From assembly GCA_016935525.1 (NCBI GenBank), contig JAFGQU010000013.1, positions 26,523 to 90,522 on the forward strand: a stretch of 64,000 nucleotides of DNA. Reading direction: 5' to 3'. Made by a program: the position numbers and the translations under genes. Origin of the DNA: Candidatus Omnitrophota bacterium. Lineage in GTDB: Bacteria > Omnitrophota > Gorgyraeia > Duberdicusellales > 4484-171. Of the stretch, positions 1 to 64,000 are shown piece after piece. The notes below the pieces were generated by a model, which saw only the letters and a list, made by a program, of their open reading frames with translations, was not told the origin of the DNA and did no database searches. Numbering within the stretch: position 1 is the first letter of the stretch; the number at the start of each line of letters is the position of its first letter.

Positions 1-1
1 T

Positions 2-451
2 GCCGCCCGGTTCTATTATATCAGCCGGCGTAATTCGTCGCCGCTTGATTTTGATATTGATCTGGCCCGGCAGATATCGTTTGATAATCCCTTGTATTAC
101 GTCCAGTACGCGCATGCCCGGATATGCAGTATATTCGAAAAAGCCGGGGATATGAAGACCGACCTTGCCGGGAGCGCCGCATTGGCCGATGAAGAAGAAT
201 ACCTTCTGTTAAGAAAATTATTTCAATTTACCTATTGTCTCGATAAGATCTATTACAGTTGGGAACCGGTATTTTTGATCGAATTCCTTAAAACCGCCGC
301 GACCGCGTTCCATAAATTTTATGAACAGAAAAAAGTGCTGGACGAAGATCCCCACATAAGACAAGCCCGGTTGAACCTCTTGAGGGCGACCCGGATCACC
401 CTTGCCTGTGGTTTAAAATTGTTAGGTATTACTCCTTTAGAGAAAATGTGA
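2..451 (+). CDS. argS: arginine--tRNA ligase, C-terminal part (5' end lies outside the window)
   Basis: Frame-2 translation from position 2 reads ...LDFDIDLARQISFDNPLYYVQYAHARICSIFEKAG..., which matches the ArgRS anticodon-binding (DALR) domain. Stop TGA at 449-451. Confidence 0.85.
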   Translation, partial: AARFYYISRRNSSPLDFDIDLARQISFDNPLYYVQYAHARICSIFEKAGDMKTDLAGSAALADEEEYLLLRKLFQFTYCLDKIYYSWEPVFLIEFLKTAATAFHKFYEQKKVLDEDPHIRQARLNLLRATRITLACGLKLLGITPLEKM

Positions 452-2112
452 TGAGAACCGAATGGCTGCTTGCCGACCTTAATCCCGATGCCGTTGAATT
501 AGGCGAGGTGTACGGTCTTAATCCGTTGATCGTCCACCTTTTACTTGCCCGCGGGATACCTCAAAAGGAGTTCCTCTCGTTTCTTAATCCTTCGCTCGGC
601 GACCTCTATTCTCCTCATCGTCTGCCGGATATGGAAAAGGCTCTCGGCCGCATACGCAGTGCGATCGAGAAAAAAGAAGATATCCTGCTGTTCGGTGATT
701 ATGATGTCGATGGGATCACCTCGGTCATCATTCTTAACGAATATCTTAAAACTACTCCCTGTAAAGTGCATTTCTATATTCCGCACCGGGTCGAGGAAGG
801 GTATGGGTTGAACACCGCGGCGATCGATGAAGCACGCCGGAAGAATTGTCCGCTTTTGATCGCGGTAGATTGCGGGACTAATTCGTATGAAGAGATCGAA
901 TATGCCCGTTCGTTCGGTATCGATGTGATCGTCCTTGACCACCATACTCCCAAGAAAGGCCTGAACACGCCGTACGCGTTTATCAACCCTAAACGCGAAG
1001 AGAGCGATTATCCTTTTGGCGAACTCTCTTCCGGCGGGATCGTATTTAAATTCGTCCAGGCCCTGAGCGGACGTGATTGTTTCGAACTTCTGGATCTGGT
1101 CGCGCTTTCGGTCGTCTGTGATGTCGCGCCCCTGCGCGGAGAGAACCGGATATTCCTTGTCGAGGGGTTAAAACAACTGAGAGATCCCCAGAGGCTCGCG
1201 CTGAAAGTGTTATGTGAGACCACCAAAATAAAGCCGGCCAATATCCAGCCGTATCATCTGGGATATATCCTCGGGCCGCGGATCAACGCCTGCGGCCGGA
1301 TAGCGTCGGCAAAAGAAGTGTTAGACCTGTTTTTATCGGACGAGTACGATACCGTCCGTGAAGTCGCCCAAAAGATGAACGAGTATAATACTGCCCGGCG
1401 TAGTATCGAAAGCGCGATCTATAAAGAGGCGGAACTGCTCGTCGAGAAAGAGTATAAAGACGATACGGTACTGGTGTTATCGAAAGAGGGGTGGCATCAG
1501 GGGGTGTTGGGGATCGTCGCGTCCCGGCTTGCCGATAAATATTCCCGTCCGGCGTTTTTGATCGGATGTGACGAGAAGAAAGGGAAAGGGTCGGCCCGGT
1601 CGGTTGCCGGCGTGCATATCATGGACGCGTTAGGCGAATGTCAGGATTATCTTGCGACGTATGGCGGACATAAAAAAGCCGCCGGGATCGAGATCTTAGA
1701 AGAAAATATCGAGGCGTTCCGGGTAAAGATCAACGCGGTAGTCAAAGACACGTTTTCCCAAAAGCAGCCGGCAACCCGATTAACGGTCGATGTACAACTT
1801 GATTTTAAAGATATTACGCTTGGATTTGTCGACGATATAGAACGGTTAAGCCCGTTTGGCGAAGAAAACCGGGCTCCCTTATTTTTGAGTAAAGGTATCT
1901 TACCTAAAACTTCCCCCCAGAAGTTACGGTATACCATGTATTCGGTATGGCTTACCGACGGGTCGTGCACCTATGAGGCGATCTTTTATGAACGTAACGG
2001 GTTTTTCGACCTGATCAATTACGGTAAACCGCTGGATGTGGTATACAGTCTCGAAAGAAATTATTATCACAATAGTGTACGGTTGGTATTAAAAGATGTG
2101 CGGTTAGCCTGA
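451..2112 (+). CDS. recJ: single-stranded-DNA-specific exonuclease RecJ
   Basis: 554-aa ORF with DHH phosphoesterase motifs (LLFGDYDVDGITS, DCGTNS, VIVLDHHTP) and a DHHA1 region. Start overlaps the argS stop; GTG at 448 or ATG at 451. Confidence 0.9.
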   Translation: MRTEWLLADLNPDAVELGEVYGLNPLIVHLLLARGIPQKEFLSFLNPSLGDLYSPHRLPDMEKALGRIRSAIEKKEDILLFGDYDVDGITSVIILNEYLKTTPCKVHFYIPHRVEEGYGLNTAAIDEARRKNCPLLIAVDCGTNSYEEIEYARSFGIDVIVLDHHTPKKGLNTPYAFINPKREESDYPFGELSSGGIVFKFVQALSGRDCFELLDLVALSVVCDVAPLRGENRIFLVEGLKQLRDPQRLALKVLCETTKIKPANIQPYHLGYILGPRINACGRIASAKEVLDLFLSDEYDTVREVAQKMNEYNTARRSIESAIYKEAELLVEKEYKDDTVLVLSKEGWHQGVLGIVASRLADKYSRPAFLIGCDEKKGKGSARSVAGVHIMDALGECQDYLATYGGHKKAAGIEILEENIEAFRVKINAVVKDTFSQKQPATRLTVDVQLDFKDITLGFVDDIERLSPFGEENRAPLFLSKGILPKTSPQKLRYTMYSVWLTDGSCTYEAIFYERNGFFDLINYGKPLDVVYSLERNYYHNSVRLVLKDVRLA

Positions 2113-2343
2113 ATAAGCCGGTACGTTTACTTTACCGCTTTTAAGGCATTTAGTGCAGATAAGGGCTTTTTTGATCTTACCGTTTACGAGGATGCGTTTA
2201 TTCTGCAGGTTAGGCAAAAACCGCCGTTTGGTGATCCCGGTCGTTTTCTTACCGACACCACCTTTCTTTTTTGCCATACCGCGGCGAGTGATCGAATTAC
2301 CGGTCATCGCGGTTTTTCCGCAGATCGCGCATTTACGTGCCAT
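2104..2343 (-). CDS. rpmB: 50S ribosomal protein L28
   Basis: MARKCAICGKTAMTGNSITRRG...ICTKCLKSGKV is typical of L28. Internal ATG at 2343 chosen as start (track ORF extends to 2379). Confidence 0.85.
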   Translation of the reverse strand: MARKCAICGKTAMTGNSITRRGMAKKKGGVGKKTTGITKRRFLPNLQNKRILVNGKIKKALICTKCLKSGKVNVPAYSG

Positions 2344-2518
2344 AGGCAGTAATATACTTATGTATGGATTATCTGTCAAGCTTTTTTTAGAAAGGGATTA
2401 CGGTGATTATATGTACATGTGAGTACAGTGATGAGAGAGGAATAAGGGGAGATCGTGGTAATATATGCCGTTATCACCGTAATCAAATTGCGGCATTTTG
2501 CCGCAATTACATAAACTA

Positions 2519-2547
2519 TTTGACACAGAGACGCCAACCATTTAAAA
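2519..2547 (+). promoter_or_regulatory. sigma70-like promoter (TTGACA-17-TAAAAT) upstream of the PagL-like gene
   Basis: TTGACA at 2519-2524, 17-nt spacer, TAAAAT at 2542-2547, about 55 nt before the ATG at 2601. Confidence 0.5.
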
Positions 2548-2600
2548 TTAGTTCTAACTTATATAAAATTATCTTTGGTCTGTAACCGAAGAAGGGGATA

Positions 2601-3158
2601 ATGAGAAAAAGGTTAATTTTATTGGTGTCTTGTTCGTTCTTTGTCTTTCATCTGGCGGGTTTTTCTTTAACCGGTATCGAATATTTTACCGGATGGGTCA
2701 ACGGAAAGGTCAAAGAGAAAGGCTCATTTAACGGGATGCCGGTTTCGGTCGCGTTTAATTTCGATTCGCGCCCGGTACAGGAAAAACTCTCTCTTGACCT
2801 GAAAGGGCAATTGGATTTCGTGGTCGAACCGGGTATTACGGCAGTGTTTGACCCGGCGGCCGAGGCGGAGGTTTTTACTAATTTTCTTATCAAATATACA
2901 TTCCCGGTCGATTGGCGCCTGAAACCTTACCTGAAAGCCGGTGCCGGGCTGATCTACATGACCCTGAACTCGCGGGAACAGGGGACTCAGTTCAATTTTA
3001 CGCCGCAGATAGGGGTGGGGGCTCATTGGTGTATCAATGAGAAGAAAGCATTGACCCTGGAATACCGGTTCCGGCATCTATCGAATGCTGCTGCGAGAAA
3101 ACCGAATAAAGGGATCGATGTCGATATGATGCTTGTAGGTGTTTCCAATTTCTTTTAA
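2601..3158 (+). CDS. outer-membrane beta-barrel protein, PagL-like lipid A deacylase family (putative)
   Basis: N-terminal signal peptide, alternating beta-strand-like composition, C-terminal RFRHLSNA resembling the PagL His-x-Ser catalytic motif, terminal aromatic residue (F). Confidence 0.45.
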   Translation: MRKRLILLVSCSFFVFHLAGFSLTGIEYFTGWVNGKVKEKGSFNGMPVSVAFNFDSRPVQEKLSLDLKGQLDFVVEPGITAVFDPAAEAEVFTNFLIKYTFPVDWRLKPYLKAGAGLIYMTLNSREQGTQFNFTPQIGVGAHWCINEKKALTLEYRFRHLSNAAARKPNKGIDVDMMLVGVSNFF

Positions 3159-3182
3159 CGGAAAGCCGAAAAAAACTATCCC

Positions 3183-3641
3183 ATGTTAAGAAAAGCTACG
3201 CTTAAAGACGCTAAAAAAATACAAAAATTGATCCATTTCTGGGCGAAAAAAGGACGAGTCCTTAACCGTCCGCTTAATTATATTTACGAAAATATCCGCG
3301 ATTTCTGGATATACCAGGAGAACCGTAAAGTCCTGGGTGTATGCGCTCTCCATGTAGTGGGATGGGACGATCTGGCTGAGGTCAAATCACTGGTAGTCGA
3401 TGAAGGTGCGCATAAACGGGGAGTAGGGAGAAAACTCGTTGCGGCCTGTATAAAAGAAGCCGCGCAGTTAGGCGTAAAGAACCTGTTCGCATTGACCTAT
3501 GTCGAGGTTTTTTTTAAAAAGATGGGGTTTAAGAAGATCTCTAAAAGTAAACTGCCGCATAAGATCTGGAATGAATGTATTAATTGTGTCGATTTTCCTA
3601 ATCAATGCTCGGAAATAGCGTTGCTATTGAAGATTAAATGA
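3183..3641 (+). CDS. GNAT family N-acetyltransferase (ArgA C-terminal-domain-like)
   Basis: 152 aa with acetyl-CoA-binding motif VDEGAHKRGVGRKLV. Resembles short N-acetylglutamate-synthase-like GNATs. Confidence 0.7.
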   Translation: MLRKATLKDAKKIQKLIHFWAKKGRVLNRPLNYIYENIRDFWIYQENRKVLGVCALHVVGWDDLAEVKSLVVDEGAHKRGVGRKLVAACIKEAAQLGVKNLFALTYVEVFFKKMGFKKISKSKLPHKIWNECINCVDFPNQCSEIALLLKIK

Positions 3642-3649
3642 GCACATGA

Positions 3650-3734
3650 CTTATGGAGCGCAAGCGCTCATAAGTCATAGGTGCGAATTTAACCCTTGAC
3701 AATTTTACGTAAAATCGTCAAGGGTCAATGCGAC
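3650..3734. promoter_or_regulatory. two long near-perfect palindromes (15/16-bp and 16/17-bp stems) between the GNAT and acyl-CoA dehydrogenase genes
   Basis: ATGACTTATGGAGCGC-aa-GCGCTCATAAGTCAT and ACCCTTGACAATTTTAC/GTAAAATCGTCAAGGGT. No T-tract directly after either, so they could be operators or a terminator pair. Confidence 0.4.
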
Positions 3735-3798
3735 TACAACCTTTTTTATTCGCTTCGCTCACTAAAAAAGATTAAGTCTTATTGAAAGGAGGACTTCA

Positions 3799-4959
3799 AT
3801 GCTTGTAGATTACGGTTTTACCGAAGAACAGAAAATGTTACGAGACCTATGCCGTCAGATCGCTGAAGAAAAGATCCGGCCGGTTTCACGCGAGCTCGAT
3901 GAAAAAGAAGAGTTCCCCTGGGATATCATCAAAGTGATGGCTCAGTCTGATCTGTTCGCGTTGTGTATTCCGGAGGCGTACGGCGGGATAGGCGGAAACC
4001 TTATGGACTTGGTGATCGCGACCGAAGAAATATCCCGGGTCGACGGCGGAGTCGCTACCTGTTATGCCGCGTCCTATTTGGGGATGTTCCCGATATTACT
4101 GTACGGGACCGAAGAACAAAAGAAAAAATATTTACCGGATATCGCCTCAGGTAAAAAACTCGCGGCATTCGGATTGACCGAACCGGAAGCCGGTTCTGAC
4201 GCGTCCGCGGTCAAGACGAGCGCGAAAAAACAAGGCGACAAATATATATTGAACGGAACGAAACATTTTATCACTAACGGCGGGGATGCCGAGGTATATA
4301 CGATCATTGCCGTGACGAATAAAGCTAAGGGCCCGCGGGGGATTTCGGCGTTTATTCTGGAAAAAGGGCAGGACGGGTTTACGTTCGGAAAAAAAGAGGA
4401 AAAACTGGGGATACGAGCGTCTTCGACCGGCGAACTTGTTTTTAATGACGTGGAAGTATCAAAAGATAACCTGTTAGGCGGTAAAGAAGGGCTGGGGTTT
4501 ATCGCGACGATGAAGACATTTGACCAGTCACGTCCCGGTGTCGCCGCACAAGCTGTCGGGATCGCGCAAGGGGCTCTGGAACTTGCGACCGCGTACGCTC
4601 ATACCCGGATACAGTTCGGTAAACCGATCACGTCGTTTCAGGGGATCCAGTGGATGCTCGCCGATATGGCGACAAAAGTCGAAGCCGCCCGCAGTCTGGT
4701 ATATGCTGCCGCGGCAATGGTCGATCGCGGGGTAAAAGATGTCGGCGGGGCAAGCGCGATGGCTAAGTTGTATGCGTCCGATATCGCCATGGAAGTCACG
4801 ACCGATGCCGTCCAGATCTACGGCGGGTACGGGTATATGCGTGACTATCCGGTTGAAAAGTTCATGCGTGACGCGAAGATCACTCAGATCTATGAAGGGA
4901 CTAACCAGATCCAGAAAAACATTATCGCTCTGAATCTCATCAAGAAATACACGAAATAA
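3799..4959 (+). CDS. acyl-CoA dehydrogenase (short/butyryl-chain type)
   Basis: 386 aa with canonical ACAD N-terminal, middle and C-terminal regions (GLTEPEAGSDA, YASDIAMEVTTDAVQIYGGYGY, FMRDAKITQIYEGTNQIQ). RBS AAAGGAGG upstream. Confidence 0.9.
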   Translation: MLVDYGFTEEQKMLRDLCRQIAEEKIRPVSRELDEKEEFPWDIIKVMAQSDLFALCIPEAYGGIGGNLMDLVIATEEISRVDGGVATCYAASYLGMFPILLYGTEEQKKKYLPDIASGKKLAAFGLTEPEAGSDASAVKTSAKKQGDKYILNGTKHFITNGGDAEVYTIIAVTNKAKGPRGISAFILEKGQDGFTFGKKEEKLGIRASSTGELVFNDVEVSKDNLLGGKEGLGFIATMKTFDQSRPGVAAQAVGIAQGALELATAYAHTRIQFGKPITSFQGIQWMLADMATKVEAARSLVYAAAAMVDRGVKDVGGASAMAKLYASDIAMEVTTDAVQIYGGYGYMRDYPVEKFMRDAKITQIYEGTNQIQKNIIALNLIKKYTK

Positions 4960-4984
4960 CAAACGATTATTTTGTATAGATGAT

Positions 4985-5018
4985 AAAAACCCTGGGGAAT
5001 CCCGGGGTTTTTGTTTTT
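4985..5018 (+). terminator. intrinsic terminator downstream of the acyl-CoA dehydrogenase gene
   Basis: AAAACCCTGGGGAATCCCGGGG hairpin followed by TTTTTGTTTTT. Confidence 0.55.
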
Positions 5019-5168
5019 AGAATGTCCGCAGAACTGTTCCTTTTTCTTGAATCACCGCAATCTTTTTTAATTTCTACGCAGACCCCCCCGAGCTTCAGAC
5101 CGGGATGAATACGAGAAATTATCCGCCTCAGTGCGGATGTCCCGCCGAACGAAGTTTGGCGGAACGTG

Positions 5169-5195
5169 AAAAAACCTCGGGCTTTTAGCCCGAGG
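5169..5195 (-). terminator. minus-strand intrinsic terminator with no annotated minus-strand gene feeding it
   Basis: Perfect 8-bp hairpin CCTCGGGC-TTTTA-GCCCGAGG with a T6 tract on the minus strand only (AAAAAA on plus at 5169-5174). Confidence 0.45.
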
Positions 5196-5257
5196 AGATT
5201 CACTCACTGGGATCAGGCGCCGGTGCGTTTGCGCGACAGCGCCAAACAAGAGGTTGC

Positions 5258-5286
5258 TTGACAAAAAAACGATTGTAGTATACATT
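5258..5286 (+). promoter_or_regulatory. candidate sigma70 promoter for aroK (TTGACA-17-TACATT)
   Basis: TTGACA at 5258-5263, 17-nt spacer, TACATT at 5281-5286, ATG at 5295. Confidence 0.4.
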
Positions 5287-5294
5287 TTGAAGTA

Positions 5295-5813
5295 ATGAAT
5301 AAAATAGATAAAAATATATATCTTATAGGATTTATGGGTACGGGAAAGACTACCGTTGCCAAAATCCTTGCCGATGACCTTGGCCGTGAGTTTCGGGAGA
5401 CCGACGAAGAGATCGAGAAATCGGAGCAGAAAAAGATAAAAGATATCTTTGCCGAACACGGCGAGAAGTATTTCCGTCAAAAAGAAAAAGCGGTGCTTAA
5501 AAGGTTGTCTGGCGAGCGAGGGCTCATCGTCAGTTGCGGGGGCGGTGTCGTGATCGACCCGGAGAACCGCGATCTGCTTAAAGTTACGGGGACAGTGGTC
5601 TGTCTTACGGCAAGCCCCGAAACTATTTATCAACGGACAAAAGGGCTGGACGATAGGCCGCTTTTAAATGTTTCCGATCCTTTGGGAAAGATCAAAGAAC
5701 TGCTTGTTTCCCGGGATGAGTATTATCGGGAAACCGGTCATCTTATTATCGATACCGATTCGTTGAACCCGAAAGACGTGGCGGTGAGGATCAAAGAGGG
5801 CATACCTGAATGA
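5295..5813 (+). CDS. aroK: shikimate kinase
   Basis: Walker A motif FMGTGKTTV and shikimate kinase core (VVSCGGGVV...). 172 aa. Confidence 0.85.
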   Translation: MNKIDKNIYLIGFMGTGKTTVAKILADDLGREFRETDEEIEKSEQKKIKDIFAEHGEKYFRQKEKAVLKRLSGERGLIVSCGGGVVIDPENRDLLKVTGTVVCLTASPETIYQRTKGLDDRPLLNVSDPLGKIKELLVSRDEYYRETGHLIIDTDSLNPKDVAVRIKEGIPE

Positions 5814-6871
5814 AAGAGTTAGCTATTCTTTTCAATAAAGCCGGTGTTTCGTTTACGAAGTTTCAGGAGGTTGCCGCCGGGAATAGAGACCTCCTACGTA
5901 CGGTTCAAGACAAAGATGCTTGGGGTGAATTCCCTTTCCTTACCGAAAAAGAGCGTGAACGTCTAAAAGGTCTACAAAGACAGGATTTCGTAAAAAACGA
6001 ATTACAGCGGGCCCAAGAATCGAACGTACAGATCATCGATTTTTATTCTGAAGAATACCCTCAATTATTACGGGAAATCCCGCATCCGCCGGTCGTCCTT
6101 TATGTGCAGGGTTCGCCGGCGGTGATTTCGAAACTGTGTATCGGGATCGTGGGGACGAGGTTACCTACGTTTTACGGGATAGAGATGGCCAAGAAATTTT
6201 CTTACGCTCTGGCGTCGTTAGGATTAATTGTTGTTTCGGGGCTTGCCCGGGGTATCGATACTGCCGCGCATCTGGGGGCGCTTGCCGGCGGGGATACTAT
6301 TGCGGTACTGGGGTGCGGATTGAACTATCGGTATCCTAAAGAGAATGAGAGTCTTGCCGCGCGTATTTCTGAACGGGGTGCGGTGATTTCCGAATTTGCT
6401 CTTGAAGAAAGGCCCCGCCGGGAATATTTTCCCCGGCGTAACCGTATTATCAGCGGTGTGTCACGCGGTGTGCTTGTGGTCCAGGCGGCCGACCGAAGCG
6501 GGGCGTTGATCACCGCCCGGTACGCGCTGGAACAGAACCGGGAAGTATTTGCTCTGCCGGGGGATGTGAATTCTTCAAAAAGCCGGGGAACCAATAAGCT
6601 TATTAAACAAGGCGCGAAACTTGTCGATTCAGTAGAAGATATATTACAAGAGTTACCTTATGATTTTTCCCGGCCGGGAAATGCCTTATCGTTATCCGAT
6701 GAAGAGAAAGGCGTGTTTGATATCATCACCGAAGGAGGTATCAGTCTTGAGGAGATGCTCTTGCGGTATCAACTCAAACGCGATATTATCAATAAAGTAG
6801 TGTTATCGTTACAGATAAAAGGGCTGATCAAAGAGGCTAAACCTTTATATTATGTAAAAGCACAACTTTAA
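5810..6871 (+). CDS. dprA: DNA processing protein DprA (Smf)
   Basis: Rossmann-like DprA core GIVGTR...VVSGLARGIDTAAHLGAL...GRSGALITARYALEQNREVFALPG. Overlaps the aroK stop by 4 nt. Confidence 0.9.
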   Translation: MKELAILFNKAGVSFTKFQEVAAGNRDLLRTVQDKDAWGEFPFLTEKERERLKGLQRQDFVKNELQRAQESNVQIIDFYSEEYPQLLREIPHPPVVLYVQGSPAVISKLCIGIVGTRLPTFYGIEMAKKFSYALASLGLIVVSGLARGIDTAAHLGALAGGDTIAVLGCGLNYRYPKENESLAARISERGAVISEFALEERPRREYFPRRNRIISGVSRGVLVVQAADRSGALITARYALEQNREVFALPGDVNSSKSRGTNKLIKQGAKLVDSVEDILQELPYDFSRPGNALSLSDEEKGVFDIITEGGISLEEMLLRYQLKRDIINKVVLSLQIKGLIKEAKPLYYVKAQL

Positions 6872-6987
6872 GGGGATATGGCAATAAACCAGTCGATAGT
6901 CGACGGTCTATGGTCGATAGTATAGAAAAATAAAAACTAAATGCCAAAGACTAACGACCAACGACTCTATACGGAGCTTTTAAGAAG

Positions 6988-8940
6988 ATGAGTGATTATT
7001 TAGTCATAGTCGAGTCTCCCACAAAAGTAAAGACGATTTCCAAGATCCTCGGGCCGGAATATGTCGTGCTTTCTTCTATGGGGCATGTCATCGATCTGCC
7101 GCCGAAGTCGCTCGCGGTAGACGTCGAAGACAGTTTTAATCCCCGTTATAAAGTCATTCCCGGAAAGAATAAGGTGCTTTCGTTATTGAAAGCTCAGGCA
7201 AAAGGTAAAAAAACGATCTATGTCGCGACCGACCCGGACCGGGAAGGAGAAGCGATCGGCTGGCATATCCGTAACGAATTGAAAAAAGACGCGAAAAGGT
7301 TTTTAAGAGTGAATTTCCATGAGATCACGCCGGAGGCGGTCAAAGACGCGTTTACCCATCCCCGCGATTTCGATATGAACCTTATTTACGCGCAGACCGC
7401 ACGCAGGGTGCTCGATAGGATCGTGGGATATCTGCTTTCCCCGTTATTATGGAAGAAGATCGTGCGGGGATTGTCCGCCGGACGAGTCCAGTCGGTTGCG
7501 CTTAAGTTCATCGTCGAGAGAGAAGAGGCGATCAACGCGTTTGTCCCTAAAACTACGTACGGGGTCGAAGCGTTACTTTTAAAAGGGACCACTGAATTTA
7601 CCGGCCGCCTGGTAAAATTCAGAAAAGAGAAGCCGCCGTTTGAAGAGAAATCGCACGCTGAGGAAGCTATCGCCTATGCGAGGGGTGAAAAATTCATCGT
7701 CGATAAGATCGAAAAGAAAGAAAGTAAACGAAAACCGCCGCCGCCGTTCATCACTTCCTCACTCCAGCAGGAGGCGTTTTATACATACCGGTTCTCTTCG
7801 CAGAAGACGATGCTTTTGGCTCAGAAACTGTATGAAGGGATCGAGATCGATAACCAGATGGTCGGGTTGATCACCTATATGCGTACCGATTCTTATAACG
7901 TAGCCGACCGGGCAAAAAAGGAAGTGAAAGGATATATCGAAAGTAATCACGGCAGCGAGTATTTGCCCGCCAAAGACTATGTCTATAAAGCCAAGAAAAG
8001 AGCCCAGGAAGCTCATGAAGCGATCCGGCCGACTACGGTCGCGCGTACTCCGAATTCGCTACGGGACTATCTTACCGGCGATCTGTTCAAGTTATACGAA
8101 CTGATCTGGCGCCGGTTTGTCTCTTCGTTTATGGCCGAGACGGTATATGAATCGACAAAAGTGACGATGAGCGTCGGGGAAGCCCAGTTTGCCAGTGACG
8201 GCCGACGGATCGTGTTTGACGGGTTTCAGAAGATATGGGAACGAGAAGAAGAACAACCGTTACCGGAATTTACCGAAGGCGAAGGAGTGCAGCTTAAAAA
8301 GATGGATTTTATCGAACATACCACCAAACCTCCCCCGCATTTTAACGATGCGTCGCTGGTAAAACTGCTTGAAGAAAAAGGTATCGGCCGGCCTTCTACT
8401 TACGCGCCGACTATCGCCACGCTTATCCGCCGTGATTACGTGAGCCGGGAGAAAGGGCATTTTGAACCGACCGAACTGGGCAGTAAAGTCTGTAAACTGT
8501 TACTGGAAAATTTTCCCGATATTATGGATGACCGGTTTACCGCCCAGATGGAAGACAAACTGGATGAGGTGGAAGCCGGCGGTATCGAGTGGAACCGGAT
8601 ATTAAAAGATTTTTATCCGTCATTTAAAGAAGCGGTAGATGAAGCCACCAAAAAAGTCCAGAAAGACGTCGAGTACACCCAGGAAATTTGTCCTCAATGC
8701 GGTAAGCCGCTTGTGGTAAAATGGTCTCGTCGGGGGCGGTTCTTAAGCTGTGCCGGATATCCGGGGTGTAAGTTCGCAAAAAGTATCACTACCGGCATCG
8801 AATGTCCCGGCTGTCATGACGGAGAGTTAATCGAAAGGAGAAATCGCAGAGGACAGCGGTTCTACGGATGTACCGCCTACCCTAAATGCACGTATACTTC
8901 TCGGACGCTTCCCGACCAAAACAATACAGAAGAGCAATGA
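6988..8940 (+). CDS. topA: DNA topoisomerase I
   Basis: Toprim N-terminus ([13 protein letters not shown]), topoisomerase IA core and three C-terminal Zn-ribbon motifs ([25 protein letters not shown]). The dprA-topA synteny supports the call. Confidence 0.9.
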
Positions 8941-9818
8941 TACCATTTTCCTATTATCGGGATAAGTTCCTTTCCTGCCTGGAAATCGAGAAGAATTATT
9001 CCCCGCATACCCTTCACAGCTATAAAAAAGATCTGGACGATTTCTCCGGGTTTCTCGAAGAACACTATAAAGGCGAAGATATCAAAAAAATAGATTATTT
9101 TATCCTGAGAAAATTTTTAAGTGTCCTTACTTCTCATCCGCTTAAAAAACGGAGTATTTCCCGCAAGATATCGACATTGAAAAGTTTTTTTAAGTTTCTG
9201 GTAAAGGAAGGCGTGACTAAAAATAACCCTTCGGCAAGCCTTATCTATCCTAAACTGGATAAACCGTTACCGAAATTCCTTACTGAACAGGAAGTCCTCA
9301 CGCTCCTGGGGAGCGTGAAAGAGGATACCCTGCTGGATTTGAGAGATAAGGCGATCCTTGAGTTTTTGTATTCTACCGGCGCCCGGGTCAGTGAAGCCGC
9401 GTCTCTAAAAAAAGAACAGATCGAGTTGATCGGCGGGATCGCGAAAGTAAAAGGGAAGGGCAGGAAAGAGCGGTTGCTCCCTCTGGGTGATCCGGCATTG
9501 GATGCGCTCAGGGCATATTTTAAAGCGCGTACCGATAGTAATCCTTATGCCTTTGTAAATAAAAGAGGCGGCACTTTGAGTGACCGTTCGTTTCGGCTCA
9601 TTGTCGATAAATATATAAAAAAGATCTCATCTTCCATGAAGATATCGCCGCATACGTTTCGTCATTCATTTGCTACCCATCTTTTAAATCGCGGGGCCGA
9701 TTTGCGGTGCGTACAGGAATTGTTAGGCCATTCCAGTATCGCGACGACTCAGGTGTATACTCATCTTACGATCGATACCCTAAAAAAAGTCTATGATAAA
9801 GCTCATCCGCGCGCCTGA
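8937..9818 (+). CDS. xerC: tyrosine site-specific recombinase XerC/XerD family
   Basis: N-terminal SAM-like domain and C-terminal catalytic domain ([31 protein letters not shown]). Start ATG at 8937 overlaps the topA stop (ATGA). dprA-topA-xerC order as in Bacillus. Confidence 0.8.
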
Positions 9819-9820
9819 TC

Positions 9821-11116
9821 ATGATTAAAAGACGTATTTTTTCATTTTTTTATGACAGTATATTTTTTCTGGGAGTAATCGTATATCTGCCGGTTTATTT
9901 TAAACGGAAAAAGATCACCTGGTCGGCGTTTAAAGAGAAATGTGCGGTGTACCCGGAAAAAGCCAGATCGATCGCGCCGAAAAACAGGAAAGTCGTCTGG
10001 ATCCAGGTGGTAAGTGTGGGCGAGGTGACGTTGATCCGGTCGTTAGTCGAATATCTTAAAGCTCAGGGCGAAAGTGACGTGGTGATTTCGGTGACCACAT
10101 TGACCGGGCGTAAGGTCGCCGAGAAGATGTATCCGGGGAACCTGGTGGTCTATTTGCCTTTTGATATCAGTTTCCTGATCCGCCGGGCGATACGGTTCAT
10201 TAAACCGGCGGTATTCGTCGCGATCGAGACCGAGATCTGGCCGAACCTGTATCTTCAACTTAAAAGGGAAAATGTCCCGGTCATCATTTTAAACGGCCGG
10301 ATATCGGAAAGAGCTTTTGCGCAATACCGTAAAATAAAGTTTTTCATGAAAAAGATATTGAACCTGGCTGAGTGTATCGGAGTACAAAACCAGTTTTATA
10401 AAGAGCGGTTTCTCGAGTTAGGGGCGGACATCGAGAAAACCATTATTACCGGCAACCTTAAGTTCAGTAATTACTCTATCGATGAGAAAAAGTACGCGGC
10501 ATTTGTGGAAAAATATTATCCTTACCTGAAAAACGACGATTCGCTGCTTTTTTTAGCGGCAAGTACCCACGCGCCTGAGGAGACCTATGCGCTTGATTGT
10601 TATAAAACACTTATTGTCCGTTATCCGAATCTGCGGTTGATGGTAGTGCCCCGGCATATCGAACGGGTTGACGAAATAGAGCGTATTTTTGCCGCGGCCG
10701 GGTTCCGTACGCTTAAACTGAGCGAAGGATTTAAGGGCGGAACATCGTCACAGGATGTGTTTGTCGTCGACACCGTGGGTGATCTTCTGGCTTGTTATAG
10801 TATGGCTGATTTCTGTTTTGTGGGAGGGAGTCTTGCCGATTACGGCGGACATAATATTCTTGAACCGCTGTATTTCGCTAAACCGACTCTGTTCGGCCCG
10901 TGTATGAGTAATTTTAAAGAGATCGAACAGACGGTCCTTGATCACCAGGCGGGTATTCAGGTCGCACATAGCGAAGATCTCCGGGAGAGACTTGAAGAAT
11001 TGATACAGGATGTATCGTATCGCCAGAAACTTTCAGGTAACGCCCATGCGATTTTTACCGAAGGGCAGGAAACTTTAAAAAACAGTGTCGCATGTATTCG
11101 TCGTTGGTTGTATTAA
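9821..11116 (+). CDS. waaA: 3-deoxy-D-manno-octulosonic acid (Kdo) transferase
   Basis: GT30 signature WIQVVSVGEV near the N-terminus. 431 aa. Confidence 0.85.
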   Translation: MIKRRIFSFFYDSIFFLGVIVYLPVYFKRKKITWSAFKEKCAVYPEKARSIAPKNRKVVWIQVVSVGEVTLIRSLVEYLKAQGESDVVISVTTLTGRKVAEKMYPGNLVVYLPFDISFLIRRAIRFIKPAVFVAIETEIWPNLYLQLKRENVPVIILNGRISERAFAQYRKIKFFMKKILNLAECIGVQNQFYKERFLELGADIEKTIITGNLKFSNYSIDEKKYAAFVEKYYPYLKNDDSLLFLAASTHAPEETYALDCYKTLIVRYPNLRLMVVPRHIERVDEIERIFAAAGFRTLKLSEGFKGGTSSQDVFVVDTVGDLLACYSMADFCFVGGSLADYGGHNILEPLYFAKPTLFGPCMSNFKEIEQTVLDHQAGIQVAHSEDLRERLEELIQDVSYRQKLSGNAHAIFTEGQETLKNSVACIRRWLY

Positions 11117-12114
11117 AACAAAAATATTTAGGGCTTATCCAGGAGAAAAACCGTACTCCTCTCGGTCAGGCGTTATTTTTGGTATTGGTCGGGCTTTCCG
11201 GTATTTTCTGGATATTGGTCAAGGCGCGCGGCCTTTTTTATGAAAAAGAAGTGTGTAAGACGTATCAGTCCGAAAAGAGGATCGTCAGTATCGGGAACAT
11301 ATCCTGGGGCGGGACCGGTAAGACCAGTTTAACTCTGTATCTTTATAAAACACTGCAGGTCCCGGTAAGGGCGTGTATTATTACCAAAGGGTATGCTAAA
11401 GACGAATATGCTCTTATCCGGCGTAGTACAAAAAGTGTATACGATTCCCGTAACCGGATACGGATGATCCGGCGTCTCGAAAAAGAGTATGACCTTTTCC
11501 TTCTCGATGACGCGTTCCAATATCGCGGATTGGCTCGGGACCTCGATATTGTCCTTATCAATAAACAGGAGATCATTACCAGACCCCGGCTTATACCGGC
11601 CGGGCCGTTACGGGAACCGTTCAGCAGTCTTAAGCGTGCCGATATCGTCATCGTATCGTATTGCAGTAAAGAGGATTTAGCCGGTATTTCTCCTCGTATA
11701 GCGCGGATCAATAAAAATGCGGCGGTGTTCGCCGCCGATTATAAAGTGACCGGTCTATTGGACCATAACTTGAAGAGAGTACCTCAGGAATATTTGAAAG
11801 GTAAAAAACTGGGAGTACTTACCGCGATAGGATATCCTCAAGGATTTTTAGATAAAATACACGGGATCTCTTATGAGCCGTCCCGGGTATCGGTATATCC
11901 CGATCATTATGAGTTTAGCGGCGAACATCTGCGGGAAATCGAACGGGAATTTTTAAAAGACGGTATCGAAAATGTCTTGATCACGTATAAGGATTATTAT
12001 CATACCGATTTTTCCCGTAAAAGGCTTAACTATTTTATCGTGCAGGTGGAACTTATTATTCATGACGAGGAGAAGTTTTTAGAAGTCGTCCATAACCGTA
12101 TAAGATCTTTATAA
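11092..12114 (+). CDS. lpxK: tetraacyldisaccharide 4'-kinase
   Basis: P-loop IVSIGNISWGGTGKTS typical of LpxK. Overlaps the waaA 3' end by 25 nt. Confidence 0.85.
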   Translation: MYSSLVVLKQKYLGLIQEKNRTPLGQALFLVLVGLSGIFWILVKARGLFYEKEVCKTYQSEKRIVSIGNISWGGTGKTSLTLYLYKTLQVPVRACIITKGYAKDEYALIRRSTKSVYDSRNRIRMIRRLEKEYDLFLLDDAFQYRGLARDLDIVLINKQEIITRPRLIPAGPLREPFSSLKRADIVIVSYCSKEDLAGISPRIARINKNAAVFAADYKVTGLLDHNLKRVPQEYLKGKKLGVLTAIGYPQGFLDKIHGISYEPSRVSVYPDHYEFSGEHLREIEREFLKDGIENVLITYKDYYHTDFSRKRLNYFIVQVELIIHDEEKFLEVVHNRIRSL

Positions 12115-12119
12115 TCGCG

Positions 12120-13931
12120 ATGGCCAGGCTATTGTTGAGATTAATAAATGTATTTGTGCATCTTTTACCGCGTCCGGCGGCCCGGGCGTTAGGCGGGATG
12201 ATCGGCTTTTCCTTTTACCGTAACCGCCGCAGACGCCGGAACGCGTTTATCAATATCAAACAGGCGTTTCCCGAAAAAAGTAATCGTGAGCTTTTCTCGA
12301 TCATCCGCCGCAGTTTTATCTCTTTCGGCGTGAGTATTATCGAGACGTTCCTGGTCGAACAGATGAAAGAAGAAGTAACCCGGCAATGGTCGGAAAAAAT
12401 GACTCAAACCGGGGAGATATTCGTCGGGCTCCATCAGGGGAACTGGGAATCGTATCATGCGGATTTCGCGCGTACCGCGCCGCTGGCATTACTGGCAAAA
12501 GCGCAGAGATATTCAGTGCTTGACGATTATTTGAACGATCTGCGCAAGACCCATCTTGTTACGGTGTGTTTTTCCCTGAAAGAGGCGATCGCGGCTCTTA
12601 AAAAAAATATGTGGGTCGGGCTGGTCATCGATCACGGCGCGGAAAAAAACGCCCGGTTCGTCGATTTTTTCGGCCAGCTGGTGCCTACTCCGGGAGGAGC
12701 GGTGTCGCTCGCGAAAAAATTCGATAAACGGATTTTCCCGACGTTCGGGTATCGTAAGGGGAAAGAGCAGATATTCGTCATCGATGATCCCCTGGATTGC
12801 CGGGATCTTTCCGAAGAGGAAGCCTTACGTAAGATCAATGAAATGTATGAAGAGTTTTTAAGGGCGCATCCTTACGAGTATATGTGGTGGTTTAAACGGT
12901 TCAAACGGAAAAAGAACCGTAGTATCCTTATTTTGAGCGATGGTAAAGCCGGGCATCTTAAACAGTCTTTCGCGTTGAGTAAAAAAGTGGAGGAAGCCGG
13001 GTACCGGGTGGCTACCGAGACCGTAGAGGTAGCGTATCGTCACCGGTGGTCCCGGGCGGGCCTGGATATCGTTGCTTGTTTCAGTTCGCCCTGGGCAGTA
13101 GGTAGAACAAGAGCGTTGCGGTTCTTTCTTAAAAAGGAAATATGGGAGAAGTTAGAGAAGAGGTTTTACGATATTGTCATCTCTACCGGTTCAAGCGTGG
13201 CCGCGGCGAATGTGTTGTATGCCCGGTCACTGGGAGCAAAATCGTGCGTGATCTTAAGACCGAATGTTCCGTTAGTTAAATTCGATACAGCGCTCGTGCC
13301 CGAGCATGACGGGATAAAAGGGAACAATGTGATCACGACTAAAGGGGCGTTAGCCTATTTCGAACACTGGCAGGAACATGTGTTACGCGGGAAGGAGCAT
13401 TTCCGGTTTACCGAAGAGAAAAAGATCGCGGTATGTATCGGGGGGGCGCTCAATGACCACGGGCAATATCGTGAACGTCTCGGCATGTTCCTTGCGGCGT
13501 TAAAAGAATACGCTCTTAAACATCAGTACAGAATCGTCCTCACCACGTCGAGACGTACCGAAAGGCTGGTTGATGAGATCATCGAACGTGAACTTTCCTC
13601 ATTCCCCAATACTGAAGCGCTCCTCCTGGTAAGTCGCGAGAATCATCCGTTTGTAGTGCCGGCGTTTCTCGCGGTAAGTGAAATAGTCTGTGTGAGTGCC
13701 GAGAGCGTATCGATGATCTCCGAAAGCCTCTCCCAGGATAAAACAACGGCAGCGGTGTTTCTTGAAGACCTGAAATCGAAACCGCATCGGCGGTTTCTGG
13801 CATCACTGGAGAAAGAATATCTGAATTTTTTAAAGTATCCTTATGGCCAGTTTTCGTTCCGGCACCCGACGAGGTCGCTTAGGGCGCAGAACGAAGAACG
13901 GCTGGCGGAGGCGGTAACGCGGTTGTTATGA
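12120..13931 (+). CDS. fusion protein: LpxL/HtrB-family lipid A late acyltransferase (N-terminal) with ELM1/DUF1022-type domain (C-terminal)
   Basis: Residues 1-~265 look like lauroyl/myristoyl acyltransferases. From ~270 the sequence ILILSDGKAGHLKQSFAL... matches the bacterial ELM1 (mitochondrial-fission-ELM1-like) family start (KxxxLxDGKxGHxNQ). Confidence 0.65.
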   Translation: MARLLLRLINVFVHLLPRPAARALGGMIGFSFYRNRRRRRNAFINIKQAFPEKSNRELFSIIRRSFISFGVSIIETFLVEQMKEEVTRQWSEKMTQTGEIFVGLHQGNWESYHADFARTAPLALLAKAQRYSVLDDYLNDLRKTHLVTVCFSLKEAIAALKKNMWVGLVIDHGAEKNARFVDFFGQLVPTPGGAVSLAKKFDKRIFPTFGYRKGKEQIFVIDDPLDCRDLSEEEALRKINEMYEEFLRAHPYEYMWWFKRFKRKKNRSILILSDGKAGHLKQSFALSKKVEEAGYRVATETVEVAYRHRWSRAGLDIVACFSSPWAVGRTRALRFFLKKEIWEKLEKRFYDIVISTGSSVAAANVLYARSLGAKSCVILRPNVPLVKFDTALVPEHDGIKGNNVITTKGALAYFEHWQEHVLRGKEHFRFTEEKKIAVCIGGALNDHGQYRERLGMFLAALKEYALKHQYRIVLTTSRRTERLVDEIIERELSSFPNTEALLLVSRENHPFVVPAFLAVSEIVCVSAESVSMISESLSQDKTTAAVFLEDLKSKPHRRFLASLEKEYLNFLKYPYGQFSFRHPTRSLRAQNEERLAEAVTRLL

Positions 13932-15982
13932 GAGTGTTACAGATATTGCCTAAGATGAATATCGGAGGAGTGGAGAAAGGGGTGCTTGATTTTTCTTCTT
14001 ATTTTAAATCGGACATGGTCGTCGTCTCCGGCGGAGGAAGATGGGTGAAAAAGCTGGAAGAGGCCGGGGCGAAACATTATACCCTTTCGGTATACCGGAA
14101 ATCTCCGGTAAGTATTTTCTCAATCGGAAAATTGCGCCGGATAATCAAAGAAGAAAAGGTCGATATCGTCCATGCCCGTTCACGCGTGCCGGCGTGGATC
14201 GCTTTTTTCGCGACCCGGGGATTAGACGTCCCTTTTATGACTACCGCGCACGGAGCCTATTCGGTCCACAATTTCAGTGAAGTGATGGGGTGGGGTAAAT
14301 TCGTGATCTGTCCTTCGAAAAGTATCATCCGGCATATGATGGACAATTTCGGCGTACGTGAAAATAAAGTAAGGCTTGTCCCGCGGTGGGTAGATCTTGA
14401 TAAGTTCACTTTTAAACCGCAAACAGACCGGCGCCTGTGTAATTCGATCCTCAGTATCGGGCGGATCTCTCCTTCAAAAGGATACGAATACCTGATCGAA
14501 GCGTTCCGGAAGATCGCCCGGCATAATCCCTATTTGACCCTGACTATTGTCGGAGAAGCGGAACCTTCCAAAACGAAATATTTTCAATATTTAAAAAGTC
14601 TGGTCACACGATACGCTTTAAATTATCAGGTGCGTTTTCTGGGGTACCGGGAAGATGTCAATGAACTGCTCGATACCGCCTTCGCTTTGGTGATCCCTTC
14701 GGTCGTCGAAGAAGCGTTCGGCCGGGTGGTCGTTGAGGCGTTTGCCGCTGGCGTTCCGGTAGTCGCCACACGCATGGGAGCGTTGGAGGAGATCATCGAA
14801 CATCGTCAAGACGGGATCCTCGTGTTTCCCCGTAATGCCGACAGCCTCGCCGAAGGGCTTTTAGAGATCGTAAATAACCCGCCGCTGGCCCAGAAGCTCA
14901 TAGAGAATGCCCGCAGAAAAGTCGAAACCCTTTATTCTTTTTCCCATTGTGTGCGGGAGGTGGAAAAAGTATACCGGGAAGTGGTGCGTCATAAAAGAAT
15001 ACTGGTGATGAAGATATCTTCTTTAGGAGATGTGATCCTTTCGATCCCTTCTTTGAAAGCGATCAAAGAACAATGTCCCGACAGCGAACTTGTATTGCTT
15101 ACTCTCAAGAAGTACTCGTCTCTGTTCTACGGGTGTCCGTATGTCGATAGAGTTATCGGCCTTGACGCCGACTATAAACGGTTGCGTAACATCGTCCAGT
15201 TAAGCCGCTCTTTGAGAAGAGAGAGTTTCGATTACGTGATCGACCTGCAGAATAACCGCGCTTCCCACCTGATCGCTTTTTTGACGTTACCGCAGAAGTC
15301 GTTCGGATATTCCCGGAAATGGGGCAGATTATTGACGCATAAGGTTCCGGTATCGAAAAAGAGTGTTTCTCCTTTAGAATCTCAGGAAAAGATATTGAAC
15401 GCGGCCGGTATCGTTTTGACCGATAAAAGGCTCAGGTTATGGGATATGAACGTGTCTCAGCCTCAAAAATGGGAATTCTCCGATGAAGCCTGTATCGGTA
15501 TTAATATGTCGGCGTCGGTAAAGTGGCAGACTAAAAACTGGCCGTTGGCGCATACCAAGAAACTTATCGAATTGATCTTAAGAGAATTCCCTAAAATGAA
15601 GGTCGTATTGCTCGGTGACGAACATAGCGTAGCTGAATCTAAACTACTGGAGAAGATCGCGCCGCATTCGGTGATCAATCTGTGCGGAAAGACTACTCTG
15701 GGGGAACTGGTCGGTGTCCTTGCCCATGTAAAGATATTCATCACTCAGGATACAGCCCCTTTACACCTTGCCTGCGCGTTAGGGATCAAAGTGATCGCTC
15801 TTTTCGGCCCGACAGATCCGGATCGTCATACGGTAAAAAGCGATTATCTCCATCTGGTGGTGAGGAAAATACCCTGTTCATTCTGTTATAAACCGGTATG
15901 TAAAGATAACGTCTGTATGACCAAGATCACTCCTCAGGAAATAATGATGAGAATACAGAGTATATTAGGTAAATCAGGTTAA
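13928..15982 (+). CDS. bifunctional glycosyltransferase: GT4 (N-terminal) fused to GT9 LPS heptosyltransferase (C-terminal)
   Basis: N-terminal part has the GT4 E-x7-E region (EEAFGRVVVEAFAAGVPVV). From ~aa 355, ILVMKISSLGDVILSIPSLKAIKE... is the GT9/ADP-heptose heptosyltransferase N-terminus. Confidence 0.7.
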   Translation: MRVLQILPKMNIGGVEKGVLDFSSYFKSDMVVVSGGGRWVKKLEEAGAKHYTLSVYRKSPVSIFSIGKLRRIIKEEKVDIVHARSRVPAWIAFFATRGLDVPFMTTAHGAYSVHNFSEVMGWGKFVICPSKSIIRHMMDNFGVRENKVRLVPRWVDLDKFTFKPQTDRRLCNSILSIGRISPSKGYEYLIEAFRKIARHNPYLTLTIVGEAEPSKTKYFQYLKSLVTRYALNYQVRFLGYREDVNELLDTAFALVIPSVVEEAFGRVVVEAFAAGVPVVATRMGALEEIIEHRQDGILVFPRNADSLAEGLLEIVNNPPLAQKLIENARRKVETLYSFSHCVREVEKVYREVVRHKRILVMKISSLGDVILSIPSLKAIKEQCPDSELVLLTLKKYSSLFYGCPYVDRVIGLDADYKRLRNIVQLSRSLRRESFDYVIDLQNNRASHLIAFLTLPQKSFGYSRKWGRLLTHKVPVSKKSVSPLESQEKILNAAGIVLTDKRLRLWDMNVSQPQKWEFSDEACIGINMSASVKWQTKNWPLAHTKKLIELILREFPKMKVVLLGDEHSVAESKLLEKIAPHSVINLCGKTTLGELVGVLAHVKIFITQDTAPLHLACALGIKVIALFGPTDPDRHTVKSDYLHLVVRKIPCSFCYKPVCKDNVCMTKITPQEIMMRIQSILGKSG

Positions 15983-15993
15983 GAAATAGTTCG

Positions 15994-16076
15994 CGCGTTC
16001 ACCCGTGCTCGCGTTTCCCGCCACAGGCGGGATTCCCGTTCAAAAGAACGGGTACACGGGCGAACGGGAAAACGGG
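15994..16076. repeat. GC-rich nested palindromic element in the LPS cluster intergenic region
   Basis: Nested inverted repeats CGTTCACCCGTG/CACGGGCGAACG and GTTTCCCG/CGGGAAAAC around the hairpin CCCGTTC-AAAA-GAACGGG. Confidence 0.35.
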
Positions 16077-16098
16077 CTAACTCGACTATAGATTAAAT

Positions 16099-17157
16099 AT
16101 GAATATATTAATCTTAACTACTCATCTGGACCCGGGCGGGATCACCCGTTATGCCTTAAATTTAAGTGAAGAGTTATCCCGAGATCACCGGGTATGGGTC
16201 GCCTCCTCCGGCGGCTCCTGGCAGGATAGATTTTCCCGCTCCGGCGTAGGGTTTAAATGGATCCCGATTAAGACCAAATCGATACTGGATCCTAAGATCA
16301 TAGCCTGTTTTTTTAATCTTCTTCCGTTTTTGGTAAAAAATAAGATCGACGTTATCTGCGCCAATACCCGGGTTACTCAGTTTCTGGCTTACCTTATGTA
16401 TCGGGCCGGCGGGATCCCTTATGTTTCGGTATATCATGGTTTCTATAAAGCCCGGTATGAACGTAAAGTCTTAAAATTTCAGGGGGCCCGTACAATCGCG
16501 GTCAGTGAATCGGTAAAAAGACACCTGACCGAAGACCTGGGTGTCCCCTCAGAACAGATCCGGGTGGTCTATAACGGAATCGATCCGGCCCGGTTTGCGC
16601 CTCGTTCTAAAAAGCAGGATAGCCGGGGGAGAATACGGTTAGGTATTTTAGGCCGGATCTCGGCGGAAAAAGGGCACCTGTTGGTGGTCGAGACGGTAAA
16701 AGAACTTATCGCTGACGGCGTGAACGTGTCGTTATATATTGCCGGTGAAGGGAAATTGAAAAAGAAAGTCACCGAATACGTGACGAGGTGCGGATTGGAT
16801 GCGTATGTGGAGTTCGTTTCTGCCGACGGCGAGCGGTTCCTGGATATGATCGACATCCTGATCGTCGCTTCATCCAAAGAAGGGTTTGGCTATATTATTT
16901 TAGAGGCGTTTGCGAAAGAGGTGCCGGTAGTCGCCTACGCGGTAGGCGGTATCAAAGAGATCGTGAGCGACGGACAAAACGGATTGCTTTTCTGGCAGTA
17001 CAATGCCGGGAGTCTCAAAGAGAAGCTGGTAGAGATCATCAACGATTACGAATTACAACAACAGTTGGTAATAAACGGGAAAGGAAGTCTGAGCCGGTTC
17101 AGTTTAGAGCAGATGGCCAGAGAAACCGCCCGAGTGTTAGGGGAAACTTTAAGATGA
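16099..17157 (+). CDS. glycosyltransferase family 4
   Basis: GT4 fold with EGFGYIILEAFAKEVPVVAYAVGG (E-x7-E). 352 aa. Confidence 0.8.
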   Translation: MNILILTTHLDPGGITRYALNLSEELSRDHRVWVASSGGSWQDRFSRSGVGFKWIPIKTKSILDPKIIACFFNLLPFLVKNKIDVICANTRVTQFLAYLMYRAGGIPYVSVYHGFYKARYERKVLKFQGARTIAVSESVKRHLTEDLGVPSEQIRVVYNGIDPARFAPRSKKQDSRGRIRLGILGRISAEKGHLLVVETVKELIADGVNVSLYIAGEGKLKKKVTEYVTRCGLDAYVEFVSADGERFLDMIDILIVASSKEGFGYIILEAFAKEVPVVAYAVGGIKEIVSDGQNGLLFWQYNAGSLKEKLVEIINDYELQQQLVINGKGSLSRFSLEQMARETARVLGETLR

Positions 17158-17924
17158 TAAAAAGAATATTTTTTGCAGTCTTTGCGGTTTTGGCTGTTTT
17201 ATTTTTAGGGTTTTATATCTGGCTGTATCCGCAATACGAGGTGCCGGTCTTTATGTACCATTCGTTGAATGAAGCCCGGTTAGGTGAATATTCCGTCGTG
17301 CCGCTTGAGACTTTTCGTGCCCAGATGGAATATATCAAAAAGAACGGATATACGGTGTTGCGATTGGAAGAGTACTGCCGCCGGTTAAAAGAAGGCTTAA
17401 GTGTACCGCGGCATAGCGTGGTGATCACTTTTGACGACGGGCATCGTGATAATACGCGTGCGGTCGAGGTGCTGGACAGCCTGGATATCCCGGCAACCAT
17501 ATTCCTCATAGTCGATAAGATCGGAACCGAGGCCTATCTTACTAAAGAACAGGTCGTAGCATTTCTTCAAAATACCCCGGTCGATATCGGTTCGCACACG
17601 ATGAGCCATGCCTATTTACCGGACTTGGTCGATAGCGAAGTTTTCTATCAGATCAATGAATCTAAACATACCTTAATCGAAGAGTTCGGCGTGCCGGTTG
17701 AAACGCTCACCTATCCGGTAGGAGGGTTTAACGAAACCGTATTAAAAGAAGTAGAACATGCCGGGTACCTGTGCGCGTGCACTACGAACCGGGGATTTTC
17801 CAAAGAGAAACACCTGTTCGCGTTACGCCGGATCAAGATCACCGATCGTGACCGGGGGATAGCGCTATGGGCGAAACTGAGCGGGTATTATAACGTATTT
17901 AAAAAACCTAAAAATCCTTACTAA
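17154..17924 (+). CDS. polysaccharide deacetylase (CE4/NodB family), membrane-anchored
   Basis: Start ATG at 17154 overlaps the upstream TGA. N-terminal TM helix, then CE4 motifs VVITFDDGHRD and IGSHTMSHAYL. Confidence 0.75.
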   Translation: MIKRIFFAVFAVLAVLFLGFYIWLYPQYEVPVFMYHSLNEARLGEYSVVPLETFRAQMEYIKKNGYTVLRLEEYCRRLKEGLSVPRHSVVITFDDGHRDNTRAVEVLDSLDIPATIFLIVDKIGTEAYLTKEQVVAFLQNTPVDIGSHTMSHAYLPDLVDSEVFYQINESKHTLIEEFGVPVETLTYPVGGFNETVLKEVEHAGYLCACTTNRGFSKEKHLFALRRIKITDRDRGIALWAKLSGYYNVFKKPKNPY

Positions 17925-17930
17925 TGAAAA

Positions 17931-18100
17931 GTTACACGACACACGCCACACGCATGCCTGCTACGCAGGCCGTCACACGTTGCACGACACACGTCACATG
18001 TATTAATTCTTTCTCGACGTGTGACTATGTGACCTTGTGTCCTTGTGACTTGCCGAAGGCATACGTATGACGTGTGACCTTGTGACTATGTGACCTGCGT
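17931..18100. repeat. family-1 intergenic repeat element (GTCACA/TGTGAC octamer arrays), copy A
   Basis: Tandem NGTCACAN octamers followed by tandem NTGTGACN octamers, with embedded hairpins GCCTGCTACGCAGGC and TGCCGAAGGCA. Approximately the reverse complement of copy C at 44245-44408. Confidence 0.7.
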
Positions 18101-18103
18101 GTT

Positions 18104-19117
18104 ATGGAACGAGTACTCGTCGTCAACGTAAACTGGCTGGGTGACTGTATCATGACTTTGCCGGCATTCAGTGCCCTGAAGAAAGAATATCCCCACGTAT
18201 ATACCGCGGTAATGGCGCCGGGGCGGGTCGCCGAGATATTTGAAAAAGATCCTTCTATCGATGAGGTCCTGGTGTTTGACGAACGAACCACGCATCGGAG
18301 CCTGCCGGCGAAACTGCGGTTTATCCGTGCATTAAAAGAAAAGAGATTTGATACGGCGATATGTATCCATCGTTCGTGTACCCGTATATTGATCTGTCGG
18401 CTTGCCGGTATTCCCCGGAGGATCGGGTATCACCGCCGCAAGACTTCCTGGCTGATCAATCATAAAGTAAAACCGCCGGCAGGTACCGGGCATCGTCAGG
18501 ATTATTATTTGTGTCTTTTCGAAGCGGCCGCAATACCGGTAAAGACGAGGATTCCGCAGGTATTCATCGACGATGATGTGCGTCATCGTATGTATTACCG
18601 TCTGCAGAGGCCTGAGCATACGCACGCTCATCTTATCGGGGTACAGGTCTCGGCAAATTGGGACCAGAAACGCTGGCCGGCACAATCGTATGCCGAGTTG
18701 TGCGACCGGCTGATCAGCCGGTACTCCTGCGCGATATTCTTTGTCGGAACGCAAAAAGACGCCCCCGCGGTAAGCGCGGTCACCGAAAAAATGAAACGTA
18801 AGGATTTTTACGATTTTTGCGGACAGACGACTCTTTCCGAACTTGCCGCGGTTATGGAGAATTTTGATTTGTTTATATCCAACGATTCCGGGCCGGCGCA
18901 TCTTGCCGCGGCCGTCGGTATTCATACGCTTGTTCTTTTCGGTCCGACCGATCCGGAGGTCACCTCTCCGCGCGGTAAGTATGTCCATATCGTCAAAAGC
19001 GATGTGCCCTGCGTGATACCCTGTTATAAGACCGACTGTAAGGATAATTTCTGTATGAGCGGGATATCGGTCGATGAAGTGATAGAGACCGTACAGTACA
19101 TATTCGACAATGAATAA
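18104..19117 (+). CDS. LPS heptosyltransferase (GT9)
   Basis: VLVVNVNWLGDCIMTLPAFSALKKEYP N-terminus and C-terminal GPAHLAAAVG...LFGPTDP GT9 motifs. Confidence 0.8.
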   Translation: MERVLVVNVNWLGDCIMTLPAFSALKKEYPHVYTAVMAPGRVAEIFEKDPSIDEVLVFDERTTHRSLPAKLRFIRALKEKRFDTAICIHRSCTRILICRLAGIPRRIGYHRRKTSWLINHKVKPPAGTGHRQDYYLCLFEAAAIPVKTRIPQVFIDDDVRHRMYYRLQRPEHTHAHLIGVQVSANWDQKRWPAQSYAELCDRLISRYSCAIFFVGTQKDAPAVSAVTEKMKRKDFYDFCGQTTLSELAAVMENFDLFISNDSGPAHLAAAVGIHTLVLFGPTDPEVTSPRGKYVHIVKSDVPCVIPCYKTDCKDNFCMSGISVDEVIETVQYIFDNE

Positions 19118-20042
19118 AGGGATTTTAATAAATTTTCCTACGAATATCGGCGACGTGATCCTCTCTCTGCCGCTTCTAGACCGGATCAGGAGCCTTTATC
19201 CGGACCGTCCGATTACGGCGATCGTATCGTCCCGTACCCGCGAATTTTTAGAAGCGCATACGTTCATCGATGAAGTGATCGTGTTTGATAAACATTGGCC
19301 GGGTAAAACCAAATTGCAATTCGCTTTCCGGTTACGGAATAAATTCGATATCGTGGTCGATTTAAAGAATTCGCTTCTTCCTTTTGTGATCGCGCCACGG
19401 TGGCGGACCCGGTTTATCCGGTTTTTTAAACCTACCCAGCATATTACTCACCGTTATCTATCGCTGATCTCAAAACTGGGGTTGCCGGCGGCGACCGTAC
19501 GCGGAGACGTGCGCATCGCGGCCGAAAAAAAGGCCCGCTGGGATGGGTTGAATCTGTCCGGCGCGGTAGGCGTGGGCTGTTCTTCACAGTTTTATCTGAA
19601 ACAGTATCCTTACGAAAACTTAAAACAAGTGATCGAAAGATTGCACGGCCAATATCCGGTCGTGATCTTGGGCGAAGAAAAAGAACGCGGGTTCTACCGT
19701 GATATCCTTGGCCTGCCGGGGGTGAGAGACCTTGTCGGGAAGACTACGTTGACCGATGTGTTTTATATTTTAAAAAATTTCTGCCGGGTTATGGTCGCGG
19801 TCGATTCCAGCCTCATGCATATGGCCGGATACCTTAATGTGCCGGTCATCGGGTTGTTCGGCCCTACCGCGCCGGGCCGGTCCTATCCGCTTTCGGAAAA
19901 ATCGGTAATATTACAGAACACCCATATCATGTGTGTCCCCTGTGACGGTACATTATGTGAGCATGAGAATATATGTATGAATATCGATCCCGAAACGGTA
20001 ATCGGGACGGTAAGAGGTATTATCGATGCTGAAGGAGCCTGA
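19110..20042 (+). CDS. LPS heptosyltransferase (GT9) paralogue
   Basis: ILINFPTNIGDVILSLPLLDRIRSLYP N-terminus, LMHMAGYLNVPVIGLFGPT C-terminal motif. Confidence 0.75.
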   Translation: MNKGILINFPTNIGDVILSLPLLDRIRSLYPDRPITAIVSSRTREFLEAHTFIDEVIVFDKHWPGKTKLQFAFRLRNKFDIVVDLKNSLLPFVIAPRWRTRFIRFFKPTQHITHRYLSLISKLGLPAATVRGDVRIAAEKKARWDGLNLSGAVGVGCSSQFYLKQYPYENLKQVIERLHGQYPVVILGEEKERGFYRDILGLPGVRDLVGKTTLTDVFYILKNFCRVMVAVDSSLMHMAGYLNVPVIGLFGPTAPGRSYPLSEKSVILQNTHIMCVPCDGTLCEHENICMNIDPETVIGTVRGIIDAEGA

Positions 20043-21069
20043 AAAGATCCTCGTGGTACGTACCGACCGGATGGGGGACGTGATCCTGTCTACTCCGGTG
20101 ATTTCGGCGTTACGCCGGCGATATCCCCACGCGTATATCGCGTTTATGTGCCGGCCGTATACCCGGCCGTTACTGGAAGGCAATCCCGGTCTAAACGAAG
20201 TGATCGAGTGTGATAAATCCGGATCTCATAAGGGATTCTGGGGGACAGTACGGTTTATCCGCGCCTTGCGGCGTACACGGTTCGATGTAGCGATCATTCT
20301 TCATCCTACGGTCCGGGTCCATCTGGTCACTTTTTTTGCCGGGATCCCCCGGCGTATCGGGTGGGATAAAAAGAATAGTTTTCTGCTTACCAGAAAAATC
20401 CCTCATCTTAAACAGCAAGGGGAAAAACATGAGTCTCAATATACTTTGGATATTTTACGGGCTCTTGGTATCGAGACGCGAGAAATAAAACCGTTTGTGC
20501 CGGTGAGTGAGGCGGCCCGGATGAACATAGCCAAAAGGCTTCAGGATAAAGGAATAAAAGTAAACGAACCATTCATTGTCGTTCATCCTTCGGCGTCATG
20601 CCCTTCTAAACGCTGGCCACAAGAACATTTCGTGACGTTAGTCAATAAGATCAAAACCGGATTAAGGCTGCCGGTGGTACTGGTGACTTCCCGTGATGAG
20701 AAAGAATTCGGCGGTAAAGTCGCTCAGGTCCCTGAGGTGATCGATCTGAGAGGCGCACTGGAGCTTTCCGAACTTATCGCTCTTATCGAAAAGGCCGCGC
20801 TGTTTATTTCCAACGATTCCGGGCCGGTGCATATCGCAGCAAGCCTGGATGTGCCGGTGATCTCTATCTTCGGCCGGAGTGATCCGGGACTTTCTCCGGA
20901 ACGTTGGAAGCCGCTCGGTGAGCATTCGGTGTTTGTCCATAAAGATGTAGGCTGTCCGGTCTGTTTCGCTCACGATTGCCGAAAAGGATTTTTATGTTTA
21001 GAGTCCATTACTCCGCAGGAAATATTTGCTCTGGTTGAGAAAATCCTTGCCAAACATAAAAAAATCTGA
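20026..21069 (+). CDS. LPS heptosyltransferase (GT9) paralogue
   Basis: ILVVRTDRMGDVILSTPVISALRRRYP and SNDSGPVHIAASLDVPVISIFGRSDP. Confidence 0.8.
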   Translation: MLKEPEKILVVRTDRMGDVILSTPVISALRRRYPHAYIAFMCRPYTRPLLEGNPGLNEVIECDKSGSHKGFWGTVRFIRALRRTRFDVAIILHPTVRVHLVTFFAGIPRRIGWDKKNSFLLTRKIPHLKQQGEKHESQYTLDILRALGIETREIKPFVPVSEAARMNIAKRLQDKGIKVNEPFIVVHPSASCPSKRWPQEHFVTLVNKIKTGLRLPVVLVTSRDEKEFGGKVAQVPEVIDLRGALELSELIALIEKAALFISNDSGPVHIAASLDVPVISIFGRSDPGLSPERWKPLGEHSVFVHKDVGCPVCFAHDCRKGFLCLESITPQEIFALVEKILAKHKKI

Positions 21070-21200
21070 TATCACTATTGTTAATATATACTTTTGAGTT
21101 TGTTTAAATAATTTTCAGAATAACCAATCACCAAACTGTCCAATTGATTTTACTTTATAAGGATGTCCGATTATTGAAATTTGATTATTGGTTATTGTTT

Positions 21201-21280
21201 CCCCCTAGGAATCGCCTTTCCCTTAGGCAGGCGATTCCAGGGACTCGGTCCCGGGAATTCTCCGAATTCCACGGGGGGGT
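21201..21280 (+). promoter_or_regulatory. structured 5' leader: three hairpins enclosed by a C5/G7 outer stem (4-way-junction-like), candidate metal-sensing riboswitch
   Basis: CCCCC...[GGAATCGCC-loop-GGCGATTCC][GGGAC-TCG-GTCCC][GGAATTC-TCC-GAATTCC]...GGGGGGG, immediately upstream of a Ni/Co transporter gene. Confidence 0.35.
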
Positions 21281-21302
21281 ATTGTTTCTTGGTTATTGGT
21301 GA

Positions 21303-22043
21303 TTGCAACCTAATATAACTAGAAAAATGATGACTCCGGAAACATATGTATTGCTCGGTACGGCACTGACGATAGGGTTTATTCATACCCTGTTCGGTCC
21401 GGACCATTATCTTCCTTTTATCGTAATGTCTAAAGCGCGTTCCTGGAGCATGACGAAGACTGCAGTGGTTACGATCCTCTGCGGGATAGGTCATGTGGCA
21501 AGTTCCATCGTTCTGGGATTTGTCGGTATTGCTTTGGGAGTTGCGGTATTCCATTTAGAGAATATCGAATCGGTCCGCGGAGAAGTCGCGGCCTGGCTGT
21601 TTTTAGCGTTCGGATTGGCTTATTTTATCTGGGGTATTCGTCATGTCGTGCGTCGGCGGGGGCATCATCACCGGCATGTCCATTTTGACGGAGAAATCCA
21701 CGATCACCCGCATACTCATCTTAAAGAACACAGCCATGTGCATAGCGGACCGAAAGGCGTGAACCTGACTCCCTGGATCCTGTTCACTATTTTTGTGTTT
21801 GGGCCGTGTGAACCGTTGATCCCGATCTTGATGTATCCGGCGGCGAAAGGGAATATGTTTTTGGTGGCAGCGGTTTCTCTCGTGTTCGGAATCACTACGA
21901 TCACGACGATGCTGGCTATCGTGCTTGCCGTCTCCTACGGGCTCGCGAAACTGCCGATGGGGCGGTTAGAAAGATATTCTCACGCTCTGGCCGGACTCGC
22001 GATTTTTCTAAGCGGCGCGGCGATCAAATTGTTCGGCCTTTAA
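21303..22043 (+). CDS. Ni/Co transporter, RcnA/NicO-like with central His-rich loop
   Basis: Six predicted TM segments. HTLFGPDHY resembles the RcnA HGLEPGHSK motif. His-rich loop RRRGHHHRHVHFDGEIHDHPHTHLKEHSHVHSG. GPCEPLIP resembles RcnA GLIPCP. Confidence 0.6.
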   Translation: MQPNITRKMMTPETYVLLGTALTIGFIHTLFGPDHYLPFIVMSKARSWSMTKTAVVTILCGIGHVASSIVLGFVGIALGVAVFHLENIESVRGEVAAWLFLAFGLAYFIWGIRHVVRRRGHHHRHVHFDGEIHDHPHTHLKEHSHVHSGPKGVNLTPWILFTIFVFGPCEPLIPILMYPAAKGNMFLVAAVSLVFGITTITTMLAIVLAVSYGLAKLPMGRLERYSHALAGLAIFLSGAAIKLFGL

Positions 22044-22117
22044 TCGGATTGTCAAAGGACACACAATAAAAAATTATTTGACAAGGTTTTGCGAATATGT
22101 TATCTTTGTCAAGATAT

Positions 22118-22135
22118 ATGTGAACGTATTCACAA
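22118..22135. promoter_or_regulatory. Rex operator upstream of the hydrogenase operon
   Basis: ATGTGAACGTATTCACAA matches the Rex box consensus TTGTGAA-N4-TTCACAA in 17 of 18 positions. A TTGACA -35-like hexamer lies 25 nt upstream. Confidence 0.6.
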
Positions 22136-22153
22136 AATAGAGAGGATGATCCA

Positions 22154-23188
22154 ATGACTCAATACGTAATTCTTAATAAAACCGATCTTGACGAATTTAT
22201 TTCCCGTCTTGCTCAGATTAAAAAGACCGTCGCTCCCGTAAAACGGGGAGTGAAGAATTATGCGTTCGAAGAAGTCACCTCCGGAAAAAACGTCGCCGTA
22301 AAATATATACCTACTATTCTGCCTCCGAAAAAGTATTTCCTGCCTCAGACCGAAACGTTACAGCAGTATGATAAGAGTAAGAAGACCTGGAACGCGGTAA
22401 TGGAGTTTCAGGAAATGATCATATTCGGGGTCCATACCTGCGACCTTGCCGGTATCCAATGTCTTAATATGGCCTTTTCCGATAAACCCAAAGATATCAA
22501 TTATCTTGCCCGTAAGAACAGAATATTGATCATCGGCCTTGAATGTAATGATTATTGCGATGAATACGCGAGCTGTAAGGTGATGGATAACCATATGCCC
22601 AACGGAGGATATGACCTTTTCTTCACCGAACTCGATGACTTTTTTATGGTCCATATCAATACGCTCGAAGGTGAAGATTTGATCGAGAAGACCGGTTTGT
22701 TCAAAGAAGCGAAAGAAGAGCATAAGAAAGCCCTGAAAGCGATGAGGGAAGAGAAAAGGAAACGGTTTAAGGATGAAGTCAATGTGACCCATAACCAGTT
22801 AAAACCGCTATTCGATAAATCGTTCGAAGCGCCGGTGTGGCAGAGTCTCGAGGCGCGCTGTGTTTCCTGCGGAAATTGTACGAATGTCTGTCCTACCTGT
22901 TATTGTTTTGATATCGAAGATGAAATAGACCTGAATCTTACTACGGGCGTGAGAAAACGCCGGTGGGATTCCTGTCAAAACGAACCGTTTGCTCAAGTAG
23001 CCGGCGGTGAGAATTTCCGGGAAGCCCGCGGCGAACGCCAGCGTCACCGGTACCTGCGTAAATTCAAATATCCCGTAGATAAATACAGCCGGTATTTCTG
23101 TACCGGGTGCGGACGATGTTCCCGGACCTGTATGGCTAAGATTAATTTAAAAGAGACCATAAACGAGTTAGCCCAAGGAGCAAAATGA
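22154..23188 (+). CDS. [NiFe] hydrogenase (group 3b-like, sulfhydrogenase-type) beta subunit, 4Fe-4S protein
   Basis: C-terminal ferredoxin-like Cys clusters (CVSCGNCTNVCPTCYC, CTGCGRCSRTC). Position and architecture match HydB of the tetrameric sulfhydrogenase. Confidence 0.7.
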   Translation: MTQYVILNKTDLDEFISRLAQIKKTVAPVKRGVKNYAFEEVTSGKNVAVKYIPTILPPKKYFLPQTETLQQYDKSKKTWNAVMEFQEMIIFGVHTCDLAGIQCLNMAFSDKPKDINYLARKNRILIIGLECNDYCDEYASCKVMDNHMPNGGYDLFFTELDDFFMVHINTLEGEDLIEKTGLFKEAKEEHKKALKAMREEKRKRFKDEVNVTHNQLKPLFDKSFEAPVWQSLEARCVSCGNCTNVCPTCYCFDIEDEIDLNLTTGVRKRRWDSCQNEPFAQVAGGENFREARGERQRHRYLRKFKYPVDKYSRYFCTGCGRCSRTCMAKINLKETINELAQGAK

Positions 23189-24021
23189 AAAGAGTTACCT
23201 TAAAAGAATCGGCGTATAACGTAAAGACCGGGAAGATCCTTGTCGCAAAAATGCTTACCGCCCAGGAGAAATATTTTAAGATCGCTCTAGCCGGAGGTGA
23301 GAGCCTCGACCATGAGCCGGGACAGTTCGTGATGGTAGCGGTTCCGGGGGTGGGTGAGGCGCCGATTTCGGTCTCTTCTTCGCCTACGATCAGAGGGTAT
23401 TTTGAATTGGTCGTACGTGATGCCGGTAAACTGACTCATGTATTACATCAATTAGAAGCCGGCGATACGGTGGGTATCCGCGGACCGTTCGGCGTGGGAT
23501 TTCCTACCCAGATCTTAGAGGGAAACGACCTGGTGTTTGTTGCCGGAGGGTTGGGGATCGTTCCGTTACGGTCGCTGATCAATTTTGTGATTGATAACCG
23601 CCGTGATTTCGGAAAGGTGAGTATTCTCCTTGGGTGTAAGACTCCTCAAGATATGCTGTTTGGCGATGAGGTCGATCAATGGGAAAAACGGCTTGATGTG
23701 AATTTCAATTGTACCGTCGATAAAGCCGATCCCGATTGGAAAGGAAACGTCGGCTTGATCACTTCGTTGATTCCGGGGGTGACTCTTGATATCGAACGGA
23801 CGTTCGCTATCGTAGTCGGCCCGCCGATCATGTATAAATTCGTCATTGCCGAACTGCTTAAGAAGAACATCCCTGAACGGCAGATCTATCTTTCCCTGGA
23901 GAGGCACATGAAGTGCGGGGTTGGCAAGTGCGGCCATTGTCAGATCGGAGATGTGTATTGCTGTCAGGACGGGCCGGTATTTTCTTATGATAAGATAAAA
24001 AATAATATTGAGGCCTTATAA
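23185..24021 (+). CDS. hydrogenase gamma subunit, FAD/NAD(P)-binding oxidoreductase with 2Fe-2S (PyrK-like)
   Basis: Ferredoxin-reductase fold (GIRGPFGVGF, VAGGLGIVP) and C-terminal CGVGKCGHCQIGDVYCC cluster. Confidence 0.75.
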   Translation: MKRVTLKESAYNVKTGKILVAKMLTAQEKYFKIALAGGESLDHEPGQFVMVAVPGVGEAPISVSSSPTIRGYFELVVRDAGKLTHVLHQLEAGDTVGIRGPFGVGFPTQILEGNDLVFVAGGLGIVPLRSLINFVIDNRRDFGKVSILLGCKTPQDMLFGDEVDQWEKRLDVNFNCTVDKADPDWKGNVGLITSLIPGVTLDIERTFAIVVGPPIMYKFVIAELLKKNIPERQIYLSLERHMKCGVGKCGHCQIGDVYCCQDGPVFSYDKIKNNIEAL

Positions 24022-24023
24022 TC

Positions 24024-24791
24024 ATGAAAAAACCAAAAGTAGCTTTTTTTGATTTTTCTTGTTGTGAAGGATGTCAGTTGCAGGTTGCTAATTTCGGAGA
24101 AGGATTGTTAGATATCTTAAACCTTATTGAGGTCGTAGAGTTTCGTGAAGTAATGTCCGAAAAATGGGAAGGAGATTTTGATGTCGCGATAGTAGAGGGG
24201 AGCATTACGACCCCTCACGGCGTCGAACGGATAAAAAAGATCAGAGACCGCTCTAAAGTATTGATCGCCTACGGGTCCTGTGCGACTATCGGCGGCATCA
24301 ATGGGATGAAAAATAAATTCGATTTAGACGAGATCAAAGAGTATGTATATAAAGACGGCGCAAAATATTTCGAAACGATTCCGACTCGGCCGGTGCATCA
24401 GGTGGTAAAAGTCGATTACTTTGTGCACGGCTGCCCGGTATATCAGCCGGAATTCGTAAAGGTATTGAAATGCGCTTTACAGGGTATTCCGTATACGGTG
24501 CCGGATCATTCGGTCTGTGTGGAATGTAAACTGAACGAAAACGAGTGTATGTATGATAAAGGGCTTACTTGTTTAGGGCCGGTCACCCGGGCCGGATGTA
24601 ATTCCTGGTGTATTAATAACGGGAATATCTGTTACGGATGCCGGGGGATGGTGAGTAATCCTGCGAAAAACGGGCAGATGGATATCCTGGAGAAACATAA
24701 TATCCCGCTTGACTGGGTAGTGAATAAGATCGATATGTACAATAAACCGCGTGAATTAGAGGAGACCGAGACCAATGGCAAGAAACGTTAA
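24024..24791 (+). CDS. [NiFe] hydrogenase small (delta) subunit
   Basis: N-terminal FDFSCCEGCQL (NuoB/HycG-like proximal cluster motif) and additional C-terminal Cys clusters. Confidence 0.8.
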   Translation: MKKPKVAFFDFSCCEGCQLQVANFGEGLLDILNLIEVVEFREVMSEKWEGDFDVAIVEGSITTPHGVERIKKIRDRSKVLIAYGSCATIGGINGMKNKFDLDEIKEYVYKDGAKYFETIPTRPVHQVVKVDYFVHGCPVYQPEFVKVLKCALQGIPYTVPDHSVCVECKLNENECMYDKGLTCLGPVTRAGCNSWCINNGNICYGCRGMVSNPAKNGQMDILEKHNIPLDWVVNKIDMYNKPRELEETETNGKKR

Positions 24792-26100
24792 AGTCAATGT
24801 CGAGTATCTGACCCGGGTCGAAGGGCACGGGAATATCGTCGTAAATGTCAAAGAAGGTAAATTAGAGGAATGCCGTCTTGATATCGTCGAGTCGCCTCGT
24901 TTCTTCGAAGGTATGTTACGGGGACGTTCTATTTTCGAAGCCCAGCATATCACTTCCCGGATCTGCGGGATCTGCGCCTGCGGCCACACTCTGGCTTCGA
25001 TCCAGGCCGCCGAAGATGCTATCGGGTTTATACCGTCAGAGCAGACTACTATGTTGAGAAAATTGCTTCTTCATCAGGAGAATCTTGACAGCCATATCCT
25101 GCATATCTATCTGTTGGTCGCCCCGGACCTGCTGGGGGTAAAAAGTTTTGTTCCGCTTATCGATACTCATAATAAAGTCGTCCGGCGGGCTTTGCGGATG
25201 AAGAAGAGCTGTAACGATGTCTGCGATATCCTGGTCGGCCGTCATGTCCATCCGATCTCGGCTATCGTCGGAGGATTTACCAAATTACCGCGCGAAAAAG
25301 ACCTGGATGCGATGATGGATATTTTGGTCAGTATGCGCGCGGATATGGATGCGACCGTCGAGTTATGTAAAACGTTGAAGTTCCCTCAGTTTGAACGGGA
25401 AACCGAGTATGTTGGGTTAGTCAGCGATGATGATGAATACCCGATGCTCATCGGCGATGTCGGCTCGACTGACGGGAAACGTATGGATAAACATGAGTAT
25501 CGTAAGATCACCAACGAGTTCGTGATGCCGCATTCTTCGGCTAAACACGCCAAATGGAACCGTGAATCGTATATGGTGGGGGCGCTCGCCCGGGTGAATC
25601 TGAACTACAAGAAGCTTCATCCTAAAGCCAAGGCCGTCGCCGATTTCCTGGGGTTACATAAGATCTGTTACAACAGTTTTCTCAATACCGCAGCGCAATT
25701 GGTCGAATGTATCCATTCACTGGAAGAATCGATCGCGATCCTCGAATATTTTAAAAACCATGGCGTCAAGCATGAGGAAGCTCTGGTGGTAGGGTTGAAC
25801 GAAAAAAAGACTATTCCGGTAAAAGCCGGTAACGGTGTCGGCGCGGTGGAGGTGCCTCGCGGGCTCCTTTTCCATAACTATGAAGTTGACGATGACGGTA
25901 AGATCGTCAATGCCAATTGCATTATCCCTACTTCTCAAAACGTCAATAGTATCGAACATGATATGAAAAAACTGGTACCTCAGATCCTTGAGAAGTCCGA
26001 TGAAGAGATCACTCTGATGATGGAGATGCTGGTACGGGCTTATGATCCCTGTATATCGTGTTCGGCCCATTTCCTCGATGTCAAATTCGTTAACCGCTAG
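24775..26100 (+). CDS. [NiFe] hydrogenase large (alpha) subunit
   Basis: N-terminal RICGICACGHT (L1 Ni-binding CxxC) and C-terminal DPCISCSAH followed by a 9-aa extension (protease cleavage site). Confidence 0.9.
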   Translation: MARNVKVNVEYLTRVEGHGNIVVNVKEGKLEECRLDIVESPRFFEGMLRGRSIFEAQHITSRICGICACGHTLASIQAAEDAIGFIPSEQTTMLRKLLLHQENLDSHILHIYLLVAPDLLGVKSFVPLIDTHNKVVRRALRMKKSCNDVCDILVGRHVHPISAIVGGFTKLPREKDLDAMMDILVSMRADMDATVELCKTLKFPQFERETEYVGLVSDDDEYPMLIGDVGSTDGKRMDKHEYRKITNEFVMPHSSAKHAKWNRESYMVGALARVNLNYKKLHPKAKAVADFLGLHKICYNSFLNTAAQLVECIHSLEESIAILEYFKNHGVKHEEALVVGLNEKKTIPVKAGNGVGAVEVPRGLLFHNYEVDDDGKIVNANCIIPTSQNVNSIEHDMKKLVPQILEKSDEEITLMMEMLVRAYDPCISCSAHFLDVKFVNR

Positions 26101-26563
26101 TGTCCTTTCTGCGTTACGCCGGTATCCCGGCCACAATGTTTTTATTACCGTAGGGAACAGTTTACGGAGTGATGACGGTGTGGGGCCGTATATCTCATCG
26201 GTTCTGGAAAATCTCAAAGACCTGAGTGTGATCGCTGCCGGACAGAATCCCGAGAACGTGATCGATAAGGTGGCCGGGTTGCGTCCCGCCCGTATCCTTA
26301 TTATCGATGCGGCTGATTTCGGGAAGAACCCCGGTTATACCCAGATCGTGGACCGTGAACATATCCCCGAGACCAGTGTCAGTACGCATGCGATTTCATT
26401 GAAAGTCATCGCTCATCTTATAGAGGAAGATACCGGCGTGGCTGTGGAATTTCTGGGTATTCAGCCGCAATCGGTCGAGTTGAAAGAAGGGTTATCCCCG
26501 CAGGTAAAAGAGACTGCCGATGCGATTATCGCCGTAATCAGGAAGGAGTTTTCTCATGCATGA
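26078..26563 (+). CDS. hydrogenase maturation endopeptidase (HycI/HyaD family)
   Basis: FITVGNSLRSDDGVGPYI and IIDAADFG motifs. Start is uncertain: ATG 26078 or 26042, either overlapping the large-subunit gene. Confidence 0.7.
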   Translation: MSNSLTASVLSALRRYPGHNVFITVGNSLRSDDGVGPYISSVLENLKDLSVIAAGQNPENVIDKVAGLRPARILIIDAADFGKNPGYTQIVDREHIPETSVSTHAISLKVIAHLIEEDTGVAVEFLGIQPQSVELKEGLSPQVKETADAIIAVIRKEFSHA

Positions 26564-26798
26564 GATGCATTTGGTAAAAGACCTATTTGAAGATGTTTTA
26601 ACCCATGCTCGCAATAACCAGGCCGATAAGGTGACGAAAGTATACCTTAAAATGGGCGAGTTTACCGAGATCAATGAAGAGGTGCTCCGGTTCTTTTTCA
26701 AAGAAAAAGGGGCCCAGACAATATTAGAAGGTGCCGAATTAGTCATCGAAAAAAGCCCGGCCCGCGAATTACGGCTGGTATCGTTTGATTGCGAGTAA
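26556..26798 (+). CDS. hypA: HypA-like nickel-insertion protein, N-terminal fragment lacking the Zn-finger (possible pseudogene)
   Basis: Starts MHEMHL (HypA MHE Ni-binding N-terminus). Ends at ...ELVIEKSPARELRLVSFDCE*, exactly where the first CxxC of the Zn finger should begin. The stop codon abuts the family-2 repeat. Confidence 0.45.
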   Translation: MHEMHLVKDLFEDVLTHARNNQADKVTKVYLKMGEFTEINEEVLRFFFKEKGAQTILEGAELVIEKSPARELRLVSFDCE

Positions 26799-26893
26799 AG
26801 ATGCAGATGATCGCTGATTTTGGATTCACACAGATGATCGCTGATATTATATCTGTGGCAATCTGTGATTCTCTGAATCTGTGATCATCAGCG
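26799..26893. repeat. family-2 intergenic repeat cluster (CAGATGATCGCTGAT / ATCTGTGATCATCAG units), locus E1
   Basis: Two forward units (GCAGATGATCGCTGAT, CACAGATGATCGCTGAT) and three ATCTGTG units in the opposite orientation within 95 nt. Confidence 0.6.
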
Positions 26894-26912
26894 TGAAGGA
26901 GCGAAGCGACGA

Positions 26913-28211
26913 ATGTGTTATGCTATTCCCGGAAAAGTAAAACGGTTCCAAGATAAGTTTGTCATTGTCGATTATTTCGGCGAAGAACGCCGGGCGTATA
27001 ATGAGCTGGATGATCTCTCAATCGGAGACTATATTTACGCTCAGGGCGGTTACGCCATCCAAAAGATAGCATCGGATGAGGCCGAAAGTATATTGATGAC
27101 GTGGAAAGAGACTTTTTTTGAATTACAGGAAGTCGACCTCCAACTTTCCCGGATGGATCTTGAATCTAAAGACCTTTCGCTCCGAGTCGTCGGGCTGCTT
27201 GATAAAGTGAATCACGGGTTTTCTTTAAAAACCGACGAGTTGGAATACATCCTTGGCCTTGAAGATGAAAAAGAAAAAGAGTTTATATGTAAAAATGCGA
27301 ATTTTTTAAGGCAGAAATATCATAAGAACGCCTGTTGTGTGCATGGGATCATCGAGATATCCAACCGGTGCGCCCGGGATTGTCATTATTGCGGTATTTC
27401 TACGTTTAATAATAATCTTATCCGGTATCATATGGACGCGGATGAGATATTCGCGGTCGCTCAAAAAGCCGTCAAAGAATATAGTTTTAAAGCATTGGTC
27501 TTACAGAGCGGTGAAGAGTGCGGGTATAATACCCGTGAATTGGCGGGAGTGATCTCGAAAATCCGCCGTGAATTAGGCGCGTTGGTATTTATCAGTTTTG
27601 GCGAGATATCTCTTGAAGCTCTCGATCAGTATTATCAGGCCGGGGCCAGAGGGATATTGTTGCGGTTTGAGACGTCGAACGAAGGATTATATAACCGTCT
27701 TCATCCCGGAGGAGCATTGGCTAGGCGTATTGATTTGATCCGGGCGGCCGATAAGCGGGGCTATCTGGTCGCAACCGGCGGTCTCATCGGGTTGCCGGGG
27801 GCGACTGCGCATGATATCGTGAACGATGCTTTGTTAGCTAAAGAGCTGAACGCCGAGATGTATTCGTTCGGCCCGTTTATTCCATCGCACGATACGCCGC
27901 TTTCACAATCTTTTTCGGTCTCACCGGATTATATGCGGATGGTCATCGCCCTTATCCGGCTGGTCGATCCTGCGAAAGGGAAAATATTAGTGACTACGGC
28001 ATTTGAAACGTTAGACCCTTTAGCCAGGCGCCAGGGGCTGCTGTGCGGCGCGAATTCGGTTATGCTGAATGTGACTCCCCGCAGGTACCGTCAGCTTTAT
28101 TCGATTTATCCCGGACGGGCTCACCAGTCGCAGTCGATCCCTGAACAGATAGAAGAGACTATTGTATTACTCAAGTCTTTAGGCCGCGCGCCTACGGATC
28201 TGGGTATTTAA
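26913..28211 (+). CDS. hydE: fusion protein: HypC/HupF-like domain (N-terminal) joined to HydE-type radical-SAM maturase
   Basis: N-terminal MCYAIPGKV...VDYFGEERRAYNEL...GDYIYAQGGYAIQKI matches the HypC signature (MC-x-AIP, essential Cys2). From ~aa 95: EISNRCARDCHYCG (CxxxCxxC), YLVATGGLIGLPG, GANSVMLNVTPRRYRQLYSIYPGR match HydE. Confidence 0.7.
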   Translation: MCYAIPGKVKRFQDKFVIVDYFGEERRAYNELDDLSIGDYIYAQGGYAIQKIASDEAESILMTWKETFFELQEVDLQLSRMDLESKDLSLRVVGLLDKVNHGFSLKTDELEYILGLEDEKEKEFICKNANFLRQKYHKNACCVHGIIEISNRCARDCHYCGISTFNNNLIRYHMDADEIFAVAQKAVKEYSFKALVLQSGEECGYNTRELAGVISKIRRELGALVFISFGEISLEALDQYYQAGARGILLRFETSNEGLYNRLHPGGALARRIDLIRAADKRGYLVATGGLIGLPGATAHDIVNDALLAKELNAEMYSFGPFIPSHDTPLSQSFSVSPDYMRMVIALIRLVDPAKGKILVTTAFETLDPLARRQGLLCGANSVMLNVTPRRYRQLYSIYPGRAHQSQSIPEQIEETIVLLKSLGRAPTDLGI

Positions 28212-28236
28212 TCTAACCGGAACGATTCACAACATT

Positions 28237-28254
28237 TTGTGAATTTTATCACAA
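28237..28254. promoter_or_regulatory. Rex operator upstream of rex (autoregulation)
   Basis: TTGTGAATTTTATCACAA matches TTGTGAA-N4-TTCACAA in 17 of 18 positions. An adjacent TTCACAA-N4-TTGTGAA palindrome lies at 28225-28242. A TTGACA-16-TACACT promoter at 28259-28286 overlaps. Confidence 0.5.
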
Positions 28255-28322
28255 AATATTGACATCCCGGAAGAATATGGTACACTTGTGTTTCTTTAAA
28301 AATAGGCAGGGAGGCCACCACG

Positions 28323-28991
28323 ATGGTAAATAAGAATTATATTATACGTCTTTCTAATTATCGTCACGCTTTGAACCGGTTTAAAACGTTGGGCTTTATT
28401 AAGGTTTTTTCCGACAATCTGGCTGACGCCACCGGGGTGACTTCATCTCAGGTCCGTAAAGATTTTTCGATCTTCGGGATATCCGGGAACAAAAAGGGGG
28501 GGTATCAGGTCGAACTATTATTGGAACGATTAAATGATATCCTCGGTAAAGACCGGCTTCAACGCGTGATCATCGTGGGTGCCGGTAAAATAGGTAAGGC
28601 GCTTATCAATTATAAAGGATTTGAAAAAGACGGCATAAAAGTTGTCGCCGCTTTTGACGTGAATACGGCTGACCGGGTTCCGGTTGAGATCGATGTCCCG
28701 GTGTATCCTCTGGAGAAATTAAAAAATTACGTGAAGAAGAATAACATTGAAATCGGGGTTATCGCCGTACCGGATAACGCGGCTCAAGGGGTAATGGATC
28801 TTCTGGTAGAGTCGGGGATAAAAGGGGTATTGAATTTCGCGCCGATACGGTTACGTTCCGATACCGATACGATCATCAATAACGTGGATCTGCGTTCGGA
28901 ACTGGAAAATCTCGTTTATTTCGTGAACGCGACCGGGAAATCGAAAGCCAGAAATAATGATAAAGGTAAAAAGAATAGAGAAGAGCAATGA
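28323..28991 (+). CDS. rex: redox-sensing transcriptional repressor Rex
   Basis: Winged-helix N-terminus (VTSSQVRKDFSIFG) and Rossmann NADH-binding domain (IIVGAGKIGKAL). 222 aa. Confidence 0.85.
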   Translation: MVNKNYIIRLSNYRHALNRFKTLGFIKVFSDNLADATGVTSSQVRKDFSIFGISGNKKGGYQVELLLERLNDILGKDRLQRVIIVGAGKIGKALINYKGFEKDGIKVVAAFDVNTADRVPVEIDVPVYPLEKLKNYVKKNNIEIGVIAVPDNAAQGVMDLLVESGIKGVLNFAPIRLRSDTDTIINNVDLRSELENLVYFVNATGKSKARNNDKGKKNREEQ

Positions 28992-30490
28992 GTATCACGC
29001 ATAATAAAAAAAACCTGGAAATTTGGATAAAAAACCGTGTACGTCATGACCAGGTCGATAAGTACCTGCATGATCAGAAAGATTTTATCGATGAGGATAA
29101 GATCTTTACCGCGTTAGAAGCCGGGAAATCTCCGGATGCCGGGTATGTGAGAGATATTCTCAAGAAATCTCTGGCTATCGAAACGCTTAATCTTGATGAA
29201 ACGGCGGCCCTTCTCAACGTGACTGATCCGGACTTGTTAGCTGAGATGAGGCAGACCGCCGCAGCGGTGAAAAAGAAAGTGTATGATAACCGGATCGTCA
29301 CGTTCGCGCCTTTGTATCTTTCTAATTTCTGCGTGAACAATTGTCTTTACTGCGGGTTTCGCAGCGATAACATCCTCGCTCGGCGCCGGACGCTTTCAAT
29401 CGACGAGGTAAAGCGGGAAATCGAAGTCCTGGCCGGTACTATCGGGCATAAACGGCTGATCGTCGTGTACGGTGAACATCCTCAAAGTGATATCGATTAT
29501 ATGGTCGATACTATCGCTGCGATCTATGAGGTGAAGGTGAAGACCAAAAAAGGGGTCGGACAGATCCGCCGGGTGAACGTGAATGCCCCGCCGCTTTCGG
29601 TTGAATCGTTACGGTCTTTGAAGGAAGTCGGAATCGGGACCTACCAGGTGTTTCAGGAGACATACCACCACGATACCTACCGCCGCCTTCATCCTCAAGG
29701 TACGATAAAAGGCGATTACCGTTGGCGCCTTTATTGTATGCATCGGGCGTTTGAGGCGGGTATAGATGATGTGGGTATCGGCGTGTTATTCGGGTTGTAT
29801 GACTGGAAATTCGAAGTGCTGGGACTGGTGACTCACGCCCGTATCCTGGAAGCCCATTGCGGGGTAGGCCCGCATACGGTATCGTTTCCGCGGCTGGAAG
29901 AGGCTACGCATATCCCGTTTACGTTACAGAGTAAGTATCGGGTACGTGACGAAGATTTTAAGAAAATAGTGACGGTATTGCGCTTGGCGATCCCTTATAC
30001 CGGAATGATCCTTACCGCCCGGGAAACCGCGTCGATGCGCCGGGAGACTATTGGCTTGGGAGTGACCCAGATCGACGCGTCAACGCGTATCGGTATCGGA
30101 GCCTATAGCGACCGATCAGAAGAACAGGAAGGACGCCGTCAGCAGTTTTTGCTCGGCGATACCCGCAGTTTAGATGAGGTAATCCGTGAACTGGCCCGTG
30201 ACGGGTATATTACCTCGTTCTGTACCGCGGGATATCGTTGCGGACGGACCGGTGAGTGTATCATGGAATTGCTTAAAACCGGTAAAGAAGGACAGTTCTG
30301 TAAATTAAATGCCATCCTTACTTTTCGCGAATGGCTTGACGATTTCGCTTCAAAACCGACCCAGGATATTGGCGAAGAGATCATCAATAAAGAACTTGAT
30401 GAAGTGAAAAAAAACATACCCGGAATGTATCCTCATTTGGTCGAGTATTATGAGCGGGTAGCTCAAGGCGAACGCGACCTCTATTTTTAA
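28988..30490 (+). CDS. hydG: HydG-type radical-SAM protein (tyrosine-lyase family, ThiH/HydG-like)
   Basis: FAPLYLSNFCVNNCLYCGF radical-SAM motif typical of HydG/ThiH. At 500 aa it is HydG-sized, with a C-terminal Cys cluster (FCTAGYRCGRTGEC...FC). Confidence 0.65.
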   Translation: MSITHNKKNLEIWIKNRVRHDQVDKYLHDQKDFIDEDKIFTALEAGKSPDAGYVRDILKKSLAIETLNLDETAALLNVTDPDLLAEMRQTAAAVKKKVYDNRIVTFAPLYLSNFCVNNCLYCGFRSDNILARRRTLSIDEVKREIEVLAGTIGHKRLIVVYGEHPQSDIDYMVDTIAAIYEVKVKTKKGVGQIRRVNVNAPPLSVESLRSLKEVGIGTYQVFQETYHHDTYRRLHPQGTIKGDYRWRLYCMHRAFEAGIDDVGIGVLFGLYDWKFEVLGLVTHARILEAHCGVGPHTVSFPRLEEATHIPFTLQSKYRVRDEDFKKIVTVLRLAIPYTGMILTARETASMRRETIGLGVTQIDASTRIGIGAYSDRSEEQEGRRQQFLLGDTRSLDEVIRELARDGYITSFCTAGYRCGRTGECIMELLKTGKEGQFCKLNAILTFREWLDDFASKPTQDIGEEIINKELDEVKKNIPGMYPHLVEYYERVAQGERDLYF

Positions 30491-30587
30491 TTTGAGAGAG
30501 TTGAAAAACATACTATCACGCTATCTGAGTACAATGAGTATAGAATGATCGCGGCGGTATATATATTTTCTCAATAGGATTGATTTT

Positions 30588-31559
30588 ATGGAATATTCTC
30601 GTATTGCACAATTGGAACTGCCGGTTTCAAAAATCGGATTAGGGTGCTGGGCGTTCGGCGGCGATAGCTGGTGGGGGCCGCAGAACGATCACGATTCACT
30701 GGAGGTTCTTGATCAGGCATTAAAAAGTGAGATCACTCTGATCGATACCGCGCCGGTATACGGACGGGGCCGGTCGGAAACTATTATCGGGAATTTCTTG
30801 AGAAAACGCAAGGTAAGAGAGAAAGTCATCCTTGCGACAAAACTGGGGCTGGCTTGGGAAGGGCCGAATATCCTTCATGATTTAAGTGAAAAAAGGATGC
30901 GTCAGGAATTGGATGCATCACGCCGGCGTCTTTGTACCGATTATTTCGATATCTATCAGGTCCATTGGCCTGACCCTAACATCCCGATCGGTGAGACCGC
31001 GCAGGTGATGCATGAGTTTTACCAAAAAGGTATTATCAAAGCGGTGGGGGTAAGTAATTATTCCGTGGACCAGATGGAAGAGTTTATGAAATATTGTCCG
31101 GTCCATAGCCTTCAACCGCAATACAGCATGTTTGTCCGTGACATCGAGCATGAGACCGTACCATTTTGTGTGCGGCACAATATCGCTATTTTTGCGTACG
31201 CGCCGCTGTATAGCGGGCTTTTAACGGGAAAATTCTTTTTGAACGGAGAAAAAATACCCGATGATACCAACCGGAAGATGAAGCGGAAAGATCTGGAAGA
31301 ACCGTTATTTTCCGTGAATCGTGCGATACTCCAGGAATGTAAAGAGATAGCGTGTGGGTACGGGAAATCGCTTACCCAGCTGGTGATCAATTGGACCTCT
31401 CATCAAGAAGGGATCAGTTCGGTCCTGGTCGGTTCGCGCAGCCGTACCCAGATATGCGAAAATGCCGCAGGAGCCGGTTGGGAAATCTCCGAAAGTGATC
31501 AGGCAAAGATCGATACTCTCTTGCGGCAACGGCAGGAAAAAATAAAAAGTTTAAGATGA
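30588..31559 (+). CDS. aldo/keto reductase
   Basis: AKR motifs GLGCWAFGG, LIDTAPVYGRGRSE, IKAVGVSNYS. Confidence 0.85.
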   Translation: MEYSRIAQLELPVSKIGLGCWAFGGDSWWGPQNDHDSLEVLDQALKSEITLIDTAPVYGRGRSETIIGNFLRKRKVREKVILATKLGLAWEGPNILHDLSEKRMRQELDASRRRLCTDYFDIYQVHWPDPNIPIGETAQVMHEFYQKGIIKAVGVSNYSVDQMEEFMKYCPVHSLQPQYSMFVRDIEHETVPFCVRHNIAIFAYAPLYSGLLTGKFFLNGEKIPDDTNRKMKRKDLEEPLFSVNRAILQECKEIACGYGKSLTQLVINWTSHQEGISSVLVGSRSRTQICENAAGAGWEISESDQAKIDTLLRQRQEKIKSLR

Positions 31560-32491
31560 ACATCCTCGTTACCGGGGCGACCGGGTTTATCGGCAGGCAT
31601 CTTGTACGGAATTTAAGCCGGCATACCGAGTATACTATTTTTGGTCTTACCCGTAACCTTAAGAGAATATCCCCGCCGGTTTCAAGTAATATCCAGTATC
31701 TTCAGGGCGATATAACCTGCCGGGAATCTCTGGATGTTCTGGCTCATCGGAATTTCGATATCGTATTTCATTGCGCCGCCTGCGTGGAGAATGCTCCGAA
31801 AGAGGCGTTGTATCGTACTAATGTGCTGGGTACAAAAAATATCTGTGAGTGTGCGCTTAGAGCGAGAGTATCGCGCCTGGTCTATACCAGTTCGGTCGCG
31901 GTAATAAGCGGTAATGATCGGGCGCCGTTTACCGAAGACATGCCTTATCGCGCGACAAATCCTTACGGCGATTCGAAGATAGCGGCCGAAAAAATAGTGT
32001 GGGACTATCGTGAGAAAGGGGTCCCGGCAGCTATTGTGCGTCCGCCGATGGTGTACGGAGCCGATGAACCGCATATGTTAGGGATATTGTTGACTTTGCT
32101 CCGCTTGCGGATGTTACCGTTTTTAAACGACGGAGCTCAAGCGTTTCATCTGGCTTATGTGGAAAATGTAGTCGCGGCGTTGACTTTGGCGGCGACCCAT
32201 GAAGGGTTTTTGGAGGGTACTTATTTTGTCGCCGATGAAGACGTGTTGTCATATAAAGAAGTCGTTACCTTTTTATGTGAAGGGTTAGGAGTAAAAGTCC
32301 CCGGCCGACTGCCGCGTATGTTCGATGGCCTGGTTGATGCGGTTCCGTGTATGAAGAAGAAAAAAGACCGGCTTTTAAGGCCGAGACAATACTGTCTTGA
32401 CCGTATCCACGCCCTCGGATTTAAAGCTCCTTATGCGGCGAAAGAGAGCCTCATCCTGAGCGCCCGTAATTTCACTGGTCGAGCGTCGTGA
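31556..32491 (+). CDS. NAD-dependent epimerase/dehydratase (SDR family)
   Basis: ILVTGATGFIGRHLV Rossmann motif and YGDSK catalytic YxxxK. Confidence 0.75.
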   Translation: MNILVTGATGFIGRHLVRNLSRHTEYTIFGLTRNLKRISPPVSSNIQYLQGDITCRESLDVLAHRNFDIVFHCAACVENAPKEALYRTNVLGTKNICECALRARVSRLVYTSSVAVISGNDRAPFTEDMPYRATNPYGDSKIAAEKIVWDYREKGVPAAIVRPPMVYGADEPHMLGILLTLLRLRMLPFLNDGAQAFHLAYVENVVAALTLAATHEGFLEGTYFVADEDVLSYKEVVTFLCEGLGVKVPGRLPRMFDGLVDAVPCMKKKKDRLLRPRQYCLDRIHALGFKAPYAAKESLILSARNFTGRAS

Positions 32492-32576
32492 GTCCTGCCC
32501 GCTCCCGACCTGTCGGGAGGGCTGGCGAGCGTACGTCGAGCGTTTTAGGGAACGAAAAAAAGGAAGAGAAAGATCG

Positions 32577-33188
32577 ATGAGCAAGAAAGTGTTTGCGTTT
32601 GATTTAGGGAGGGTCCTTTTCGATTTCGATATCCGTATCGCTCTGCGGGCTTTGGGCAGTACCAGCGAAATGTCCCAAGAGAAGATACTGGAGGCGATTT
32701 ATTATGAGAATTTCGGAGTCGAGTACGAGAAGGGATTAATCACTAATTTCGAGTTTTATAAAAGATTTTCCGACAAGTTCGGGCTTAAAAATAAATACGA
32801 AGACTTTACTGAAGCCTGGTGCGGCATGTTTTCGCCTAAGAATGAGATGATCGAATTTGTCGCAAAGCTCCGCCGGATGTATCCGCTCTATATGATCTCT
32901 AATATCAGCGATCTGCATTTTGAGTATCTGTTTGAAAAATACCGGTACGTCTTTGATTATTTCCGTGGCCTCGTCCTATCGTTTAAAGAGAGATCGGTCA
33001 AACCGGAGGAGAAGATCTATAAAACCCTTGAGACACTCTGCGGGGTTCCTCGGCAGGATATCATCTATATCGATGACCGCCAGGATCTTATTGAGGCGGC
33101 TGAGGGTATGGGGTTCTGTTCTATCCAATTCAAAGATCTCGCCAGATTAATCGAAGATTTAGAAAAAGCAGGAATTGCTCTTCCTTGA
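32577..33188 (+). CDS. HAD-superfamily hydrolase (putative)
   Basis: HAD-like motifs: FAFDLGRVLFD (motif I variant), MISNIS (II), KPEEK (III), IYIDDRQD (IV). Confidence 0.5.
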   Translation: MSKKVFAFDLGRVLFDFDIRIALRALGSTSEMSQEKILEAIYYENFGVEYEKGLITNFEFYKRFSDKFGLKNKYEDFTEAWCGMFSPKNEMIEFVAKLRRMYPLYMISNISDLHFEYLFEKYRYVFDYFRGLVLSFKERSVKPEEKIYKTLETLCGVPRQDIIYIDDRQDLIEAAEGMGFCSIQFKDLARLIEDLEKAGIALP

Positions 33189-33331
33189 TCAGAAATCCCA
33201 CAATTATTTTAACTTCGTTACACTATAGACCATAGATTAGGCGAGATAACATCTTGTCATTGGAAAAAACGGTTGATATAATAAAAAGAGTACGATTTTT
33301 AAGCAAACATAGAAAATGGAAGGGAGGAAGA

Positions 33332-33715
33332 ATGAAGGTTCCAAATTTACTCGTGTTGTGCGCGTTCATCTTTTCCGGATGTGTGCCGGTGCTGCTGGGA
33401 GCCGGAGCGGTTACCGGGTATATGCTCAGTAATGATTATGCGTTAGGTAATGTGAAGACCGATTACCGTACTTTGTGGGATACGTCTTTAGATACAGTGA
33501 GTACTGCCGAATTCAATATCGTGGAAGCGAACGAATCAAAAGGTATCATTAAAATAAAAGATTCCGATGTCGATGTGACGATCAAGATCGACAGCCTGGC
33601 CGTAGACGAACAACGACTGAAAGTATCTTCGCGGAAATATCTTATCCCGAAACCCGCGTATTCTCAGAAAATATTCTTCCGGATCATTCGTGGGTTAGAT
33701 ATGGAATTAGAGTGA
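33332..33715 (+). CDS. hypothetical lipoprotein
   Basis: MKVPNLLVLCAFIFSGC lipobox after the GGGAGG RBS. No recognisable domain. Confidence 0.5.
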   Translation: MKVPNLLVLCAFIFSGCVPVLLGAGAVTGYMLSNDYALGNVKTDYRTLWDTSLDTVSTAEFNIVEANESKGIIKIKDSDVDVTIKIDSLAVDEQRLKVSSRKYLIPKPAYSQKIFFRIIRGLDMELE

Positions 33716-34470
33716 TCAAAAGATTACTTTTTTTGTGTCTGGTTTTTATCGGATGTAGCTCTCCGGTCGATTATTCCCATATAAAAGTCATCGAGGCCAT
33801 TGACGGGGATACCGTGATGTTAGAGAACCGTCACCTGTTGAGGTATATCGGTATCGATACTCCCGAAACGCGTGTTCGTCAGGATGGACGCTGGATTGAA
33901 CAGCCGGCATTGTATGGCCAGGAGGCCAAATCATTTAACCGTGACCTTGTCGAAGGAAAATACGTCCGGGTCGAGTTCGATCTGGAGTCGCAGGATAAGT
34001 ACGGCCGGCTCCTGGGGTATGTATTTGTAGACGATATGTTTGTGAATGAGAAATTGCTTCGGGAAGGGTACGCGGTATTATATACCTATCCGCCTAATGT
34101 GAAATATGTCGACCGTCTGGTTTCCGCTCAACGTGAAGCCCGTCAGACCAATCGCGGCTTTTGGGGAGCTTATGAAATTATAGCGGCTCAGGATGCGTCG
34201 AAATGGTTCGGGCATATCCGTACGGTACGAGGCCGGGTGCAGAACATCTTTCAGTCGGGTAAAGCGGTATTTTTGAATTTTGGGGATAATTGGCGAGATG
34301 ATTTTACCGTGGTCATCTTTAATAACGCGTTTGAATATTTTTATAAACAAAACATACATCCGGTAACATATTATAAAGGGAAAACGGTCGAGGTGACCGG
34401 GCGGATCCGGGAATATAACGGGCCGGAGATCATAGTCAACAGCCCGCAGGAAATTATAATAATAAAATGA
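33712..34470 (+). CDS. thermonuclease (SNase-like) lipoprotein with C-terminal OB-like domain
   Basis: Lipobox FIGC. SNase catalytic region IDGDTV...RYIGIDTPE...GRLLGYVFVD. Confidence 0.75.
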   Translation: MIKRLLFLCLVFIGCSSPVDYSHIKVIEAIDGDTVMLENRHLLRYIGIDTPETRVRQDGRWIEQPALYGQEAKSFNRDLVEGKYVRVEFDLESQDKYGRLLGYVFVDDMFVNEKLLREGYAVLYTYPPNVKYVDRLVSAQREARQTNRGFWGAYEIIAAQDASKWFGHIRTVRGRVQNIFQSGKAVFLNFGDNWRDDFTVVIFNNAFEYFYKQNIHPVTYYKGKTVEVTGRIREYNGPEIIVNSPQEIIIIK

Positions 34471-34558
34471 TTGTGGTCACACGACACACGTCACAAGGTC
34501 ACACGTAAAGAAAACAGGTGATTTACCTGTGACGTGTGACTATGTGACTTTGTGACCC
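34471..34558. repeat. family-1 repeat element, copy B
   Basis: GGTCACACGACACACGTCACAAGGTCACACG, a 22-nt spacer, then TGTGACGTGTGACTATGTGACTTTGTGACC. Confidence 0.7.
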
Positions 34559-34569
34559 GAATAAAAGGT

Positions 34570-35325
34570 ATGGACCATAAAAATAAATTCATGTTTATGA
34601 TAGGGTTTCGCTTTGTTCTTGCGCTGTCGCTATTTCTGGGGAGCGGCTGCGTGACGGTCTACAACCCGGCTACCCAGCGTAACGAGATGTATTTTATCAG
34701 TGAAGATTCAGAACTCGCTATGGGTAAAAAACTTGCTGATGAGGTGATCAAAGAAAATAAATTGATCGAGGATAACACTGTGGTCTCAGCTTTACTCCAG
34801 GTGGCGCATGAGATCGCGCGGGTGTGCGACCGGAGTAATCTTACCTATCATTTTTATGTGATAGATAATGAAGAGATGAACGCGTTTGCTCTACCCGGGG
34901 GATACATTTTTGTGCATAAGGGGCTGTTCGATAAAGTAAGCCGTGACGAACTCGCATTTGTCCTGGCTCATGAGATCGGACATGTCAGCGCCCGGCATTC
35001 CGTCAAAAGATTGCAGGCGGCGATGGGAGTCAACCTGCTTTTAAACCTCGCGTTCGGAAATAACGCTCAATCTATGCAGCAGGCGTTAGGGATAGTCTAT
35101 AACGTGGTTTCCAAAGGATATTCCCGGCAGGATGAATATTTAGCCGATACCCTGGCAGTAAAATATACTCATCGGGCCGGGTTTGATCCTTATGCCGGGG
35201 TGAGTTTGATGGAGAAGTTACAAAAAGAAGGGGCCCAGGGGCATCCGTTTGTCTTTTTAAACAGCCATCCTAAGTCGTCCGACCGTATCGCGAATATTCA
35301 GGACAAAATCCTTCAAATCCGGTGA
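34570..35325 (+). CDS. M48 family metallopeptidase (lipoprotein)
   Basis: HEIGHVSARH (HExxH) and downstream glutamate. N-terminal signal ending LGSGC. Start set at ATG 34570, just outside the repeat. Confidence 0.8.
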   Translation: MDHKNKFMFMIGFRFVLALSLFLGSGCVTVYNPATQRNEMYFISEDSELAMGKKLADEVIKENKLIEDNTVVSALLQVAHEIARVCDRSNLTYHFYVIDNEEMNAFALPGGYIFVHKGLFDKVSRDELAFVLAHEIGHVSARHSVKRLQAAMGVNLLLNLAFGNNAQSMQQALGIVYNVVSKGYSRQDEYLADTLAVKYTHRAGFDPYAGVSLMEKLQKEGAQGHPFVFLNSHPKSSDRIANIQDKILQIR

Positions 35326-35407
35326 AATTCCTGATATTTTTCTTGAGGCAGGTATGAGTTGAAATAAATTGACGCTTGTATCCTCTTTTGGTATTATGTT
35401 TCTTCCT

Positions 35408-36700
35408 ATGATAGCACGATATACCCCCGAAAAGATTGGGAAAATATGGACTGACGAGGAAAAATTCCGCAGATTTCTCGAGATAGAGATCCTGCTCTGT
35501 GAAGCTTTAGAGAAGAACCGGAAAATCCCCGGCGGTGTATCTCGCCGGATACGGAAAAAAGCGAAGATATCGGTAAAAAGGATCCTCCAGATCGAGGAGT
35601 CTACGCATCATGATATTATCGCTTTTCTTAAGGACCTTTCGGCATCGTTAGGGGATGATGCTCAATATCTGCATTGGGGATTGACTTCAAGCGATCTTCT
35701 GGATACTACGCTTGCCTGGCAGATAAAAGATGCGACCGCGGTTATCCTTGCCGATACCGAAAAACTGCTTGCGGCCGTAAAAAAACAGGCCTTGAGGTAT
35801 AAAGATACGCTGTGTGTCGCGCGGACTCACGGGGTCCATGCCGAAATCTATAGTTTTGGCTTGAAATTCGTTTCGTTTTATGACGAGTTGTCCCGTAGCC
35901 ACGAACTTCTGAAAGAGGGGATCGGGCGTATCGCGACCGGAAAAATATCCGGAGCCGTGGGGACGTTTGCGTATCTTGAACCGAAAGTAGAGGAATATAT
36001 CTGTAAAAAACTGGGTATCGGGATATCGCCGGTATCGACCCAGATCGTCTCGCGCGAACGGCATGCCTATTATCTTTCTCTTCTGGCTTTGCTGGCATCG
36101 ACGATAGAACGGTTTTCGACCGAGATCCGGCATTTGCACCGTACCGAGGTGAATGAGGCGAAAGAGCCGTTCTATAAAGGGCAAAAAGGGTCAAGTGCCA
36201 TGCCTCATAAACAGAATCCGATCATCTGTGAACGGATGAGCGGGCTGGCCCGTCTGGTACGCGGGAATATGATGGTTGCGTATGAAAATATCAACCTGTG
36301 GCATGAACGGGATATTTCTCATTCATCGGCCGAACGGGTCATTATCCCCGATGCGACTATTGCTCTTACCTATATGGTAGGCAAATGTATCGAGGTGGTG
36401 AAGAATTTAAACGTGAATCCTCAGAATATGCTTAAAAACATCGAGTTAAATCGCGGATTGATCTATTCTCAGAAGATCCTTTTGACGCTTATGCAGAAAG
36501 GGGTCTCAAGGATGCAGGCGTATGACCTGGTGCAAAGTATCTCGCTTAAGGTCATCAATGATCACTCCGATTTTAAGAAAGAGATCATGGCTGATTCCCG
36601 GATTAAGAAGTATTGCTCGAAACAGGAACTGGAAGATATTTTCGATCCTTACGAATATCTTGCCAATATTGAAAAAATCTACAAACGTGTGCTTGGATAA
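35408..36700 (+). CDS. purB: adenylosuccinate lyase
   Basis: MIARYTPEKIG N-terminus and fumarate-lyase signature GSSAMPHKQNP. Confidence 0.85.
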   Translation: MIARYTPEKIGKIWTDEEKFRRFLEIEILLCEALEKNRKIPGGVSRRIRKKAKISVKRILQIEESTHHDIIAFLKDLSASLGDDAQYLHWGLTSSDLLDTTLAWQIKDATAVILADTEKLLAAVKKQALRYKDTLCVARTHGVHAEIYSFGLKFVSFYDELSRSHELLKEGIGRIATGKISGAVGTFAYLEPKVEEYICKKLGIGISPVSTQIVSRERHAYYLSLLALLASTIERFSTEIRHLHRTEVNEAKEPFYKGQKGSSAMPHKQNPIICERMSGLARLVRGNMMVAYENINLWHERDISHSSAERVIIPDATIALTYMVGKCIEVVKNLNVNPQNMLKNIELNRGLIYSQKILLTLMQKGVSRMQAYDLVQSISLKVINDHSDFKKEIMADSRIKKYCSKQELEDIFDPYEYLANIEKIYKRVLG

Positions 36701-36720
36701 GAAAGAACCACCCATTTTCA

Positions 36721-39606
36721 ATGATCTGGCGTATAGACGTTTTTTCTCAAATCAAACCTAATGACCATAGCGTGTGTTCCCATATCCAGGACCTCGGAAT
36801 TCAGAAGGCCTGTGAGGTCACTGTCAGAAAAGTCTATTGTATTGAGTCAGATCCCCCGCGAAATCGTATTGAAGATATTTCCCGTAAGTTATTGATCGAT
36901 CCGGTGATCGAACGGTTCACGGTAAGCGAGGGGTTTTATGAAAAACCGCCGGGACCGGGTGAGATTATGATCACCTATAATCCCGGGGTCTGTGACCCGG
37001 TTTCTTTGTCTTTGGCGAAAGCCCTCGGCGATCTTGAGTTTGATGCGAAAAACGTGTGTACGGGGAGGGCGTATACATTCGAGGGGCTTACCGATGAAGA
37101 AATACGGTATGTTGCCGAGAAGTTGTTATACAATCCTTTGATCGAGCATATCGTCGAATACGAAAAAGTGAAAGATCTGGTTACTCTCGATGTGTTTAGC
37201 GGTACGGCATATTCGTTTCGTCTTAACACCGTACCGATTACCCAAGCTACCGATGATGAGTTGATGGAGATATCGCGTAAAGGGTGTCTCTCGCTTAATA
37301 CGGCCGAGATGAAACTCATCCAGCGTTATTTTAAAGATCAAAGGCGTGAGCCGACCGATTGTGAACTGGAGACTGTCGCTCAGACCTGGTCGGAACATTG
37401 CGCGCATAAGACGTTTCGCGGATTGATCACGTATGAAGAACGCGACGACCAGGGTAAACTCATCGAATCTCAGGAAATACATAATCTGCTGAAATCGACG
37501 GTGATGAAAGCTACCGAGGATATCGGTTCTCAAGATTGTATATCGGTATTCAGCGACAATTCCGGAGTTGTCCGGTTTAATGAAGATTCGCATCTTTGTT
37601 TTAAAGTAGAGACCCATAACCATCCTTCAAGCCTTGAGCCTTATGGCGGGGCGTCTACCGGCATCGGCGGGGTGATCCGTGATATCCTCGGTACCGGATG
37701 CGCGGCTCGTCCGTTTGCTTCGATCGATGTGTTTTGTTTTTCGCCCTGGCGGATGTCATACCAGGATGTCCCCAAAGGGCTGCTTCATCCCCGGCGGGTG
37801 ATCAAAGGAGTAGTGCGGGGGGTACGGGATTACGGGAACCGTATGGGGATTCCGACGGTCGCCGGCGCGGTAGTATTTGATGAGCGGTTTTTAGGAAATC
37901 CCCTGGTATATTGCGGTACGTTAGGCCTTATTCCTCACGATAAAGTAGAAAAACAGGTATCGTGCGGCGATGTGGTGATCGTCTGCGGCGCGCGTACCGG
38001 ACGCGACGGTATCCATGGCGCGACGTTCTCATCGATCGAACTCGATGAAACGACGATCACCCTTACTCAGGCAGTACAGATCGGTAATCCTATCGAAGAG
38101 AAAAAACTTACCGAAGCGATCCTGCGGGCTCAAAGAGCGGACCTTTTCTCCGCCATTACCGATTGCGGAGCCGGGGGCTTAAGCAGCGCGGTAACTGAAC
38201 TTGCGGCGGATCATGGGGTACGGGTGGATCTGGAAAAAGTGCCGCTTAAATATGCCGGCTTGACGTATACCGAAATATGGATATCGGAGTCTCAGGAACG
38301 GATGGTCTTTTTTACTCAAAAAGATAAAATCGAAGATATCCGCAGGATTTTTCAGGAAGAAGAAGTGGAATTCAGCGTGATCGGCGAGGTTACGCAAGAT
38401 AAACAACTCGCTCTTTTCTATGAAGGCAATCAGGTGTGCCGGTTGGATCTCGATTTTCTTTTTAAAATACCGCGTCTTGAAAAAAAAGCGGTCTGGGTGA
38501 GGCCGCAGGAGATCAGGATCGCCCTGGATGAAAAAGACAATTACACCCATGACCTGAAATCGTTGCTGGCGTCTCCCAATATCGCTCCTAAAGACTGGAT
38601 CGTGACCGAATATGATCATGAAGTGCAGGGCGGGTCGGTAGTGAAACCGTTTAAAGAAACAGGCAATATCGCGGTAAGCGATGCCAGTGTCGTGAGGCCG
38701 GACTTACATAGTGAAAAAGCGGTCGTAATCGGGTTAGGCATAAATCCGTTCTATTCGGATATCGATCCTTACTGGATGGCGGCGTTGGCGATCGATGAAG
38801 CGATACGTAATATCATCGCATCCGGCGGTACCCTTACCCATACGTTTTTGCTCGATAATTTCAGTTGGGGAGCGCCTACCGACGAGAAAGTCTTAGGGGG
38901 CTTGGTGAGGGCAAGCCGGGCTTGTTACGATTTTGCCACACAGTTCGGGACCCCGTTTATTTCCGGTAAAGACAGTCTTTATAACGAATATATTGTCGAA
39001 GATACACGGATCTCAATACCGGGAACACTGCTTATTTCGGCGGTCTCGGTGATCGAGAGCTGGAAGAAGACGATTAAAAACCATTTCACTAAAAAAGATG
39101 ATCTGATCTATCTGGTAGGACAGACAAAACCGGAAATGGGCTCATCAGAATATTTTCGTCAACATAACGTCGCCGGCGGTATCGTCCCTAAAATAGAGCC
39201 TTATGCCTGCGAGATATTCAAGAAATTGAGCGAAGCGATTACGAAAGGGTATGTCTCATCTTGCCATGATTGTTCAGAGGGCGGATGCGCGGTTGCACTT
39301 GGCGAGATGTGTATCGGAGCCAATATCGGAGCGAATATATTTTTGGCCGAGATGCCCCAAACCGAGAATATGAGGTCTTATGAACTGCTTTTTTCCGAAT
39401 CTCCTTCCCGGTTTATCGTCGAGGTGAGAAAAGAAAATAAAGAGAATTTCGAAAAGATCATCCAGGGCGTTCCTTACGGGTTGATCGGATGTGTTTCCGG
39501 CGATGAGAAGCTGTTGATCCATGATAAGAACAATGATGTGGTCGTCGGGGCATCCCTTTCCGAATTAAAACAGGCCTGGATACACACGTTCAGTGAATTT
39601 CGATGA
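36721..39606 (+). CDS. purL: phosphoribosylformylglycinamidine synthase, PurS-PurS-PurL fusion
   Basis: Two tandem PurS-like ~75-aa segments (KLLIDPVIERF, KLLYNPLIEHI) then the small-type PurL core (SEHCAHKTF, THNHPS). 961 aa. Confidence 0.85.
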   Translation: MIWRIDVFSQIKPNDHSVCSHIQDLGIQKACEVTVRKVYCIESDPPRNRIEDISRKLLIDPVIERFTVSEGFYEKPPGPGEIMITYNPGVCDPVSLSLAKALGDLEFDAKNVCTGRAYTFEGLTDEEIRYVAEKLLYNPLIEHIVEYEKVKDLVTLDVFSGTAYSFRLNTVPITQATDDELMEISRKGCLSLNTAEMKLIQRYFKDQRREPTDCELETVAQTWSEHCAHKTFRGLITYEERDDQGKLIESQEIHNLLKSTVMKATEDIGSQDCISVFSDNSGVVRFNEDSHLCFKVETHNHPSSLEPYGGASTGIGGVIRDILGTGCAARPFASIDVFCFSPWRMSYQDVPKGLLHPRRVIKGVVRGVRDYGNRMGIPTVAGAVVFDERFLGNPLVYCGTLGLIPHDKVEKQVSCGDVVIVCGARTGRDGIHGATFSSIELDETTITLTQAVQIGNPIEEKKLTEAILRAQRADLFSAITDCGAGGLSSAVTELAADHGVRVDLEKVPLKYAGLTYTEIWISESQERMVFFTQKDKIEDIRRIFQEEEVEFSVIGEVTQDKQLALFYEGNQVCRLDLDFLFKIPRLEKKAVWVRPQEIRIALDEKDNYTHDLKSLLASPNIAPKDWIVTEYDHEVQGGSVVKPFKETGNIAVSDASVVRPDLHSEKAVVIGLGINPFYSDIDPYWMAALAIDEAIRNIIASGGTLTHTFLLDNFSWGAPTDEKVLGGLVRASRACYDFATQFGTPFISGKDSLYNEYIVEDTRISIPGTLLISAVSVIESWKKTIKNHFTKKDDLIYLVGQTKPEMGSSEYFRQHNVAGGIVPKIEPYACEIFKKLSEAITKGYVSSCHDCSEGGCAVALGEMCIGANIGANIFLAEMPQTENMRSYELLFSESPSRFIVEVRKENKENFEKIIQGVPYGLIGCVSGDEKLLIHDKNNDVVVGASLSELKQAWIHTFSEFR

Positions 39607-40373
39607 GTATTAAAACGTTAGTGTTAAGGACTGCCGGGATCAATTGTGACGCCGAAAGCGAATACGCCTTTCGCAGCTTAGGCTCCCAAGTCGACCGGCT
39701 GCATATTAACCGTCTTAAACAAAGAGTGTCGCTCACCGATTATCAGATCATCTGTGTGCCGGGGGGGTTTAGTTATGGAGACGATCTGGGTGCCGGTAAG
39801 ATATTTTCTTTAGAACTGTTGTTGTGGTTTAAAGACCAGTTACAGCAGTTTTTAAAAAAAGACGGGTTGATCATCGGTATTTGTAACGGATTCCAGGTGC
39901 TGGTGAAAACCGGGATACTTCCTGATACCGATTTTGTCCAGAAAGTGACTTTGACCGATAACGATTCCGGACGGTTTGAAGACCGTTGGATCCACTTGAA
40001 AGTCCCCCAGGATCCTTCTCATCCGGCTCGGCGGATATGGCTTAAAAGTCTGCCTGAGATCATCCAGTTGCCGGTAGCTCACGGCGAAGGTAAATTCTTT
40101 GCGAACGACAAAGTTTTAGATACAATAAACGGATCGGAACAGGTCGCGTTACGTTACGTGGATGCGTCCGGGAAAGTGTCCGGGTATCCGGCTAACCCTA
40201 ACGGGTCTTTAGAAAGTATCGCCGGGATCACCGATACCCAGGGTAAGGTGTTCGGGTTGATGCCTCACCCGGAAAGATGTTTCCAGGAACACCATCATCC
40301 TTTCTGGCAGCAGAAAGAGAAAGTCACTTTTGGCCGTAAAATTTTTCAAAACGCCATCGACTATTTCAAATGA
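39603..40373 (+). CDS. purQ: phosphoribosylformylglycinamidine synthase glutaminase subunit
   Basis: Class I GATase: GICNGFQVL (Cys nucleophile), HPE motif. Confidence 0.85.
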   Translation: MSIKTLVLRTAGINCDAESEYAFRSLGSQVDRLHINRLKQRVSLTDYQIICVPGGFSYGDDLGAGKIFSLELLLWFKDQLQQFLKKDGLIIGICNGFQVLVKTGILPDTDFVQKVTLTDNDSGRFEDRWIHLKVPQDPSHPARRIWLKSLPEIIQLPVAHGEGKFFANDKVLDTINGSEQVALRYVDASGKVSGYPANPNGSLESIAGITDTQGKVFGLMPHPERCFQEHHHPFWQQKEKVTFGRKIFQNAIDYFK

Positions 40374-41401
40374 GATCTTCTAAAAGGGTATCCTACAAAT
40401 CGTGCGGGGTGAGTATCGCCGGCGGCGAAAAATTCGTCACGACCATTAAACGCCTCTTTCCGAAAAAAGCCAAAGAGACGGTATCGGCGTTCAGCTCGTT
40501 GTTTCCGCTTGCAAAGTTGTCAAAACACTACCAGGAGCCGTTACTGGTCGCTTCCACCGACGGGGTAGGGACTAAACTGCTTATCGCGCAGAGTCTCAAT
40601 ATCCATCATACCGTGGGAATAGACCTGGTAGCGATGAATACGAACGATATTATCAGTATCGGGGCCCGTCCGCTTTTCTTTTTAGATTATATCGCTTGCG
40701 GTAAAGTGCATCACCGCCTTTTGACTACATTGATGCAGGGGATAAAACGCGGCCTGGAATTTTCCGAATGTCAGTTGATCGGGGGAGAGACGGCCGAGAT
40801 GCCGGATATGTATACACCTAGCGAGTATGACCTTGCCGGGTTTTGTACGGGAATAGTGGATAAAAAAAGGATCATCGACGGCCGAAAGATCTCCCGGGGC
40901 GACATAGTGATCGGCCTGGCTTCAAGCGGTATCCATTCTAACGGGTATTCTTTGGTGAGGAAAGTGTTTACTCCTTTAGAAATAAAAAAATATTCCCGTC
41001 AGATCCTGGAGCCGACCCGTATTTATGTGAAACCTATATTGAATTTGATCGAGAAGATCAAAGATCTGCATACGGTAGTGAAAGGTATCGCTCATGTTAC
41101 CGGCGGCGCGTATTACACAAAAGCGACTAAGATCATCCCTCACCGGTACAGTATGTCGCTCGATAAGAGGGCCTGGCCGGTACCGGAGATATTTACACGG
41201 ATACAGAAAAAAGGGCGGGTATCGGAAAAAGAGATGTATTCGGTATTCAATATGGGGATCGGGATGATCGTGGTCGTACATAAAGACCATCTCGAACGTT
41301 GTGTGAAGAAATTACGTAATTATTGTAAATGTTATGTGATCGGCGAGATCGTGAAATCCAAGAAGGCAGGAGAGAAAGTCGTATGGGCAAAAAAGTCCTG
41401 A
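40370..41401 (+). CDS. purM: phosphoribosylformylglycinamidine cyclo-ligase (AIR synthetase)
   Basis: AIRS domain VASTDGVGTKL and C-terminal AIRS_C region. Confidence 0.9.
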   Translation: MRSSKRVSYKSCGVSIAGGEKFVTTIKRLFPKKAKETVSAFSSLFPLAKLSKHYQEPLLVASTDGVGTKLLIAQSLNIHHTVGIDLVAMNTNDIISIGARPLFFLDYIACGKVHHRLLTTLMQGIKRGLEFSECQLIGGETAEMPDMYTPSEYDLAGFCTGIVDKKRIIDGRKISRGDIVIGLASSGIHSNGYSLVRKVFTPLEIKKYSRQILEPTRIYVKPILNLIEKIKDLHTVVKGIAHVTGGAYYTKATKIIPHRYSMSLDKRAWPVPEIFTRIQKKGRVSEKEMYSVFNMGIGMIVVVHKDHLERCVKKLRNYCKCYVIGEIVKSKKAGEKVVWAKKS

Positions 41402-42681
41402 TTATAGGAAGCGGCGGCCGGGAACATAGTCTTGCCTGGAAAATCGCGCAATCACCGCTTACCGAAAAGATCTATTGCGCCCCCGGTAACGGCGGGACAC
41501 ACGATCTGGGAGAAAATGTTCCGATAAAAGCTACCGATCCGGATGCATTATTGGCTTTTGCTCAGAAAAAAGAGATAGATTTTGTGATCGTAGGGCCTGA
41601 GGCTCCGTTGGTCGACGGGATTGTCGACCTATTTGAATCGGCGGATATCCCTATCTTCGGCCCTTCGGGCGAACTGGCCCGGCTGGAGGGAAGTAAGGTC
41701 TATAGTAAAGAACTGTTAAAGAAGTTCAATATTCCTACCGCGGACTTTCAGGTGTTCGATAATGCCGATGAGGCGCTATCTTACGTACGGGCGAAAGGAG
41801 CTCCGATCGTCATTAAAGCCGACGGGCTTGCCGCCGGTAAAGGCGTGATTATTGCCAAGACTCTCGATGAAGCCGCCGGTGCGATCGATATGATTATGCG
41901 GCAAAAACAGTTCGGGTTTGCCGGCAGCCAGATAATAATCGAAGATATGCTTGAAGGTGAAGAAACTTCGATCCTGGTCGTGACCGACGGGACGACGATT
42001 GTGCCGCTTGTCGCGTCCCAGGACCATAAACGGGTGGGTGACGGTGATCAGGGGCCTAATACCGGCGGGATGGGCGCGTATGCTCCGGCACCGCTGGTCG
42101 ATGAGGCTATGGCTCATAAGATCATCTCGGAAGTATTTGAACCGTTGATCCGGGGATTGAAAAAAGAAGGTAAGAAATATAAAGGTATACTGTATGGCGG
42201 GCTAATGATCAAAGATAACCAGCCTTATGTCTTAGAGTTTAACGTGCGGTTCGGCGACCCGGAAACCCAGGTGGTGTTACCTAAACTAAAGTCTGACCTG
42301 TTGGAATTGATGATAAAGACTACCGAGGAACGTTTAGAAGGAGTGATGTTGGAATGGGATCCGCGTTATTGTGTCGGGGTAGTGCTCGCATCGGAGGGGT
42401 ATCCCGGTAGTTATGAAAAAGGAAAAGAGATCTCCGGTTTAGATACAGTAGCCGCCCAGAAAGATATCTATGTGTTCCATGCCGGGACACAACGGACCGA
42501 AGGCGGGAAAATCGTAACTGACGGGGGTCGGGTGCTTAATGTCGTGGGAATGGCCGATACGCTCATTTTGGCTAAACAGAAAGCTTACCAGGGAGCCGAG
42601 ATGATCGACTTTAACGGTGTTCATTTCCGTCGTGATATCGGCGATAAGGGTTTAAAATTACTTTTCCCTCAGGCGAAATGA
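41383..42681 (+). CDS. purD: phosphoribosylamine--glycine ligase
   Basis: MGKKVLIIGSGGREHSLAWKI N-terminus, ATP-grasp core. Start ATG 41383 overlaps purM by 19 nt. Confidence 0.9.
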   Translation: MGKKVLIIGSGGREHSLAWKIAQSPLTEKIYCAPGNGGTHDLGENVPIKATDPDALLAFAQKKEIDFVIVGPEAPLVDGIVDLFESADIPIFGPSGELARLEGSKVYSKELLKKFNIPTADFQVFDNADEALSYVRAKGAPIVIKADGLAAGKGVIIAKTLDEAAGAIDMIMRQKQFGFAGSQIIIEDMLEGEETSILVVTDGTTIVPLVASQDHKRVGDGDQGPNTGGMGAYAPAPLVDEAMAHKIISEVFEPLIRGLKKEGKKYKGILYGGLMIKDNQPYVLEFNVRFGDPETQVVLPKLKSDLLELMIKTTEERLEGVMLEWDPRYCVGVVLASEGYPGSYEKGKEISGLDTVAAQKDIYVFHAGTQRTEGGKIVTDGGRVLNVVGMADTLILAKQKAYQGAEMIDFNGVHFRRDIGDKGLKLLFPQAK

Positions 42682-42727
42682 TGAGGGATTGCAATTTCCA
42701 AGGTGAACAGATAAAATAGGGGGGAAT

Positions 42728-43186
42728 ATGAAAGCAAAAATAGCGATCGTATTGGGTAGTAAATCGGATAAGGCCAGATTAGAAGAAGGTTTTTCTCTGC
42801 TCAAAGCCGTCCGTATCGGGTATACGTTAGAAATAATCTCTGCCCATCGCAATCCCGATGAGTTGCGTACGTTTTGCAAATATGCCAAACGCCGTGGGAT
42901 AGAGGTCATTATCGCCTGCGCGGGGCTGGCTGCGGCTCTGCCCGGATTTATCGCTTCTTATGTCGATATCCCGGTGATCGGAGTCCCGCTTGAAGGCGGA
43001 CCGCTTAATGGGTTTGAGAGTCTCGTTTCTATTGTCGAGGTGCCAAAAGGTATCGGCCTGGTCAGTACCGGTATCGGTAAAAAGGGGTTCTTTAACGCGA
43101 TCATCTTTGCGTTACGGATACTCGCTTGCCAGCATAAAGAATATCAGAAAGCGTTGGTTACCGTCACCAATAAATTTAAAAAATGA
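42728..43186 (+). CDS. purE: N5-carboxyaminoimidazole ribonucleotide mutase
   Basis: KIAIVLGSKSD...EIISAHRNPDEL...AGLAAALPG PurE motifs. Confidence 0.9.
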   Translation: MKAKIAIVLGSKSDKARLEEGFSLLKAVRIGYTLEIISAHRNPDELRTFCKYAKRRGIEVIIACAGLAAALPGFIASYVDIPVIGVPLEGGPLNGFESLVSIVEVPKGIGLVSTGIGKKGFFNAIIFALRILACQHKEYQKALVTVTNKFKK

Positions 43187-44244
43187 AAAGGATTTCTCTT
43201 AACGCTCAAAATTCCGATCTGTCTCTTTTCCAGGAAGTAAAAGATATTATCCTGAAAGGAGGAATCGTGGCGTTACCGACCGAGACCGTATATGGGCTGG
43301 GAGCGTTGGCCCGTAGTAAGTCGGCAGTCGAAAAACTGGTTGCGCTTAAACAACGGGATCTGAACAAACCGTTTACTCTGGTCGTAGGGAACATCGATCA
43401 GGCATTGAATATTTTTATGACCTTGCCTCCTTACGGGTACCGGCTCATCGAACGGTTCTGGCCCGGGCCGTTGACGCTTATTTTCTATGATAAAAAAGGG
43501 GATAAGGTGGGCATACGGGTGCCGGCCCATGAAGTATTACAACGGATATTGACCGGATTGACCGAACCGATCTATCTTCCTTCGGCCAATATCAGCGGAA
43601 ATAAGGAATCGTTAAGCGCCGATGAAGTAGAAACCGTGTTTAACGGGAGGATCGACCTGATCGTCGATAGCGGCGCTCCTCAGTATTGTCAGCCTTCTAC
43701 GGTGTTGGATATTACGTATCATCCTTTTAAGATCCTGAGGGAAGGGGTGGTGAGTACCCGGGAGATCGTCGAGAGTTTTGTGAGAAAACGGCTGGTATTT
43801 GTATGTACGGGTAATACCTGCCGTTCGGTACTTGGTGAATATCTTTTGAAAAAATATTTATTCGAATATGATCCGGGCCTTGCCGATCGATACGAGATCA
43901 TCTCCCGCGGAGTTTCTGCCGGCATTGGATGCGGAGCTTCCGATGGGGTGCTCGATATCCTTTTTCATGAAGAACAGATCGGGGCGGTAGACCATATATC
44001 GCAACGGTTAGACCATTATACGGTCCTTTCGTCAGACTTGATATTTACTATGGAAGAAAGTCAGAGAGAGTATGTGCTTCAAATGGAGCCCACGGCGGAG
44101 GCGAGAGTATTTGCGTTAAGTAAATTCTTGCCGGGAAGCCCGCAAAAAGATATTCAGGACCCTATCGGCCAGCCGAAGGAAGTGTATCAAAAAGCCTATG
44201 AATTGATAAAACAGAGTGTGGTAGAATTGAGAGAATGGCTGTAA
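43183..44244 (+). CDS. tsaC: fusion protein: L-threonylcarbamoyladenylate synthase (TsaC/YrdC) with C-terminal low-molecular-weight protein phosphatase domain
   Basis: YrdC fold (LPTETVYGLGA, KPFTLVV). From ~aa 200, VFVCTGNTCRSVLGEYL is the LMW-PTP CX5R P-loop, and DPIGQ is the LMW-PTP DP general-acid motif (YwlE-like). Confidence 0.75.
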   Translation: MKRISLNAQNSDLSLFQEVKDIILKGGIVALPTETVYGLGALARSKSAVEKLVALKQRDLNKPFTLVVGNIDQALNIFMTLPPYGYRLIERFWPGPLTLIFYDKKGDKVGIRVPAHEVLQRILTGLTEPIYLPSANISGNKESLSADEVETVFNGRIDLIVDSGAPQYCQPSTVLDITYHPFKILREGVVSTREIVESFVRKRLVFVCTGNTCRSVLGEYLLKKYLFEYDPGLADRYEIISRGVSAGIGCGASDGVLDILFHEEQIGAVDHISQRLDHYTVLSSDLIFTMEESQREYVLQMEPTAEARVFALSKFLPGSPQKDIQDPIGQPKEVYQKAYELIKQSVVELREWL

Positions 44245-44408
44245 TCACGTCACAAAGTCACATAGTCACAAGGTCACACGTGTGCCTTCGGCATGTCACA
44301 AGGACACATAGACACATGGTCACAAGTAAAGAGAAAAATACGTGTGACGTGTGTCGTGCAACGTGTGACAAGCCTGCTGGGTAGGCTTTCGTGTGTCGTG
44401 TGACTTAT
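44245..44408. repeat. family-1 repeat element, copy C (longest)
   Basis: CACGTCACAAAGTCACATAGTCACAAGGTCACACG - TGCCTTCGGCA - TGTCACAAGGACACATAGACACATGGTCACAAG ... GTGTGACGTGTGTCGTGCAACGTGTGAC - AAGCCTGCTGGGTAGGCTT - TCGTGTGTCGTGTGAC. Reverse complement of copy A. Confidence 0.7.
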
Positions 44409-44423
44409 ATGGATATTAATGTT

Positions 44424-44873
44424 ATGAAGATAGGTTTCGCGTGTGACCATCGCGGTTTTAATTTAAAAAACTTTCTTATGGATGTAAGTAAAGAGAAAGG
44501 ACATAGTGTCATAGATTATGGCACCTATTCCCGGGATTCTTGTGATTATCCCGATTATGCGGTAGCTTTAACAAGCGGGATAAACGAAAAAAAAGTCGAT
44601 CGCGGCGTCTTGATCTGTTATACGGGAGTGGGGAGTTCGATCGCCGCCAATAAAGTAAAAGGGATACGGGCGGCGTTAGTATCGAATACGAAGATGGCGG
44701 CACTCACCCGTAAACATAATAACAGTAATGTCTTGGTATTGGGATCGGGGTTTCTTACCCGTGATGATGCGAAAAAAATCATGCTGAAATGGTTCGCAAC
44801 TGACTTTGAAGGCGGGCGGCATCTGCGCCGGTTACGTAAAATCAAGAAAATCGAGGAGACAAATGATGTATGA
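44424..44873 (+). CDS. rpiB: ribose-5-phosphate isomerase B
   Basis: [27 protein letters not shown] (RpiB/LacAB family). Start ATG 44424, just outside the repeat. Confidence 0.85.
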
Positions 44874-46128
44874 AATTCTCAAAAATGTAGATCCCCAGGT
44901 ATATCAGAGTATCGTCCACGAGATCCATCGTCAGCGGGATCAGATCGAATTGATTGCCAGTGAAAATTTTGCGCCACTTGCGGTATTGGCGGCGGCGGCT
45001 TCTCCGCTTACCAATAAATACGCCGAAGGGTACCCCCGGGCCCGCTGGTACGGCGGATGTCAGTATATCGATCAGGCCGAAGACCTCGCCCGGGAACGTG
45101 TAATAAAACTTTTCGGTGCCGAACATGCTAATGTCCAGCCTCATTCGGGGACTCAGGCTAATATGGCGGTCCTTTTGGCGATGTTGGACGCAGGAGACAC
45201 GATCTTAGCTATGGATCTTGCCTGTGGCGGGCATCTTTCTCACGGCCATCCGATGAATTTCAGCGGGAAGTTCTATAATGTGGTTTCCTACGGAGTAGAC
45301 CGTAAGACCGAACAATTGGATTATAACGAAATCTCAGAGCTTGCCTCGACTCATAAACCGAAATTGATCATTGCCGGGGCAAGCGCCTATCCGCGGATCA
45401 TAGATTTTGCCAAGTTCCGGGCGATCGCCGATAAAGTAGGTGCCTATCTTCTGGTGGATATGGCCCACTTTGCCGGAATGGTCGCCGCCGGAATATATCC
45501 TAATCCCGTAGAATATGCCGAGTTTGTGACTTCGACTACTCATAAAACATTACGCGGACCCCGCGGTGGGTTCATCCTTTGTCAGAAAAAATTTGCCAAA
45601 AAAATCGACTCAGCCGTCTTTCCCGGGATCCAGGGCGGCCCGCTTATGCATATTATTGCCGCTAAAGCCGTAGGGTTCGGGCTTTCATTGAAAGATGAGT
45701 TTAAAGAGTATCAGAAAAAACTGGTGCGCAACGCGGCCTATTTCGCCGATGCCTTGAGTAAGAAAGATTTCCGCATTGTCTCAGGCGGTACCGATACGCA
45801 TCTGTTTTTAGTCGATGTGAGGGCAAAAGGATTGACCGGCAAAGAATGTGCTACCTTTTTAGAAGAGGTCAATATTACGGTGAATAAAAATCTTATCCCT
45901 TATGATCCCGAGCCGCCGCTGGTAACCAGCGGTATTCGTATTGGGACTCCGGCAATCACTACCCGGGGGATGGGGACTCTTGAGATGGAAATACTTGCCG
46001 AATGTATTGAGATGGCGGTATGCAATCGTAAAGATGCCGGAAAGATGGATCAGGTAAAGGAAAAAGTCGCGCAATTGGCGGAAAAGTTCCCGCTTTATCC
46101 GGAGATCAAAGACGCGGATGATCGCTGA
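44863..46128 (+). CDS. glyA: serine hydroxymethyltransferase
   Basis: [20 protein letters not shown] (PLP-Lys). RBS GAGGAG before ATG 44863, overlapping the rpiB stop. Last codons DADDR* lie inside a family-2 repeat unit. Confidence 0.9.
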
Positions 46129-46155
46129 TTTGAAGAAACACAGATGATCGCAGAT
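46114..46155. repeat. family-2 repeat units, locus E2
   Basis: GCGGATGATCGCTGAT and CACAGATGATCGCAGAT span the glyA stop and the probable comEB start region. Confidence 0.5.
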
Positions 46156-46167
46156 ATGAGTATGAAT

Positions 46168-46650
46168 ATGCCACGTGTTGAGAAGAAAAAAAACAAAAGG
46201 AAACGTCCGGATTGGGAACAGTATTTCATGAAAGCGGCAGATCTGGTCAGTGAACGATCTACTTGTCTGCGCCGCCAGGTAGGGGCGGTATTGGTTAAAG
46301 ATAAACGGATCCTGGCAACCGGGTATAACGGGGCTCCTTCGGGGGTATCTCATTGCGAAGTTTCCGGATGTCTGCGGCAGAAACTTAAGGTCCCTTCCGG
46401 ACAGCGGCATGAGTTATGCCGCGGCCTTCATGCCGAACAGAATGTGCTTTTGCAAGCGGCGCTTCACGGGGTTTCGGTAAAAGGGAGCGTGTTGTATGTC
46501 ACTTGTGTGCCGTGCAGTATTTGTGCTAAAATGATCATCAATGCCGGCATAAAAGAAGTGTTCTATAAGGACAGCTATCCTGATGAGATGGCTGAATCGT
46601 TTTTAAAAGAAGCGAAAGTGAAATTAAAGAAATATAAAGGAAAGGAATAG
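46168..46650 (+). CDS. comEB: dCMP deaminase (ComEB-like)
   Basis: CMP/dCMP deaminase zinc motifs HAEQNVLL and [12 protein letters not shown]. Start uncertain (ATG 46144-46168). Confidence 0.75.
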
Positions 46651-46665
46651 TCCACTGCGAAGCAT

Positions 46666-47127
46666 ATGAAATGTCCTTTTTGTCACAGTAATTCCGATAA
46701 AGTTATCGATTCCCGGGAGACCCAGGAAGGGGTTTCTATCCGCCGTCGCCGGGAATGCACCAGTTGTAACCGGCGGTTTACTACCTATGAGTATATTGAA
46801 AAAGTGCCGTTGATGGTGGTAAAGAAAGACGGCCGGCGCGAGCCGTTTAGCCGGGAAAAGATATTGAGCGGCCTGATGCGGGCCTGCCAGAAACGGCCGA
46901 TCAGCATGGAACGATTGGATCAGCTGGTGAGCGAAGTCGAAAGTGTTATTCAGAAAAAATTTGATCAGGAAGTGCCTTCCAGCGCCGTCGGAGAGTTGGT
47001 GATCGAGAAGCTTCCCCAGATCGACGAGATCGCGTATGTGCGGTTTGCCAGTGTCTATCGGCATTTCAAGGATGTAAACCAATTCATGAAAGAACTGCGG
47101 GACGTGTTGAATAAAAAAATAAAATGA
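46666..47127 (+). CDS. nrdR: transcriptional repressor NrdR
   Basis: [18 protein letters not shown]...[12 protein letters not shown] Zn-ribbon plus ATP-cone. Confidence 0.9.
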
Positions 47128-47522
47128 TTGAAGTAGAATTATCAAGGATCATTATTGACGAACAAAAAAAAGAACAGATCGTCGTGCTTAAAGAAAAAAA
47201 CGGCACGAAACTCCTGCCGATAGTCATCGGGATCAATGAAGCCGCAGCGATCCGAATGAAGTTGAGCGGATTTGTGCCGCCGCGTCCACTTACCCATGAT
47301 CTGATTAAAAATCTTATTGAGAACCTCGGTGTAAGTCTGGAGAAAGTAGTGATTGATAAATTGGTGGACAGTACTTTTCATGCCAAATTGTATATACGGA
47401 GAAACGGCGAAACGCAAATGATCGATGCCCGCCCTTCAGACAGTATCGCTTTGGCAGTACGTACTAAATCGCGGCTTTTTGTCGAAGACGCCATCTTTGA
47501 ACAGCTTACCGGAAAAAGTTAA
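47124..47522 (+). CDS. bifunctional nuclease family protein (BFN/DUF151)
   Basis: [14 protein letters not shown]...PRPLTHDL...[14 protein letters not shown] are typical of PF02577. Confidence 0.7.
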
Positions 47523-47544
47523 CATTAAATCCTCACCTTCTTGT

Positions 47545-48993
47545 ATGCGATTAAAAGATACAATAAGACTGATCCCTTATCTTTCTTCGCTTAAATCGAT
47601 TGCCGCGAAACTCGATGCCGATGTCTATTTAGTGGGCGGGTTTTTGCGGGATTTCTATCTGGGTGATGTAAAGATGTGCCGGGATTTTGATTTTATCGTC
47701 GCCGCCGGCGCGTTTTCTTTCGCTCAAGAATTCGCCAAAAAGACGGATTCTAAGATTATCGTTTTGGATGATGATGAAAAAACGTACCGGGTGATCCTGA
47801 AAAAGGCAAAGACGCATTATTATTACGATTTTGCCCAGATGCGCGGCAATTCATTGGATGAAGATCTGCGCTTGCGGGATTTTCCGCTCAATACGTTATC
47901 GGTACGGCTTGGCCGTGGTTCCCCAATAGAACTCTATGATCCTCTCGGCGGGAAAAAGGATATCGCCCGTAAACTGATAAGGGTCGCTGATAAAAACGTG
48001 TTAAAACAGGATCCGTTACGGATCCTGCGGGCGTTCAGCCTTTCTGTCAAGTATGGATTACGGATCGAACCGCTCACATTTACATATCTCGGTCAATACC
48101 GGAAGTTACTGAAAAAGGTATCGCCGGAACGGGTGAACGAAGAGCTGTTCAAGATCCTGGGGTGCGAGAAATGTTATCCGGTGATTAAAAAAATGGCTGA
48201 TCAGGAAATACTTGATGAGATCCTTCCCGGATTAAAGAGATGCCGGGGTGTGACTCAAGAAGGAGGGTTTCACCATCTTGACGTATTCGACCATTCCCTG
48301 GAGACTCTCCTGCGGTTTGAGATGATGTATAGTACACAGTTGGCCCGCAGGTCTCTGGTAAAGGAGTATCTTGATCAGGAATTGGCTAAAGGGCGCCGCC
48401 GGATTCAGATCATCAAACTGGCCTGTCTCCTGCACGATATCGGTAAACCGCGGGCAAAAAAGAGAAAAGATAAAAAAACCATTTTCCATCAACATGAAAA
48501 ATTCGGTTCGCGGATGAGCGAAGAGATCGCCGAAAAACTTAAATTTTCGGTCAAAGAAAAAGAATCGCTTAAAAAACTTGTTTTCTGGCATCTGCGTCCC
48601 GGGTATCTGGCGGATATCCGTTTGCCGTCGAGGCGGGCAGTATACCGGTTCTTTCGTGATTCGCAAGATGACGGGATCGGTATTATCCTGCTGTCGCTTG
48701 CGGATTGGCGGGCGACGCGTGGGCCGAAGACTTCCGAACGTGAAAAGATACAACACGAGAAAGTGATGTTTTCCCTTCTGAGACAGTATTTTGCCGAAAA
48801 AGGGAAAAAACCTCTCCGGAGGGTTCTTGACGGATACGATGTTATGAAAAAGTTCAAGATCGCCCCATCGCCTTTGGTGGGCGATATCCTTTCGGTGATC
48901 TATGAAGAACAAGCGTTAGGAAAGATCACTCATAAAAAGGACGCCTATGCTCTGGCAGCAAAATTAATCGCAAAAAAGAGAGGTACCCGGTGA
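47545..48993 (+). CDS. cca: CCA tRNA nucleotidyltransferase / poly(A) polymerase family with HD domain
   Basis: Pol-beta NTase head YLVGGFLRDFYLG...DFDF, and HD domain HHLDVFDHSL...LLHDIGK. Internal ATG at 47545 chosen as start. Confidence 0.8.
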   Translation: MRLKDTIRLIPYLSSLKSIAAKLDADVYLVGGFLRDFYLGDVKMCRDFDFIVAAGAFSFAQEFAKKTDSKIIVLDDDEKTYRVILKKAKTHYYYDFAQMRGNSLDEDLRLRDFPLNTLSVRLGRGSPIELYDPLGGKKDIARKLIRVADKNVLKQDPLRILRAFSLSVKYGLRIEPLTFTYLGQYRKLLKKVSPERVNEELFKILGCEKCYPVIKKMADQEILDEILPGLKRCRGVTQEGGFHHLDVFDHSLETLLRFEMMYSTQLARRSLVKEYLDQELAKGRRRIQIIKLACLLHDIGKPRAKKRKDKKTIFHQHEKFGSRMSEEIAEKLKFSVKEKESLKKLVFWHLRPGYLADIRLPSRRAVYRFFRDSQDDGIGIILLSLADWRATRGPKTSEREKIQHEKVMFSLLRQYFAEKGKKPLRRVLDGYDVMKKFKIAPSPLVGDILSVIYEEQALGKITHKKDAYALAAKLIAKKRGTR

Positions 48994-49757
48994 AGATAGA
49001 TACTACGGAGATCATTGTCTTACGGGAAAAGGTAGATAAGATTTCTGCGGATGCGGTCGTCTCTGTTCCCGGACAGTTTACCGATGAGGAGAAGGTACGT
49101 AGATTTACTTTCGATTCTTTAGGCGAAGCGCAGAAAAAAAAGAATAAAATCGTTGTGTTTTCCCTGTTGCCAGAGGAGCCCACAGGGTTAGGCTCCGGTA
49201 TCGTATCCAAAATAATGGCGCAGGAAGTCTTACGGTATGTGCGGACCGCTACACCGGATTTCTCGAAAATCATCTTTGTCGTATCTACCGAAGAGATGCG
49301 TTTGCTTTTCGAAAAGAATATGTATGGGTATCTGCACCATATGACTCACACCTTGAGCCGGGGCCCGTATCTTACCGTAGACGCGATCATCGAATATGGC
49401 GGCGGTATCGTGATGGTCGAACGGAGTAACCCTCCCCTGGGGTGGGCATTACCCGGGGGGTTCGTCGATTACGGCGAAAGCGCCGAAGATGCCGTATGCC
49501 GGGAGGTGAAAGAAGAGACACATCTTGATTTCGAAAATATAACACAGTTTAAGGTGTATTCTCAACCCTCACGGGATCCCCGATTCCATACGGTTTCGGT
49601 AGTCTTTTATGGGGTCGCCCGCGGCGAACCGACGGCTGATTCCGACGCCAAAGGGGTCGGGGTATTTGATTTAGATGAACTGCCTTCAATAATCGCTTTT
49701 GATCATCGTCAGATCATTGAAGATTATAGAAAATTAAAAATGAAAGATGAAAAATAA
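48990..49757 (+). CDS. NUDIX hydrolase with uncharacterised ~125-aa N-terminal domain
   Basis: Nudix box GGFVDYGESAEDAVCREVKEETHL. The N-terminal domain is not confidently assignable. Confidence 0.7.
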   Translation: MKIDTTEIIVLREKVDKISADAVVSVPGQFTDEEKVRRFTFDSLGEAQKKKNKIVVFSLLPEEPTGLGSGIVSKIMAQEVLRYVRTATPDFSKIIFVVSTEEMRLLFEKNMYGYLHHMTHTLSRGPYLTVDAIIEYGGGIVMVERSNPPLGWALPGGFVDYGESAEDAVCREVKEETHLDFENITQFKVYSQPSRDPRFHTVSVVFYGVARGEPTADSDAKGVGVFDLDELPSIIAFDHRQIIEDYRKLKMKDEK

Positions 49758-49843
49758 AAAATGTTAATTTTTATTTCCAGTTTTCATCTTTAACTTTCTT
49801 CGATTTTTTATTTTTAATATTTAATTTTTCATATTTATTTGCT
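49725..49843. repeat. AT-rich ~100-nt element (family 3), copy 1, spanning the nudix 3' end and the recG leader
   Basis: ATTAAAAATGAAAGATGAAAAATAAAAAATG...TTTTTTATTTTTAATATTTAATTTTTCATATTT. Shares ~85% identity over the first ~33 nt with 62175-62268 and shares the TTTTTTATYTTTAATWTTTAAYWTTTAATTTT block. Confidence 0.45.
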
Positions 49844-51904
49844 ATGGAACAAGTTGAATTACGTTACCTTAAAGGGATCGGCCCGAAAAACGAGAAGTTA
49901 TTTAATAAACTGGGGATCTATTCCGTAAGAGACCTGTTATATTTCTTTCCCGTACGGTATGAAGACCGCCGCGCCGTTACCTCGATAAAAGACCTTAAAG
50001 AAGAAGAACCGGCCCTCATTCATGCCCGGATAATGGCTAAACAGGTAAAACGGGTAGGTAAGAACCGGTTTTCCCGCCGCGGAGGGATATTCCAGATAAT
50101 CGTTGCCGATTCTTCCGGTAAAATCGAATGTGTCTGGTTTAACCAGTCTTATTTGAACGATTCGGTGAGTGTCGGCGATTGGCTGCTTGTGTACGGAAAA
50201 GTAACACGATATAAAGGTAAGCTGCAGTTTACCTGCCCGGATTTCGAAAAAACCGAAAAAGATGAAACTGCCGATAGTTCCTTGAATTTCGGCCGGATAG
50301 TCGGTATGTACCGTTTGACTGAAGGGATAAGTCAAAAACGTATGCGTCGGGTCATGGCCGAGAATGTGAAGAACTATGTGCATAAGATCGAAGATTACCT
50401 CCCGTTTACCATACGTAAAGAAAAGGATTTTCTCAATATCACCCAGAGTATAACCAATATCCATTTACCGTGCGATTTCGCCGCCGCCGAAAGAGCCCGG
50501 GCACGGTTCATCTTTGAAGAACTGTTTTTTTCGCAGATCACCGTATATTTACGTAAAGCTAAACGCGTCATGCAATCGGGGGTCGCATTTAAGATGGTTT
50601 CCCGTCTCCTGGATACCCTGAAACAACGGTTAGGGTTTTCGCTCACATCCGCTCAGCTGAAAGTGATCGGCGAGATCTGTGAAGATATGCAGAAACCTTA
50701 TCCGATGCACCGGTTACTCCAGGGAGATGTGGGTTCCGGTAAGACCGTCGTCGCGTTATGCGCCCTGGCGATTTGTGCCGCCAATGAATACCAGGCGTCG
50801 CTGATGGTGCCTACTGAGATCCTCGCATACCAGCATTATGAGACGTGTAAGCGGCTCCTGGGCCCGTTTGGATATACGATCGAACTGTTAGTATCTAAAA
50901 TACCGAAAGCTAAACGCCGCCGGTTACTGGAAAACCTTGCCGGCGGGAAGATCGATATCGTTATCGGGACTCATTCGCTGATCGAAGAGGATGTCCAGTT
51001 CAAACAGTTGGGATTGGTCGTTATCGATGAACAGCATAAGTTCGGAGTGTCTCAAAGAGCGCTTCTCCCTAAAAAAGGAGTCAATCCCGATTGTCTGGTG
51101 ATGAGTGCGACTCCTATCCCGCGCAGTCTTGCCCTTTCGCTTTACGGGGATCTGGACTTATCGATACTGGATGAATTGCCTCGCGGCCGTAAGAATCCCG
51201 AGACTCTGTTGATCCCGGAGGGAAAACGGAATAAAGTGTATGAGTTCATAAAAGGAAAATTGCGTGAGGGGAGACAAGCGTATATCGTATTCCCGGTCAT
51301 CGAAGAATCTCAGGATCAGGATCTGTTATCGCTTAATCAGATGTATGGCGAGCTTAAAAAGATCTTTAGTGAATTCCAGGTGGCGATATTCCACGGTCGG
51401 ATGAAAAAAGAGGAAAAACAAAAAGTAGTTGAACAGTTTTGTCAGAAAAAAACACATATTCTGGTGGCGACGACGGTGATCGAGGTAGGGGTAAATATAG
51501 AGAATGCGACAGTTATGGTGGTAGAGAATCCCGAACGGTTCGGGTTAGCGCAGTTACATCAGTTGCGGGGCCGGATCCGCCGGGCCGATTATCAGCCCCA
51601 TTTTATAATGATGCGCAGACAGAATTTAAGCGAACACGCGCTCGCCCGGCTCAGAGTGATCGCCGGCACGTGCGATGGGTTTCGTATTGCGGAGGAGGAC
51701 CTTAAATCACGGGGACCGGGAGATTTTTTCGGGCATTCTCAGTCGGGATTCCCTTATTTAAAGATCGCAAACCCTCTGAATGACATCAAGATCCTTCAGG
51801 AAGCCCGTCGGTATGCCTATCAGATAATAAAGAAAGATCCCCAGCTTATCGAATCGGCGCATAAACCTATCCGTAATTACCTGAAAGACTGGTTTTTAAG
51901 TTGA
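49844..51904 (+). CDS. recG: ATP-dependent DNA helicase RecG
   Basis: Wedge domain, helicase motifs (GDVGSGKT, DEQHKFG) and C-terminal RecG region. 686 aa. Confidence 0.9.
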   Translation: MEQVELRYLKGIGPKNEKLFNKLGIYSVRDLLYFFPVRYEDRRAVTSIKDLKEEEPALIHARIMAKQVKRVGKNRFSRRGGIFQIIVADSSGKIECVWFNQSYLNDSVSVGDWLLVYGKVTRYKGKLQFTCPDFEKTEKDETADSSLNFGRIVGMYRLTEGISQKRMRRVMAENVKNYVHKIEDYLPFTIRKEKDFLNITQSITNIHLPCDFAAAERARARFIFEELFFSQITVYLRKAKRVMQSGVAFKMVSRLLDTLKQRLGFSLTSAQLKVIGEICEDMQKPYPMHRLLQGDVGSGKTVVALCALAICAANEYQASLMVPTEILAYQHYETCKRLLGPFGYTIELLVSKIPKAKRRRLLENLAGGKIDIVIGTHSLIEEDVQFKQLGLVVIDEQHKFGVSQRALLPKKGVNPDCLVMSATPIPRSLALSLYGDLDLSILDELPRGRKNPETLLIPEGKRNKVYEFIKGKLREGRQAYIVFPVIEESQDQDLLSLNQMYGELKKIFSEFQVAIFHGRMKKEEKQKVVEQFCQKKTHILVATTVIEVGVNIENATVMVVENPERFGLAQLHQLRGRIRRADYQPHFIMMRRQNLSEHALARLRVIAGTCDGFRIAEEDLKSRGPGDFFGHSQSGFPYLKIANPLNDIKILQEARRYAYQIIKKDPQLIESAHKPIRNYLKDWFLS

Positions 51905-52476
51905 AGATATTAAAAGGAGAATTTAAAAACCGCAGTATCATCGTTCCCGGGAAGACCAGGCCGGTCGCGTTACGGGTAAAACGCTCTCTTTTCGATATCT
52001 TGCAAGACGTAATCCCCGAAAGTCATGTATTGGATCTGTTTGCCGGTTCCGGAGCCCTGGGAATAGAATCAGTTTCTCAAGGAGCCCATCACGCCGTGTT
52101 CGTCGATAGCGGGCTCAGTCCGGTTAAGACGATCCGGCAGAATGTGAATAGCTTGAAAATAGCCCATAAAACAAAGGTTATTTGTAAAGATGCCCTTGCC
52201 GTGGTGAAGCGTTTTCATGAACGCGGCGACCATTTTGATATTATTTATGCCGATCCGCCGTATTATCAGGGCCTGACGAGAAAAACCTTGCATACCTTAG
52301 AGGCTTATGATATATTAACCCCTCGTGGTTTTGTGGTTGTGACCTGTTTCTATAAAGACATTTTCGACTCTCAATTTACACATTTTCAAGAAATATCCAG
52401 AAGATCGTATGGACAAACAGTGATTATAGTCTATCAAAATCGTGATGAGAAAAGTCATATATCCCGGGACATTTGA
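51901..52476 (+). CDS. rsmD: 16S rRNA (guanine966-N2)-methyltransferase
   Basis: LDLFAGSGALGIE and IIYADPPY motifs. Confidence 0.85.
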   Translation: MKILKGEFKNRSIIVPGKTRPVALRVKRSLFDILQDVIPESHVLDLFAGSGALGIESVSQGAHHAVFVDSGLSPVKTIRQNVNSLKIAHKTKVICKDALAVVKRFHERGDHFDIIYADPPYYQGLTRKTLHTLEAYDILTPRGFVVVTCFYKDIFDSQFTHFQEISRRSYGQTVIIVYQNRDEKSHISRDI

Positions 52477-52924
52477 TCCGATTACGTTAGGCCATTTAGA
52501 TATTATTCAAAGGGCTTCTTGTATCTTTGATAAAGTGATCGTGGCGGTTGTGAAAGTCCCTTCTAAACAGACAATGTTTTCTTTCGAGGAACGGCTGGCA
52601 ATGGTAAAAGAGGCGACCGTTTCTATGCAAAAGATTGAGGTACAAGGGTTTACGGGATTAGTCGTTGATTTTGCCCAAACCTTAGGAATACACGTGATTG
52701 TACGGGGACTGAGAATGATCTCGGATTTTGAGTATGAATTCCAGATGGCTTTGACCAATCGCCGTCTTAATGACGAAATCGAAACCATATTCCTTATGCC
52801 TCATCCGGAATATTCTTATATTTCTTCACGTTTGATCAAAGAGGCGGCTCAGTTAGGGGCGTCTCTTTCCGAATTTTTACCGCCGATTTCCGCCCAATAC
52901 GTAAAGGAGAAATTGAACAAGTGA
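52442..52924 (+). CDS. coaD: phosphopantetheine adenylyltransferase
   Basis: IYPGTFDPITLGHLDII (T/HxGH nucleotidyltransferase motif). 160 aa. Confidence 0.85.
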   Translation: MMRKVIYPGTFDPITLGHLDIIQRASCIFDKVIVAVVKVPSKQTMFSFEERLAMVKEATVSMQKIEVQGFTGLVVDFAQTLGIHVIVRGLRMISDFEYEFQMALTNRRLNDEIETIFLMPHPEYSYISSRLIKEAAQLGASLSEFLPPISAQYVKEKLNK

Positions 52925-53433
52925 AAGTGGCTATCGAGACTTTAAATGAAGAGCCGTTTCGTGTCCAGGAAGATATCGTCGCCCAGGATTGGGGTATGGA
53001 TAGTTTTGATATTAAGTTTATCGATACGCTCAGTGTGACCGCCGATTTTACCAGAATAAAAAAAGATATTTATGTGCAGACCGAGGTCATCTCAAAACGG
53101 ATAATCGTCTGTTCGCGTTGTATGGATAAGGTCAAACAGACCGTCCGTCAGAATTTTCATTTTCATTTTGACCGCTCCGGTTTACGCGATACGCTGGAAA
53201 TGGATAATGCTATCCGCGAAGAGATCCTTTTACATTTTCCTATGAAAGTATTATGTAAAACCGACTGTAAAGGGTTATGTACGGTGTGCGGAAGCAACCT
53301 TAACCACAGCCGGTGTGATTGTCAGAAGGCTATTCATCGTGACCTTTCCTCTTCGGTCACCGCCGGCAGGTTTCAAGAGGCAGAGGGTGATACTGAATCA
53401 CAGATCCTTGAAAGAGAGTATATCGAGGAATAA
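52921..53433 (+). CDS. yceD: YceD/DUF177 family protein (large-subunit rRNA accumulation)
   Basis: CKGLCTVCGSNLNHSRCDC C-terminal motif. Conserved position upstream of rpmF-plsX. Confidence 0.75.
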   Translation: MKVAIETLNEEPFRVQEDIVAQDWGMDSFDIKFIDTLSVTADFTRIKKDIYVQTEVISKRIIVCSRCMDKVKQTVRQNFHFHFDRSGLRDTLEMDNAIREEILLHFPMKVLCKTDCKGLCTVCGSNLNHSRCDCQKAIHRDLSSSVTAGRFQEAEGDTESQILEREYIEE

Positions 53434-53465
53434 AAAATAACCCGTGTTACCGATAAGGAGGCATT

Positions 53466-53660
53466 ATGGCACATCCTAAACGTAGACATTCTCATTCTCG
53501 AACCAGAAAAAGAAGGACGCATCAAAAACTGACCGTACCGGCATTGGTCGTCTGTACCGAATGCAAAAAGATGAAGCCGGCACATATGGTGTGCCCTTTC
53601 TGCGGCTACTATAAAGGGCAACCGGTAGTGGTCTTGGAGAAAAAAGATAAAAAACGATGA
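53466..53660 (+). CDS. rpmF: 50S ribosomal protein L32
   Basis: MAHPKRRHSHSRTRKRRTH...CTECKKMKPAHMVCPFCGYYKG. Confidence 0.9.
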   Translation: MAHPKRRHSHSRTRKRRTHQKLTVPALVVCTECKKMKPAHMVCPFCGYYKGQPVVVLEKKDKKR

Positions 53661-54688
53661 ACTATAAGATCGGTCTTGATGTTTCCGGTGGAGATTGTGC
53701 TCCTCTTGAACCATTGAAAGGAGCCGAGCTTGCCCGGGGTGAATTAGATGCCTCGATCGTACTTTTGGGGATGAAAGAGGAGATCGCCCGCGGCGCCCAG
53801 GAAGCTAATATCGACCTTTCGCATTTTGAGATCGTTGAGGCCGAAGAGAAAATAGAGATGGCTGAATCTCCCGCCTATTCCGTCCGCCGTAAAAAAAGAT
53901 CTTCTATCGTAATCGCCAGTAATATGATCAAGAACCGCCAAATAGACGCGTTCGTCTCTTGCGGTAATACCGGAGCGGTGGTATGTGCCAGTTCTCTTTT
54001 GATCAGGTTGATCGAAGGAGTGGAACGGCCGGGTATCGGGATCCTTCTGCCTACATTGAAAGGGGTATGTCTTTTGATCGATGCCGGCGCAAATATCGAG
54101 CCGAAACCGCTTCATCTTTTTCAGTACGGGATAATGGCGTCTTTGTATTATTCGTCGATCCTCGGGAAAAAAGAACCGGTAGTAGGCTTATTAAATATCG
54201 GCGAAGAAGAGAGTAAAGGGCCGGATTTCATGAAGACGACTCACCGGCTTTTTTCTCAATCAACGCTTAATTTTGCCGGGAACATCGAACCTAAAAGTAT
54301 ATTTTCCGGAGATTGTGATTGTGTTATCTGTGACGGTTATGTGGGGAATGTCGTTTTAAAATTATCGGAAGGGCTGGCTGACGCTATGGGGAAGTTTCTG
54401 GCACTGAATATCAAGAACGATCCGTTAGGCAAAGTCGGTGCGTTATTGATGCGTAGTAGTTTGCAGAAATTCAAGAAGTCGACCGATTATGCCGAGTATG
54501 GCGGAGCCCCGTTGCTGGGTATTGACGGGGTCGTGATTATCGGACATGGCCGTTCTCATGCCTATGCGATCAAGAATGCTTTAAAAGTCGCCCAAGAAGA
54601 ACTTAAACGGGATCTAAACGCCCGAATAAAAGGAAGGATCGATGAGGTCAGCAAAGATAGTAGGATTAGGGAAATACTTGCCGCCTAG
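53657..54688 (+). CDS. plsX: phosphate acyltransferase PlsX
   Basis: IGLDVSGGD N-terminus and PlsX core. 343 aa. Confidence 0.9.
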   Translation: MNYKIGLDVSGGDCAPLEPLKGAELARGELDASIVLLGMKEEIARGAQEANIDLSHFEIVEAEEKIEMAESPAYSVRRKKRSSIVIASNMIKNRQIDAFVSCGNTGAVVCASSLLIRLIEGVERPGIGILLPTLKGVCLLIDAGANIEPKPLHLFQYGIMASLYYSSILGKKEPVVGLLNIGEEESKGPDFMKTTHRLFSQSTLNFAGNIEPKSIFSGDCDCVICDGYVGNVVLKLSEGLADAMGKFLALNIKNDPLGKVGALLMRSSLQKFKKSTDYAEYGGAPLLGIDGVVIIGHGRSHAYAIKNALKVAQEELKRDLNARIKGRIDEVSKDSRIREILAA

Positions 54689-55622
54689 AAAATTGACAAA
54701 TAGCGACCTGGAAAAAATGGTCGAAACTTCCGACGACTGGATTACGACCCGGACCGGTATTAAAAAACGCCATATCGTAGAGAAGGGGATGTCGGCGTCG
54801 ACACTTGCTAAATATGCCGCCCGTCAGGCTTTAAAACGGGCCGGGATCAAATCTTCCGATCTTGATTTGATCATTGTCGCAACGATTACGCCCGATACTC
54901 AGTTTCCTTCTACCGCCTGTTATCTGCAGAACCATCTGCATGCCCGTCACGCGGCCTGTTTTGACGTGTCCGCGGCCTGCGCCGGGTTCGTGTATGCGCT
55001 TACCTGTGCCTGGCAATTCATCAGTACCGGGTTTTATAAAAACGCTCTTATTGTCGGAAGTGAAGTACTCTCTTCGATTACCGATTGGCAGGACCGTTCG
55101 ACCTGTGTGTTGTTCGGAGACGGGGCCGGGGCGGCAGTGCTTACTTCTACCAGCCGGGGCGGGATATTAAGCGCGTATCTCGGTTCGGATGGTTCTAAAG
55201 GTGATTTCCTTATTTTGCCCGGAGGCGGGTCACGGTTTCCGTCGTCACATGAGACTATCGACCAAGGGTTGCATCATATTAAGATGAAAGGGAATGAACT
55301 TTTTCGTATTGCGGTCAGGATCATGGTCCAGGCGGCAAAAAAAGCGTTAAAAAAAGCAAAAGTCCCGGTGCGAGATGTAAAAATGTTGATCCCTCATCAG
55401 GCTAATATAAGGATCATCAACGCGGTTACCAAAAGGTTAAAACTAACGCCCGAACAGGTCTATGTGAATATTGCCCGTTACGGGAATATGTCTTCGGCCT
55501 CCAGCGCGATTGCGCTTTGTGAAGCCTGGGAAGAAGAGAAGATCAGCCGCGGCGATGTTATCGTGCTTGACGCGTTCGGGGGGGGACTGGTATGGGGCAG
55601 TACGGTGATCCGGTGGATCTGA
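54642..55622 (+). CDS. fabH: 3-oxoacyl-ACP synthase III
   Basis: KIVGLGKYLP start, active-site Cys (AACAGFVYAL), His/Asn region. Overlaps plsX by 47 nt. Confidence 0.9.
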   Translation: MRSAKIVGLGKYLPPRKLTNSDLEKMVETSDDWITTRTGIKKRHIVEKGMSASTLAKYAARQALKRAGIKSSDLDLIIVATITPDTQFPSTACYLQNHLHARHAACFDVSAACAGFVYALTCAWQFISTGFYKNALIVGSEVLSSITDWQDRSTCVLFGDGAGAAVLTSTSRGGILSAYLGSDGSKGDFLILPGGGSRFPSSHETIDQGLHHIKMKGNELFRIAVRIMVQAAKKALKKAKVPVRDVKMLIPHQANIRIINAVTKRLKLTPEQVYVNIARYGNMSSASSAIALCEAWEEEKISRGDVIVLDAFGGGLVWGSTVIRWI

Positions 55623-55627
55623 CGTTC

Positions 55628-55720
55628 GCCGATGATCACAGAAGGAAAGACACAGATGATCACTGATGGAAATATCTGCGATAGTCTGTGTATATTCAAA
55701 ATCTGTGCTCATCTGTGCAT
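55628..55720. repeat. family-2 repeat cluster, locus E3
   Basis: GATGATCACAG, CACAGATGATCACTGAT, ATCTGCGAT, TCTGTGTAT, AATCTGTGCTCATCTGTGCAT between fabH and fabD. Confidence 0.55.
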
Positions 55721-55741
55721 GTCGAACGAAGTGAGGCAGAG

Positions 55742-56647
55742 ATGAATGCGATGATTTTTCCCGGACAGGGAGCTCAATATGCAGGGATGGGTAAGAGCCT
55801 TTATGATAGTTTTGAAAAAGCGCGGGGCGTATTTACCGCGATAGATGAAGTCCTTGGTTTTAAAATATCCGATATTTGTTTTGGCGGGTCTGAAGAAGAA
55901 TTGAAAAACACCCGGAATCAGCAGTTAGCTATTTTAACGGTCAGTCTTGCCGCATTTGAAGTGTTCAAGGATACCTCAGCTTTGGATATTACCTATTTTT
56001 CCGGGTTGAGTTTAGGAGAATACACCTGTCTTTATGCGGCCGGTGTCCTTGCCCTTTCTGAGGTCGCCCGGTTAGTCAACGTACGGGCCCAGGCTATGGA
56101 AGATGCGGCAAAGCTGAACCCTTCTACGATGCTTGCCGTAATCGGCTGGAATAGGGAACAACTGGTTGCCAAAGAGGGATTAGGGTTTTATGTCGCCAAC
56201 ATAAATGCTCTTACTCAGATCGCAGTCTCGGTAAGTGCCCAGAAGAAAGCGGAAGTAGCCGAGGCTTTGACTAAAGAGGGGGCAAAAGTAATAGAGTTAG
56301 CGGTAAGTGGGGGATTCCATTCTCCGTTTATGGCCCAGGCCAAAGCTCCGCTTGCCGAGATCATCGGATCACTTGATTTTCAGGACGCGAAGATCCCGAT
56401 TGTGAGCAATGTAACGGCCAAGGCGCATACCAATGCCGAGGAAATCAAACAGAACCTCGTTACCCAGATGGTATCTCCGGTCCTTTGGAACGGATGTGTA
56501 AATTTTATGGCTCAAACCGGGGTCGATACGTTTGTGGAAACCGGACCTTCCCGGGTATTGCGGGGATTAATGCGGAAAATCAACTCTCAGTTAAAAGTGA
56601 TAAATATTGAGAAGAAAGAAGATATTGAAAATCTCACTATTTCTTAA
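55742..56647 (+). CDS. fabD: malonyl CoA-ACP transacylase
   Basis: MIFPGQGAQY and GLSLGEY active-site Ser motif. ATG 55742 after the GAGGCAGAG RBS. Confidence 0.9.
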   Translation: MNAMIFPGQGAQYAGMGKSLYDSFEKARGVFTAIDEVLGFKISDICFGGSEEELKNTRNQQLAILTVSLAAFEVFKDTSALDITYFSGLSLGEYTCLYAAGVLALSEVARLVNVRAQAMEDAAKLNPSTMLAVIGWNREQLVAKEGLGFYVANINALTQIAVSVSAQKKAEVAEALTKEGAKVIELAVSGGFHSPFMAQAKAPLAEIIGSLDFQDAKIPIVSNVTAKAHTNAEEIKQNLVTQMVSPVLWNGCVNFMAQTGVDTFVETGPSRVLRGLMRKINSQLKVINIEKKEDIENLTIS

Positions 56648-56700
56648 TCTGTGATCATCAGTCCGGTCCGAAGGACCGTATCTGCGATTGTCTGCGTATA
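56646..56700. repeat. family-2 repeat units, locus E4
   Basis: AATCTGTGATCATCAG (identical to a unit at 26873-26888) and TATCTGCGATTGTCTGCGTAT, with internal hairpin GGTCCGAAGGACC. Confidence 0.5.
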
Positions 56701-56713
56701 AAAGGAGGAAATA

Positions 56714-57448
56714 ATGGATGTTCAGGGGAAAGTTGCGGTAATAACCGGAGCGGCTCAGGGAATAGGAAAAGAAATAGCCACCGTATTGGCCAGGAACAAA
56801 GCGAAGATCGCCCTTCTGGACGTGAATGAGGAAAGCCTTGCTCAGACCGAAAAGGAGCTTTCTCAATATTCAGAAGTAATACGTTTTTCCGTTGATGTGA
56901 CTCAATTAAGCCAAGTGCAGGATTGTATTAATAAAATTGTTGACAAGTTTTCAAGAGTTGATATATTAGTTAACAACGCGGGTATCACTCGCGACAATTT
57001 AATATTACGGCTCTCTGAAAACGATTGGGATAAGGTATTAGACGTTAATTTAAAAGGCGCATTTAATTGCGCGAAGGTCGCTGCGAAGTATATGTTGAAA
57101 CAGCGAGCCGGGAAAATCATTAATATCTCATCAATCATCGGTCTTATCGGCAATGCCGGGCAGGTGAATTATGCTGCTTCTAAGGCCGGGTTAATCGGGA
57201 TTACGAAATCCCTTGCCAAAGAGTTGGGGTCACGTAACATTTGTGTGAATAGTATTGCTCCGGGATATATTCGTACGGCAATGACTGACCAGTTAGACGA
57301 GAAAATCAAGGCACACATGATGGAAAAGATCCCGCTTGCCCGTTTTGGTGAAGCGAAAGATGTGGCGAATGCGGTGCTTTTCCTGGCATCGACTGCGGCC
57401 GATTACATCACCGGACAGGTGCTGGTAGTTGATGGCGGAATGGCTTAA
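56714..57448 (+). CDS. fabG: 3-oxoacyl-ACP reductase
   Basis: ITGAAQGIGKEIA, NNAGI, YAASKAG (SDR motifs). Confidence 0.9.
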   Translation: MDVQGKVAVITGAAQGIGKEIATVLARNKAKIALLDVNEESLAQTEKELSQYSEVIRFSVDVTQLSQVQDCINKIVDKFSRVDILVNNAGITRDNLILRLSENDWDKVLDVNLKGAFNCAKVAAKYMLKQRAGKIINISSIIGLIGNAGQVNYAASKAGLIGITKSLAKELGSRNICVNSIAPGYIRTAMTDQLDEKIKAHMMEKIPLARFGEAKDVANAVLFLASTAADYITGQVLVVDGGMA

Positions 57449-57544
57449 ACGGTGTATACAAAAATTGACATTTCTAAGGAATAGGACATTAAAATGGCAG
57501 ATCGAAACAAAAGATCTGCCAGGGGGTTGAAAGGAGGGCTAAAG

Positions 57545-57790
57545 ATGAGCAATGTTGACGGAAGAACAATGGAGATCATTGCTGAGCAGTTAGGTGTAAA
57601 AAAAGAAGAAATCAAAAATGAGAGCTCATTTGTAGATGATTTAGGAGCTGATTCTTTAGATACAGTAGAGATCGTAATGGCTTTGGAAGAGGAGTTTGGT
57701 ATCGAGATCCCTGATGAAGATGCCGAGAAGATGGCGACAGTCGGAGAAGCCATTAAGTATATTGAAGATAAAATAAGTAAAAAAGCATAA
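57545..57790 (+). CDS. acpP: acyl carrier protein
   Basis: [11 protein letters not shown] phosphopantetheine site. RBS AAAGGAGGG before ATG 57545. An 8-bp leader hairpin GGCAGATC/GATCTGCC lies just upstream. Confidence 0.9.
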
Positions 57791-57808
57791 CCTAGTTCTT
57801 TAACACAG

Positions 57809-59050
57809 ATGGAGCCGCGACGCGTAGTTATTACAGGGTGTGGTGTTGTCTCTCCGGTCGGAATAGGCACGCCAGGTTTCTGGAAGAGCCTTATCGCAGG
57901 GAAAAGCGGGGTTTCCCGGATCACCCAGTTCGATCCTTCCCATTTCGATTCAAAGATCGCCGGTGAAGTAGGCGATTTCGATCCTTCCCAATATCTCAAT
58001 TATAAAGAATTAAGAAGAACTCCCCGGTTTGTACAGTTTGCTATCGCTGCCAGTGATCAGGCGGTAAAAGACAGCGCTCTTCGTTTGGAAGAGATGGATC
58101 CTTACCGTATCGGAGTGATCATCGGTTCGGGTATAGGAAGCCTGCGTAGCGTGGAAGAAGAACACGGGAACTATTTGGCGAAAGGGCCGCGGCGGATATC
58201 CCCTTTTCTCATACCGATGTTGATCACTAACGAAGCTGCCGGAACGGTAGCGATCCGGTATCATCTTAAAGGAGTAAATTTCTGTACGGTCACCGCGTGT
58301 GCTTCAGGCGCCCATGCGATCGGTGAGGCGTACCGGCTTATCAAATATGACCATTCGGACGTGATCGTCTGCGGAGGGACCGAAAGTTGTATTACTCATC
58401 TGGGAGTGGGAGGGTTTTGTTCTTTAAAAGCGTTATCGACCCGTAATGATGAACCCGAAAGAGCCAGCCGGCCGTTTGACCGTACTCGTGACGGGTTTAT
58501 CATGGCTGAAGGGGCCGGGATCGTGGTCCTTGAGGAACTGAATTCGGCCCGCAGACGGGGCGCGAAGATCTATGGAGAACTGGGTGGATACGGGTCGACC
58601 TGTGATGCCTATCACATTACTGCGCCCGATCCCGAAGGTAAATCCGCGGCCCGGGCGATAGAAGATGCTTTAAAAGAAAGTAACATATCGTTAGAGCAGC
58701 CGATCTACATCAATGCGCATGGGACGTCGACCCAGTTGAATGATAAAATGGAAACTCAGGCGATAAAGACCGCTTTTGGAAATAAGACCGATAAGATCAT
58801 GGTGAGTTCTACCAAATCGATGATGGGACATACTCTGGGAGCCGCTGGCGCCATTGAGTTTATCGTGAGTTGTCTTGTATTACAGAATAAGATAATCCCT
58901 CCTACTATTAATTATGAAGAACCTGATCCTGAATGCGATTTAGATTATACCCCCAACCACGCTCGCGAAGTAGATGCGCAGGTAGCATTATCTAATTCTT
59001 TGGGGTTTGGCGGTCATAATGCTGCGTTACTGGTAAAAACGTATACATAA
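57809..59050 (+). CDS. fabF: 3-oxoacyl-ACP synthase II
   Basis: KAS I/II architecture with active-site Cys (VTACASGAHA) and two His regions. 413 aa. Confidence 0.9.
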   Translation: MEPRRVVITGCGVVSPVGIGTPGFWKSLIAGKSGVSRITQFDPSHFDSKIAGEVGDFDPSQYLNYKELRRTPRFVQFAIAASDQAVKDSALRLEEMDPYRIGVIIGSGIGSLRSVEEEHGNYLAKGPRRISPFLIPMLITNEAAGTVAIRYHLKGVNFCTVTACASGAHAIGEAYRLIKYDHSDVIVCGGTESCITHLGVGGFCSLKALSTRNDEPERASRPFDRTRDGFIMAEGAGIVVLEELNSARRRGAKIYGELGGYGSTCDAYHITAPDPEGKSAARAIEDALKESNISLEQPIYINAHGTSTQLNDKMETQAIKTAFGNKTDKIMVSSTKSMMGHTLGAAGAIEFIVSCLVLQNKIIPPTINYEEPDPECDLDYTPNHAREVDAQVALSNSLGFGGHNAALLVKTYT

Positions 59051-59062
59051 TCATCGGACAAT

Positions 59063-60334
59063 ATGGGATTGACGTTAATTAAAAAAATTTTGCAGGCGCA
59101 TTCTTCTCAAAGCACATTGGAAGATTTTATCTATGCGGATGTCGATTTCTGTTTTGGGAACGATATTACCGCGCCTCTGGCCGTGAAAGCGTTTGGCGCG
59201 GCCGGATTTACCACTATTTTTGATAAAAATAAAATAGGTTTTATTTGCGACCATTTCTTGCCGGCCCGGGATCTTAAAGCGGCTAACAACGTGAAGCTTT
59301 TGCGTGATTTCGCAAAAGAGTATAGCATAACGAATTTTTATGATATTCAGCAATGCGGGGTCGAACACGTTTTTCTCGTCGAGCGAGGCCTCGTAAAACC
59401 GGGAAATCTGGTCATCGGCGCCGATTCGCATACTTGTACGTACGGAGCGATCGGGTGTGCCGCGTTTGGAGTAGGGTCGACGGATCTGGGATGTGTGATG
59501 AAAGAAGGTAAAGTCTGGTTAAGGGTCCCTGAGACTCTTCGTTTTATATATAAAGGTAAACCGGGGAAATGGCTTTGCGGGAAAGATCTGATCCTCGCGA
59601 CAATCGGAAAGATCGGGGTTGACGGGGCACTCTATAAAGTAATGGAGTTTTCCGGCCCGGTGATGAAGAAGATGGGGATAGAAGATAGATTGACGATGAC
59701 GAATATGGCAGTTGAAGCCGGCGCGAAAACCGGGATCGTCGAACCGGACGAGGCGACATTTGATTATCTGAAAAAAGTCCAAAAAGGATTTACATTCACG
59801 AAATCGCTGCGGGATTTAAAACGCGACGAAGATGCCGAGTATGCCGATAGTATAGAGATCGATGTGACCAACATGCAGCCTCAGGTCGCCTGTCCCCACC
59901 TGCCGAGTAATACCAAACCGGTAGGCAGTTTAAAAAAGATAAAATTAGACCAGGTGTTTATCGGGTCTTGTACCAACGGTAGATTCTCTGATTTAGAGGT
60001 TGCCGCCCGTATGTTACGGGGAAAAAAAGTGAAACGGGGCCTGAGGGTGATCGTGAGCCCGGCAACACCGGCTATTTTTAAACAGGCAGAAAAAAAAGGA
60101 TTTTTGAAAATATTTGTCGAAGCCGGCTGTATGGTCGCCCCGCCTACCTGCGGGCCTTGTTTAGGCGGGCATATGGGTATCCTTGATAAAGGTGAGACGG
60201 CGCTTGCGACCAGTAACCGTAACTTTATCGGCAGGATGGGAGATCCTGATTCATTTTTATATCTCTCTTCACCGGCAGTGGCGGCGGCCAGCGCGATTAA
60301 AGGGCGGATTACGCATCCGGATGAGATTGCGTAA
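59063..60334 (+). CDS. leuC: 3-isopropylmalate dehydratase large subunit (archaeal-type LeuC; could be homoaconitase-type)
   Basis: Aconitase-family large subunit, ~420-aa short type, with cluster-ligand cysteines (GSCTNGR, CGPCLG). Confidence 0.8.
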   Translation: MGLTLIKKILQAHSSQSTLEDFIYADVDFCFGNDITAPLAVKAFGAAGFTTIFDKNKIGFICDHFLPARDLKAANNVKLLRDFAKEYSITNFYDIQQCGVEHVFLVERGLVKPGNLVIGADSHTCTYGAIGCAAFGVGSTDLGCVMKEGKVWLRVPETLRFIYKGKPGKWLCGKDLILATIGKIGVDGALYKVMEFSGPVMKKMGIEDRLTMTNMAVEAGAKTGIVEPDEATFDYLKKVQKGFTFTKSLRDLKRDEDAEYADSIEIDVTNMQPQVACPHLPSNTKPVGSLKKIKLDQVFIGSCTNGRFSDLEVAARMLRGKKVKRGLRVIVSPATPAIFKQAEKKGFLKIFVEAGCMVAPPTCGPCLGGHMGILDKGETALATSNRNFIGRMGDPDSFLYLSSPAVAAASAIKGRITHPDEIA

Positions 60335-60403
60335 CGCGAAACGAGTAACGCGTACCGCGAAAAAGACACGAAGTACGAACGACTCACGACGAACGACGAG
60401 ATT

Positions 60404-60883
60404 ATGATCATAAAAGGGCATGTACATAAATTCGGTGACGATATAAATACCGACGATATTATCGCGGCAAAATATCTTGATTCTCAGGATCCGGAATATT
60501 TAGGGGCGCATTGTATGGAGAATATCGATGAAGGGTTCCCGCGAAAAGTCAAAGAAGGGGATATTATCGTCGGGGGTAAAAATTTCGGATGCGGTTCCAG
60601 CCGGGAACATGCTCCCTGGGCGATTAAAGGATGTAAGATCAGCATGGTTATCGCGAGCAGTTTTGCCCGTATTTTTTACCGTAATTGCATCAATATCGGA
60701 TTGCCGATTTTGGTCTCGCCGGATGTAAATAAGATCAAACAACATGATTTCTTAGAGGTTGACTTGATTGAAGGTAAAATACATAATATTACCCAGGGAA
60801 GCACGTACCTTTGCGAAAAATTTCCTAAATTCATGCAGGAGTTAATAAAAAACGGCGGGTTAGTGAACTGGATAAGGAGATAA
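60404..60883 (+). CDS. leuD: 3-isopropylmalate dehydratase small subunit (short type)
   Basis: [15 protein letters not shown] and [14 protein letters not shown] motifs. Confidence 0.8.
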
Positions 60884-60885
60884 GT

Positions 60886-61134
60886 ATGAATGACCGATGT
60901 GAGATGAAAGCGGTTTTCTTTACCGAAAAATTCAAGATCGAGGGGACAGTCTATATTGAAGCCGGTTTTCGAGTAAGTGACCTGTTAAACGCGCCTAAAA
61001 ACGGGTTTGTCCCGTTGACGAAAGTTTCAATATCGGATTGGCAGGATAACTTGATTTTGAAACAGGATTTTATCTGTCTGAATAAAAGTTTTATTCTCTT
61101 TGCCAGAGACGTGATGTGTCAGAAAGAAGGTTAA
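60886..61134 (+). CDS. hypothetical small protein (82 aa) between leuD and leuB
   Basis: Strong RBS AAGGAGA 5 nt upstream. Tightly packed: 2 nt after the leuD stop and 2 nt before the leuB start. No recognisable domain. Confidence 0.45.
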   Translation: MNDRCEMKAVFFTEKFKIEGTVYIEAGFRVSDLLNAPKNGFVPLTKVSISDWQDNLILKQDFICLNKSFILFARDVMCQKEG

Positions 61135-61136
61135 TC

Positions 61137-62204
61137 ATGAGTAAATATAGTATCGCGGTGGTTGGAGGAGACGGGACCGGGCCGGAGGTGGTAAAAGAAG
61201 GATTGAAAGTCCTTAAGGCTACCGCTTCCGTATGCGGGTTTACCTACGAAACTGTCGATTATGATATCGGAGGGGAAAGATATTTAAAAACGAACGAGAT
61301 CCTTCCCGATTCCGTGGTCGAAGGACTGAAAAGGTGCGATGCGATCTATTTGGGAGCAATTGGCGATCCGCGGGTTAAACCGGGCATCTTGGAAAAAGGG
61401 ATATTGTTGAAACTCAGGTTTACTCTCGATCAATATGTGAATCTTCGGCCGGTGGTTTTGTACGATAAACGGTTTTGTCCTCTGAAGGATAAAAAAGAAG
61501 AAGATATTGATTTTGTAGTGGTGAGGGAAAATACCGAAGGGCTCTATTGTGGAGCCGGGGGATTCCTTAAAAAAGGGACAAAAGATGAAGTCGCGATCCA
61601 GGAAAGTATTAATACCTATAAAGGAGCTGAACGGGTGATCCGGTTTGCTTTCGAATATGCCCGCAGAAGAAATAAAAGGAAAAAAGTCACTCTTTGCGGG
61701 AAGACCAACGTGCTGACCTATGCGTTTGATCTGTGGGAGCGGACGTTTTACGCGGTCGCGAAAGAATATCCCGATATCCAGGCCGATTACGCTCATGTCG
61801 ATGCGACCTGTATGTGGATGGTCAAAAGTCCGGAATGGTTTGATGTGATTGTGACCGATAATATGTTCGGAGATATCATCACGGACCTGGGTGCGATGAT
61901 CCAGGGGGGGATGGGGATCGCGGCCGGAGGGAATATCAATCCGCAGGGGGTCTCCATGTTCGAACCCATCGGCGGGAGCGCTCCTAAATATACCGGGAAG
62001 AACGTGATCAATCCCCTGGCGGCAATATGCGCTGTAGGGATGTTATTAGACCAGATCGGCGAACAGGACGCCGGCCAAAGAATAGAGACTGCGGTGAAAA
62101 AAGTGGTAAAAGAGAAACTAGAAAGTTTTTCTGCCGGGAAAATGGGCTATTCTACGTCGGAAGTAGGAGATCTGGTCGCGGAATATATTAAAAATGAAAA
62201 ATGA
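61137..62204 (+). CDS. leuB: 3-isopropylmalate dehydrogenase (isocitrate/isopropylmalate DH family)
   Basis: MSKYSIAVVGGDGTGPEV N-terminus and NMFGDIITDLGA signature. Confidence 0.8.
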   Translation: MSKYSIAVVGGDGTGPEVVKEGLKVLKATASVCGFTYETVDYDIGGERYLKTNEILPDSVVEGLKRCDAIYLGAIGDPRVKPGILEKGILLKLRFTLDQYVNLRPVVLYDKRFCPLKDKKEEDIDFVVVRENTEGLYCGAGGFLKKGTKDEVAIQESINTYKGAERVIRFAFEYARRRNKRKKVTLCGKTNVLTYAFDLWERTFYAVAKEYPDIQADYAHVDATCMWMVKSPEWFDVIVTDNMFGDIITDLGAMIQGGMGIAAGGNINPQGVSMFEPIGGSAPKYTGKNVINPLAAICAVGMLLDQIGEQDAGQRIETAVKKVVKEKLESFSAGKMGYSTSEVGDLVAEYIKNEK

Positions 62205-62268
62205 AAAACAAAAAAGGGTTATTCTTTTTTTCTATATTTTTTATCTTTAATTTTTAACATTTAATTTT
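62175..62268. repeat. AT-rich element (family 3), copy 2, spanning the leuB 3' end and the asd leader
   Basis: ATTAAAAATGAAAAATGAAAAACAAAAAAG...TTTTTTATCTTTAATTTTTAACATTTAATTTT. See copy 1. Confidence 0.45.
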
Positions 62269-63294
62269 ATGAAGAAGTATCATGTAGCGGTAGTCGGTGT
62301 GGGGGTCGTGGGGATTGAGATTTTGAAATGTCTTAAAAGCCGCAGTTTCCCCATAGCGAATTTACGGGTGTTTGCCCGTTCGGCGCGCGCGATAGAAGTC
62401 GAGGGGATCGAATATGAAGTCGAAGCAATAGGTGATGAACGGTTTGACGGGGTTGAGATCGCTTTGTTTGCCGGTACCGAAGGAGAAAAAGGAGCAAGTA
62501 AGCTCTATGCCCATAAATTTATCGAGAAAGGGGCAATCGTCGTTGATAACGGCGCCGATTTCCGGCTCGAACATGATGTCCCGTTGGTCGTGCCGGAAGC
62601 TAATCGTGACGCGGTCAAGAACCATAAAGGCCTTATTGCCAATCCTAATTGTACTACTATCCAGGCTATCGTCGCATTGTGCGGTATTCACCGTGAGTTC
62701 GGTTTAGAGAGAATATTGCTTACCAGTTTTCAGGCAACCAGCGGTGCCGGGAAAAAAGCCGCGATGAAATTATGGGAAGAAGCCCGTACTCTTGTGAACA
62801 TAAACAGAAATAAAGAGTTTGACGAGATTCATAAGGATGTCGATAGTGAATTTGATGTGTTCAGCCATCAGATCGCGTTTAACGTGATCCCCCAGATCGG
62901 CGGGTTTGCCGAAGACGGATATACTTCTGAAGAATGGAAAGTGGTGAACGAGACCCATAAGATCCTGAATGATGATTCTATCCGGATTTCTTCTACCTGC
63001 GTGAGAGTACCGGTATTTACTGCCCACAGTGAAGCGATCTATTTTGAAACTAAAAAAGACGCCGATCATGCTCAGATCGAGAAAGTCCTTAAAGATTCTG
63101 AAGGAGTGAAATACTTCGCGGATTCGTCGTTCCCTTTGCCTCTGGAAGTCGAGGGGACCGATCTCACATATGTTGCGCGTCTCAGACGCGATCCGTTCAA
63201 CAAGAATTGTTTTTGGATCTGGGTGGTCGCTGACAATCTGCGTAAAGGGGCCGCTTTGAATGCGGTCCAGATCGCGGAAGAACTTACCAAATAA
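62269..63294 (+). CDS. asd: aspartate-semialdehyde dehydrogenase
   Basis: VAVVGVGVVG N-terminus and active-site IANPNCTTI. Confidence 0.9.
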   Translation: MKKYHVAVVGVGVVGIEILKCLKSRSFPIANLRVFARSARAIEVEGIEYEVEAIGDERFDGVEIALFAGTEGEKGASKLYAHKFIEKGAIVVDNGADFRLEHDVPLVVPEANRDAVKNHKGLIANPNCTTIQAIVALCGIHREFGLERILLTSFQATSGAGKKAAMKLWEEARTLVNINRNKEFDEIHKDVDSEFDVFSHQIAFNVIPQIGGFAEDGYTSEEWKVVNETHKILNDDSIRISSTCVRVPVFTAHSEAIYFETKKDADHAQIEKVLKDSEGVKYFADSSFPLPLEVEGTDLTYVARLRRDPFNKNCFWIWVVADNLRKGAALNAVQIAEELTK

Positions 63295-63380
63295 GGTCAC
63301 ACGACACATAGACACACGTCACATGTTTTTGCTTTCTGGTTTTTACGTGTGACTCTGTGACCATGTGACTTTGTGACTAT
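63295..63380. repeat. family-1 repeat element, copy D (intergenic part)
   Basis: GGTCACACGACACATAGACACACGTCACATG, a T-rich spacer, then ACGTGTGACTCTGTGACCATGTGACTTTGTGACT, immediately before the truA ATG. Confidence 0.65.
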
Positions 63381-63384
63381 CTAC

Positions 63385-64000
63385 ATGAAGAACATACTAT
63401 TAAGATTGGAATATGACGGAAGTGATTATTTTGGATGGCAGATCCAGTCCGAAAAAAAGTCACACGGCACACGACATACGACACACGTGAAGAGCGAAAA
63501 AGCCAAAACAGTGCAGGGTGAGGTGGAAAAGGCGATAGAAAAGCTTTTTCGTCAAAAGGTAAAGTTGATCTATGCCGGCCGGACCGATCGCGGCGTACAT
63601 GCCAAAGATCAAGTCTTGAATTTTTTCGTCGATACCACCATCCCTATTGCCAATATAAAAGGCGCGCTGAATAGTTTTTTACCCGGAGATATCCGCGTGA
63701 AACGGGTAAAGAAAGTATCTGATGATTTCCATGCCCGGTTCAGCGTTTCAACGAAGATATACCGGTACCGTATCCTTAACGTAAAAGAACCTTCGGTGTT
63801 TGAACGTACTCGTTCCTGGTGGGTGCCCGATCCACTCGATCTTAAAGTTATGCAGTCGGTCGCCAAAAAGCTTATCGGATATAAAGACCGTAGCCTTTTT
63901 GCGAAACAGCCGGACCTTTATCATGACTGCCGCCGAAGGATCTTTGCCATACATATTAAGAAAAAAAGTCCGTTTGTTATTATCGATATTGAAGCTGACG
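63385..64000 (+). CDS. truA: tRNA pseudouridine(38-40) synthase TruA (3' end outside the window), with an in-frame repeat-derived insertion
   Basis: MKNILLRLEYDGSDYFGWQIQ...YAGRTDRGVHA (catalytic Asp)...FHARFS...YRYRI. No stop before position 64000. Codons 63459-63489 (SHGTRHTTHV) are a family-1 repeat arm. Confidence 0.85.
   Translation, partial: MKNILLRLEYDGSDYFGWQIQSEKKSHGTRHTTHVKSEKAKTVQGEVEKAIEKLFRQKVKLIYAGRTDRGVHAKDQVLNFFVDTTIPIANIKGALNSFLPGDIRVKRVKKVSDDFHARFSVSTKIYRYRILNVKEPSVFERTRSWWVPDPLDLKVMQSVAKKLIGYKDRSLFAKQPDLYHDCRRRIFAIHIKKKSPFVIIDIEAD
63459..63489. repeat. family-1 repeat arm embedded in-frame inside truA
   Basis: GTCACACGGCACACGACATACGACACACGTG, heptad CACACG-type units identical in style to the left arms of copies A-D. 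Flanked by the imperfect direct repeat CGAAAAAAAG / CGAAAAAGCC. Confidence 0.6.

Follow-up and report, generated by a model that had tools for sequence, protein, structure and literature searches.

The genes from hycI to hydG that follow a [NiFe] hydrogenase operon in the 64-kb stretch of DNA analysed here (the window) appear, at somewhat better than even odds (about 0.55), to form a maturation module for that hydrogenase, in which a radical-SAM branch would load an Fe-CO/CN unit onto a HypC domain. The joining of HypC to a HydE-like protein and to HydG beside [NiFe] genes suggests an undescribed route to a CO/CN-bearing iron centre. To our knowledge, HydE and HydG are otherwise known from [FeFe]-hydrogenase assembly only, and we found no paper describing radical-SAM Fe-CO/CN loading onto HypC for [NiFe] maturation.

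A [NiFe] hydrogenase operon followed by hybrid maturation genes

The + strand between 22154 and 30490 encodes a group-3b-like [NiFe] hydrogenase of four subunits, HycI, HypA, a fusion of HypC to a HydE-like protein (CE), Rex and HydG. The features of the locus are as follows.

21303-22043, +: His-rich membrane protein, DsbD_2 family (PF13386, 32.4 bits; His-rich loop RRRGHHHRHVHFDGEIHDHPHTHLKEHSHVH)
22078-22135, +: predicted promoter-like site (22078-22106), then predicted Rex operator ATGTGAACGTATTCACAA (22118-22135), 19 nt 5' of the beta-subunit ATG
22154-23188, +: beta subunit, 4Fe-4S, sulfhydrogenase ShyB/HydB-like (NF040829, 256 bits; PF17179)
23185-24021, +: gamma subunit, FAD/NAD(P)-binding, 2Fe-2S (NF006220, 277 bits; PF00175, PF10418, PF00970)
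24024-24791, +: [NiFe] small subunit, delta (NF040831, 170 bits; PF01058)
24775-26100, +: [NiFe] large subunit, alpha (NF040832, 276 bits; PF00374)
26042-26563, +: HycI-type maturation endopeptidase (TIGR00142, 123.5 bits; cut-off 119.1)
26556-26798, +: mini-HypA, 80 aa (PF01155, 60.4 bits; profile positions 1-70 of 112)
26799-26912, +: spacer with nested direct and inverted repeats, a long hairpin ending just 5' of the CE ribosome-binding site (folding energy -39.9 kcal/mol, z = -2.8)
26913-28211, +: CE, 432 aa (PF01455 over residues 1-64; HydE model TIGR03956, 227 bits; cut-off 254.6)
28237-28286, +: predicted Rex operator TTGTGAATTTTATCACAA (28237-28254), abutting a predicted promoter-like site (28259-28286) of the rex-hydG unit
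28323-28991, +: Rex, NADH/NAD+-sensing repressor (NF003996, 240 bits; cut-off 138)
28988-30490, +: HydG, radical-SAM tyrosine lyase, 500 aa (TIGR03955, 460 bits; cut-off 312)

The best NCBIfam matches of the hydrogenase subunits were sulfhydrogenase Shy/Hyd subunits; since all scores were below the equivalog cut-offs, the enzyme is termed group-3b-like. Its large subunit contains the motifs RICGICACGH and DPCISCSAH and, as read from the translation, a C-terminal extension of 9 residues. The DsbD_2-family gene adjoins the operon on its upstream side, and its cluster (cl23) adjoins the hydrogenase or CE in 10 loci. The encoded protein is possibly a Ni2+ permease, a transporter role that we infer.

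A sequence-only reading of this DNA had listed the maturation genes beside the [NiFe] operon, and each maps to the + strand at, or close to, the position given there. It had also claimed that HypD, HypE, HypF, HydF and an [FeFe] HydA are missing from the window, which was borne out and extends to HypB. In the 64-kb window, tblastn with Omnitrophota HydF, HydA, HydE and HypB seeds gave no match beyond CE and HydG, and tblastn with genuine E. coli HypB, HypD, HypE and HypF gave none. The remaining ORFs, whose translations were all read by eye, are LPS-core, pur, fab, leu and housekeeping genes.

HydG and CE

The 500-aa protein scored above the cut-off of the HydG model and below that of the ThiH model TIGR02351 (254 bits compared to a cut-off of 380), and is therefore HydG rather than ThiH, the check on which the earlier interpretation had depended. 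Over its full length it can be aligned with HydG of T. italicus (structure 4WCX, 455 bits), and it retains the dangler-Fe-binding His of 'GPHT'. The C-terminal motif had been assumed to be CX2CX22C; it is in fact altered to CX5CX19C (FCTAGYRCGRTG...FCKLNA), a variant conserved in ~25 species. By this auxiliary-cluster motif, we assign the window HydG to a variant subclass.

In CE, a conserved linker helix connects the HypC domain (aa 1-75, 26913-27137) to a HydE-like TIM barrel of the radical-SAM superfamily (aa ~96-432), which bears CARDCHYCG, a CX3CX2C motif. Cys2 of the HypC domain is invariant. The conserved HypC histidine (Ec His51, Tk His45) is replaced by Gln, which counts against a radical-SAM reading of [NiFe] maturation. 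The best Foldseek match of an AF2 model of CE (pLDDT 88.7, pTM 0.89) was T. maritima HydE, with a TM(target) of 0.90-0.96 and an rmsd of 1.5 Å; the fold of CE, as modelled, is that of HydE. The established substrate of HydE is the HydG product (PMC8855341), and this and the fold of CE count for the radical-SAM reading. The architecture is conserved in >120 protein clusters and in 247 species genomes from ~9 phyla. Across phyla, CE domains share 46-72% identity among themselves compared to 31-45% with canonical HydE, and they form an NJ clade apart from canonical HydE, which is found besides CE in genomes with an [FeFe] hydrogenase. On these sequence comparisons, CE is a distinct orthologous family.

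The module is conserved behind [NiFe] genes across phyla

We compared 80 species loci, of which 65 were informative for the position of HydG and 58 had at least 5 kb of upstream DNA. A HycI homologue was present in 64 of the 80. The sequence-only reading had identified the endopeptidase correctly, as the TIGR00142 score confirms; the start it gave, 26078, is the internal Met13 of an ORF beginning at 26042 and may be the true start. Its 'truncated hypA' has to be abandoned. Mini-HypA spans just positions 1-69 of a 116-position HypA profile and ends in a TAA stop, and the remainder of HypA is encoded in no frame downstream of 26798. What is present is the N-terminal Ni-binding half with MHE, without the Zn-finger domain. 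This form is kept at ~80 aa in 56/80 related loci with the N-terminal MHE invariant, a conservation that rules out a decayed fragment.

In the majority of the 80 loci (~9 phyla), CE is immediately preceded by [NiFe] structural genes, HycI and mini-HypA, which argues that the module is linked to the [NiFe] operon and is not a chance neighbour. The large subunit was present in 67/80 loci and in 53 of the 58 with sufficient upstream DNA. The CE-[NiFe] order was seen in Omnitrophota, Atribacterota, Brevinematales, Saganbacteria, WOR-3, Mcinerneyibacterium, Elusimicrobia, Auribacterota and Nitrospirota, and is common to hydrogenases of group 3b and of group 4 Mbh/Mrp, which are unrelated classes. 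The comparative sequence data thus indicate that the clustering is more than chance. In 33 of the 65 informative loci, HydG is found no more than 900 nt downstream of CE and is separated from it by rex at most; none of these 33 has an [FeFe] gene within 10 kb. In 22 of the 65, HydG is not near CE.

In Omnitrophota and Nitrospirota, HypC, HydE and HydG occur as one protein of 895-946 aa (CEG) beside [NiFe] genes, with no [FeFe] gene near these fusion loci. The complete Omnitrophota genome CP070797.1 encodes a single-ORF fusion of 921 aa after Mbh, HycI and mini-HypA, and three further assemblies contain single-ORF fusions. In Nitrospirota MAGs the fusions (895-943 aa) lie directly behind a 3b hydrogenase and HycI. 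The fusions of the two phyla differ in HydG subclass and in linkers; as judged from the proteins themselves, they arose independently. Such Rosetta-stone fusions and the cross-phylum gene order count for the radical-SAM reading.

All HypC-like sequences in 1.5 Mb of related loci are the N-terminus of CE or CEG; stand-alone HypC, HypD, HypE and HypF were not found there, though HycI and HypA-like genes cluster in this DNA. HypB, HypD, HypE and HypF were not found within 10 kb of 88 related loci. The confinement of HypC-like sequences to CE and CEG and the separateness of the CE family also count for the radical-SAM reading.

Rex operators precede the [NiFe] operon

The rex stop overlaps the hydG start (ATGA). 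Two Rex boxes with at most one mismatch occur in the 64 kb, compared to 0 expected, and 11 of 16 such boxes in related loci lie immediately upstream of the 3b beta gene. Through Rex, both the rex-hydG unit and the hydrogenase operon, to which CE apparently belongs, would respond to the NADH/NAD+ ratio. The earlier suggestion that Rex signals a co-regulated [FeFe] hydrogenase elsewhere is weakened: the predicted operators precede the [NiFe] operon itself, and Rex is therefore no pointer to a remote [FeFe] enzyme. Rex boxes before both the [NiFe] operon and rex-hydG count for the radical-SAM reading.

A proposed radical-SAM branch of [NiFe] maturation

We propose that the module uses the radical-SAM chemistry of [FeFe]-hydrogenase assembly, each chemical step being suggested by analogy. 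Synthesis of an Fe-(CO)2(CN)-cysteinate is the established activity of HydG in the [FeFe] pathway, and the HydG here would likewise cleave tyrosine to form this mononuclear unit. The HydE-like barrel of CE would accept the unit and remove the cysteine scaffold by radical chemistry. Instead of dimerising for HydF, the Fe-carbonyl/cyanide fragment would be caught by the HypC domain at its invariant Cys2; this domain would then dock onto the apo large subunit and hand the fragment over. Nickel insertion, aided by mini-HypA, would come next, and HycI would remove the 9-residue C-terminal tail. The HydG synthon is (CO)2(CN) and the [NiFe] site requires (CO)(CN)2, a mismatch that counts against the radical-SAM reading. 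The second cyanide for Fe(CN)2(CO) could be surplus CN- from a second turnover of HydG, or could come from HypEF if encoded elsewhere in the genome; the module would replace or merely supplement HypDEF.

Alternative explanations

A doubtful but tenable alternative is that two maturation systems adjoin each other: an [FeFe] hydrogenase encoded elsewhere, together with HydE and HydF, would be the one to which HydG and Rex belong, CE would be the HypC of this lineage, extended by a radical-SAM domain of some other role, and a normal HypDEF elsewhere would make Fe(CN)2CO. The genes for hyd maturases are commonly dispersed in genomes, and the 22 loci without HydG near CE fit this arrangement. In nine related loci, an [FeFe] HydABC block adjoins rex. 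Among these, all seven whose fetched DNA runs far enough show hydG beyond the block, and all three in which it continues past hydG show canonical HydE after it. In locus L023, HydF, a window-type variant HydG and canonical HydE are consecutive, suggesting that this HydG is at least sometimes an ordinary [FeFe] maturase. Atribacteria nearly always carry both hydrogenase types (PMC11227167), and at least one Omnitrophota genome has hypACDEF (PMC10066038, supplement 6). Given the [FeFe] blocks, the L023 row and the hypACDEF genome, HydG may serve both hydrogenase types or the [FeFe] type only. Against two separate systems stand the triple fusions with differing HydG subclasses in two phyla, right behind [NiFe] genes and HycI, the 33 loci with HydG immediately after CE and no [FeFe] gene within 10 kb, and the Rex boxes before the [NiFe] operon. 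In addition, Omnitrophota MAGs have been reported with only one hydrogenase type each, often [NiFe] 3b or 4g alone (PMC8542988), which counts for the radical-SAM reading. The idea, raised from the window alone, that radical-SAM chemistry supplies the [NiFe] ligands is thus strengthened by conserved synteny, triple fusions, a true HydG and Rex operators, and tempered by the HydABC loci, L023 and the hypACDEF genome.

It is improbable that the whole module, including the HypC-like domain and mini-HypA, is a variant [FeFe] maturation system in which the HypC-like domain replaces HydF as carrier and the [NiFe] neighbourhood is a shared hydrogenase island. HydE and HydG are otherwise known solely from [FeFe] maturation, CP070684.1 has the mini-HypA, CE and HydG trio alone, away from any hydrogenase, and mini-HypA lies beside HydF and HydBC on the short contig L091. 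However, most loci have CE tightly linked to HycI and the structural genes of a [NiFe] enzyme; in loci with both CE and [FeFe] genes, rex and a histidine kinase stand between them, and canonical HydE coexists with CE where an [FeFe] hydrogenase is present. Moreover, HypC, HypA and HycI belong to families that serve [NiFe] enzymes specifically (PMC12134894). Finally, the view that the 500-aa protein is a ThiH of thiamine biosynthesis, clustered here fortuitously, can be dismissed: ThiH is the nearest non-HydG family, but the protein has a ~90-residue C-terminal cluster domain that is missing in ThiH, and the true ThiH of locus L075 gives 477 bits on the ThiH model.

Comparison with known systems

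The proposed [NiFe] module resembles the HydE/HydF/HydG pathway to the [2Fe] subcluster of the [FeFe] H-cluster in having a bona fide HydG and a CE barrel with the HydE fold and CX3CX2C motif. That pathway is known to work by transfer of an Fe(CO)2(CN)(Cys) unit from HydG to HydE (PMC8855341). Several features set the module apart from it. Neither the window nor the majority of related loci contain HydF or [FeFe] HydA. The HydE-like domain branches apart from canonical HydE, scores under the HydE cut-off and is fused to HypC; HydG has CX5CX19C rather than CX2CX22C; and the module is embedded in [NiFe] operons. The module also resembles the HypABCDEF system with its endopeptidase: it includes HycI, its HypA-like protein carries the MHE nickel motif, its HypC domain retains the essential Cys2, and its genes occupy the usual place behind the structural genes. 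Unlike that system, it has no HypB, HypD, HypE or HypF in the window or within 10 kb of the 88 loci, its HypC is never free-standing but always fused to a radical-SAM enzyme and, in CE, has Gln at the HypC histidine, and its HypA is without the zinc domain.

HmdB/Hcg, which make the FeGP cofactor of [Fe]-hydrogenase, likewise tie a HydE/BioB-like radical-SAM enzyme to an Fe-carbonyl cofactor outside the [FeFe] system, but CE matches the HmdB model weakly (TIGR03957, 55 bits; cut-off 321) and no hmd or hcg genes are present. HypX provides the CO of [NiFe] sites aerobically, making it from N10-formyl-THF. Like HypX, the module would be an accessory diatomic-ligand route to HypC-bound iron in some lineages only; the protein family and chemistry are unrelated, and HypX is oxic whereas the hosts of the module are anaerobes. 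Algal HydEF and the HydE::HydF fusions among our sequences (P0145, P0146) are a precedent for fusing consecutive maturases of one pathway. In those proteins HydE is joined to the [FeFe] scaffold HydF, whereas here the [NiFe] chaperone HypC is the partner to which a HydE-like domain and HydG are joined.

Gene content of the hydrogenase region

The sequence-only reading had proposed a cluster of a [NiFe] hydrogenase, its endopeptidase, hypA, a hypC::hydE fusion, rex and a hydG-like gene. Profile matches confirmed this cluster with two corrections, one to HypA and one to the C-terminal motif of HydG. All genes of the hydrogenase region lie on the + strand, as listed here with profile scores against the cut-offs of the models.

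21303-22043, +, His-rich DsbD_2-family membrane protein (PF13386)
22154-26100, +, four hydrogenase subunits; best NCBIfam matches sulfhydrogenase beta, gamma, delta and alpha
26042-26563, +, HycI-type endopeptidase (TIGR00142, 123.5 bits vs 119.1)
26556-26798, +, 80-aa HypA-like protein (mini-HypA); only the first ~70 HypA profile positions matched
26913-28211, +, CE, the 432-aa HypC::HydE-like fusion (PF01455 at residues 1-64; TIGR03956, 227.2 bits vs 254.6)
28323-28991, +, Rex (NF003996, 240 bits vs 138)
28988-30490, +, HydG, 500 aa (TIGR03955, 460.4 bits vs 312; ThiH model, 253.9 vs 380)

The best matches of the alpha, beta, gamma and delta subunits were Shy/Hyd sulfhydrogenase models, all below the equivalog cut-offs, so that the enzyme is best termed group-3b-like. 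The large subunit has both the L1 and L2 cysteine motifs (RxCGxCxxxH and DPCxxCxxH) and a C-terminal tail of nine residues. HydF, [FeFe] HydA, a second HydE and HypB were not found by tblastn in the 64-kb window, and genuine E. coli HypB, HypD, HypE and HypF used as queries gave no match in it. The absence of HypD/E/F, HydF and [FeFe] HydA from the window, as first reported, was thus upheld. The other ORFs of the window read as LPS-core, purine, fatty-acid, leucine and housekeeping genes, and the 6 kb of contig beyond its downstream end encode TruA, MreBCD, PBP2 and RodA. GC skew was positive in all 32 two-kb bins, the cumulative skew climbs steadily and nearly all genes are on the + strand; therefore, the whole window appears to lie on the leading strand of one replichore.

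The DsbD_2-family protein directly upstream of the hydrogenase operon contains a very His-rich loop (HHHRHVHFDGEIHDHPHTHLKEHSHVH). In 10 related loci, too, a member of this family is the neighbour of the hydrogenase or of CE. A possible role is that of a nickel permease substituting for the missing HypB.

CE combines a HypC domain with a distinct paralogue of HydE

A protein of a Candidatus Omnitrophota MAG, MBN2483380.1, is 100% identical to the window CE, whose HypC plus radical-SAM architecture is common to more than 120 protein clusters with 56-78% identity. The HypC domain scored 47.9 against a cut-off of 28.5 with PF01455 and 37.4 against 48 with TIGR00074. Cys2 of HypC is an Fe ligand; this residue and the MCYAIPG motif (MC(x)(A/G)(I/V)P) were invariant in all 18 aligned fusions. 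The HypC histidine (His51 in E. coli, His45 in T. kodakarensis) is replaced in CE by an invariant Gln44 (GDYIYAQGG vs GDWVIVHTG).

The radical-SAM motif of CE is CARDCHYCG. CE falls below the cut-off of the HydE model, with which canonical HydE proteins of related loci scored 331 and 360 bits. An AF2 model of CE (pLDDT 88.7, pTM 0.89) consists of an N-terminal beta-barrel, a long linker helix and a TIM barrel. When this model was compared with the PDB using Foldseek, the ten best hits were all TmHydE (TM(target) 0.90-0.96, rmsd 1.5 A), followed by BioB and PylB at 2.6-2.8 A. In a simple NJ identity tree, the radical-SAM domains of CE and of the HypC::HydE::HydG triple fusions from about ten lineages formed one clade with 46-72% mutual identity. 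Canonical HydE fell outside this clade at 31-45% identity to CE, and the canonical HydE of Omnitrophota grouped with that of T. maritima rather than with CE. CE is thus a paralogous family of its own and not an incidentally fused HydE.

The 500-aa protein is a HydG with a variant C-terminal motif

The first description left HydG and ThiH as alternatives for the 500-aa protein. The scores listed favour HydG, and residues 19-500 aligned end to end with residues 8-480 of T. italicus HydG (4WCX, 455 bits). The radical-SAM CX3CX2C motif is present as CVNNCLYCG. The histidine of the GPHT motif (T. italicus His265), the ligand of the dangler Fe, is also kept (GVGPHTVSFPRL aligned with GVGPHTISVPRL of 4WCX). 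The C-terminal CX2CX22C motif of the auxiliary cluster, which had been expected, was not found. Instead, the second cysteine of CX2C is a glycine and a new cysteine follows three residues later, giving CX5CX19C (FCTAGYRCGRTGEC...FCKLNA). This variant motif (FCTAGYRCGRTG...) is kept in about 25 species, and other relatives have a second HydG class, 41-47% identical, with the canonical motif (FCAACYR...). Judged by its sequence, the protein is a genuine HydG of a variant subclass.

We considered the variant motif as a mark of a HydG dedicated to [NiFe] enzymes and rejected it: the Nitrospirota triple fusions carry the canonical CX2CX22C motif, and the variant HydG of one related locus (L023) sits between HydF and HydE. 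A true ThiH (TIGR02351, 477 bits) is encoded 3 kb from CE in a Brevinematales locus (L075, 14356-15465, - strand). ThiH and HydG are to be told apart by score together with the C-terminal domain.

Mini-HypA is a conserved short form

HypA had been described as truncated. The reading frame stops at a TAA, and downstream no frame encodes the zinc domain. Mini-HypA covers positions 1-70 of the 112 of PF01155 (TIGR00100, 56.5 vs 88.1), and contains 0-2 cysteines and no CxxC pairs, so that it lacks the zinc domain of HypA. In 56 of 80 related species loci, a homologue of ~80 aa is found at this position, and the MHE N-terminal nickel site was invariant in 57 homologues. These observations rule out a pseudogene fragment; mini-HypA is a stable short form, not a decaying gene.

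On a 6.4-kb Omnitrophota contig (L091; JGI 3300029288 and NCBI), an 83-aa mini-HypA (2147-2398) lies between HydF and the NuoE/NuoF-like HydC/HydB of an [FeFe] hydrogenase, and no [NiFe] genes were found on that contig. Therefore, mini-HypA may not be exclusive to [NiFe] loci. In two Nitrospirota loci (L085, 9440-9895; L088, 9533-9988), a 151-aa protein with a cNMP-binding domain replaces mini-HypA between HycI and the triple fusion.

CE follows the maturation genes of [NiFe] hydrogenases

A scan of one genome per species detected CE relatives in 247 genomes. We analysed the loci of the best 80 of these 247, which, going by record titles, are mostly from Omnitrophota and also include Caldatribacterium (Atribacterota), Brevinematales, Saganbacteria/WOR-1, WOR-3, Mcinerneyibacterium, Elusimicrobia and Auribacterota. 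ORFs in the fetched loci were called mechanically, clustered and re-checked by tblastn. Among these best 80, the order [NiFe] structural genes, HycI, mini-HypA, CE was almost invariant. The large subunit was present in 67/80 species loci (53/58 where at least 5 kb of upstream DNA was available), HycI in 64/80 and Rex in 39/80. The associated hydrogenase is in some loci a 3b enzyme with four subunits and in the others a group-4 complex of the Mbh/Mrp type. The partner of CE is therefore the set of maturation genes rather than any single class of hydrogenase.

The position of HydG was scored in the 65 loci with at least 2.5 kb of DNA downstream of CE. HydG lay within 900 nt of CE, adjacent or with rex alone between them, in 33 loci (19 variant, 14 canonical). 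Another 10 had HydG elsewhere in the locus, seven of them behind an [FeFe] hydrogenase block. No HydG was found within the fetched DNA of the remaining 22, which are from Atribacterota, Brevinematales, WOR-3, Mcinerneyibacterium and some Omnitrophota.

The window and 88 loci (1.5 Mb) were searched by tblastn with E. coli Hyp and HycI queries. HypD, HypE and HypF each gave no match in this DNA; HypB gave matches in three loci, HycI 66 matches and HypA 32. All 72 HypC matches were at the N-terminus of CE or of a triple fusion, suggesting that the fused HypC is the sole one near these hydrogenases. In many bacteria, HypDEF are encoded apart from the structural genes, and their absence near these loci does not establish absence from the genomes.

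In the 1.275-Mb Omnitrophota genome CP070684.1 (L002/L006, 9751-12807), mini-HypA, CE and variant HydG stand alone, with no hydrogenase genes found within 10 kb. In L050, a 660-aa protein (12855-14837) is encoded directly after CE and variant HydG and before the large subunit, HycI and HypB; it joins a group-1/NiFeSe-type small subunit (residues 3-300) to a region matching VCBS repeats.

HypC, HydE-like and HydG domains are fused in a single chain

The complete Omnitrophota genome CP070797.1 has, behind Mbh-type genes, HycI and mini-HypA, a single 921-aa ORF comprising HypC (1-75), a HydE-like domain (102-408) and HydG with the variant motif (446-921). The fusion does not look like a frameshift artefact. 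All other frames are closed, which speaks against a homopolymer error; there is no start codon for a separate HydG that includes the conserved N-terminal region; and eleven further full-length triple fusions were found in independent NCBI, ENA and Logan assemblies. Three of the eleven are Omnitrophota-like and 66-70% identical to the CP070797.1 protein. The other eight form a second group with 43-45% identity to it, two of which are labelled Nitrospirae by NCBI. The second group has a different linker and, in the three sequences read, the canonical CX2CX22C motif, which points to at least two fusion events. On the Nitrospirota contigs, one of them 589 kb long, the triple fusion follows a 3b hydrogenase, HycI and the small cNMP-binding protein, and no [FeFe] genes were found within 10 kb of it. 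The union of HypC, HydE-like and HydG domains in one chain argues strongly for their action in a common pathway.

Two bacterial proteins of 771-793 aa (P0145, P0146) combine the GTPase, dimer and tetramer domains of HydF with a radical-SAM domain in a HydE::HydF-type fusion. To our knowledge, fusions of this type are otherwise known from algae.

Rex operators precede the [NiFe] operon and rex-hydG

No more than two near-perfect Rex operators (TTGTGAA-N4-TTCACAA, one mismatch each) were predicted in the 64 kb, where none would be expected. The first (22118-22135) is preceded by the best promoter-like site and followed by the first hydrogenase gene, and the second (28237-28254) abuts the promoter-like site of rex-hydG. 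Among the Rex boxes of related loci, 11/16 precede the 3b beta gene and 3/16 precede rex. Rex is thus predicted to control the NAD(P)-linked [NiFe] operon itself and to co-regulate hydG.

No promoter-like site was found directly before CE. CE probably shares the transcript of the hydrogenase genes, and a 114-nt spacer precedes it. This spacer (26799-26912, between mini-HypA and CE) contains two 18-nt direct repeats, two 10-nt repeats and nested inverted repeats, and folds as one long hairpin (-39.9 kcal/mol, z = -2.8) that ends just before the CE ribosome-binding site. In most relatives the gap between mini-HypA and CE is only a few bases.

Some relatives place [FeFe] hydrogenase genes beside CE

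The ordinary reading of these loci, which we regard as possible though rather doubtful, is that two maturation systems lie side by side. In its favour, nine loci have rex followed by a histidine kinase, a HydABC-type [FeFe] hydrogenase (PF02906) and a response regulator. Seven of the nine have a canonical HydG behind this block, where the fetched DNA reaches that far; canonical HydE follows canonical HydG in L007, and in L029 and L043 the locus ends within it, leaving a fragment. In front of HydG, L011 and L043 have a TM1266-like regulator. In L023, a HydF fragment, window-type HydG and canonical HydE (360 bits) are encoded just upstream of the 3b operon and CE. HydG is therefore an ordinary [FeFe] maturase in at least some relatives. 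The loci with an [FeFe] enzyme keep a canonical HydE besides CE. This arrangement fits a model in which one HydG supplies two enzymes of HydE type, of which HydE serves [FeFe] and CE serves [NiFe]. A sequence search for HydF returned highly conserved fragments alone, none of them on the contigs of interest.

Atribacteria almost always have both hydrogenase types (PMC11227167). Omnitrophota MAGs from Ace Lake are reported to have only one type each, seven genera having [NiFe] alone (PMC8542988), and no maturation terms were found in the supplement of that study. Within the part of the KO/Pfam tables of Seymour et al. that covers about 2.5 genomes (PMC10066038), Omnitrophota genome 231 has hypA, C, D, E and F with a group-1 [NiFe] enzyme, and genome 58 has an [FeFe] enzyme and K03150.

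A candidate radical-SAM route to the [NiFe] cofactor

We favour the reading that CE, mini-HypA and probably HydG are functionally linked to [NiFe] maturation, with a probability of about 0.55. HydG makes [Fe(CN)(CO)2(cysteinate)], and HydE binds this unit and strips the cysteine scaffold by radical attack on sulfur (PMC8855341). Cys2 of HypC carries Fe(CN)2CO, which HypC then inserts into the large subunit (PMC12134894). In CE, the recipient of the mononuclear product of the HydE-like barrel could be the fused HypC domain instead of HydF. The ligands do not match, since the HydG synthon has (CO)2(CN) and the [NiFe] site (CO)(CN)2. One CO might be swapped for CN- left from a second turnover of HydG; alternatively, cyanide might come from HypEF, with the module giving CO alone.

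In its boldest form, which we put forward only tentatively and consider unlikely, the proposal is that [NiFe] hydrogenase acquires its Fe(CN)2(CO) independently of HypD, HypE and HypF, with tyrosine as the origin of every diatomic ligand via HydG. The iron synthon of HydG would then be processed by a HydE paralogue dedicated to this task, which would charge the HypC domain fused to it. If true, the [NiFe] cofactor would have a second, radical-SAM route of synthesis, the evolution of the [NiFe] and [FeFe] maturation systems would be connected, and one concrete solution to the problem of the anaerobic CO source would be at hand. For these phyla at least, the conserved fusion of HypC with HydE-like and HydG proteins offers a candidate for that source which can be put directly to the test, and [NiFe] hydrogenases might be easier to produce in heterologous hosts with the three-gene module of mini-HypA, CE and HydG. 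Natural HydE::HydG fusions are also relevant to a question of [FeFe] maturation, the hand-over of the HydG product to HydE (PMC8855341).

According to a 2025 review of the [NiFe] cofactor (PMC12134894), its biosynthesis requires six Hyp proteins; HydG is absent from that review, which sees the anaerobic source of CO as the main open question. Full-text literature searches turned up neither a HypC-HydE(-HydG) fusion nor a role of HydG in [NiFe] maturation. The parts of the module belong to known families; their architecture and context are new. The [NiFe] and [FeFe] maturation systems are regarded as unrelated, and the module, if it acts as proposed, would be the first functional bridge between them.

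Follow-up and report, generated by a model that had tools for sequence, protein, structure and literature searches.

The role of the zinc domain of HypA is debated; structural and regulatory functions, sensing of pH or nickel, and docking of HypB or UreE have all been considered. Reviews assign the domain to every HypA protein (PMC7055735) and hold that stability and the binding of partners depend on it (PMC13202556); they also call its zinc site structure-stabilising (PMC7055735; PMC13202556). Cysteine mutants of H. pylori HypA lose both urease and hydrogenase activity, and residues critical to the interaction with HypB reportedly lie in the C-terminal region of HypA (PMC7055735; PMC13202556).

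The stretch of DNA analysed here (64 kb, termed the window) carries a HypA-like gene at 26556-26798 on the forward strand, whose predicted 80-residue product comprises the nickel-binding domain only and has no zinc ribbon. Sequence, Pfam matches, homologues and predicted structure together make it very probable that this ORF is an intact, putatively functional single-domain HypA, referred to below as mini-HypA, and that a repeat in the spacer behind it has left the coding sequence untouched.

A HypA protein lacking the zinc ribbon

The 80-codon ORF begins with MHEMH and ends with LVSFDCE before a TAA stop, in agreement with the earlier note, which had described a start at the Ni-binding MHE motif and an end at FDCE. 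The protein is identical to NCBI entry MBN2483379.1. Alignment to HypA family models confirms that the match is partial: the Pfam HypA profile (PF01155) scores 60.4 bits (cut-off 28.9, E=2e-16) and covers profile positions 1-70 of 112 only, and the protein falls under the cut-offs of all six NCBIfam HypA equivalog models (56.5 bits vs 88.1 for TIGR00100). C79 is the only cysteine. When 26600-27100 was translated in all six frames, neither the ORF nor the 114-nt spacer behind it yielded a CxxC, and the structural zinc site, CxxC-Xn-CxxC, is missing from mini-HypA, from 30 of 30 close homologues and from 64 of 64 Zn-less representatives. Canonical HypA ligates nickel through M1, H2 and E3; these residues vary little or not at all across the 30 close homologues, and an MHE N-terminus is found in 60 of the 64 Zn-less representatives. 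His5 is invariant in the mini-HypA clade; it occurs in 21 of 64 Zn-less forms vs 9 of 62 canonical ones.

It had been proposed that the ORF stops exactly at the zinc-finger boundary and that the codons distal to it are absent. The zinc-finger codons are indeed gone, as the lack of any CxxC indicates, but the protein does not end at that boundary. In canonical HypA the zinc ribbon is followed by a C-terminal strand, GxELxVxxIExE, and residues 70-80 (RELRLVSFDCE) correspond to it. Since these last 11 residues represent the final β-strand lying beyond the ribbon, the gap is internal, and the zinc domain is, on the predicted structure, an old and clean internal deletion rather than a 3' loss. The absent segment amounts to about 35 residues relative to typical HypAs of 111-120 aa; the alignment gap reaches up to about 60 columns because of the longest HypA forms, of 139 aa. 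In a MAFFT alignment the tail of mini-HypA falls on the canonical last strand, and a second HMMER stretch pairs residues 68-78 with residues 103-113 of H. pylori HypA. Of 60 Zn-less representatives, 59 scored higher with a canonical-tail HMM than with a CxxC-knuckle HMM (medians of 6.4 and -3.9 bits; 0.4 for shuffled sequences); for the window-like sequence the margin was modest (4.2 vs 0.6 bits). Alignment of the short and canonical HypA profiles with hhalign ran on without interruption, setting the tail against the region of the first CxxC and opening no long gap; the basis for equating the strands is therefore structure prediction, together with MAFFT and the tail-HMM test.

The AlphaFold (AF2) model of mini-HypA has a pLDDT of 90.9 and the topology H-E-H-E-E. 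The predicted fold consists of two helices packed on a three-stranded sheet, with the C-terminal strand as strand 3. The best 14 Foldseek matches in the PDB are all HypA, headed by chains of 5YXY and 5YY0. Superposition on 3a43_B, a chain of 118 residues, gives a TM score of 0.89 and an rmsd of 1.9 Å in an alignment 113 columns long, and thus spans the zinc-domain gap. In the model, the zinc ribbon, canonically inserted between strands 2 and 3, is predicted to be replaced by a tight turn, Ser67-Pro68-x-Arg70.

Homologues fall into 217 clusters, nearly all of exactly 80 aa, at identities of 95-63%, and 38 GTDB species genomes have a hypA of 80-81 codons ending in TAA, TAG or TGA. Conservation is highest in the last 11 residues of the protein, and the invariant residues of the C-terminal tail are S67, R70, E71, L74, S76 and D78. 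Values of pN are 0.13-0.26 against a saturated pS of 0.8-1.0; for the last 14 codons, pN is 0-0.21 and pS at least 0.67. Judged by these substitution patterns, mini-hypA is under purifying selection, the last 14 codons included, and the earlier suggestion of a pseudogene is not tenable for a gene whose C-terminus is its best conserved part.

The second suggestion made at the time, that this lineage uses a Zn-finger-less HypA, is upheld and reaches well beyond the lineage: forms of 76-92 aa without the zinc site make up 64 of the best 150 representatives of 50%-identity clusters. On the sequences compared, such forms are the rule within Omnitrophota, Margulisiibacteriota/Saganbacteria and Auribacterota, so that the arrangement, called unusual in the earlier note, is unusual only against the textbook description. 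In a neighbour-joining tree of the first 66 residues, Fitch parsimony counts 24 state changes vs a random expectation of 39. The Zn-less forms are clustered in this tree but do not resolve into one clade, a pattern that fits either a single or a repeated loss. The subfamily is large and looks undescribed, although databases call its members HypA; a literature search returned no relevant account of Zn-less or truncated HypA. One database record names a homologue ‘HypA, partial’.

The hydrogenase operon and the proposed function of mini-HypA

Upstream of mini-hypA, and on the same strand, lie the genes of a group-3b (sulfhydrogenase-type) hydrogenase: the beta subunit (22154-23188), the gamma subunit (23185-24021), the small/delta subunit (24024-24791) and the [NiFe] large subunit of 441 aa (24775-26100; Pfam PF00374, E=4e-39). 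Within 22154-24791, the subunit genes match NCBIfam sulfhyd_ShyB at E=4e-76, under its curated cut-off, and the Pfam families NAD_binding_1, FAD_binding_6, DHODB_Fe-S_bind and Oxidored_q6. The large subunit has the C-terminus DPCISCSAH-FLDVKFVNR. It is followed by a HycI-type hydrogenase maturation endopeptidase (26042-26563, forward strand; Pfam PF01750, E=2.3e-16), the stop of which overlaps the start of hypA by 8 nt (ATGCATGA). The overlap suggests, from the sequence, that the two genes are translationally coupled. In nearly all of the 38 related loci the HycI gene precedes hypA, about 0.5 kb upstream, and the large subunit gene, about 1.8 kb upstream, is kept in nearly all related loci as well. 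A natural HycI::mini-HypA fusion exists (P0124), and a distant mini-HypA (L046) also stands after HycI, in an Mrp-type (group-4/Mrp) context. The [NiFe] large subunit is presumed to be the client of both mini-HypA and the HycI protease.

Pfam annotation of the ORFs revealed no HypB in the 64-kb window or in the annotated related loci. A scan of 703 kb of loci for the HypB motif ENVGNLVCP, with up to two substitutions, gave zero matches, which is weak evidence. A second, intact hypA, which the earlier note had proposed to look for, is not in the window either: a short-family HMM run against all six-frame ORFs found the known copy only. Elsewhere (L013/L048), a canonical HypA of 114 aa with CxxC..CxxC shares a contig with a mini-HypA and adjoins a second hydrogenase.

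A probable sequence of events can be outlined as follows. Mini-HypA, which by prediction keeps the whole nickel-binding domain, with the Met1-His2-Glu3 site, two helices and a three-stranded sheet, would be translated from the hydrogenase operon, coupled to the HycI-type endopeptidase. Ni(II) would be bound at the N-terminus, where the clade-conserved His5 may add a ligand, standing in for the zinc-domain-proximal His98 of T. kodakarensis HypA. The loaded protein would then dock on the immature group-3b large subunit and deliver nickel, comparable to T. kodakarensis HypA on HyhL, after which the protease would cut off the C-terminal extension of the large subunit. Mini-HypA would be a hydrogenase-specific HypA; the genome that also holds the canonical 114-aa protein may be compared here. 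As the zinc site of HypA matters in the canonical proteins, the Zn-less form must work somewhat differently.

An alternative to which we assign a small but appreciable probability is that mini-HypA is intact and expressed but is no longer a nickel donor, serving HycI instead as an adaptor or checkpoint factor, or the large subunit as a docking factor, while another chaperone encoded elsewhere (canonical HypA, HypB or SlyD) would provide the nickel. The tight coupling to HycI is compatible with such a role, in the 8-nt overlap, the fused protein and the retention of the pair in a group-4/Mrp setting, as are the absence of a zinc region reported to be important for partner interactions (PMC13202556) and the coexistence of a canonical HypA in at least one genome. 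Against this, the metal site at the N-terminus is conserved, both in the close family (M1, H2, E3) and in the MHE of 60 of 64 Zn-less representatives, which is hard to explain without metal binding, and a second HypA is seen neither in the 64-kb window nor in most of the 20-kb loci. Far less probable is a split HypA, in which a zinc-ribbon half encoded by a separate small gene, or carried by a neighbouring protein, would assemble with the 80-residue half. Maturation proteins often occur split or fused in these loci (HycI::HypA, HypC::HydE); yet no ORF with CxxC..CxxC adjoins hypA, the window has no second match to the short-HypA profile, and the mini form keeps the post-zinc strand and is therefore a closed single domain. 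The conserved neighbour, a HypC::HydE-like fusion, shows no conserved CxxC pair in an alignment of its first 150 residues.

This fusion protein of 432 aa (26913-28211, forward strand) starts with a HupF/HypC domain (residues 1-64) bearing an invariant MCxAIPG, and continues with radical SAM and BATS domains; its C-terminal portion, which has a CxxxCxxC motif, is matched by the radical SAM maturase HydE and scores 227 bits against the HydE equivalog, whose cut-off is 254.6. An invariant Gln occupies the position of His51 in E. coli HypC. The fusion gene begins 1-15 nt past hypA in about 30 of the 38 species loci. In the window it is followed by a gene for a Rex-type redox-sensing repressor (28323-28991, forward strand; Pfam Put_DNA-bind_N, CoA_binding) and by hydG (28988-30490, forward strand), which encodes a radical SAM maturase of 500 aa (TIGR03955, 460 bits, cut-off 312; E=2.7e-135 to T. 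italicus HydG, PDB ID: 4WCX).

The gene order hydBGDA - hycI - mini-hypA - hypC::hydE-like - (rex) - hydG invites the idea, which we regard as unlikely and put forward as speculation, of a streamlined hybrid maturation pathway. HydG would make an Fe-CO/CN unit, which the HydE-like domain would process and load onto Cys2 of the HypC domain, replacing HypD/E/F and the still unknown anaerobic source of CO, and the Zn-less HypA would insert nickel without HypB. It is favoured by the distribution of HypF-C-D-E, found only in loci without the fusion, and by the window itself, where tblastn with the L001 proteins and Pfam detected no HypB/D/E/F, HydF or [FeFe] hydrogenase; the only match to the L001 proteins was the HypC domain of the fusion, and about 50 other ORFs were all assigned to housekeeping genes by Pfam. 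Of the contigs compared, those recovered among 120 HypD matches listed are all fusion-less (3,360,633, 592,403 and 61,525 bp); as at least one known HypD (L019) is not in this listing, the lack of fusion-bearing contigs there carries no weight. A survey of Omnitrophota MAGs describes one hydrogenase per MAG, some with group 3b only (PMC8542988). On the other side, an orthologous HydG (L036) lies in a classical TM1266 / ammonia-lyase / HydF / HydG / HydE / GcvT / GcvH cluster, and HydG and HydE of the window may therefore simply work for an [FeFe] hydrogenase whose genes lie elsewhere. Moreover, HydG produces Fe(CO)2(CN) as its synthon, in which the ligand ratio is wrong for Fe(CN)2CO. A literature search gave no relevant account of a HypC-HydE fusion.

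Family-2 repeats in the intercistronic spacers

The spacer between hypA and hypC::hydE holds a cluster of family-2 repeats (26797-26897). As previously noted, the repeat units follow the stop codon directly: perfect direct 15-mers, CAGATGATCGCTGAT, lie at 26804-26818 and 26831-26845, an inverted copy with 3 mismatches at 26877-26891, and a degenerate unit in between. The first unit (26797-26820) abuts and overlaps the TAA stop. The window contains 12 family-2 matches vs 1.67 expected, a number reached in 0 of 100 shuffles. Inverted arms of 21 nt are 81% complementary, and the repeats of the spacer fold as one long imperfect hairpin from about 26801 to 26894 (-39.9 kcal/mol, z = -3.5). Directly 3' of the hairpin, and unpaired in the RNA fold, is a Shine-Dalgarno-like GAAGGAG (26895-26901, forward strand), with 11 nt between it and the start of hypC::hydE. 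No Rfam family matched the spacer.

Three further clusters also sit in short spacers between co-directional ORFs. The second (46108-46157) overlaps the SHMT gene in its final codons and otherwise lies in the spacer ahead of the dCMP deaminase gene; the third (55641-55715) lies 3' of ORF 54642-55622, in a spacer of a row of fatty-acid-synthesis genes; and the fourth (56642-56694) lies in the spacer between ORFs 55688-56647 and 56714-57448.

Across 23 loci the median spacer between hypA and the next gene is 8 nt; the 114 nt of the window are the third longest. Of the 38 related species genomes, 37 have no repeat at this locus (loci L005 and L008-L044), nor do L001 and L004 show it; a shorter variant is present in the closest relative (L002/L003/L007), where the 37 nt ahead of the ATG of the next gene differ from the window at 2 positions (L002). 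In L001/L008, hypA ends in TGA followed by unrelated sequence, and at the Saganbacteria locus (L004/L014) the next gene begins 2 nt past the hypA stop. The earlier note had reasoned that related genomes with the same short HypA and no repeat would argue for a natural short form, and this is what comparison of the orthologous loci has yielded.

An origin of the short gene by insertion of a family-2 repeat into a full-length hypA, cutting off the zinc-finger 3' part and leaving a pseudogene, is accordingly given almost no credence. The junction of the first unit with the stop, the end of the Pfam match at profile position 70 of 112 and the ‘partial’ label of a homologue would all agree with it. 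The same 80-residue length and C-terminus, however, are shared by hundreds of clusters and, with three different stops, by 38 species genomes, 37 of which have no repeat; the next gene begins 1-9 nt past the hypA stop in many genomes; no CxxC remnant lies downstream in any frame; the canonical C-terminal strand is kept; and purifying selection extends over the last 14 codons. A sequencing or assembly artefact behind the TAA or the short length, conceivable in a metagenome-assembled genome where repeats may be misassembled, is negligibly probable given an independent Logan assembly of the same organism (run SRR13394437, L006) that is 100% identical over hypA, stop and repeats, and homologues of equal length from many unrelated assemblies.

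Taking mini-hypA as an intact gene, the cluster may be viewed as a lineage-specific, REP-like palindromic element, which would have stretched the spacer behind hypA, originally a few nucleotides long, to 114 nt, and whose RNA would form a hairpin between the two cistrons, with the ribosome-binding site of hypC::hydE left accessible. It resembles REP and other intergenic palindromic elements in its imperfect palindromes of 15-25 nt, in direct and inverted copies, and in its clustering in short co-directional spacers, several per 64 kb (here four), with stable RNA hairpins. It differs in being specific to the lineage of the window and its closest relative, and is likened to REP elements by its form; Pfam annotation of ORFs in the window showed no RAYT/TnpA-REP transposase. 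A reading of the repeats as Rex or Fur operators was rejected: half-site orientation and spacing do not fit Rex boxes, and the same repeat occurs in unrelated operons. The small lineage-specific repeats of this genome thus sit in operon spacers while the genes are undamaged.

Comparison with known HypA systems

A Zn-less HypA subfamily contradicts the reviews that give every HypA a zinc site, and its size, diversity and selection imply that the nickel-binding domain can be stable and maintained by selection on its own. Mini-HypA would offer a minimal chaperone of 80 residues for the biochemistry and structure of nickel delivery to group-3b hydrogenases. For annotation, mini-hypA genes should be named neither ‘partial’ nor pseudogenes, despite scores under the NCBIfam cut-offs. 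More intriguing as a lead is the HypC::HydE-like fusion, which has HydG close by and points to possible cross-talk between the [NiFe] and [FeFe] maturation systems; compared with HydE and HypC, it is distinguished by the joining of the two in one protein of 432 aa.

With canonical HypA/HybF (PF01155; 3A43 of T. kodakarensis, 2KDX and 6G81 of H. pylori), mini-HypA shares the N-terminal MHE motif, the predicted fold of the nickel domain (TM 0.89 to 3A43_B), the strand pattern at the C-terminus, and the genomic link with a [NiFe] large subunit and an endopeptidase. It differs in that the whole CxxC-Xn-CxxC domain of about 35 residues is gone, in scoring under all NCBIfam equivalog cut-offs, and in its clade-invariant His5. 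It behaves like a hydrogenase-specific paralogue, as E. coli HybF does (PMC12134894). The HyhL-HypA complex of T. kodakarensis (5YXY, 5YY0) has in common with the present locus a client enzyme of hydrogenase group 3b; the HypA of that organism is a protein of 139 aa with a zinc domain and an ATPase-type HypB partner, whereas neither zinc domain nor HypB is seen here.

The mini-hypA gene

The HypA-like open reading frame lies on the + strand at 26556-26798 and consists of 80 codons, MHEMHLVKDLFEDVLTHARNNQADKVTKVYLKMGEFTEINEEVLRFFFKEKGAQTILEGAELVIEKSPARELRLVSFDCE, followed by TAA. It matches the Pfam HypA family (PF01155, E=2e-16) at profile positions 1-70 of 112 only, and the NCBIfam HypA equivalogs all match the same N-terminal part, all below their cut-offs. 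The frame, its stop codon and the repeats after the stop are all present as described in the earlier note, and are identical in an independent Logan assembly of the same organism. The product is deposited as MBN2483379.1 (NCBI; Omnitrophota MAG) under the name HypA, and one homologue carries the label 'HypA, partial'.

When 5.8 billion proteins were searched, 217 clusters of homologues were recovered (95-63% identity), nearly all of exactly 80 aa; those with a named source come from Omnitrophota, Saganbacteria, Aureabacteria (Auribacterota) and Ancaeobacter. The gene likewise has 80 codons (81 in two cases) across 38 loci from a scan of GTDB species genomes, in one of which the contig stops within the gene, and it terminates in TAA, TAG or TGA. 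The family-2 repeat is missing from 37 of these 38 loci and also from the related locus L005; a shorter, rearranged variant occupies the same place only in the closest relative (loci L002, L003 and L007; 83% protein identity). The next gene could be placed in 23 loci; there, the spacer separating it from mini-hypA has a median length of 8 nt and frequently measures 1-3 nt, and the 114 nt of the window are the third longest. A lineage with a naturally Zn-finger-less HypA, one of the two readings put forward in the earlier note, is thus borne out, and the form is much more general than a single lineage. The other, pseudogenisation of hypA by repeat insertion, is ruled out, since the gene has the same length with or without the repeat, the very finding that the note had set against it; the observation was real, but its reading as a truncation was wrong.

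The best conserved part of mini-HypA is the C-terminal tail, SPxRELRLVSFDCE, in which S67, R70, E71, L74, S76 and D78 are invariant among 30 sequences. Pairwise pN values are 0.13-0.26, while pS is saturated (0.8-1.0), and the last 14 codons likewise combine low pN with saturated pS. These substitution patterns show that the gene is under purifying selection.

The zinc ribbon and the C-terminal strand

The zinc finger that had been noted as missing is absent in so far as no CxxC motif occurs in mini-HypA or in any frame of the 114 nt 3' of its stop; however, the loss appears to be internal, with the C-terminal strand retained. Residues 1-67 align with the N-terminal part of canonical HypAs (111-139 aa), the tail (P/x)xRELRLVSFDCE falls on their last strand, GxELxVxxIExE, and the whole CxxC...CxxC ribbon becomes one long gap. 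HMMER also matches residues 68-78 to positions 103-113 of H. pylori HypA, though below significance. When 60 Zn-less representatives were scored with an HMM of the last 14 canonical columns and with an HMM of the first CxxC 'knuckle', the C-termini gave a median of 6.4 bits with the former (0.4 when shuffled; n=60), and the tail HMM outscored the knuckle HMM in 59 of 60.

The AlphaFold2 model of mini-HypA is a single domain, predicted with high confidence (pLDDT 90.9), with the order helix, strand, helix, strand, strand. The top 14 Foldseek matches in the PDB are all HypA. Superposition on 3a43_B (TM-score 0.89, rmsd 1.9 Å) covers 113 alignment columns of a 118-residue chain, indicating that the match bridges the zinc domain and takes in both the N-terminus and the C-terminal strand. 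In contrast, hhalign opens no long gap and sets the tail against the first CxxC region, as is expected from gap costs; the equivalence of the strands therefore rests on the structure prediction and the other tests. As modelled and aligned, mini-HypA is probably a complete HypA nickel-binding domain with a tight turn in place of the zinc ribbon.

Among 1.84 billion cluster representatives, HMMER run without filters detected 1652 relatives. The best 150 of these include 64 Zn-less forms (76-92 aa, mode 80, with the canonical tail at the end) and 62 with CxxC...CxxC. On a crude tree built from the first 66 residues only, each state tends to cluster, but the clusters are intermixed (24 changes versus 39 by chance), which is compatible with the zinc domain having been lost once or several times. 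No paper describing a Zn-less HypA was found in the literature searched.

The intercistronic spacer and its repeats

The 15-mer of family 2, CAGATGATCGCTGAT, occurs as two perfect direct copies directly after the hypA stop (26804 and 26831) and as an inverted copy at 26877-26891, with a degenerate unit between. Allowing up to 3 mismatches, the window contains 12 occurrences against 1.67 expected, a number reached by 0 of 100 shuffles. Further clusters lie at 46108-46157, 55641-55715 and 56642-56694, in short spacers between co-directional + strand ORFs. The spacer between hypA and the next gene is predicted to fold into a single long hairpin with imperfect pairing (-39.9 kcal/mol, z = -3.5) that leaves the GAAGGAG ribosome-binding site of that gene unpaired, and no Rfam family matches it. 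Family 2 is a lineage-specific, REP-like palindromic element, which has expanded the intercistronic spacer and left hypA unaltered.

Between the window (26876-26912) and L002 (10278-10314), the 37 nt before the start codon of the next gene, comprising the last family-2 unit and the ribosome-binding site, differ at 2 positions; since synonymous sites of hypA are saturated between the same two loci (pS 0.92), so few differences suggest that the segment is constrained or has been homogenised. In other lineages the same spacer carries unrelated small repeats, of TAGCG type in L005 (10244-10379) and of ACGCGGATT type in two other loci (L023 and L026); short repeats seem to have settled in this spacer repeatedly.

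Every large ORF with a family match in the window (1-64000) lies on the + strand, including genes for LPS core, purine and fatty-acid synthesis. The family-2 unit at 46108-46131 covers the 3' end of the gene for serine hydroxymethyltransferase (ORF end 46128), whose final codons (...DADDR*) thus consist of the repeat; in this case the element may contribute coding sequence. A second, unrelated family of dispersed GTGAC-rich repeats, e.g. GACGTGTGACTATGTGACCTTGTG, is found at 17931-18095, 34476-34563, 44242-44369 and 63311-63478, in direct and inverted orientation with arms of up to 68 nt; they directly adjoin the ends of large ORFs on the + strand and are apparently intergenic.

Operon context and nickel delivery

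The operon opens with the genes of a group-3b (sulfhydrogenase-type) [NiFe] hydrogenase (beta, gamma, small and large subunits), followed by a HycI-type endopeptidase gene, whose stop overlaps the start of mini-hypA by 8 nt. After mini-hypA come, all on the + strand, a gene for a HypC::HydE-like radical SAM fusion (26913-28211), rex, encoding a Rex-type redox-sensing repressor (28323-28991), and hydG (28988-30490), the start of which rex overlaps by 4 nt. Many related loci also have a Rex homologue close to the operon, suggestive of control that responds to NADH/NAD.

The 432-aa fusion joins a HupF/HypC domain to a HydE-like radical SAM enzyme scoring below the HydE equivalog cut-off. This architecture is common to more than 100 clusters, under database names that vary between HydE, HypC, biotin synthase and radical SAM protein. 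Its MCYAIPG motif is invariant in 119 homologues, and Gln is invariant at the position that we equate with His51 of E. coli HypC. In some 30 of the 38 loci, the fusion starts 1-15 nt beyond the mini-hypA stop, and HypF-C-D-E are seen only in loci without it, from which arises the idea of a hybrid pathway that supplies the [NiFe] site through HydG and the fusion. We consider this improbable: in locus L036 (10327-18944), downstream of mini-HypA and a 3b hydrogenase, the orthologous HydG sits inside a classical [FeFe] maturation cluster (TM1266-like regulator, ammonia-lyase, HydF, HydG, HydE, GcvT, GcvH; compare PMC11736057, PMC12752695). In the examined part of this 20-kb locus, no gene for an [FeFe] hydrogenase was recognised. 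In HydG of the window (near 30220-30260) and of other Omnitrophota loci, the C-terminal cluster motif reads CTAGYRCGRTG(E/K)C. The corresponding sequence is CTxCYRxGRTG in T. italicus HydG (4WCX) and in the copies from Saganbacteria/Margulisiibacteriota; relative to these, the Omnitrophota motif has its second Cys displaced by three residues and one more Cys after it.

In nearly all 38 loci, the genes for the large subunit and HycI lie upstream of mini-hypA. In one of the representatives (P0124, 225 aa, ending ...RELRLVGFEGE), a HycI-type endopeptidase and a mini-HypA are naturally fused in a single polypeptide. A distant mini-HypA (P0195, 35% identity) follows HycI in L046 (2392-3424), in the context of an Mrp-type membrane hydrogenase (MnhE/F/G) and a ferredoxin. 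The next gene there starts with what we take, by eye, to be the C-terminal Kae1-like part of HypF; it is without acylphosphatase, zinc-finger and YrdC parts and is cut by the contig end.

On contig CAYRXT010000014.1, a canonical HypA (L048, 6922-7266; 114 aa, CxxC...CxxC) adjoins a Hox-type hydrogenase and HypF-C-D-E, and a mini-HypA (L013, 10001-10240), about 7 kb away, adjoins a 3b hydrogenase and HycI. Each form lying beside its own hydrogenase suggests that the mini form behaves as a hydrogenase-specific paralogue. HypB was seen neither in these two clusters nor in the window or the annotated related loci; this says little, because the canonical hyp cluster also has no HypB nearby.

From the fold (predicted), conservation, synteny and fusions of mini-HypA observed here, and from reviews, we infer a mechanism in which Met1-His2-Glu3 would bind nickel, the nickel domain would dock on the immature large subunit and pass the metal on to it, and the co-translated protease would afterwards cut the C-terminal extension of that subunit. 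Delivery would then be independent of a zinc domain and, possibly, of HypB. Mini-HypA would work like the nickel domain of HypA, yet it lacks the zinc site, a feature regarded in the literature as defining HypA; as a putative hydrogenase-specific paralogue it resembles HybF, which reviews describe in these terms.

Follow-up and report, generated by a model that had tools for sequence, protein, structure and literature searches.

The intervening sequences (IVSs) of 23S rRNA, present in Coxiella, Leptospira, Salmonella and others, are among the described systems closest to the repeats reported here, and those without an ORF are about 100 nt long. The IVS of Coxiella consists of terminal inverted repeats around an S23p ORF, with two to three tandem GACAGAT heptamers, variable in copy number between strains, ahead of the S23p ATG (PMC4990558). 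RNase III cuts in its stem at the first repeat, and it is regarded as a selfish insertion whose origin has been called unclear (PMC4990558). A second system consists of REP units, imperfect palindromes of 20–40 nt with a GTAG or CGTC tag (PMC3733652), and of the RAYT genes, which are typically flanked by their own REPINs, each being tied to one REPIN type (PMC3337134). Heptamer repeats are over-represented in bacteria, an excess that has no explanation (PMC4692102). Rickettsia palindromic elements, MITEs and attC sites also have to be considered.

The present analysis concerns a window of 64,000 nucleotides (the whole stretch of DNA that was analysed) from a Candidatus Omnitrophota bacterium. 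Its FabD and HypC-radical-SAM proteins have 100% identity to proteins of a Candidatus Omnitrophica MAG. A first-pass annotation had reported clusters of a short repeat, family 2, at four intergenic loci. Together with one additional heptamer, these are arranged as follows.

26801..26893, no strand assigned: complete family-2 hairpin in the hypA/hypC-radical-SAM spacer; 5' doublets CAGATgatCGCTGAT (26804-26818) and CACAGATgatCGCTGAT (26829-26845); loop attat; 3' units ATCTGTG (26851), ATCTGTG (26861) and ATCTGTGatcATCAGCG (26877-26893).
46115..46155 (cluster 46114-46155), + strand: 5'-type half array in the glyA/comEB spacer; CGGATgatCGCTGAT, then ttgaagaaa, then CACAGATgatCGCAGAT.
55628..55720, no strand assigned: complete family-2 hairpin in the fabH/fabD spacer; outer 5' doublet CGATGATCACAGAa, degenerate, and inner 5' doublet CACAGATgatCACTGAT (55651-55667); 3' units ATCTGCGatagTCTGTG and ATCTGTGctcATCTGTG (55701-55717).
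56646..56696 (cluster 56646-56700), + strand: 3'-type half array in the fabD/fabG spacer; AATCTGTGatcATCAG, a small GC hairpin GGTCCgaaGGACC, then ATCTGCGattGTCTGCG.
57804..57810, + strand: lone CACAGAT in the acpP/fabF spacer, found in a regex census.

The repeat clusters are real. A search of the 64-kb window for CAGATGATCGCTGAT with up to three mismatches gave 12 matches against 1.67 expected, an excess of about 7-fold that was reached in none of 100 shuffles, and 10 of the 12 lie inside the four named spacers. Intergenic DNA makes up 4.8% of the window and holds 8 of the 19 CRCWGAT heptamers (binomial P ~1e-6) and 9 of the 31 ATCWGYG heptamers (P ~1e-5). Pfam agrees with the gene contexts previously named, giving HypA and HypC-radical-SAM, SHMT and dCMP deaminase, and FabH, FabD and FabG as the neighbours. 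The CACAGAT at 57804 is a single unit, so its membership of the family is doubtful and it may be there by chance. The first-pass annotation had missed it, together with the opposed arrays that form a hairpin and the tie to a gene, both described below.

The unit itself had been read as a near-palindrome centred on GATC. It is instead a direct heptamer doublet, CACAGAT-N3-CRCWGAT, with a 10-nt period (7 nt plus a spacer of about 3 nt); across all collected sequence, successive heptamers are 10 nt apart in 223 cases and 9 nt apart in 60. The N3 spacer, which creates the GATC, is variable (TAG, GAA, GAG, AAT and others) and reads GAT in less than half of the cases, although the loci were retrieved with a GAT-containing probe. 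Furthermore, GATC occurs 587 times across the whole window against 245 expected, a 2.4-fold excess. Both observations speak against a proposed connection to GATC methylation. One unit had been described as letter-identical at two loci: the 16-mer AATCTGTGATCATCAG is indeed identical between them, and one copy is at 56646 as given, but the other is at 26876 and not at 26873.

In a complete copy, two 5' doublets stand against two reverse-complement 3' doublets (ATCTGYG-N3-ATCTGTG) with a short loop between them, that is, 5' arrays of CRCWGAT are opposed by reverse-complement arrays of ATCWGYG. The earlier description of units in both orientations fits two of the loci, whereas 46114-46155 contains the 5' type only and 56646-56700 the 3' type only. 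The two complete copies are predicted to fold into imperfect hairpins of about 95 nt, with -38.8 kcal/mol and z -3.6 on the + strand for 26795-26900, and -41.7 kcal/mol and z -5.1 for 55620-55725. The fold of the half array at 46115-46155 is not significant (z +0.4), and 56646-56696 has no long hairpin and no significant fold. Pairing in the window copies is interrupted by T.T and A.A mismatches, which are systematic.

Both hairpins (26801 and 55628 loci) are placed directly after stop codons and about 20 nt ahead of start codons. The half arrays are similarly close to gene ends: the glyA stop TGA (46126-46128) falls within the first doublet of the 46115..46155 array, which stops directly 5' of the start region of the dCMP-deaminase (comEB-like) gene, and the fabD stop TAA adjoins the first unit of the 56646..56696 array. 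No 3'-type units were found downstream of the dCMP-deaminase gene. The layout at this locus is the same as that of the 5' flank of the GxxExxY cassettes described below.

Intrinsic terminators were rejected, as no + strand site with a GC-rich stem and a U tract is present at the loci, and no promoter-like features were found there. Rfam gave no match at gathering score for the window and ten related loci, and in E-value mode the main locus returned only chance snoRNA and miRNA matches (E 0.7-2.4). The window contains no rRNA gene, no RNase III gene and no GxxExxY gene. A shortening of HypA by the insertion is ruled out, HypA being 80 aa in all relatives.

The probe ACAGATGATCRCWGAT was scanned against one genome per species (596 Gb), a scan in which about 1,100 chance matches are expected, and at least 119 matches were obtained. 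At least 23 stretches came from at least 17 Omnitrophota MAGs, several of them multi-copy. Among the matches listed, full gene-less hairpins were present in 13 of those MAGs, and the median number of core heptamers was five near Omnitrophota matches versus two elsewhere. Alignment of the copies revealed a conserved element of about 95 nt at unrelated loci in different species. Full arrays were also found at single loci in Nitrospirota, Planctomycetota, Opitutaceae (Verrucomicrobiota), Chlamydiae (Chlamydiota), Bacteroides and Mucilaginibacter (Bacteroidota), Pyrinomonadaceae (Acidobacteriota), and Thiodictyon and other Proteobacteria, which places the element in about ten phyla other than Omnitrophota. 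A phage origin was considered and rejected: all 120 viral-contig matches are single and none has an array context. Lacking arrays, these matches also act as a negative control.

Some of the retrieved copies carry a gene. About 360 nt separate the two arrays in each of L114 (Omnitrophota), L049 (Zixibacteria) and L017, and a GxxExxY protein of about 125 aa is encoded between them (TIGR04256, E 6e-32; PF13366 PDDEXK_3, PD-(D/E)XK). The ATG of the gene comes from the 5' units of these cassettes, and its stop codon is overlapped by the 3' units. Close GxxExxY homologues (72-92% identity) are present in both Omnitrophota and Nitrospirota. Cassettes with CACAGAT arrays 5' and ATCTGTG arrays 3' are found there in co-directional operon spacers, radical-SAM/hemE in Nitrospirota and acpP/fabZ in Omnitrophota.

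The association extends over the wider protein family. Eighty metagenomic GxxExxY loci (35-85% identity) were collected, 72 of them with both flanks, and 60 of the 72 genes are surrounded by inverted phased arrays, taken as at least three 7-mers common to the 5' flank and the reverse-complemented 3' flank. The median number of common 7-mers is 9.5, versus 1 in control windows displaced by 400 nt. Unit types differ across GxxExxY subclades (CACAGAT, CGCTGAT, CGCGAAT, CACGAAT, CACGGAT, ACGAAT, CGCAAAT and GACAGGAT), and partly follow them: cluster 14 is all CACAGAT, cluster 13 CGCTGAT and clusters 1-2 ACGAAT. All of the Omnitrophota/Nitrospirota subclade has units of the CACAGAT type, including CGCTGAT and GATCATCAG variants resembling those of the window (L144). 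At five of five collected loci, one of them in Omnitrophota, S23p-type genes located outside rRNA also have phased arrays on their flanks, built from other unit types.

The catalytic D...ExK residues of the GxxExxY proteins are invariant. PDDEXK_3 is listed as a family of unknown function with many transfers (PMC3424549). A PDB sequence search with the GxxExxY protein found nothing, and its AlphaFold2 model (pLDDT 78.6) had no Foldseek match in the PDB below E 0.1 and no structural neighbour hinting at an activity.

At the sequence level, the gene-less and gene-bearing copies are forms of the same element. This is best seen at the radical-SAM/hemE junction of Nitrospirota, where the hairpin of L015 is gene-less and the gene is present in L122, L125, L138, L141 and L142. 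The 5' arm of L015 is colinear with the 5' flank of L141, both consisting of CGCAGATtagCACAGA, an A-rich spacer and CGCAGATgaNCACAGA. In loci picked without regard to the gene, gene-less copies outnumber gene-bearing ones by 29 to 2. Insertion is polar: the GxxExxY gene has the same direction as both neighbours at 30 loci and is opposed to both at three, and the gene-less hairpins lie between co-directional genes in 20 cases, convergent genes in three and divergent genes in none.

The design is shared with the IVSs. In both, a long stem made by inverted repeats encloses either a small ORF or nothing, and the hairpins found here have the same size of about 100 nt. The Coxiella heptamer GACAGAT is one base off CACAGAT. 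The long-stem inverted repeats of an IVS are matched by the window hairpins (z -3.6 and -5.1) and by the complementary flanks of the gene-bearing relatives, and the CACAGAT arrays overlap the GxxExxY ATG in the way that the Coxiella heptamers lie beside the ORF start. The copies reported here are, however, located in spacers of protein-coding operons and not in 23S helix 25 or 45. Their heptamers recur every 10 nt (7+3), those of Coxiella being described as tandem, and the family-2 cargo is GxxExxY instead of S23p, the window copies being without an ORF.

Rickettsia palindromic elements, MITEs and attC sites are, like the copies reported here, small non-coding palindromic insertions, but they show no sequence similarity to them. 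Rickettsia palindromic elements insert in frame into genes. A half-array of another repeat family of the window, family 1, sits in frame inside truA, which is a likeness to the Rickettsia elements. Of the features of MITEs, inverted ends and a gene-bearing relative exist, no target-site duplication is visible, and the gene is no known transposase. The hairpins of attC sites separate small co-oriented ORFs, but integron attC was rejected, inspection of the four loci showing no RYYYAAC/GTTRRRY core sites and there being no adjacent integrase. Simple heptamer repeats (cyanobacterial STRR, GGGAATC in Xanthomonas, GGGGAYT in Nostoc) are likewise intergenic, occur as several families per genome, vary in length among close relatives and have no known function (PMC4692102). 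They are described as head-to-tail repeats of period 7, and neither opposed hairpin arrays nor a position beside GxxExxY or S23p genes is reported for them (PMC4692102).

Comparison with relatives bears on the history of the window copies. In four Omnitrophota with FabD 61-63% identical, the fabH/fabD spacer is 4-22 nt, and fabD and fabG overlap or are 12 nt apart; relatives at 63-65% identity have a hypA/hypC spacer of 7-13 nt. In L214, an 87-nt fabH/fabD spacer is filled by a different array hairpin (ATTGTYA.../...AACAAT). The hairpins are present in nearer relatives. L340, whose adjacent protein is 78% identical, has the orthologous hypA/hypC hairpin at 89.5% identity over 86 nt, versus 36-40% at 4-fold sites in the genes on either side; relative to L340, the window hairpin contains an extra 27-nt doublet. 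In L343 (FabD 72% identical), the fabH/fabD hairpin is 78% identical over 116 nt, versus 40% at 4-fold sites. The fabD/fabG arrays are absent from L343 (16-nt spacer) and from four other relatives. Being absent in distant relatives and kept in near ones, the copies are therefore lineage-specific insertions that are either constrained or homogenised by concerted evolution. When the window insertions were compared with empty orthologous spacers, no duplicated target site was visible. The recurrence of the ~95-nt element at unrelated sites across genomes, its lack in the spacers of distant relatives and the absence of gene-less copies between divergent genes support the earlier preference for a REP-like selfish or structural element over a regulon.

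Not all parts of the hairpins are equally conserved. Identity by column is 92% in the heptamers, 65% in the remaining hairpin and 89% in the part proximal to the ribosome-binding site (P 3.5e-5), and the heptamers are conserved far beyond what pairing requires. The outer 3' doublet of L340 is unpaired yet conserved, suggesting that sequence is kept, not pairing. Constraint on the heptamers suggests that a further partner recognises their sequence or that the repeat population evolves in concert. A binding site for a dimeric protein had been proposed from the supposed pseudo-palindrome. That basis is gone, but with heptamers conserved beyond pairing one part of the idea of a binding site survives.

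The best overall explanation, to which we assign a probability of about 0.6, is that the four clusters are gene-less copies, two complete and two half, of a dispersed palindromic insertion element. The element consists of two inverted arrays of phased CACAGAT-type heptamers around a GxxExxY gene or around nothing. Copies would have entered the hypA/hypC, fabH/fabD, fabD/fabG and glyA/comEB spacers, been retained there, and be transcribed inside polycistronic mRNAs. Complete copies would then form imperfect stems of about 40 bp, so that the insertion is looped out between the stop codon before it and the ribosome-binding site after it, and by analogy with the Coxiella IVS such stems may well be RNase III substrates. 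The copies probably act as double-stranded RNA stems, as heptamer arrays recognised by a protein, or as both. The anatomy, the family membership, the link to GxxExxY cassettes, the polarity of insertion and the conservation in orthologues are demonstrated; RNA processing, any benefit to the host and the way in which copies spread are inferred.

A sense-strand G.U bias as proof of function in RNA was rejected: the bias holds for the two window hairpins but fails for other families and for oriented cassettes. In the latter G.U is not in excess over A.C (12 versus 11), and the other hairpin families of the window are no more stable on the + strand. Duplex energy favours the sense strand weakly (48 versus 28, Wilcoxon P 0.145). 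Because the stem pairs are invariant, they provide no covariation support, and paired heptamers covary in R/Y only to a modest degree (odds ratio 2.9, P 0.005). The weak strand bias, the invariant pairs and the conserved unpaired doublet favour recognition of the heptamers by a protein or concerted evolution. They are also the reason for keeping a purely DNA-level alternative as a serious, though minority, reading.

According to this alternative, which has perhaps the standing of an outsider with a real chance, the repeats form a system like REPIN/RAYT. A GxxExxY nuclease supplied in trans would cut or bind the arrays, whether duplex, single-stranded or cruciform, and would thereby copy or maintain the hairpins, and RNA folding would be incidental. 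As with REPINs, dispersed extragenic inverted doublets form hairpins of about 100 nt, lie in co-directional or convergent spacers and are vertically retained for long (PMC3337134, PMC3116915). A small gene is flanked by its own inverted repeats, as RAYTs are by REPINs, and its lineage partly matches the repeat type (PMC3337134, PMC3116915). Heptamers better conserved than spacers or pairing, conserved catalytic residues, the large excess of gene-less copies and the lack of a sense-strand G.U bias all fit as well.

The systems nevertheless differ in several ways. The unit is a direct heptamer doublet, and by inspection GTAG or CGTC at unit ends is absent from the four window loci. The flanked gene is PF13366 PDDEXK_3/TIGR04256 and not an HUH/Y1 (IS200-like) transposase. 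RAYTs are mostly vertical, whereas this family crosses phyla: the proteins of Omnitrophota and Nitrospirota are about 80% identical, which suggests horizontal spread and is itself compatible with a DNA-level system. Less compatible are the S23p four-helix-bundle genes, which are not nucleases, in the same array frame, and the CACAGAT arrays around GxxExxY proteins merely 35% identical to one another. With two unrelated cargo families, this argues against the cargo being simply the transposase. Neither a target-site duplication nor a footprint of transposition was found, no structural neighbour points to an activity, and the strong co-orientation with host transcription is unexpected for a DNA transposon. 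We prefer an insertion element acting through transcribed stems, recognised heptamers or both.

We consider it improbable that the hairpins are regulatory RNAs evolved by the host, structures that arose in place, were never mobile and stabilise the operon transcripts or mark processing sites between cistrons. Strong conservation of orthologous spacers, positions right after stops and about 20 nt before starts, and the absence of terminator and promoter features would suit such RNAs. The same 95-nt sequence is, however, found at unrelated loci and in other phyla and is tied to a selfish-looking gene, and relatives have the same spacers without the element, that of L214 between fabH and fabD holding a different repeat family.

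Still less credit is due to the notion of neutral debris, in which slippage-made simple-sequence arrays or decaying insertion scars would have no activity. Unit number does vary (the 27-nt doublet indel relative to L340, eight units in L135, two to three in Coxiella strains), half-arrays occur, and the outer 5' doublet at 55631 is degenerate. But hairpins 78-90% identical to their orthologues where 4-fold sites are saturated at about 40% are not expected of debris, and opposed arrays are not a product of slippage. Transcription-factor operators or Dam-related GATC sites making the hyp, glyA/comEB and fab genes a regulon can be set aside as very improbable: a short conserved motif repeated at helical (10-bp) phasing, with heptamers under constraint, might suggest them, but the sites are within operons and not at promoters, none lies between divergent genes, GATC is over-represented window-wide and not conserved in the unit, arrays of this kind also border GxxExxY genes of other phyla, and relatives with the same genes lack the motif in the orthologous spacers.

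On the surface this is an ordinary REP-like intergenic repeat, whose underlying connection appears undescribed. In the literature on GxxExxY, PF13366, S23p, heptamer repeats and Omnitrophota repeats, no description of the arrays was found other than that for the Coxiella IVS, and both the gene-less hairpin family and its tie to GxxExxY genes appear to be undescribed. We tentatively suggest, as a speculation that could easily prove wrong, that inverted arrays of phased heptamers are the hallmark of a class of tiny palindromic elements found across bacteria. Its members would carry GxxExxY or S23p cargo, the gene-less ones being REPIN-like and the 23S IVSs being those resident in rRNA. Their own protein would recognise the heptamers and maintain or copy the hairpins, much as RAYTs do but with a different enzyme.

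In practical terms, such hairpins break metagenome assemblies and provide start and stop codons that mislead gene callers. If the interpretation is true, it would link four puzzles that are decades old. Two are the dense repeats in Omnitrophota operon spacers and the excess of heptamer repeats, so far without explanation, between bacterial genes. The others are the origin of the 23S IVS and what the proteins of two very large "hypothetical" families do, namely GxxExxY/TIGR04256 and S23p/TIGR02436. The CACAGAT arrays would be concrete candidate substrates for a nuclease of unknown function, and the family would represent a second, independent, long-retained population of REPIN-like repeats.

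A second hairpin family was found in the window, with a construction plan identical to that of family-2, the phased CACAGAT-type heptamer arrays:

Window 17925-18103, 34471-34551, 44245-44390 and 63295-63395, both strands fold: hairpins of the second family

The 5' units are GTCACA/CACACGA and the 3' units TGTGAC, with a period of ~8 nt. These hairpins reach z-scores of -2.8 to -5.1 on either strand, and comparison of both strands in the window revealed no folding advantage for the + strand, on which all long ORFs of the window lie. Four further spacers are occupied by GTCGAT/GACCAACGAC, CCCGTT/AACGGG and CCAATCACC/GGTTATTGG units, plus an ACGAA-type half-array:

Window 6872-6987, 15983-16098, 21070-21302 and 60335-60403: arrays of further short units in spacers

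Despite at least six unit families, the 64-kb window contains neither a GxxExxY (PD-(D/E)XK nuclease) nor an S23p (four-helix-bundle) gene. Over the whole window GATC was observed 587 times, where base composition predicts ~245; the count for TGATCA is 51.

The first repeat unit often contains or touches the end of a host gene, and one half-array lies within a coding sequence:

Window 46126-46128: glyA stop TGA, within a CGCTGAT unit
Window 56645-56647 region: fabD stop TAA, abutting AATCTGTG
Window 63458-63490: family-1 half-array GTCACACGGCACACGACATACGACACACGTG, in frame inside truA (gene start 63385)

In the truA pseudouridine synthase this adds about 'KSHGTRHTTHVK' between two conserved motifs, GWQ.Q and TVQ, an arrangement resembling that of Rickettsia palindromic elements inserted in frame. 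In three Nitrospirota loci (L122, L125 and L015) the reading frame of the upstream radical-SAM gene runs into the array. ATG codons within arrays were taken by gene callers as false starts (MIADG..., MHTDD..., MNTDE...).

Neighbouring genes and elements include:

Window 26556-26798: HypA, 80 aa
Window 26913-28211: HypC fused to a radical-SAM (HydE-annotated) protein
L114 6773-6869: c-di-GMP-I riboswitch, scoring 54 bits against a gathering score of 35

In the window genome and all sampled relatives (L340-L342), the 80-aa HypA matches only positions 1-70 of the 112 in the Pfam model, and the HypC fusion was found throughout Omnitrophota. Omnitrophota locus L114 carries three family-2 elements alongside the riboswitch.

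In other genomes and metagenomes, small genes lie in comparable frames:

L148 377-813, L150 162-539, L168 1-453, L019 6562-6978 and L156 2991-3353: S23p/four-helix-bundle genes of the '23S rRNA intervening sequence protein' type, outside rRNA, flanked by phased arrays
L112 2030-2313 (Omnitrophota): small GIY-YIG nuclease ORF between the two arms of a simple 13-bp inverted repeat, ATCCCGCCCTTCC / GGAAGGGCGGGAT

The units flanking these S23p genes (TAGGCA, GAATGTATAAT, AAATCAAA and AGGATTA) are not those of family-2, and in L148 and L150 the S23p cassette adjoins a GxxExxY cassette. With the GIY-YIG ORF, a third type of small cargo may be present within a palindromic frame. Arrays can also be longer, with ~8 ATCTGTGATCATCTGTGATAT units 3' of one GxxExxY gene (L135 565-640) and seven 5' units ahead of another (L147 1380-1500), which indicates that they can expand by copy-number change of the slippage type.

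The related Omnitrophota genome L214 carries two array hairpins:

L214 2414-2500: ATTGTYA... / ...AACAAT, fabH|fabD spacer
L214 5658-5853: AAATCCTAA / TTAGGATTT, between fabF and an aconitase-family gene

Its fabH|fabD spacer is occupied by a hairpin unlike that of the window in unit. Different unit families have independently colonised the same spacers.
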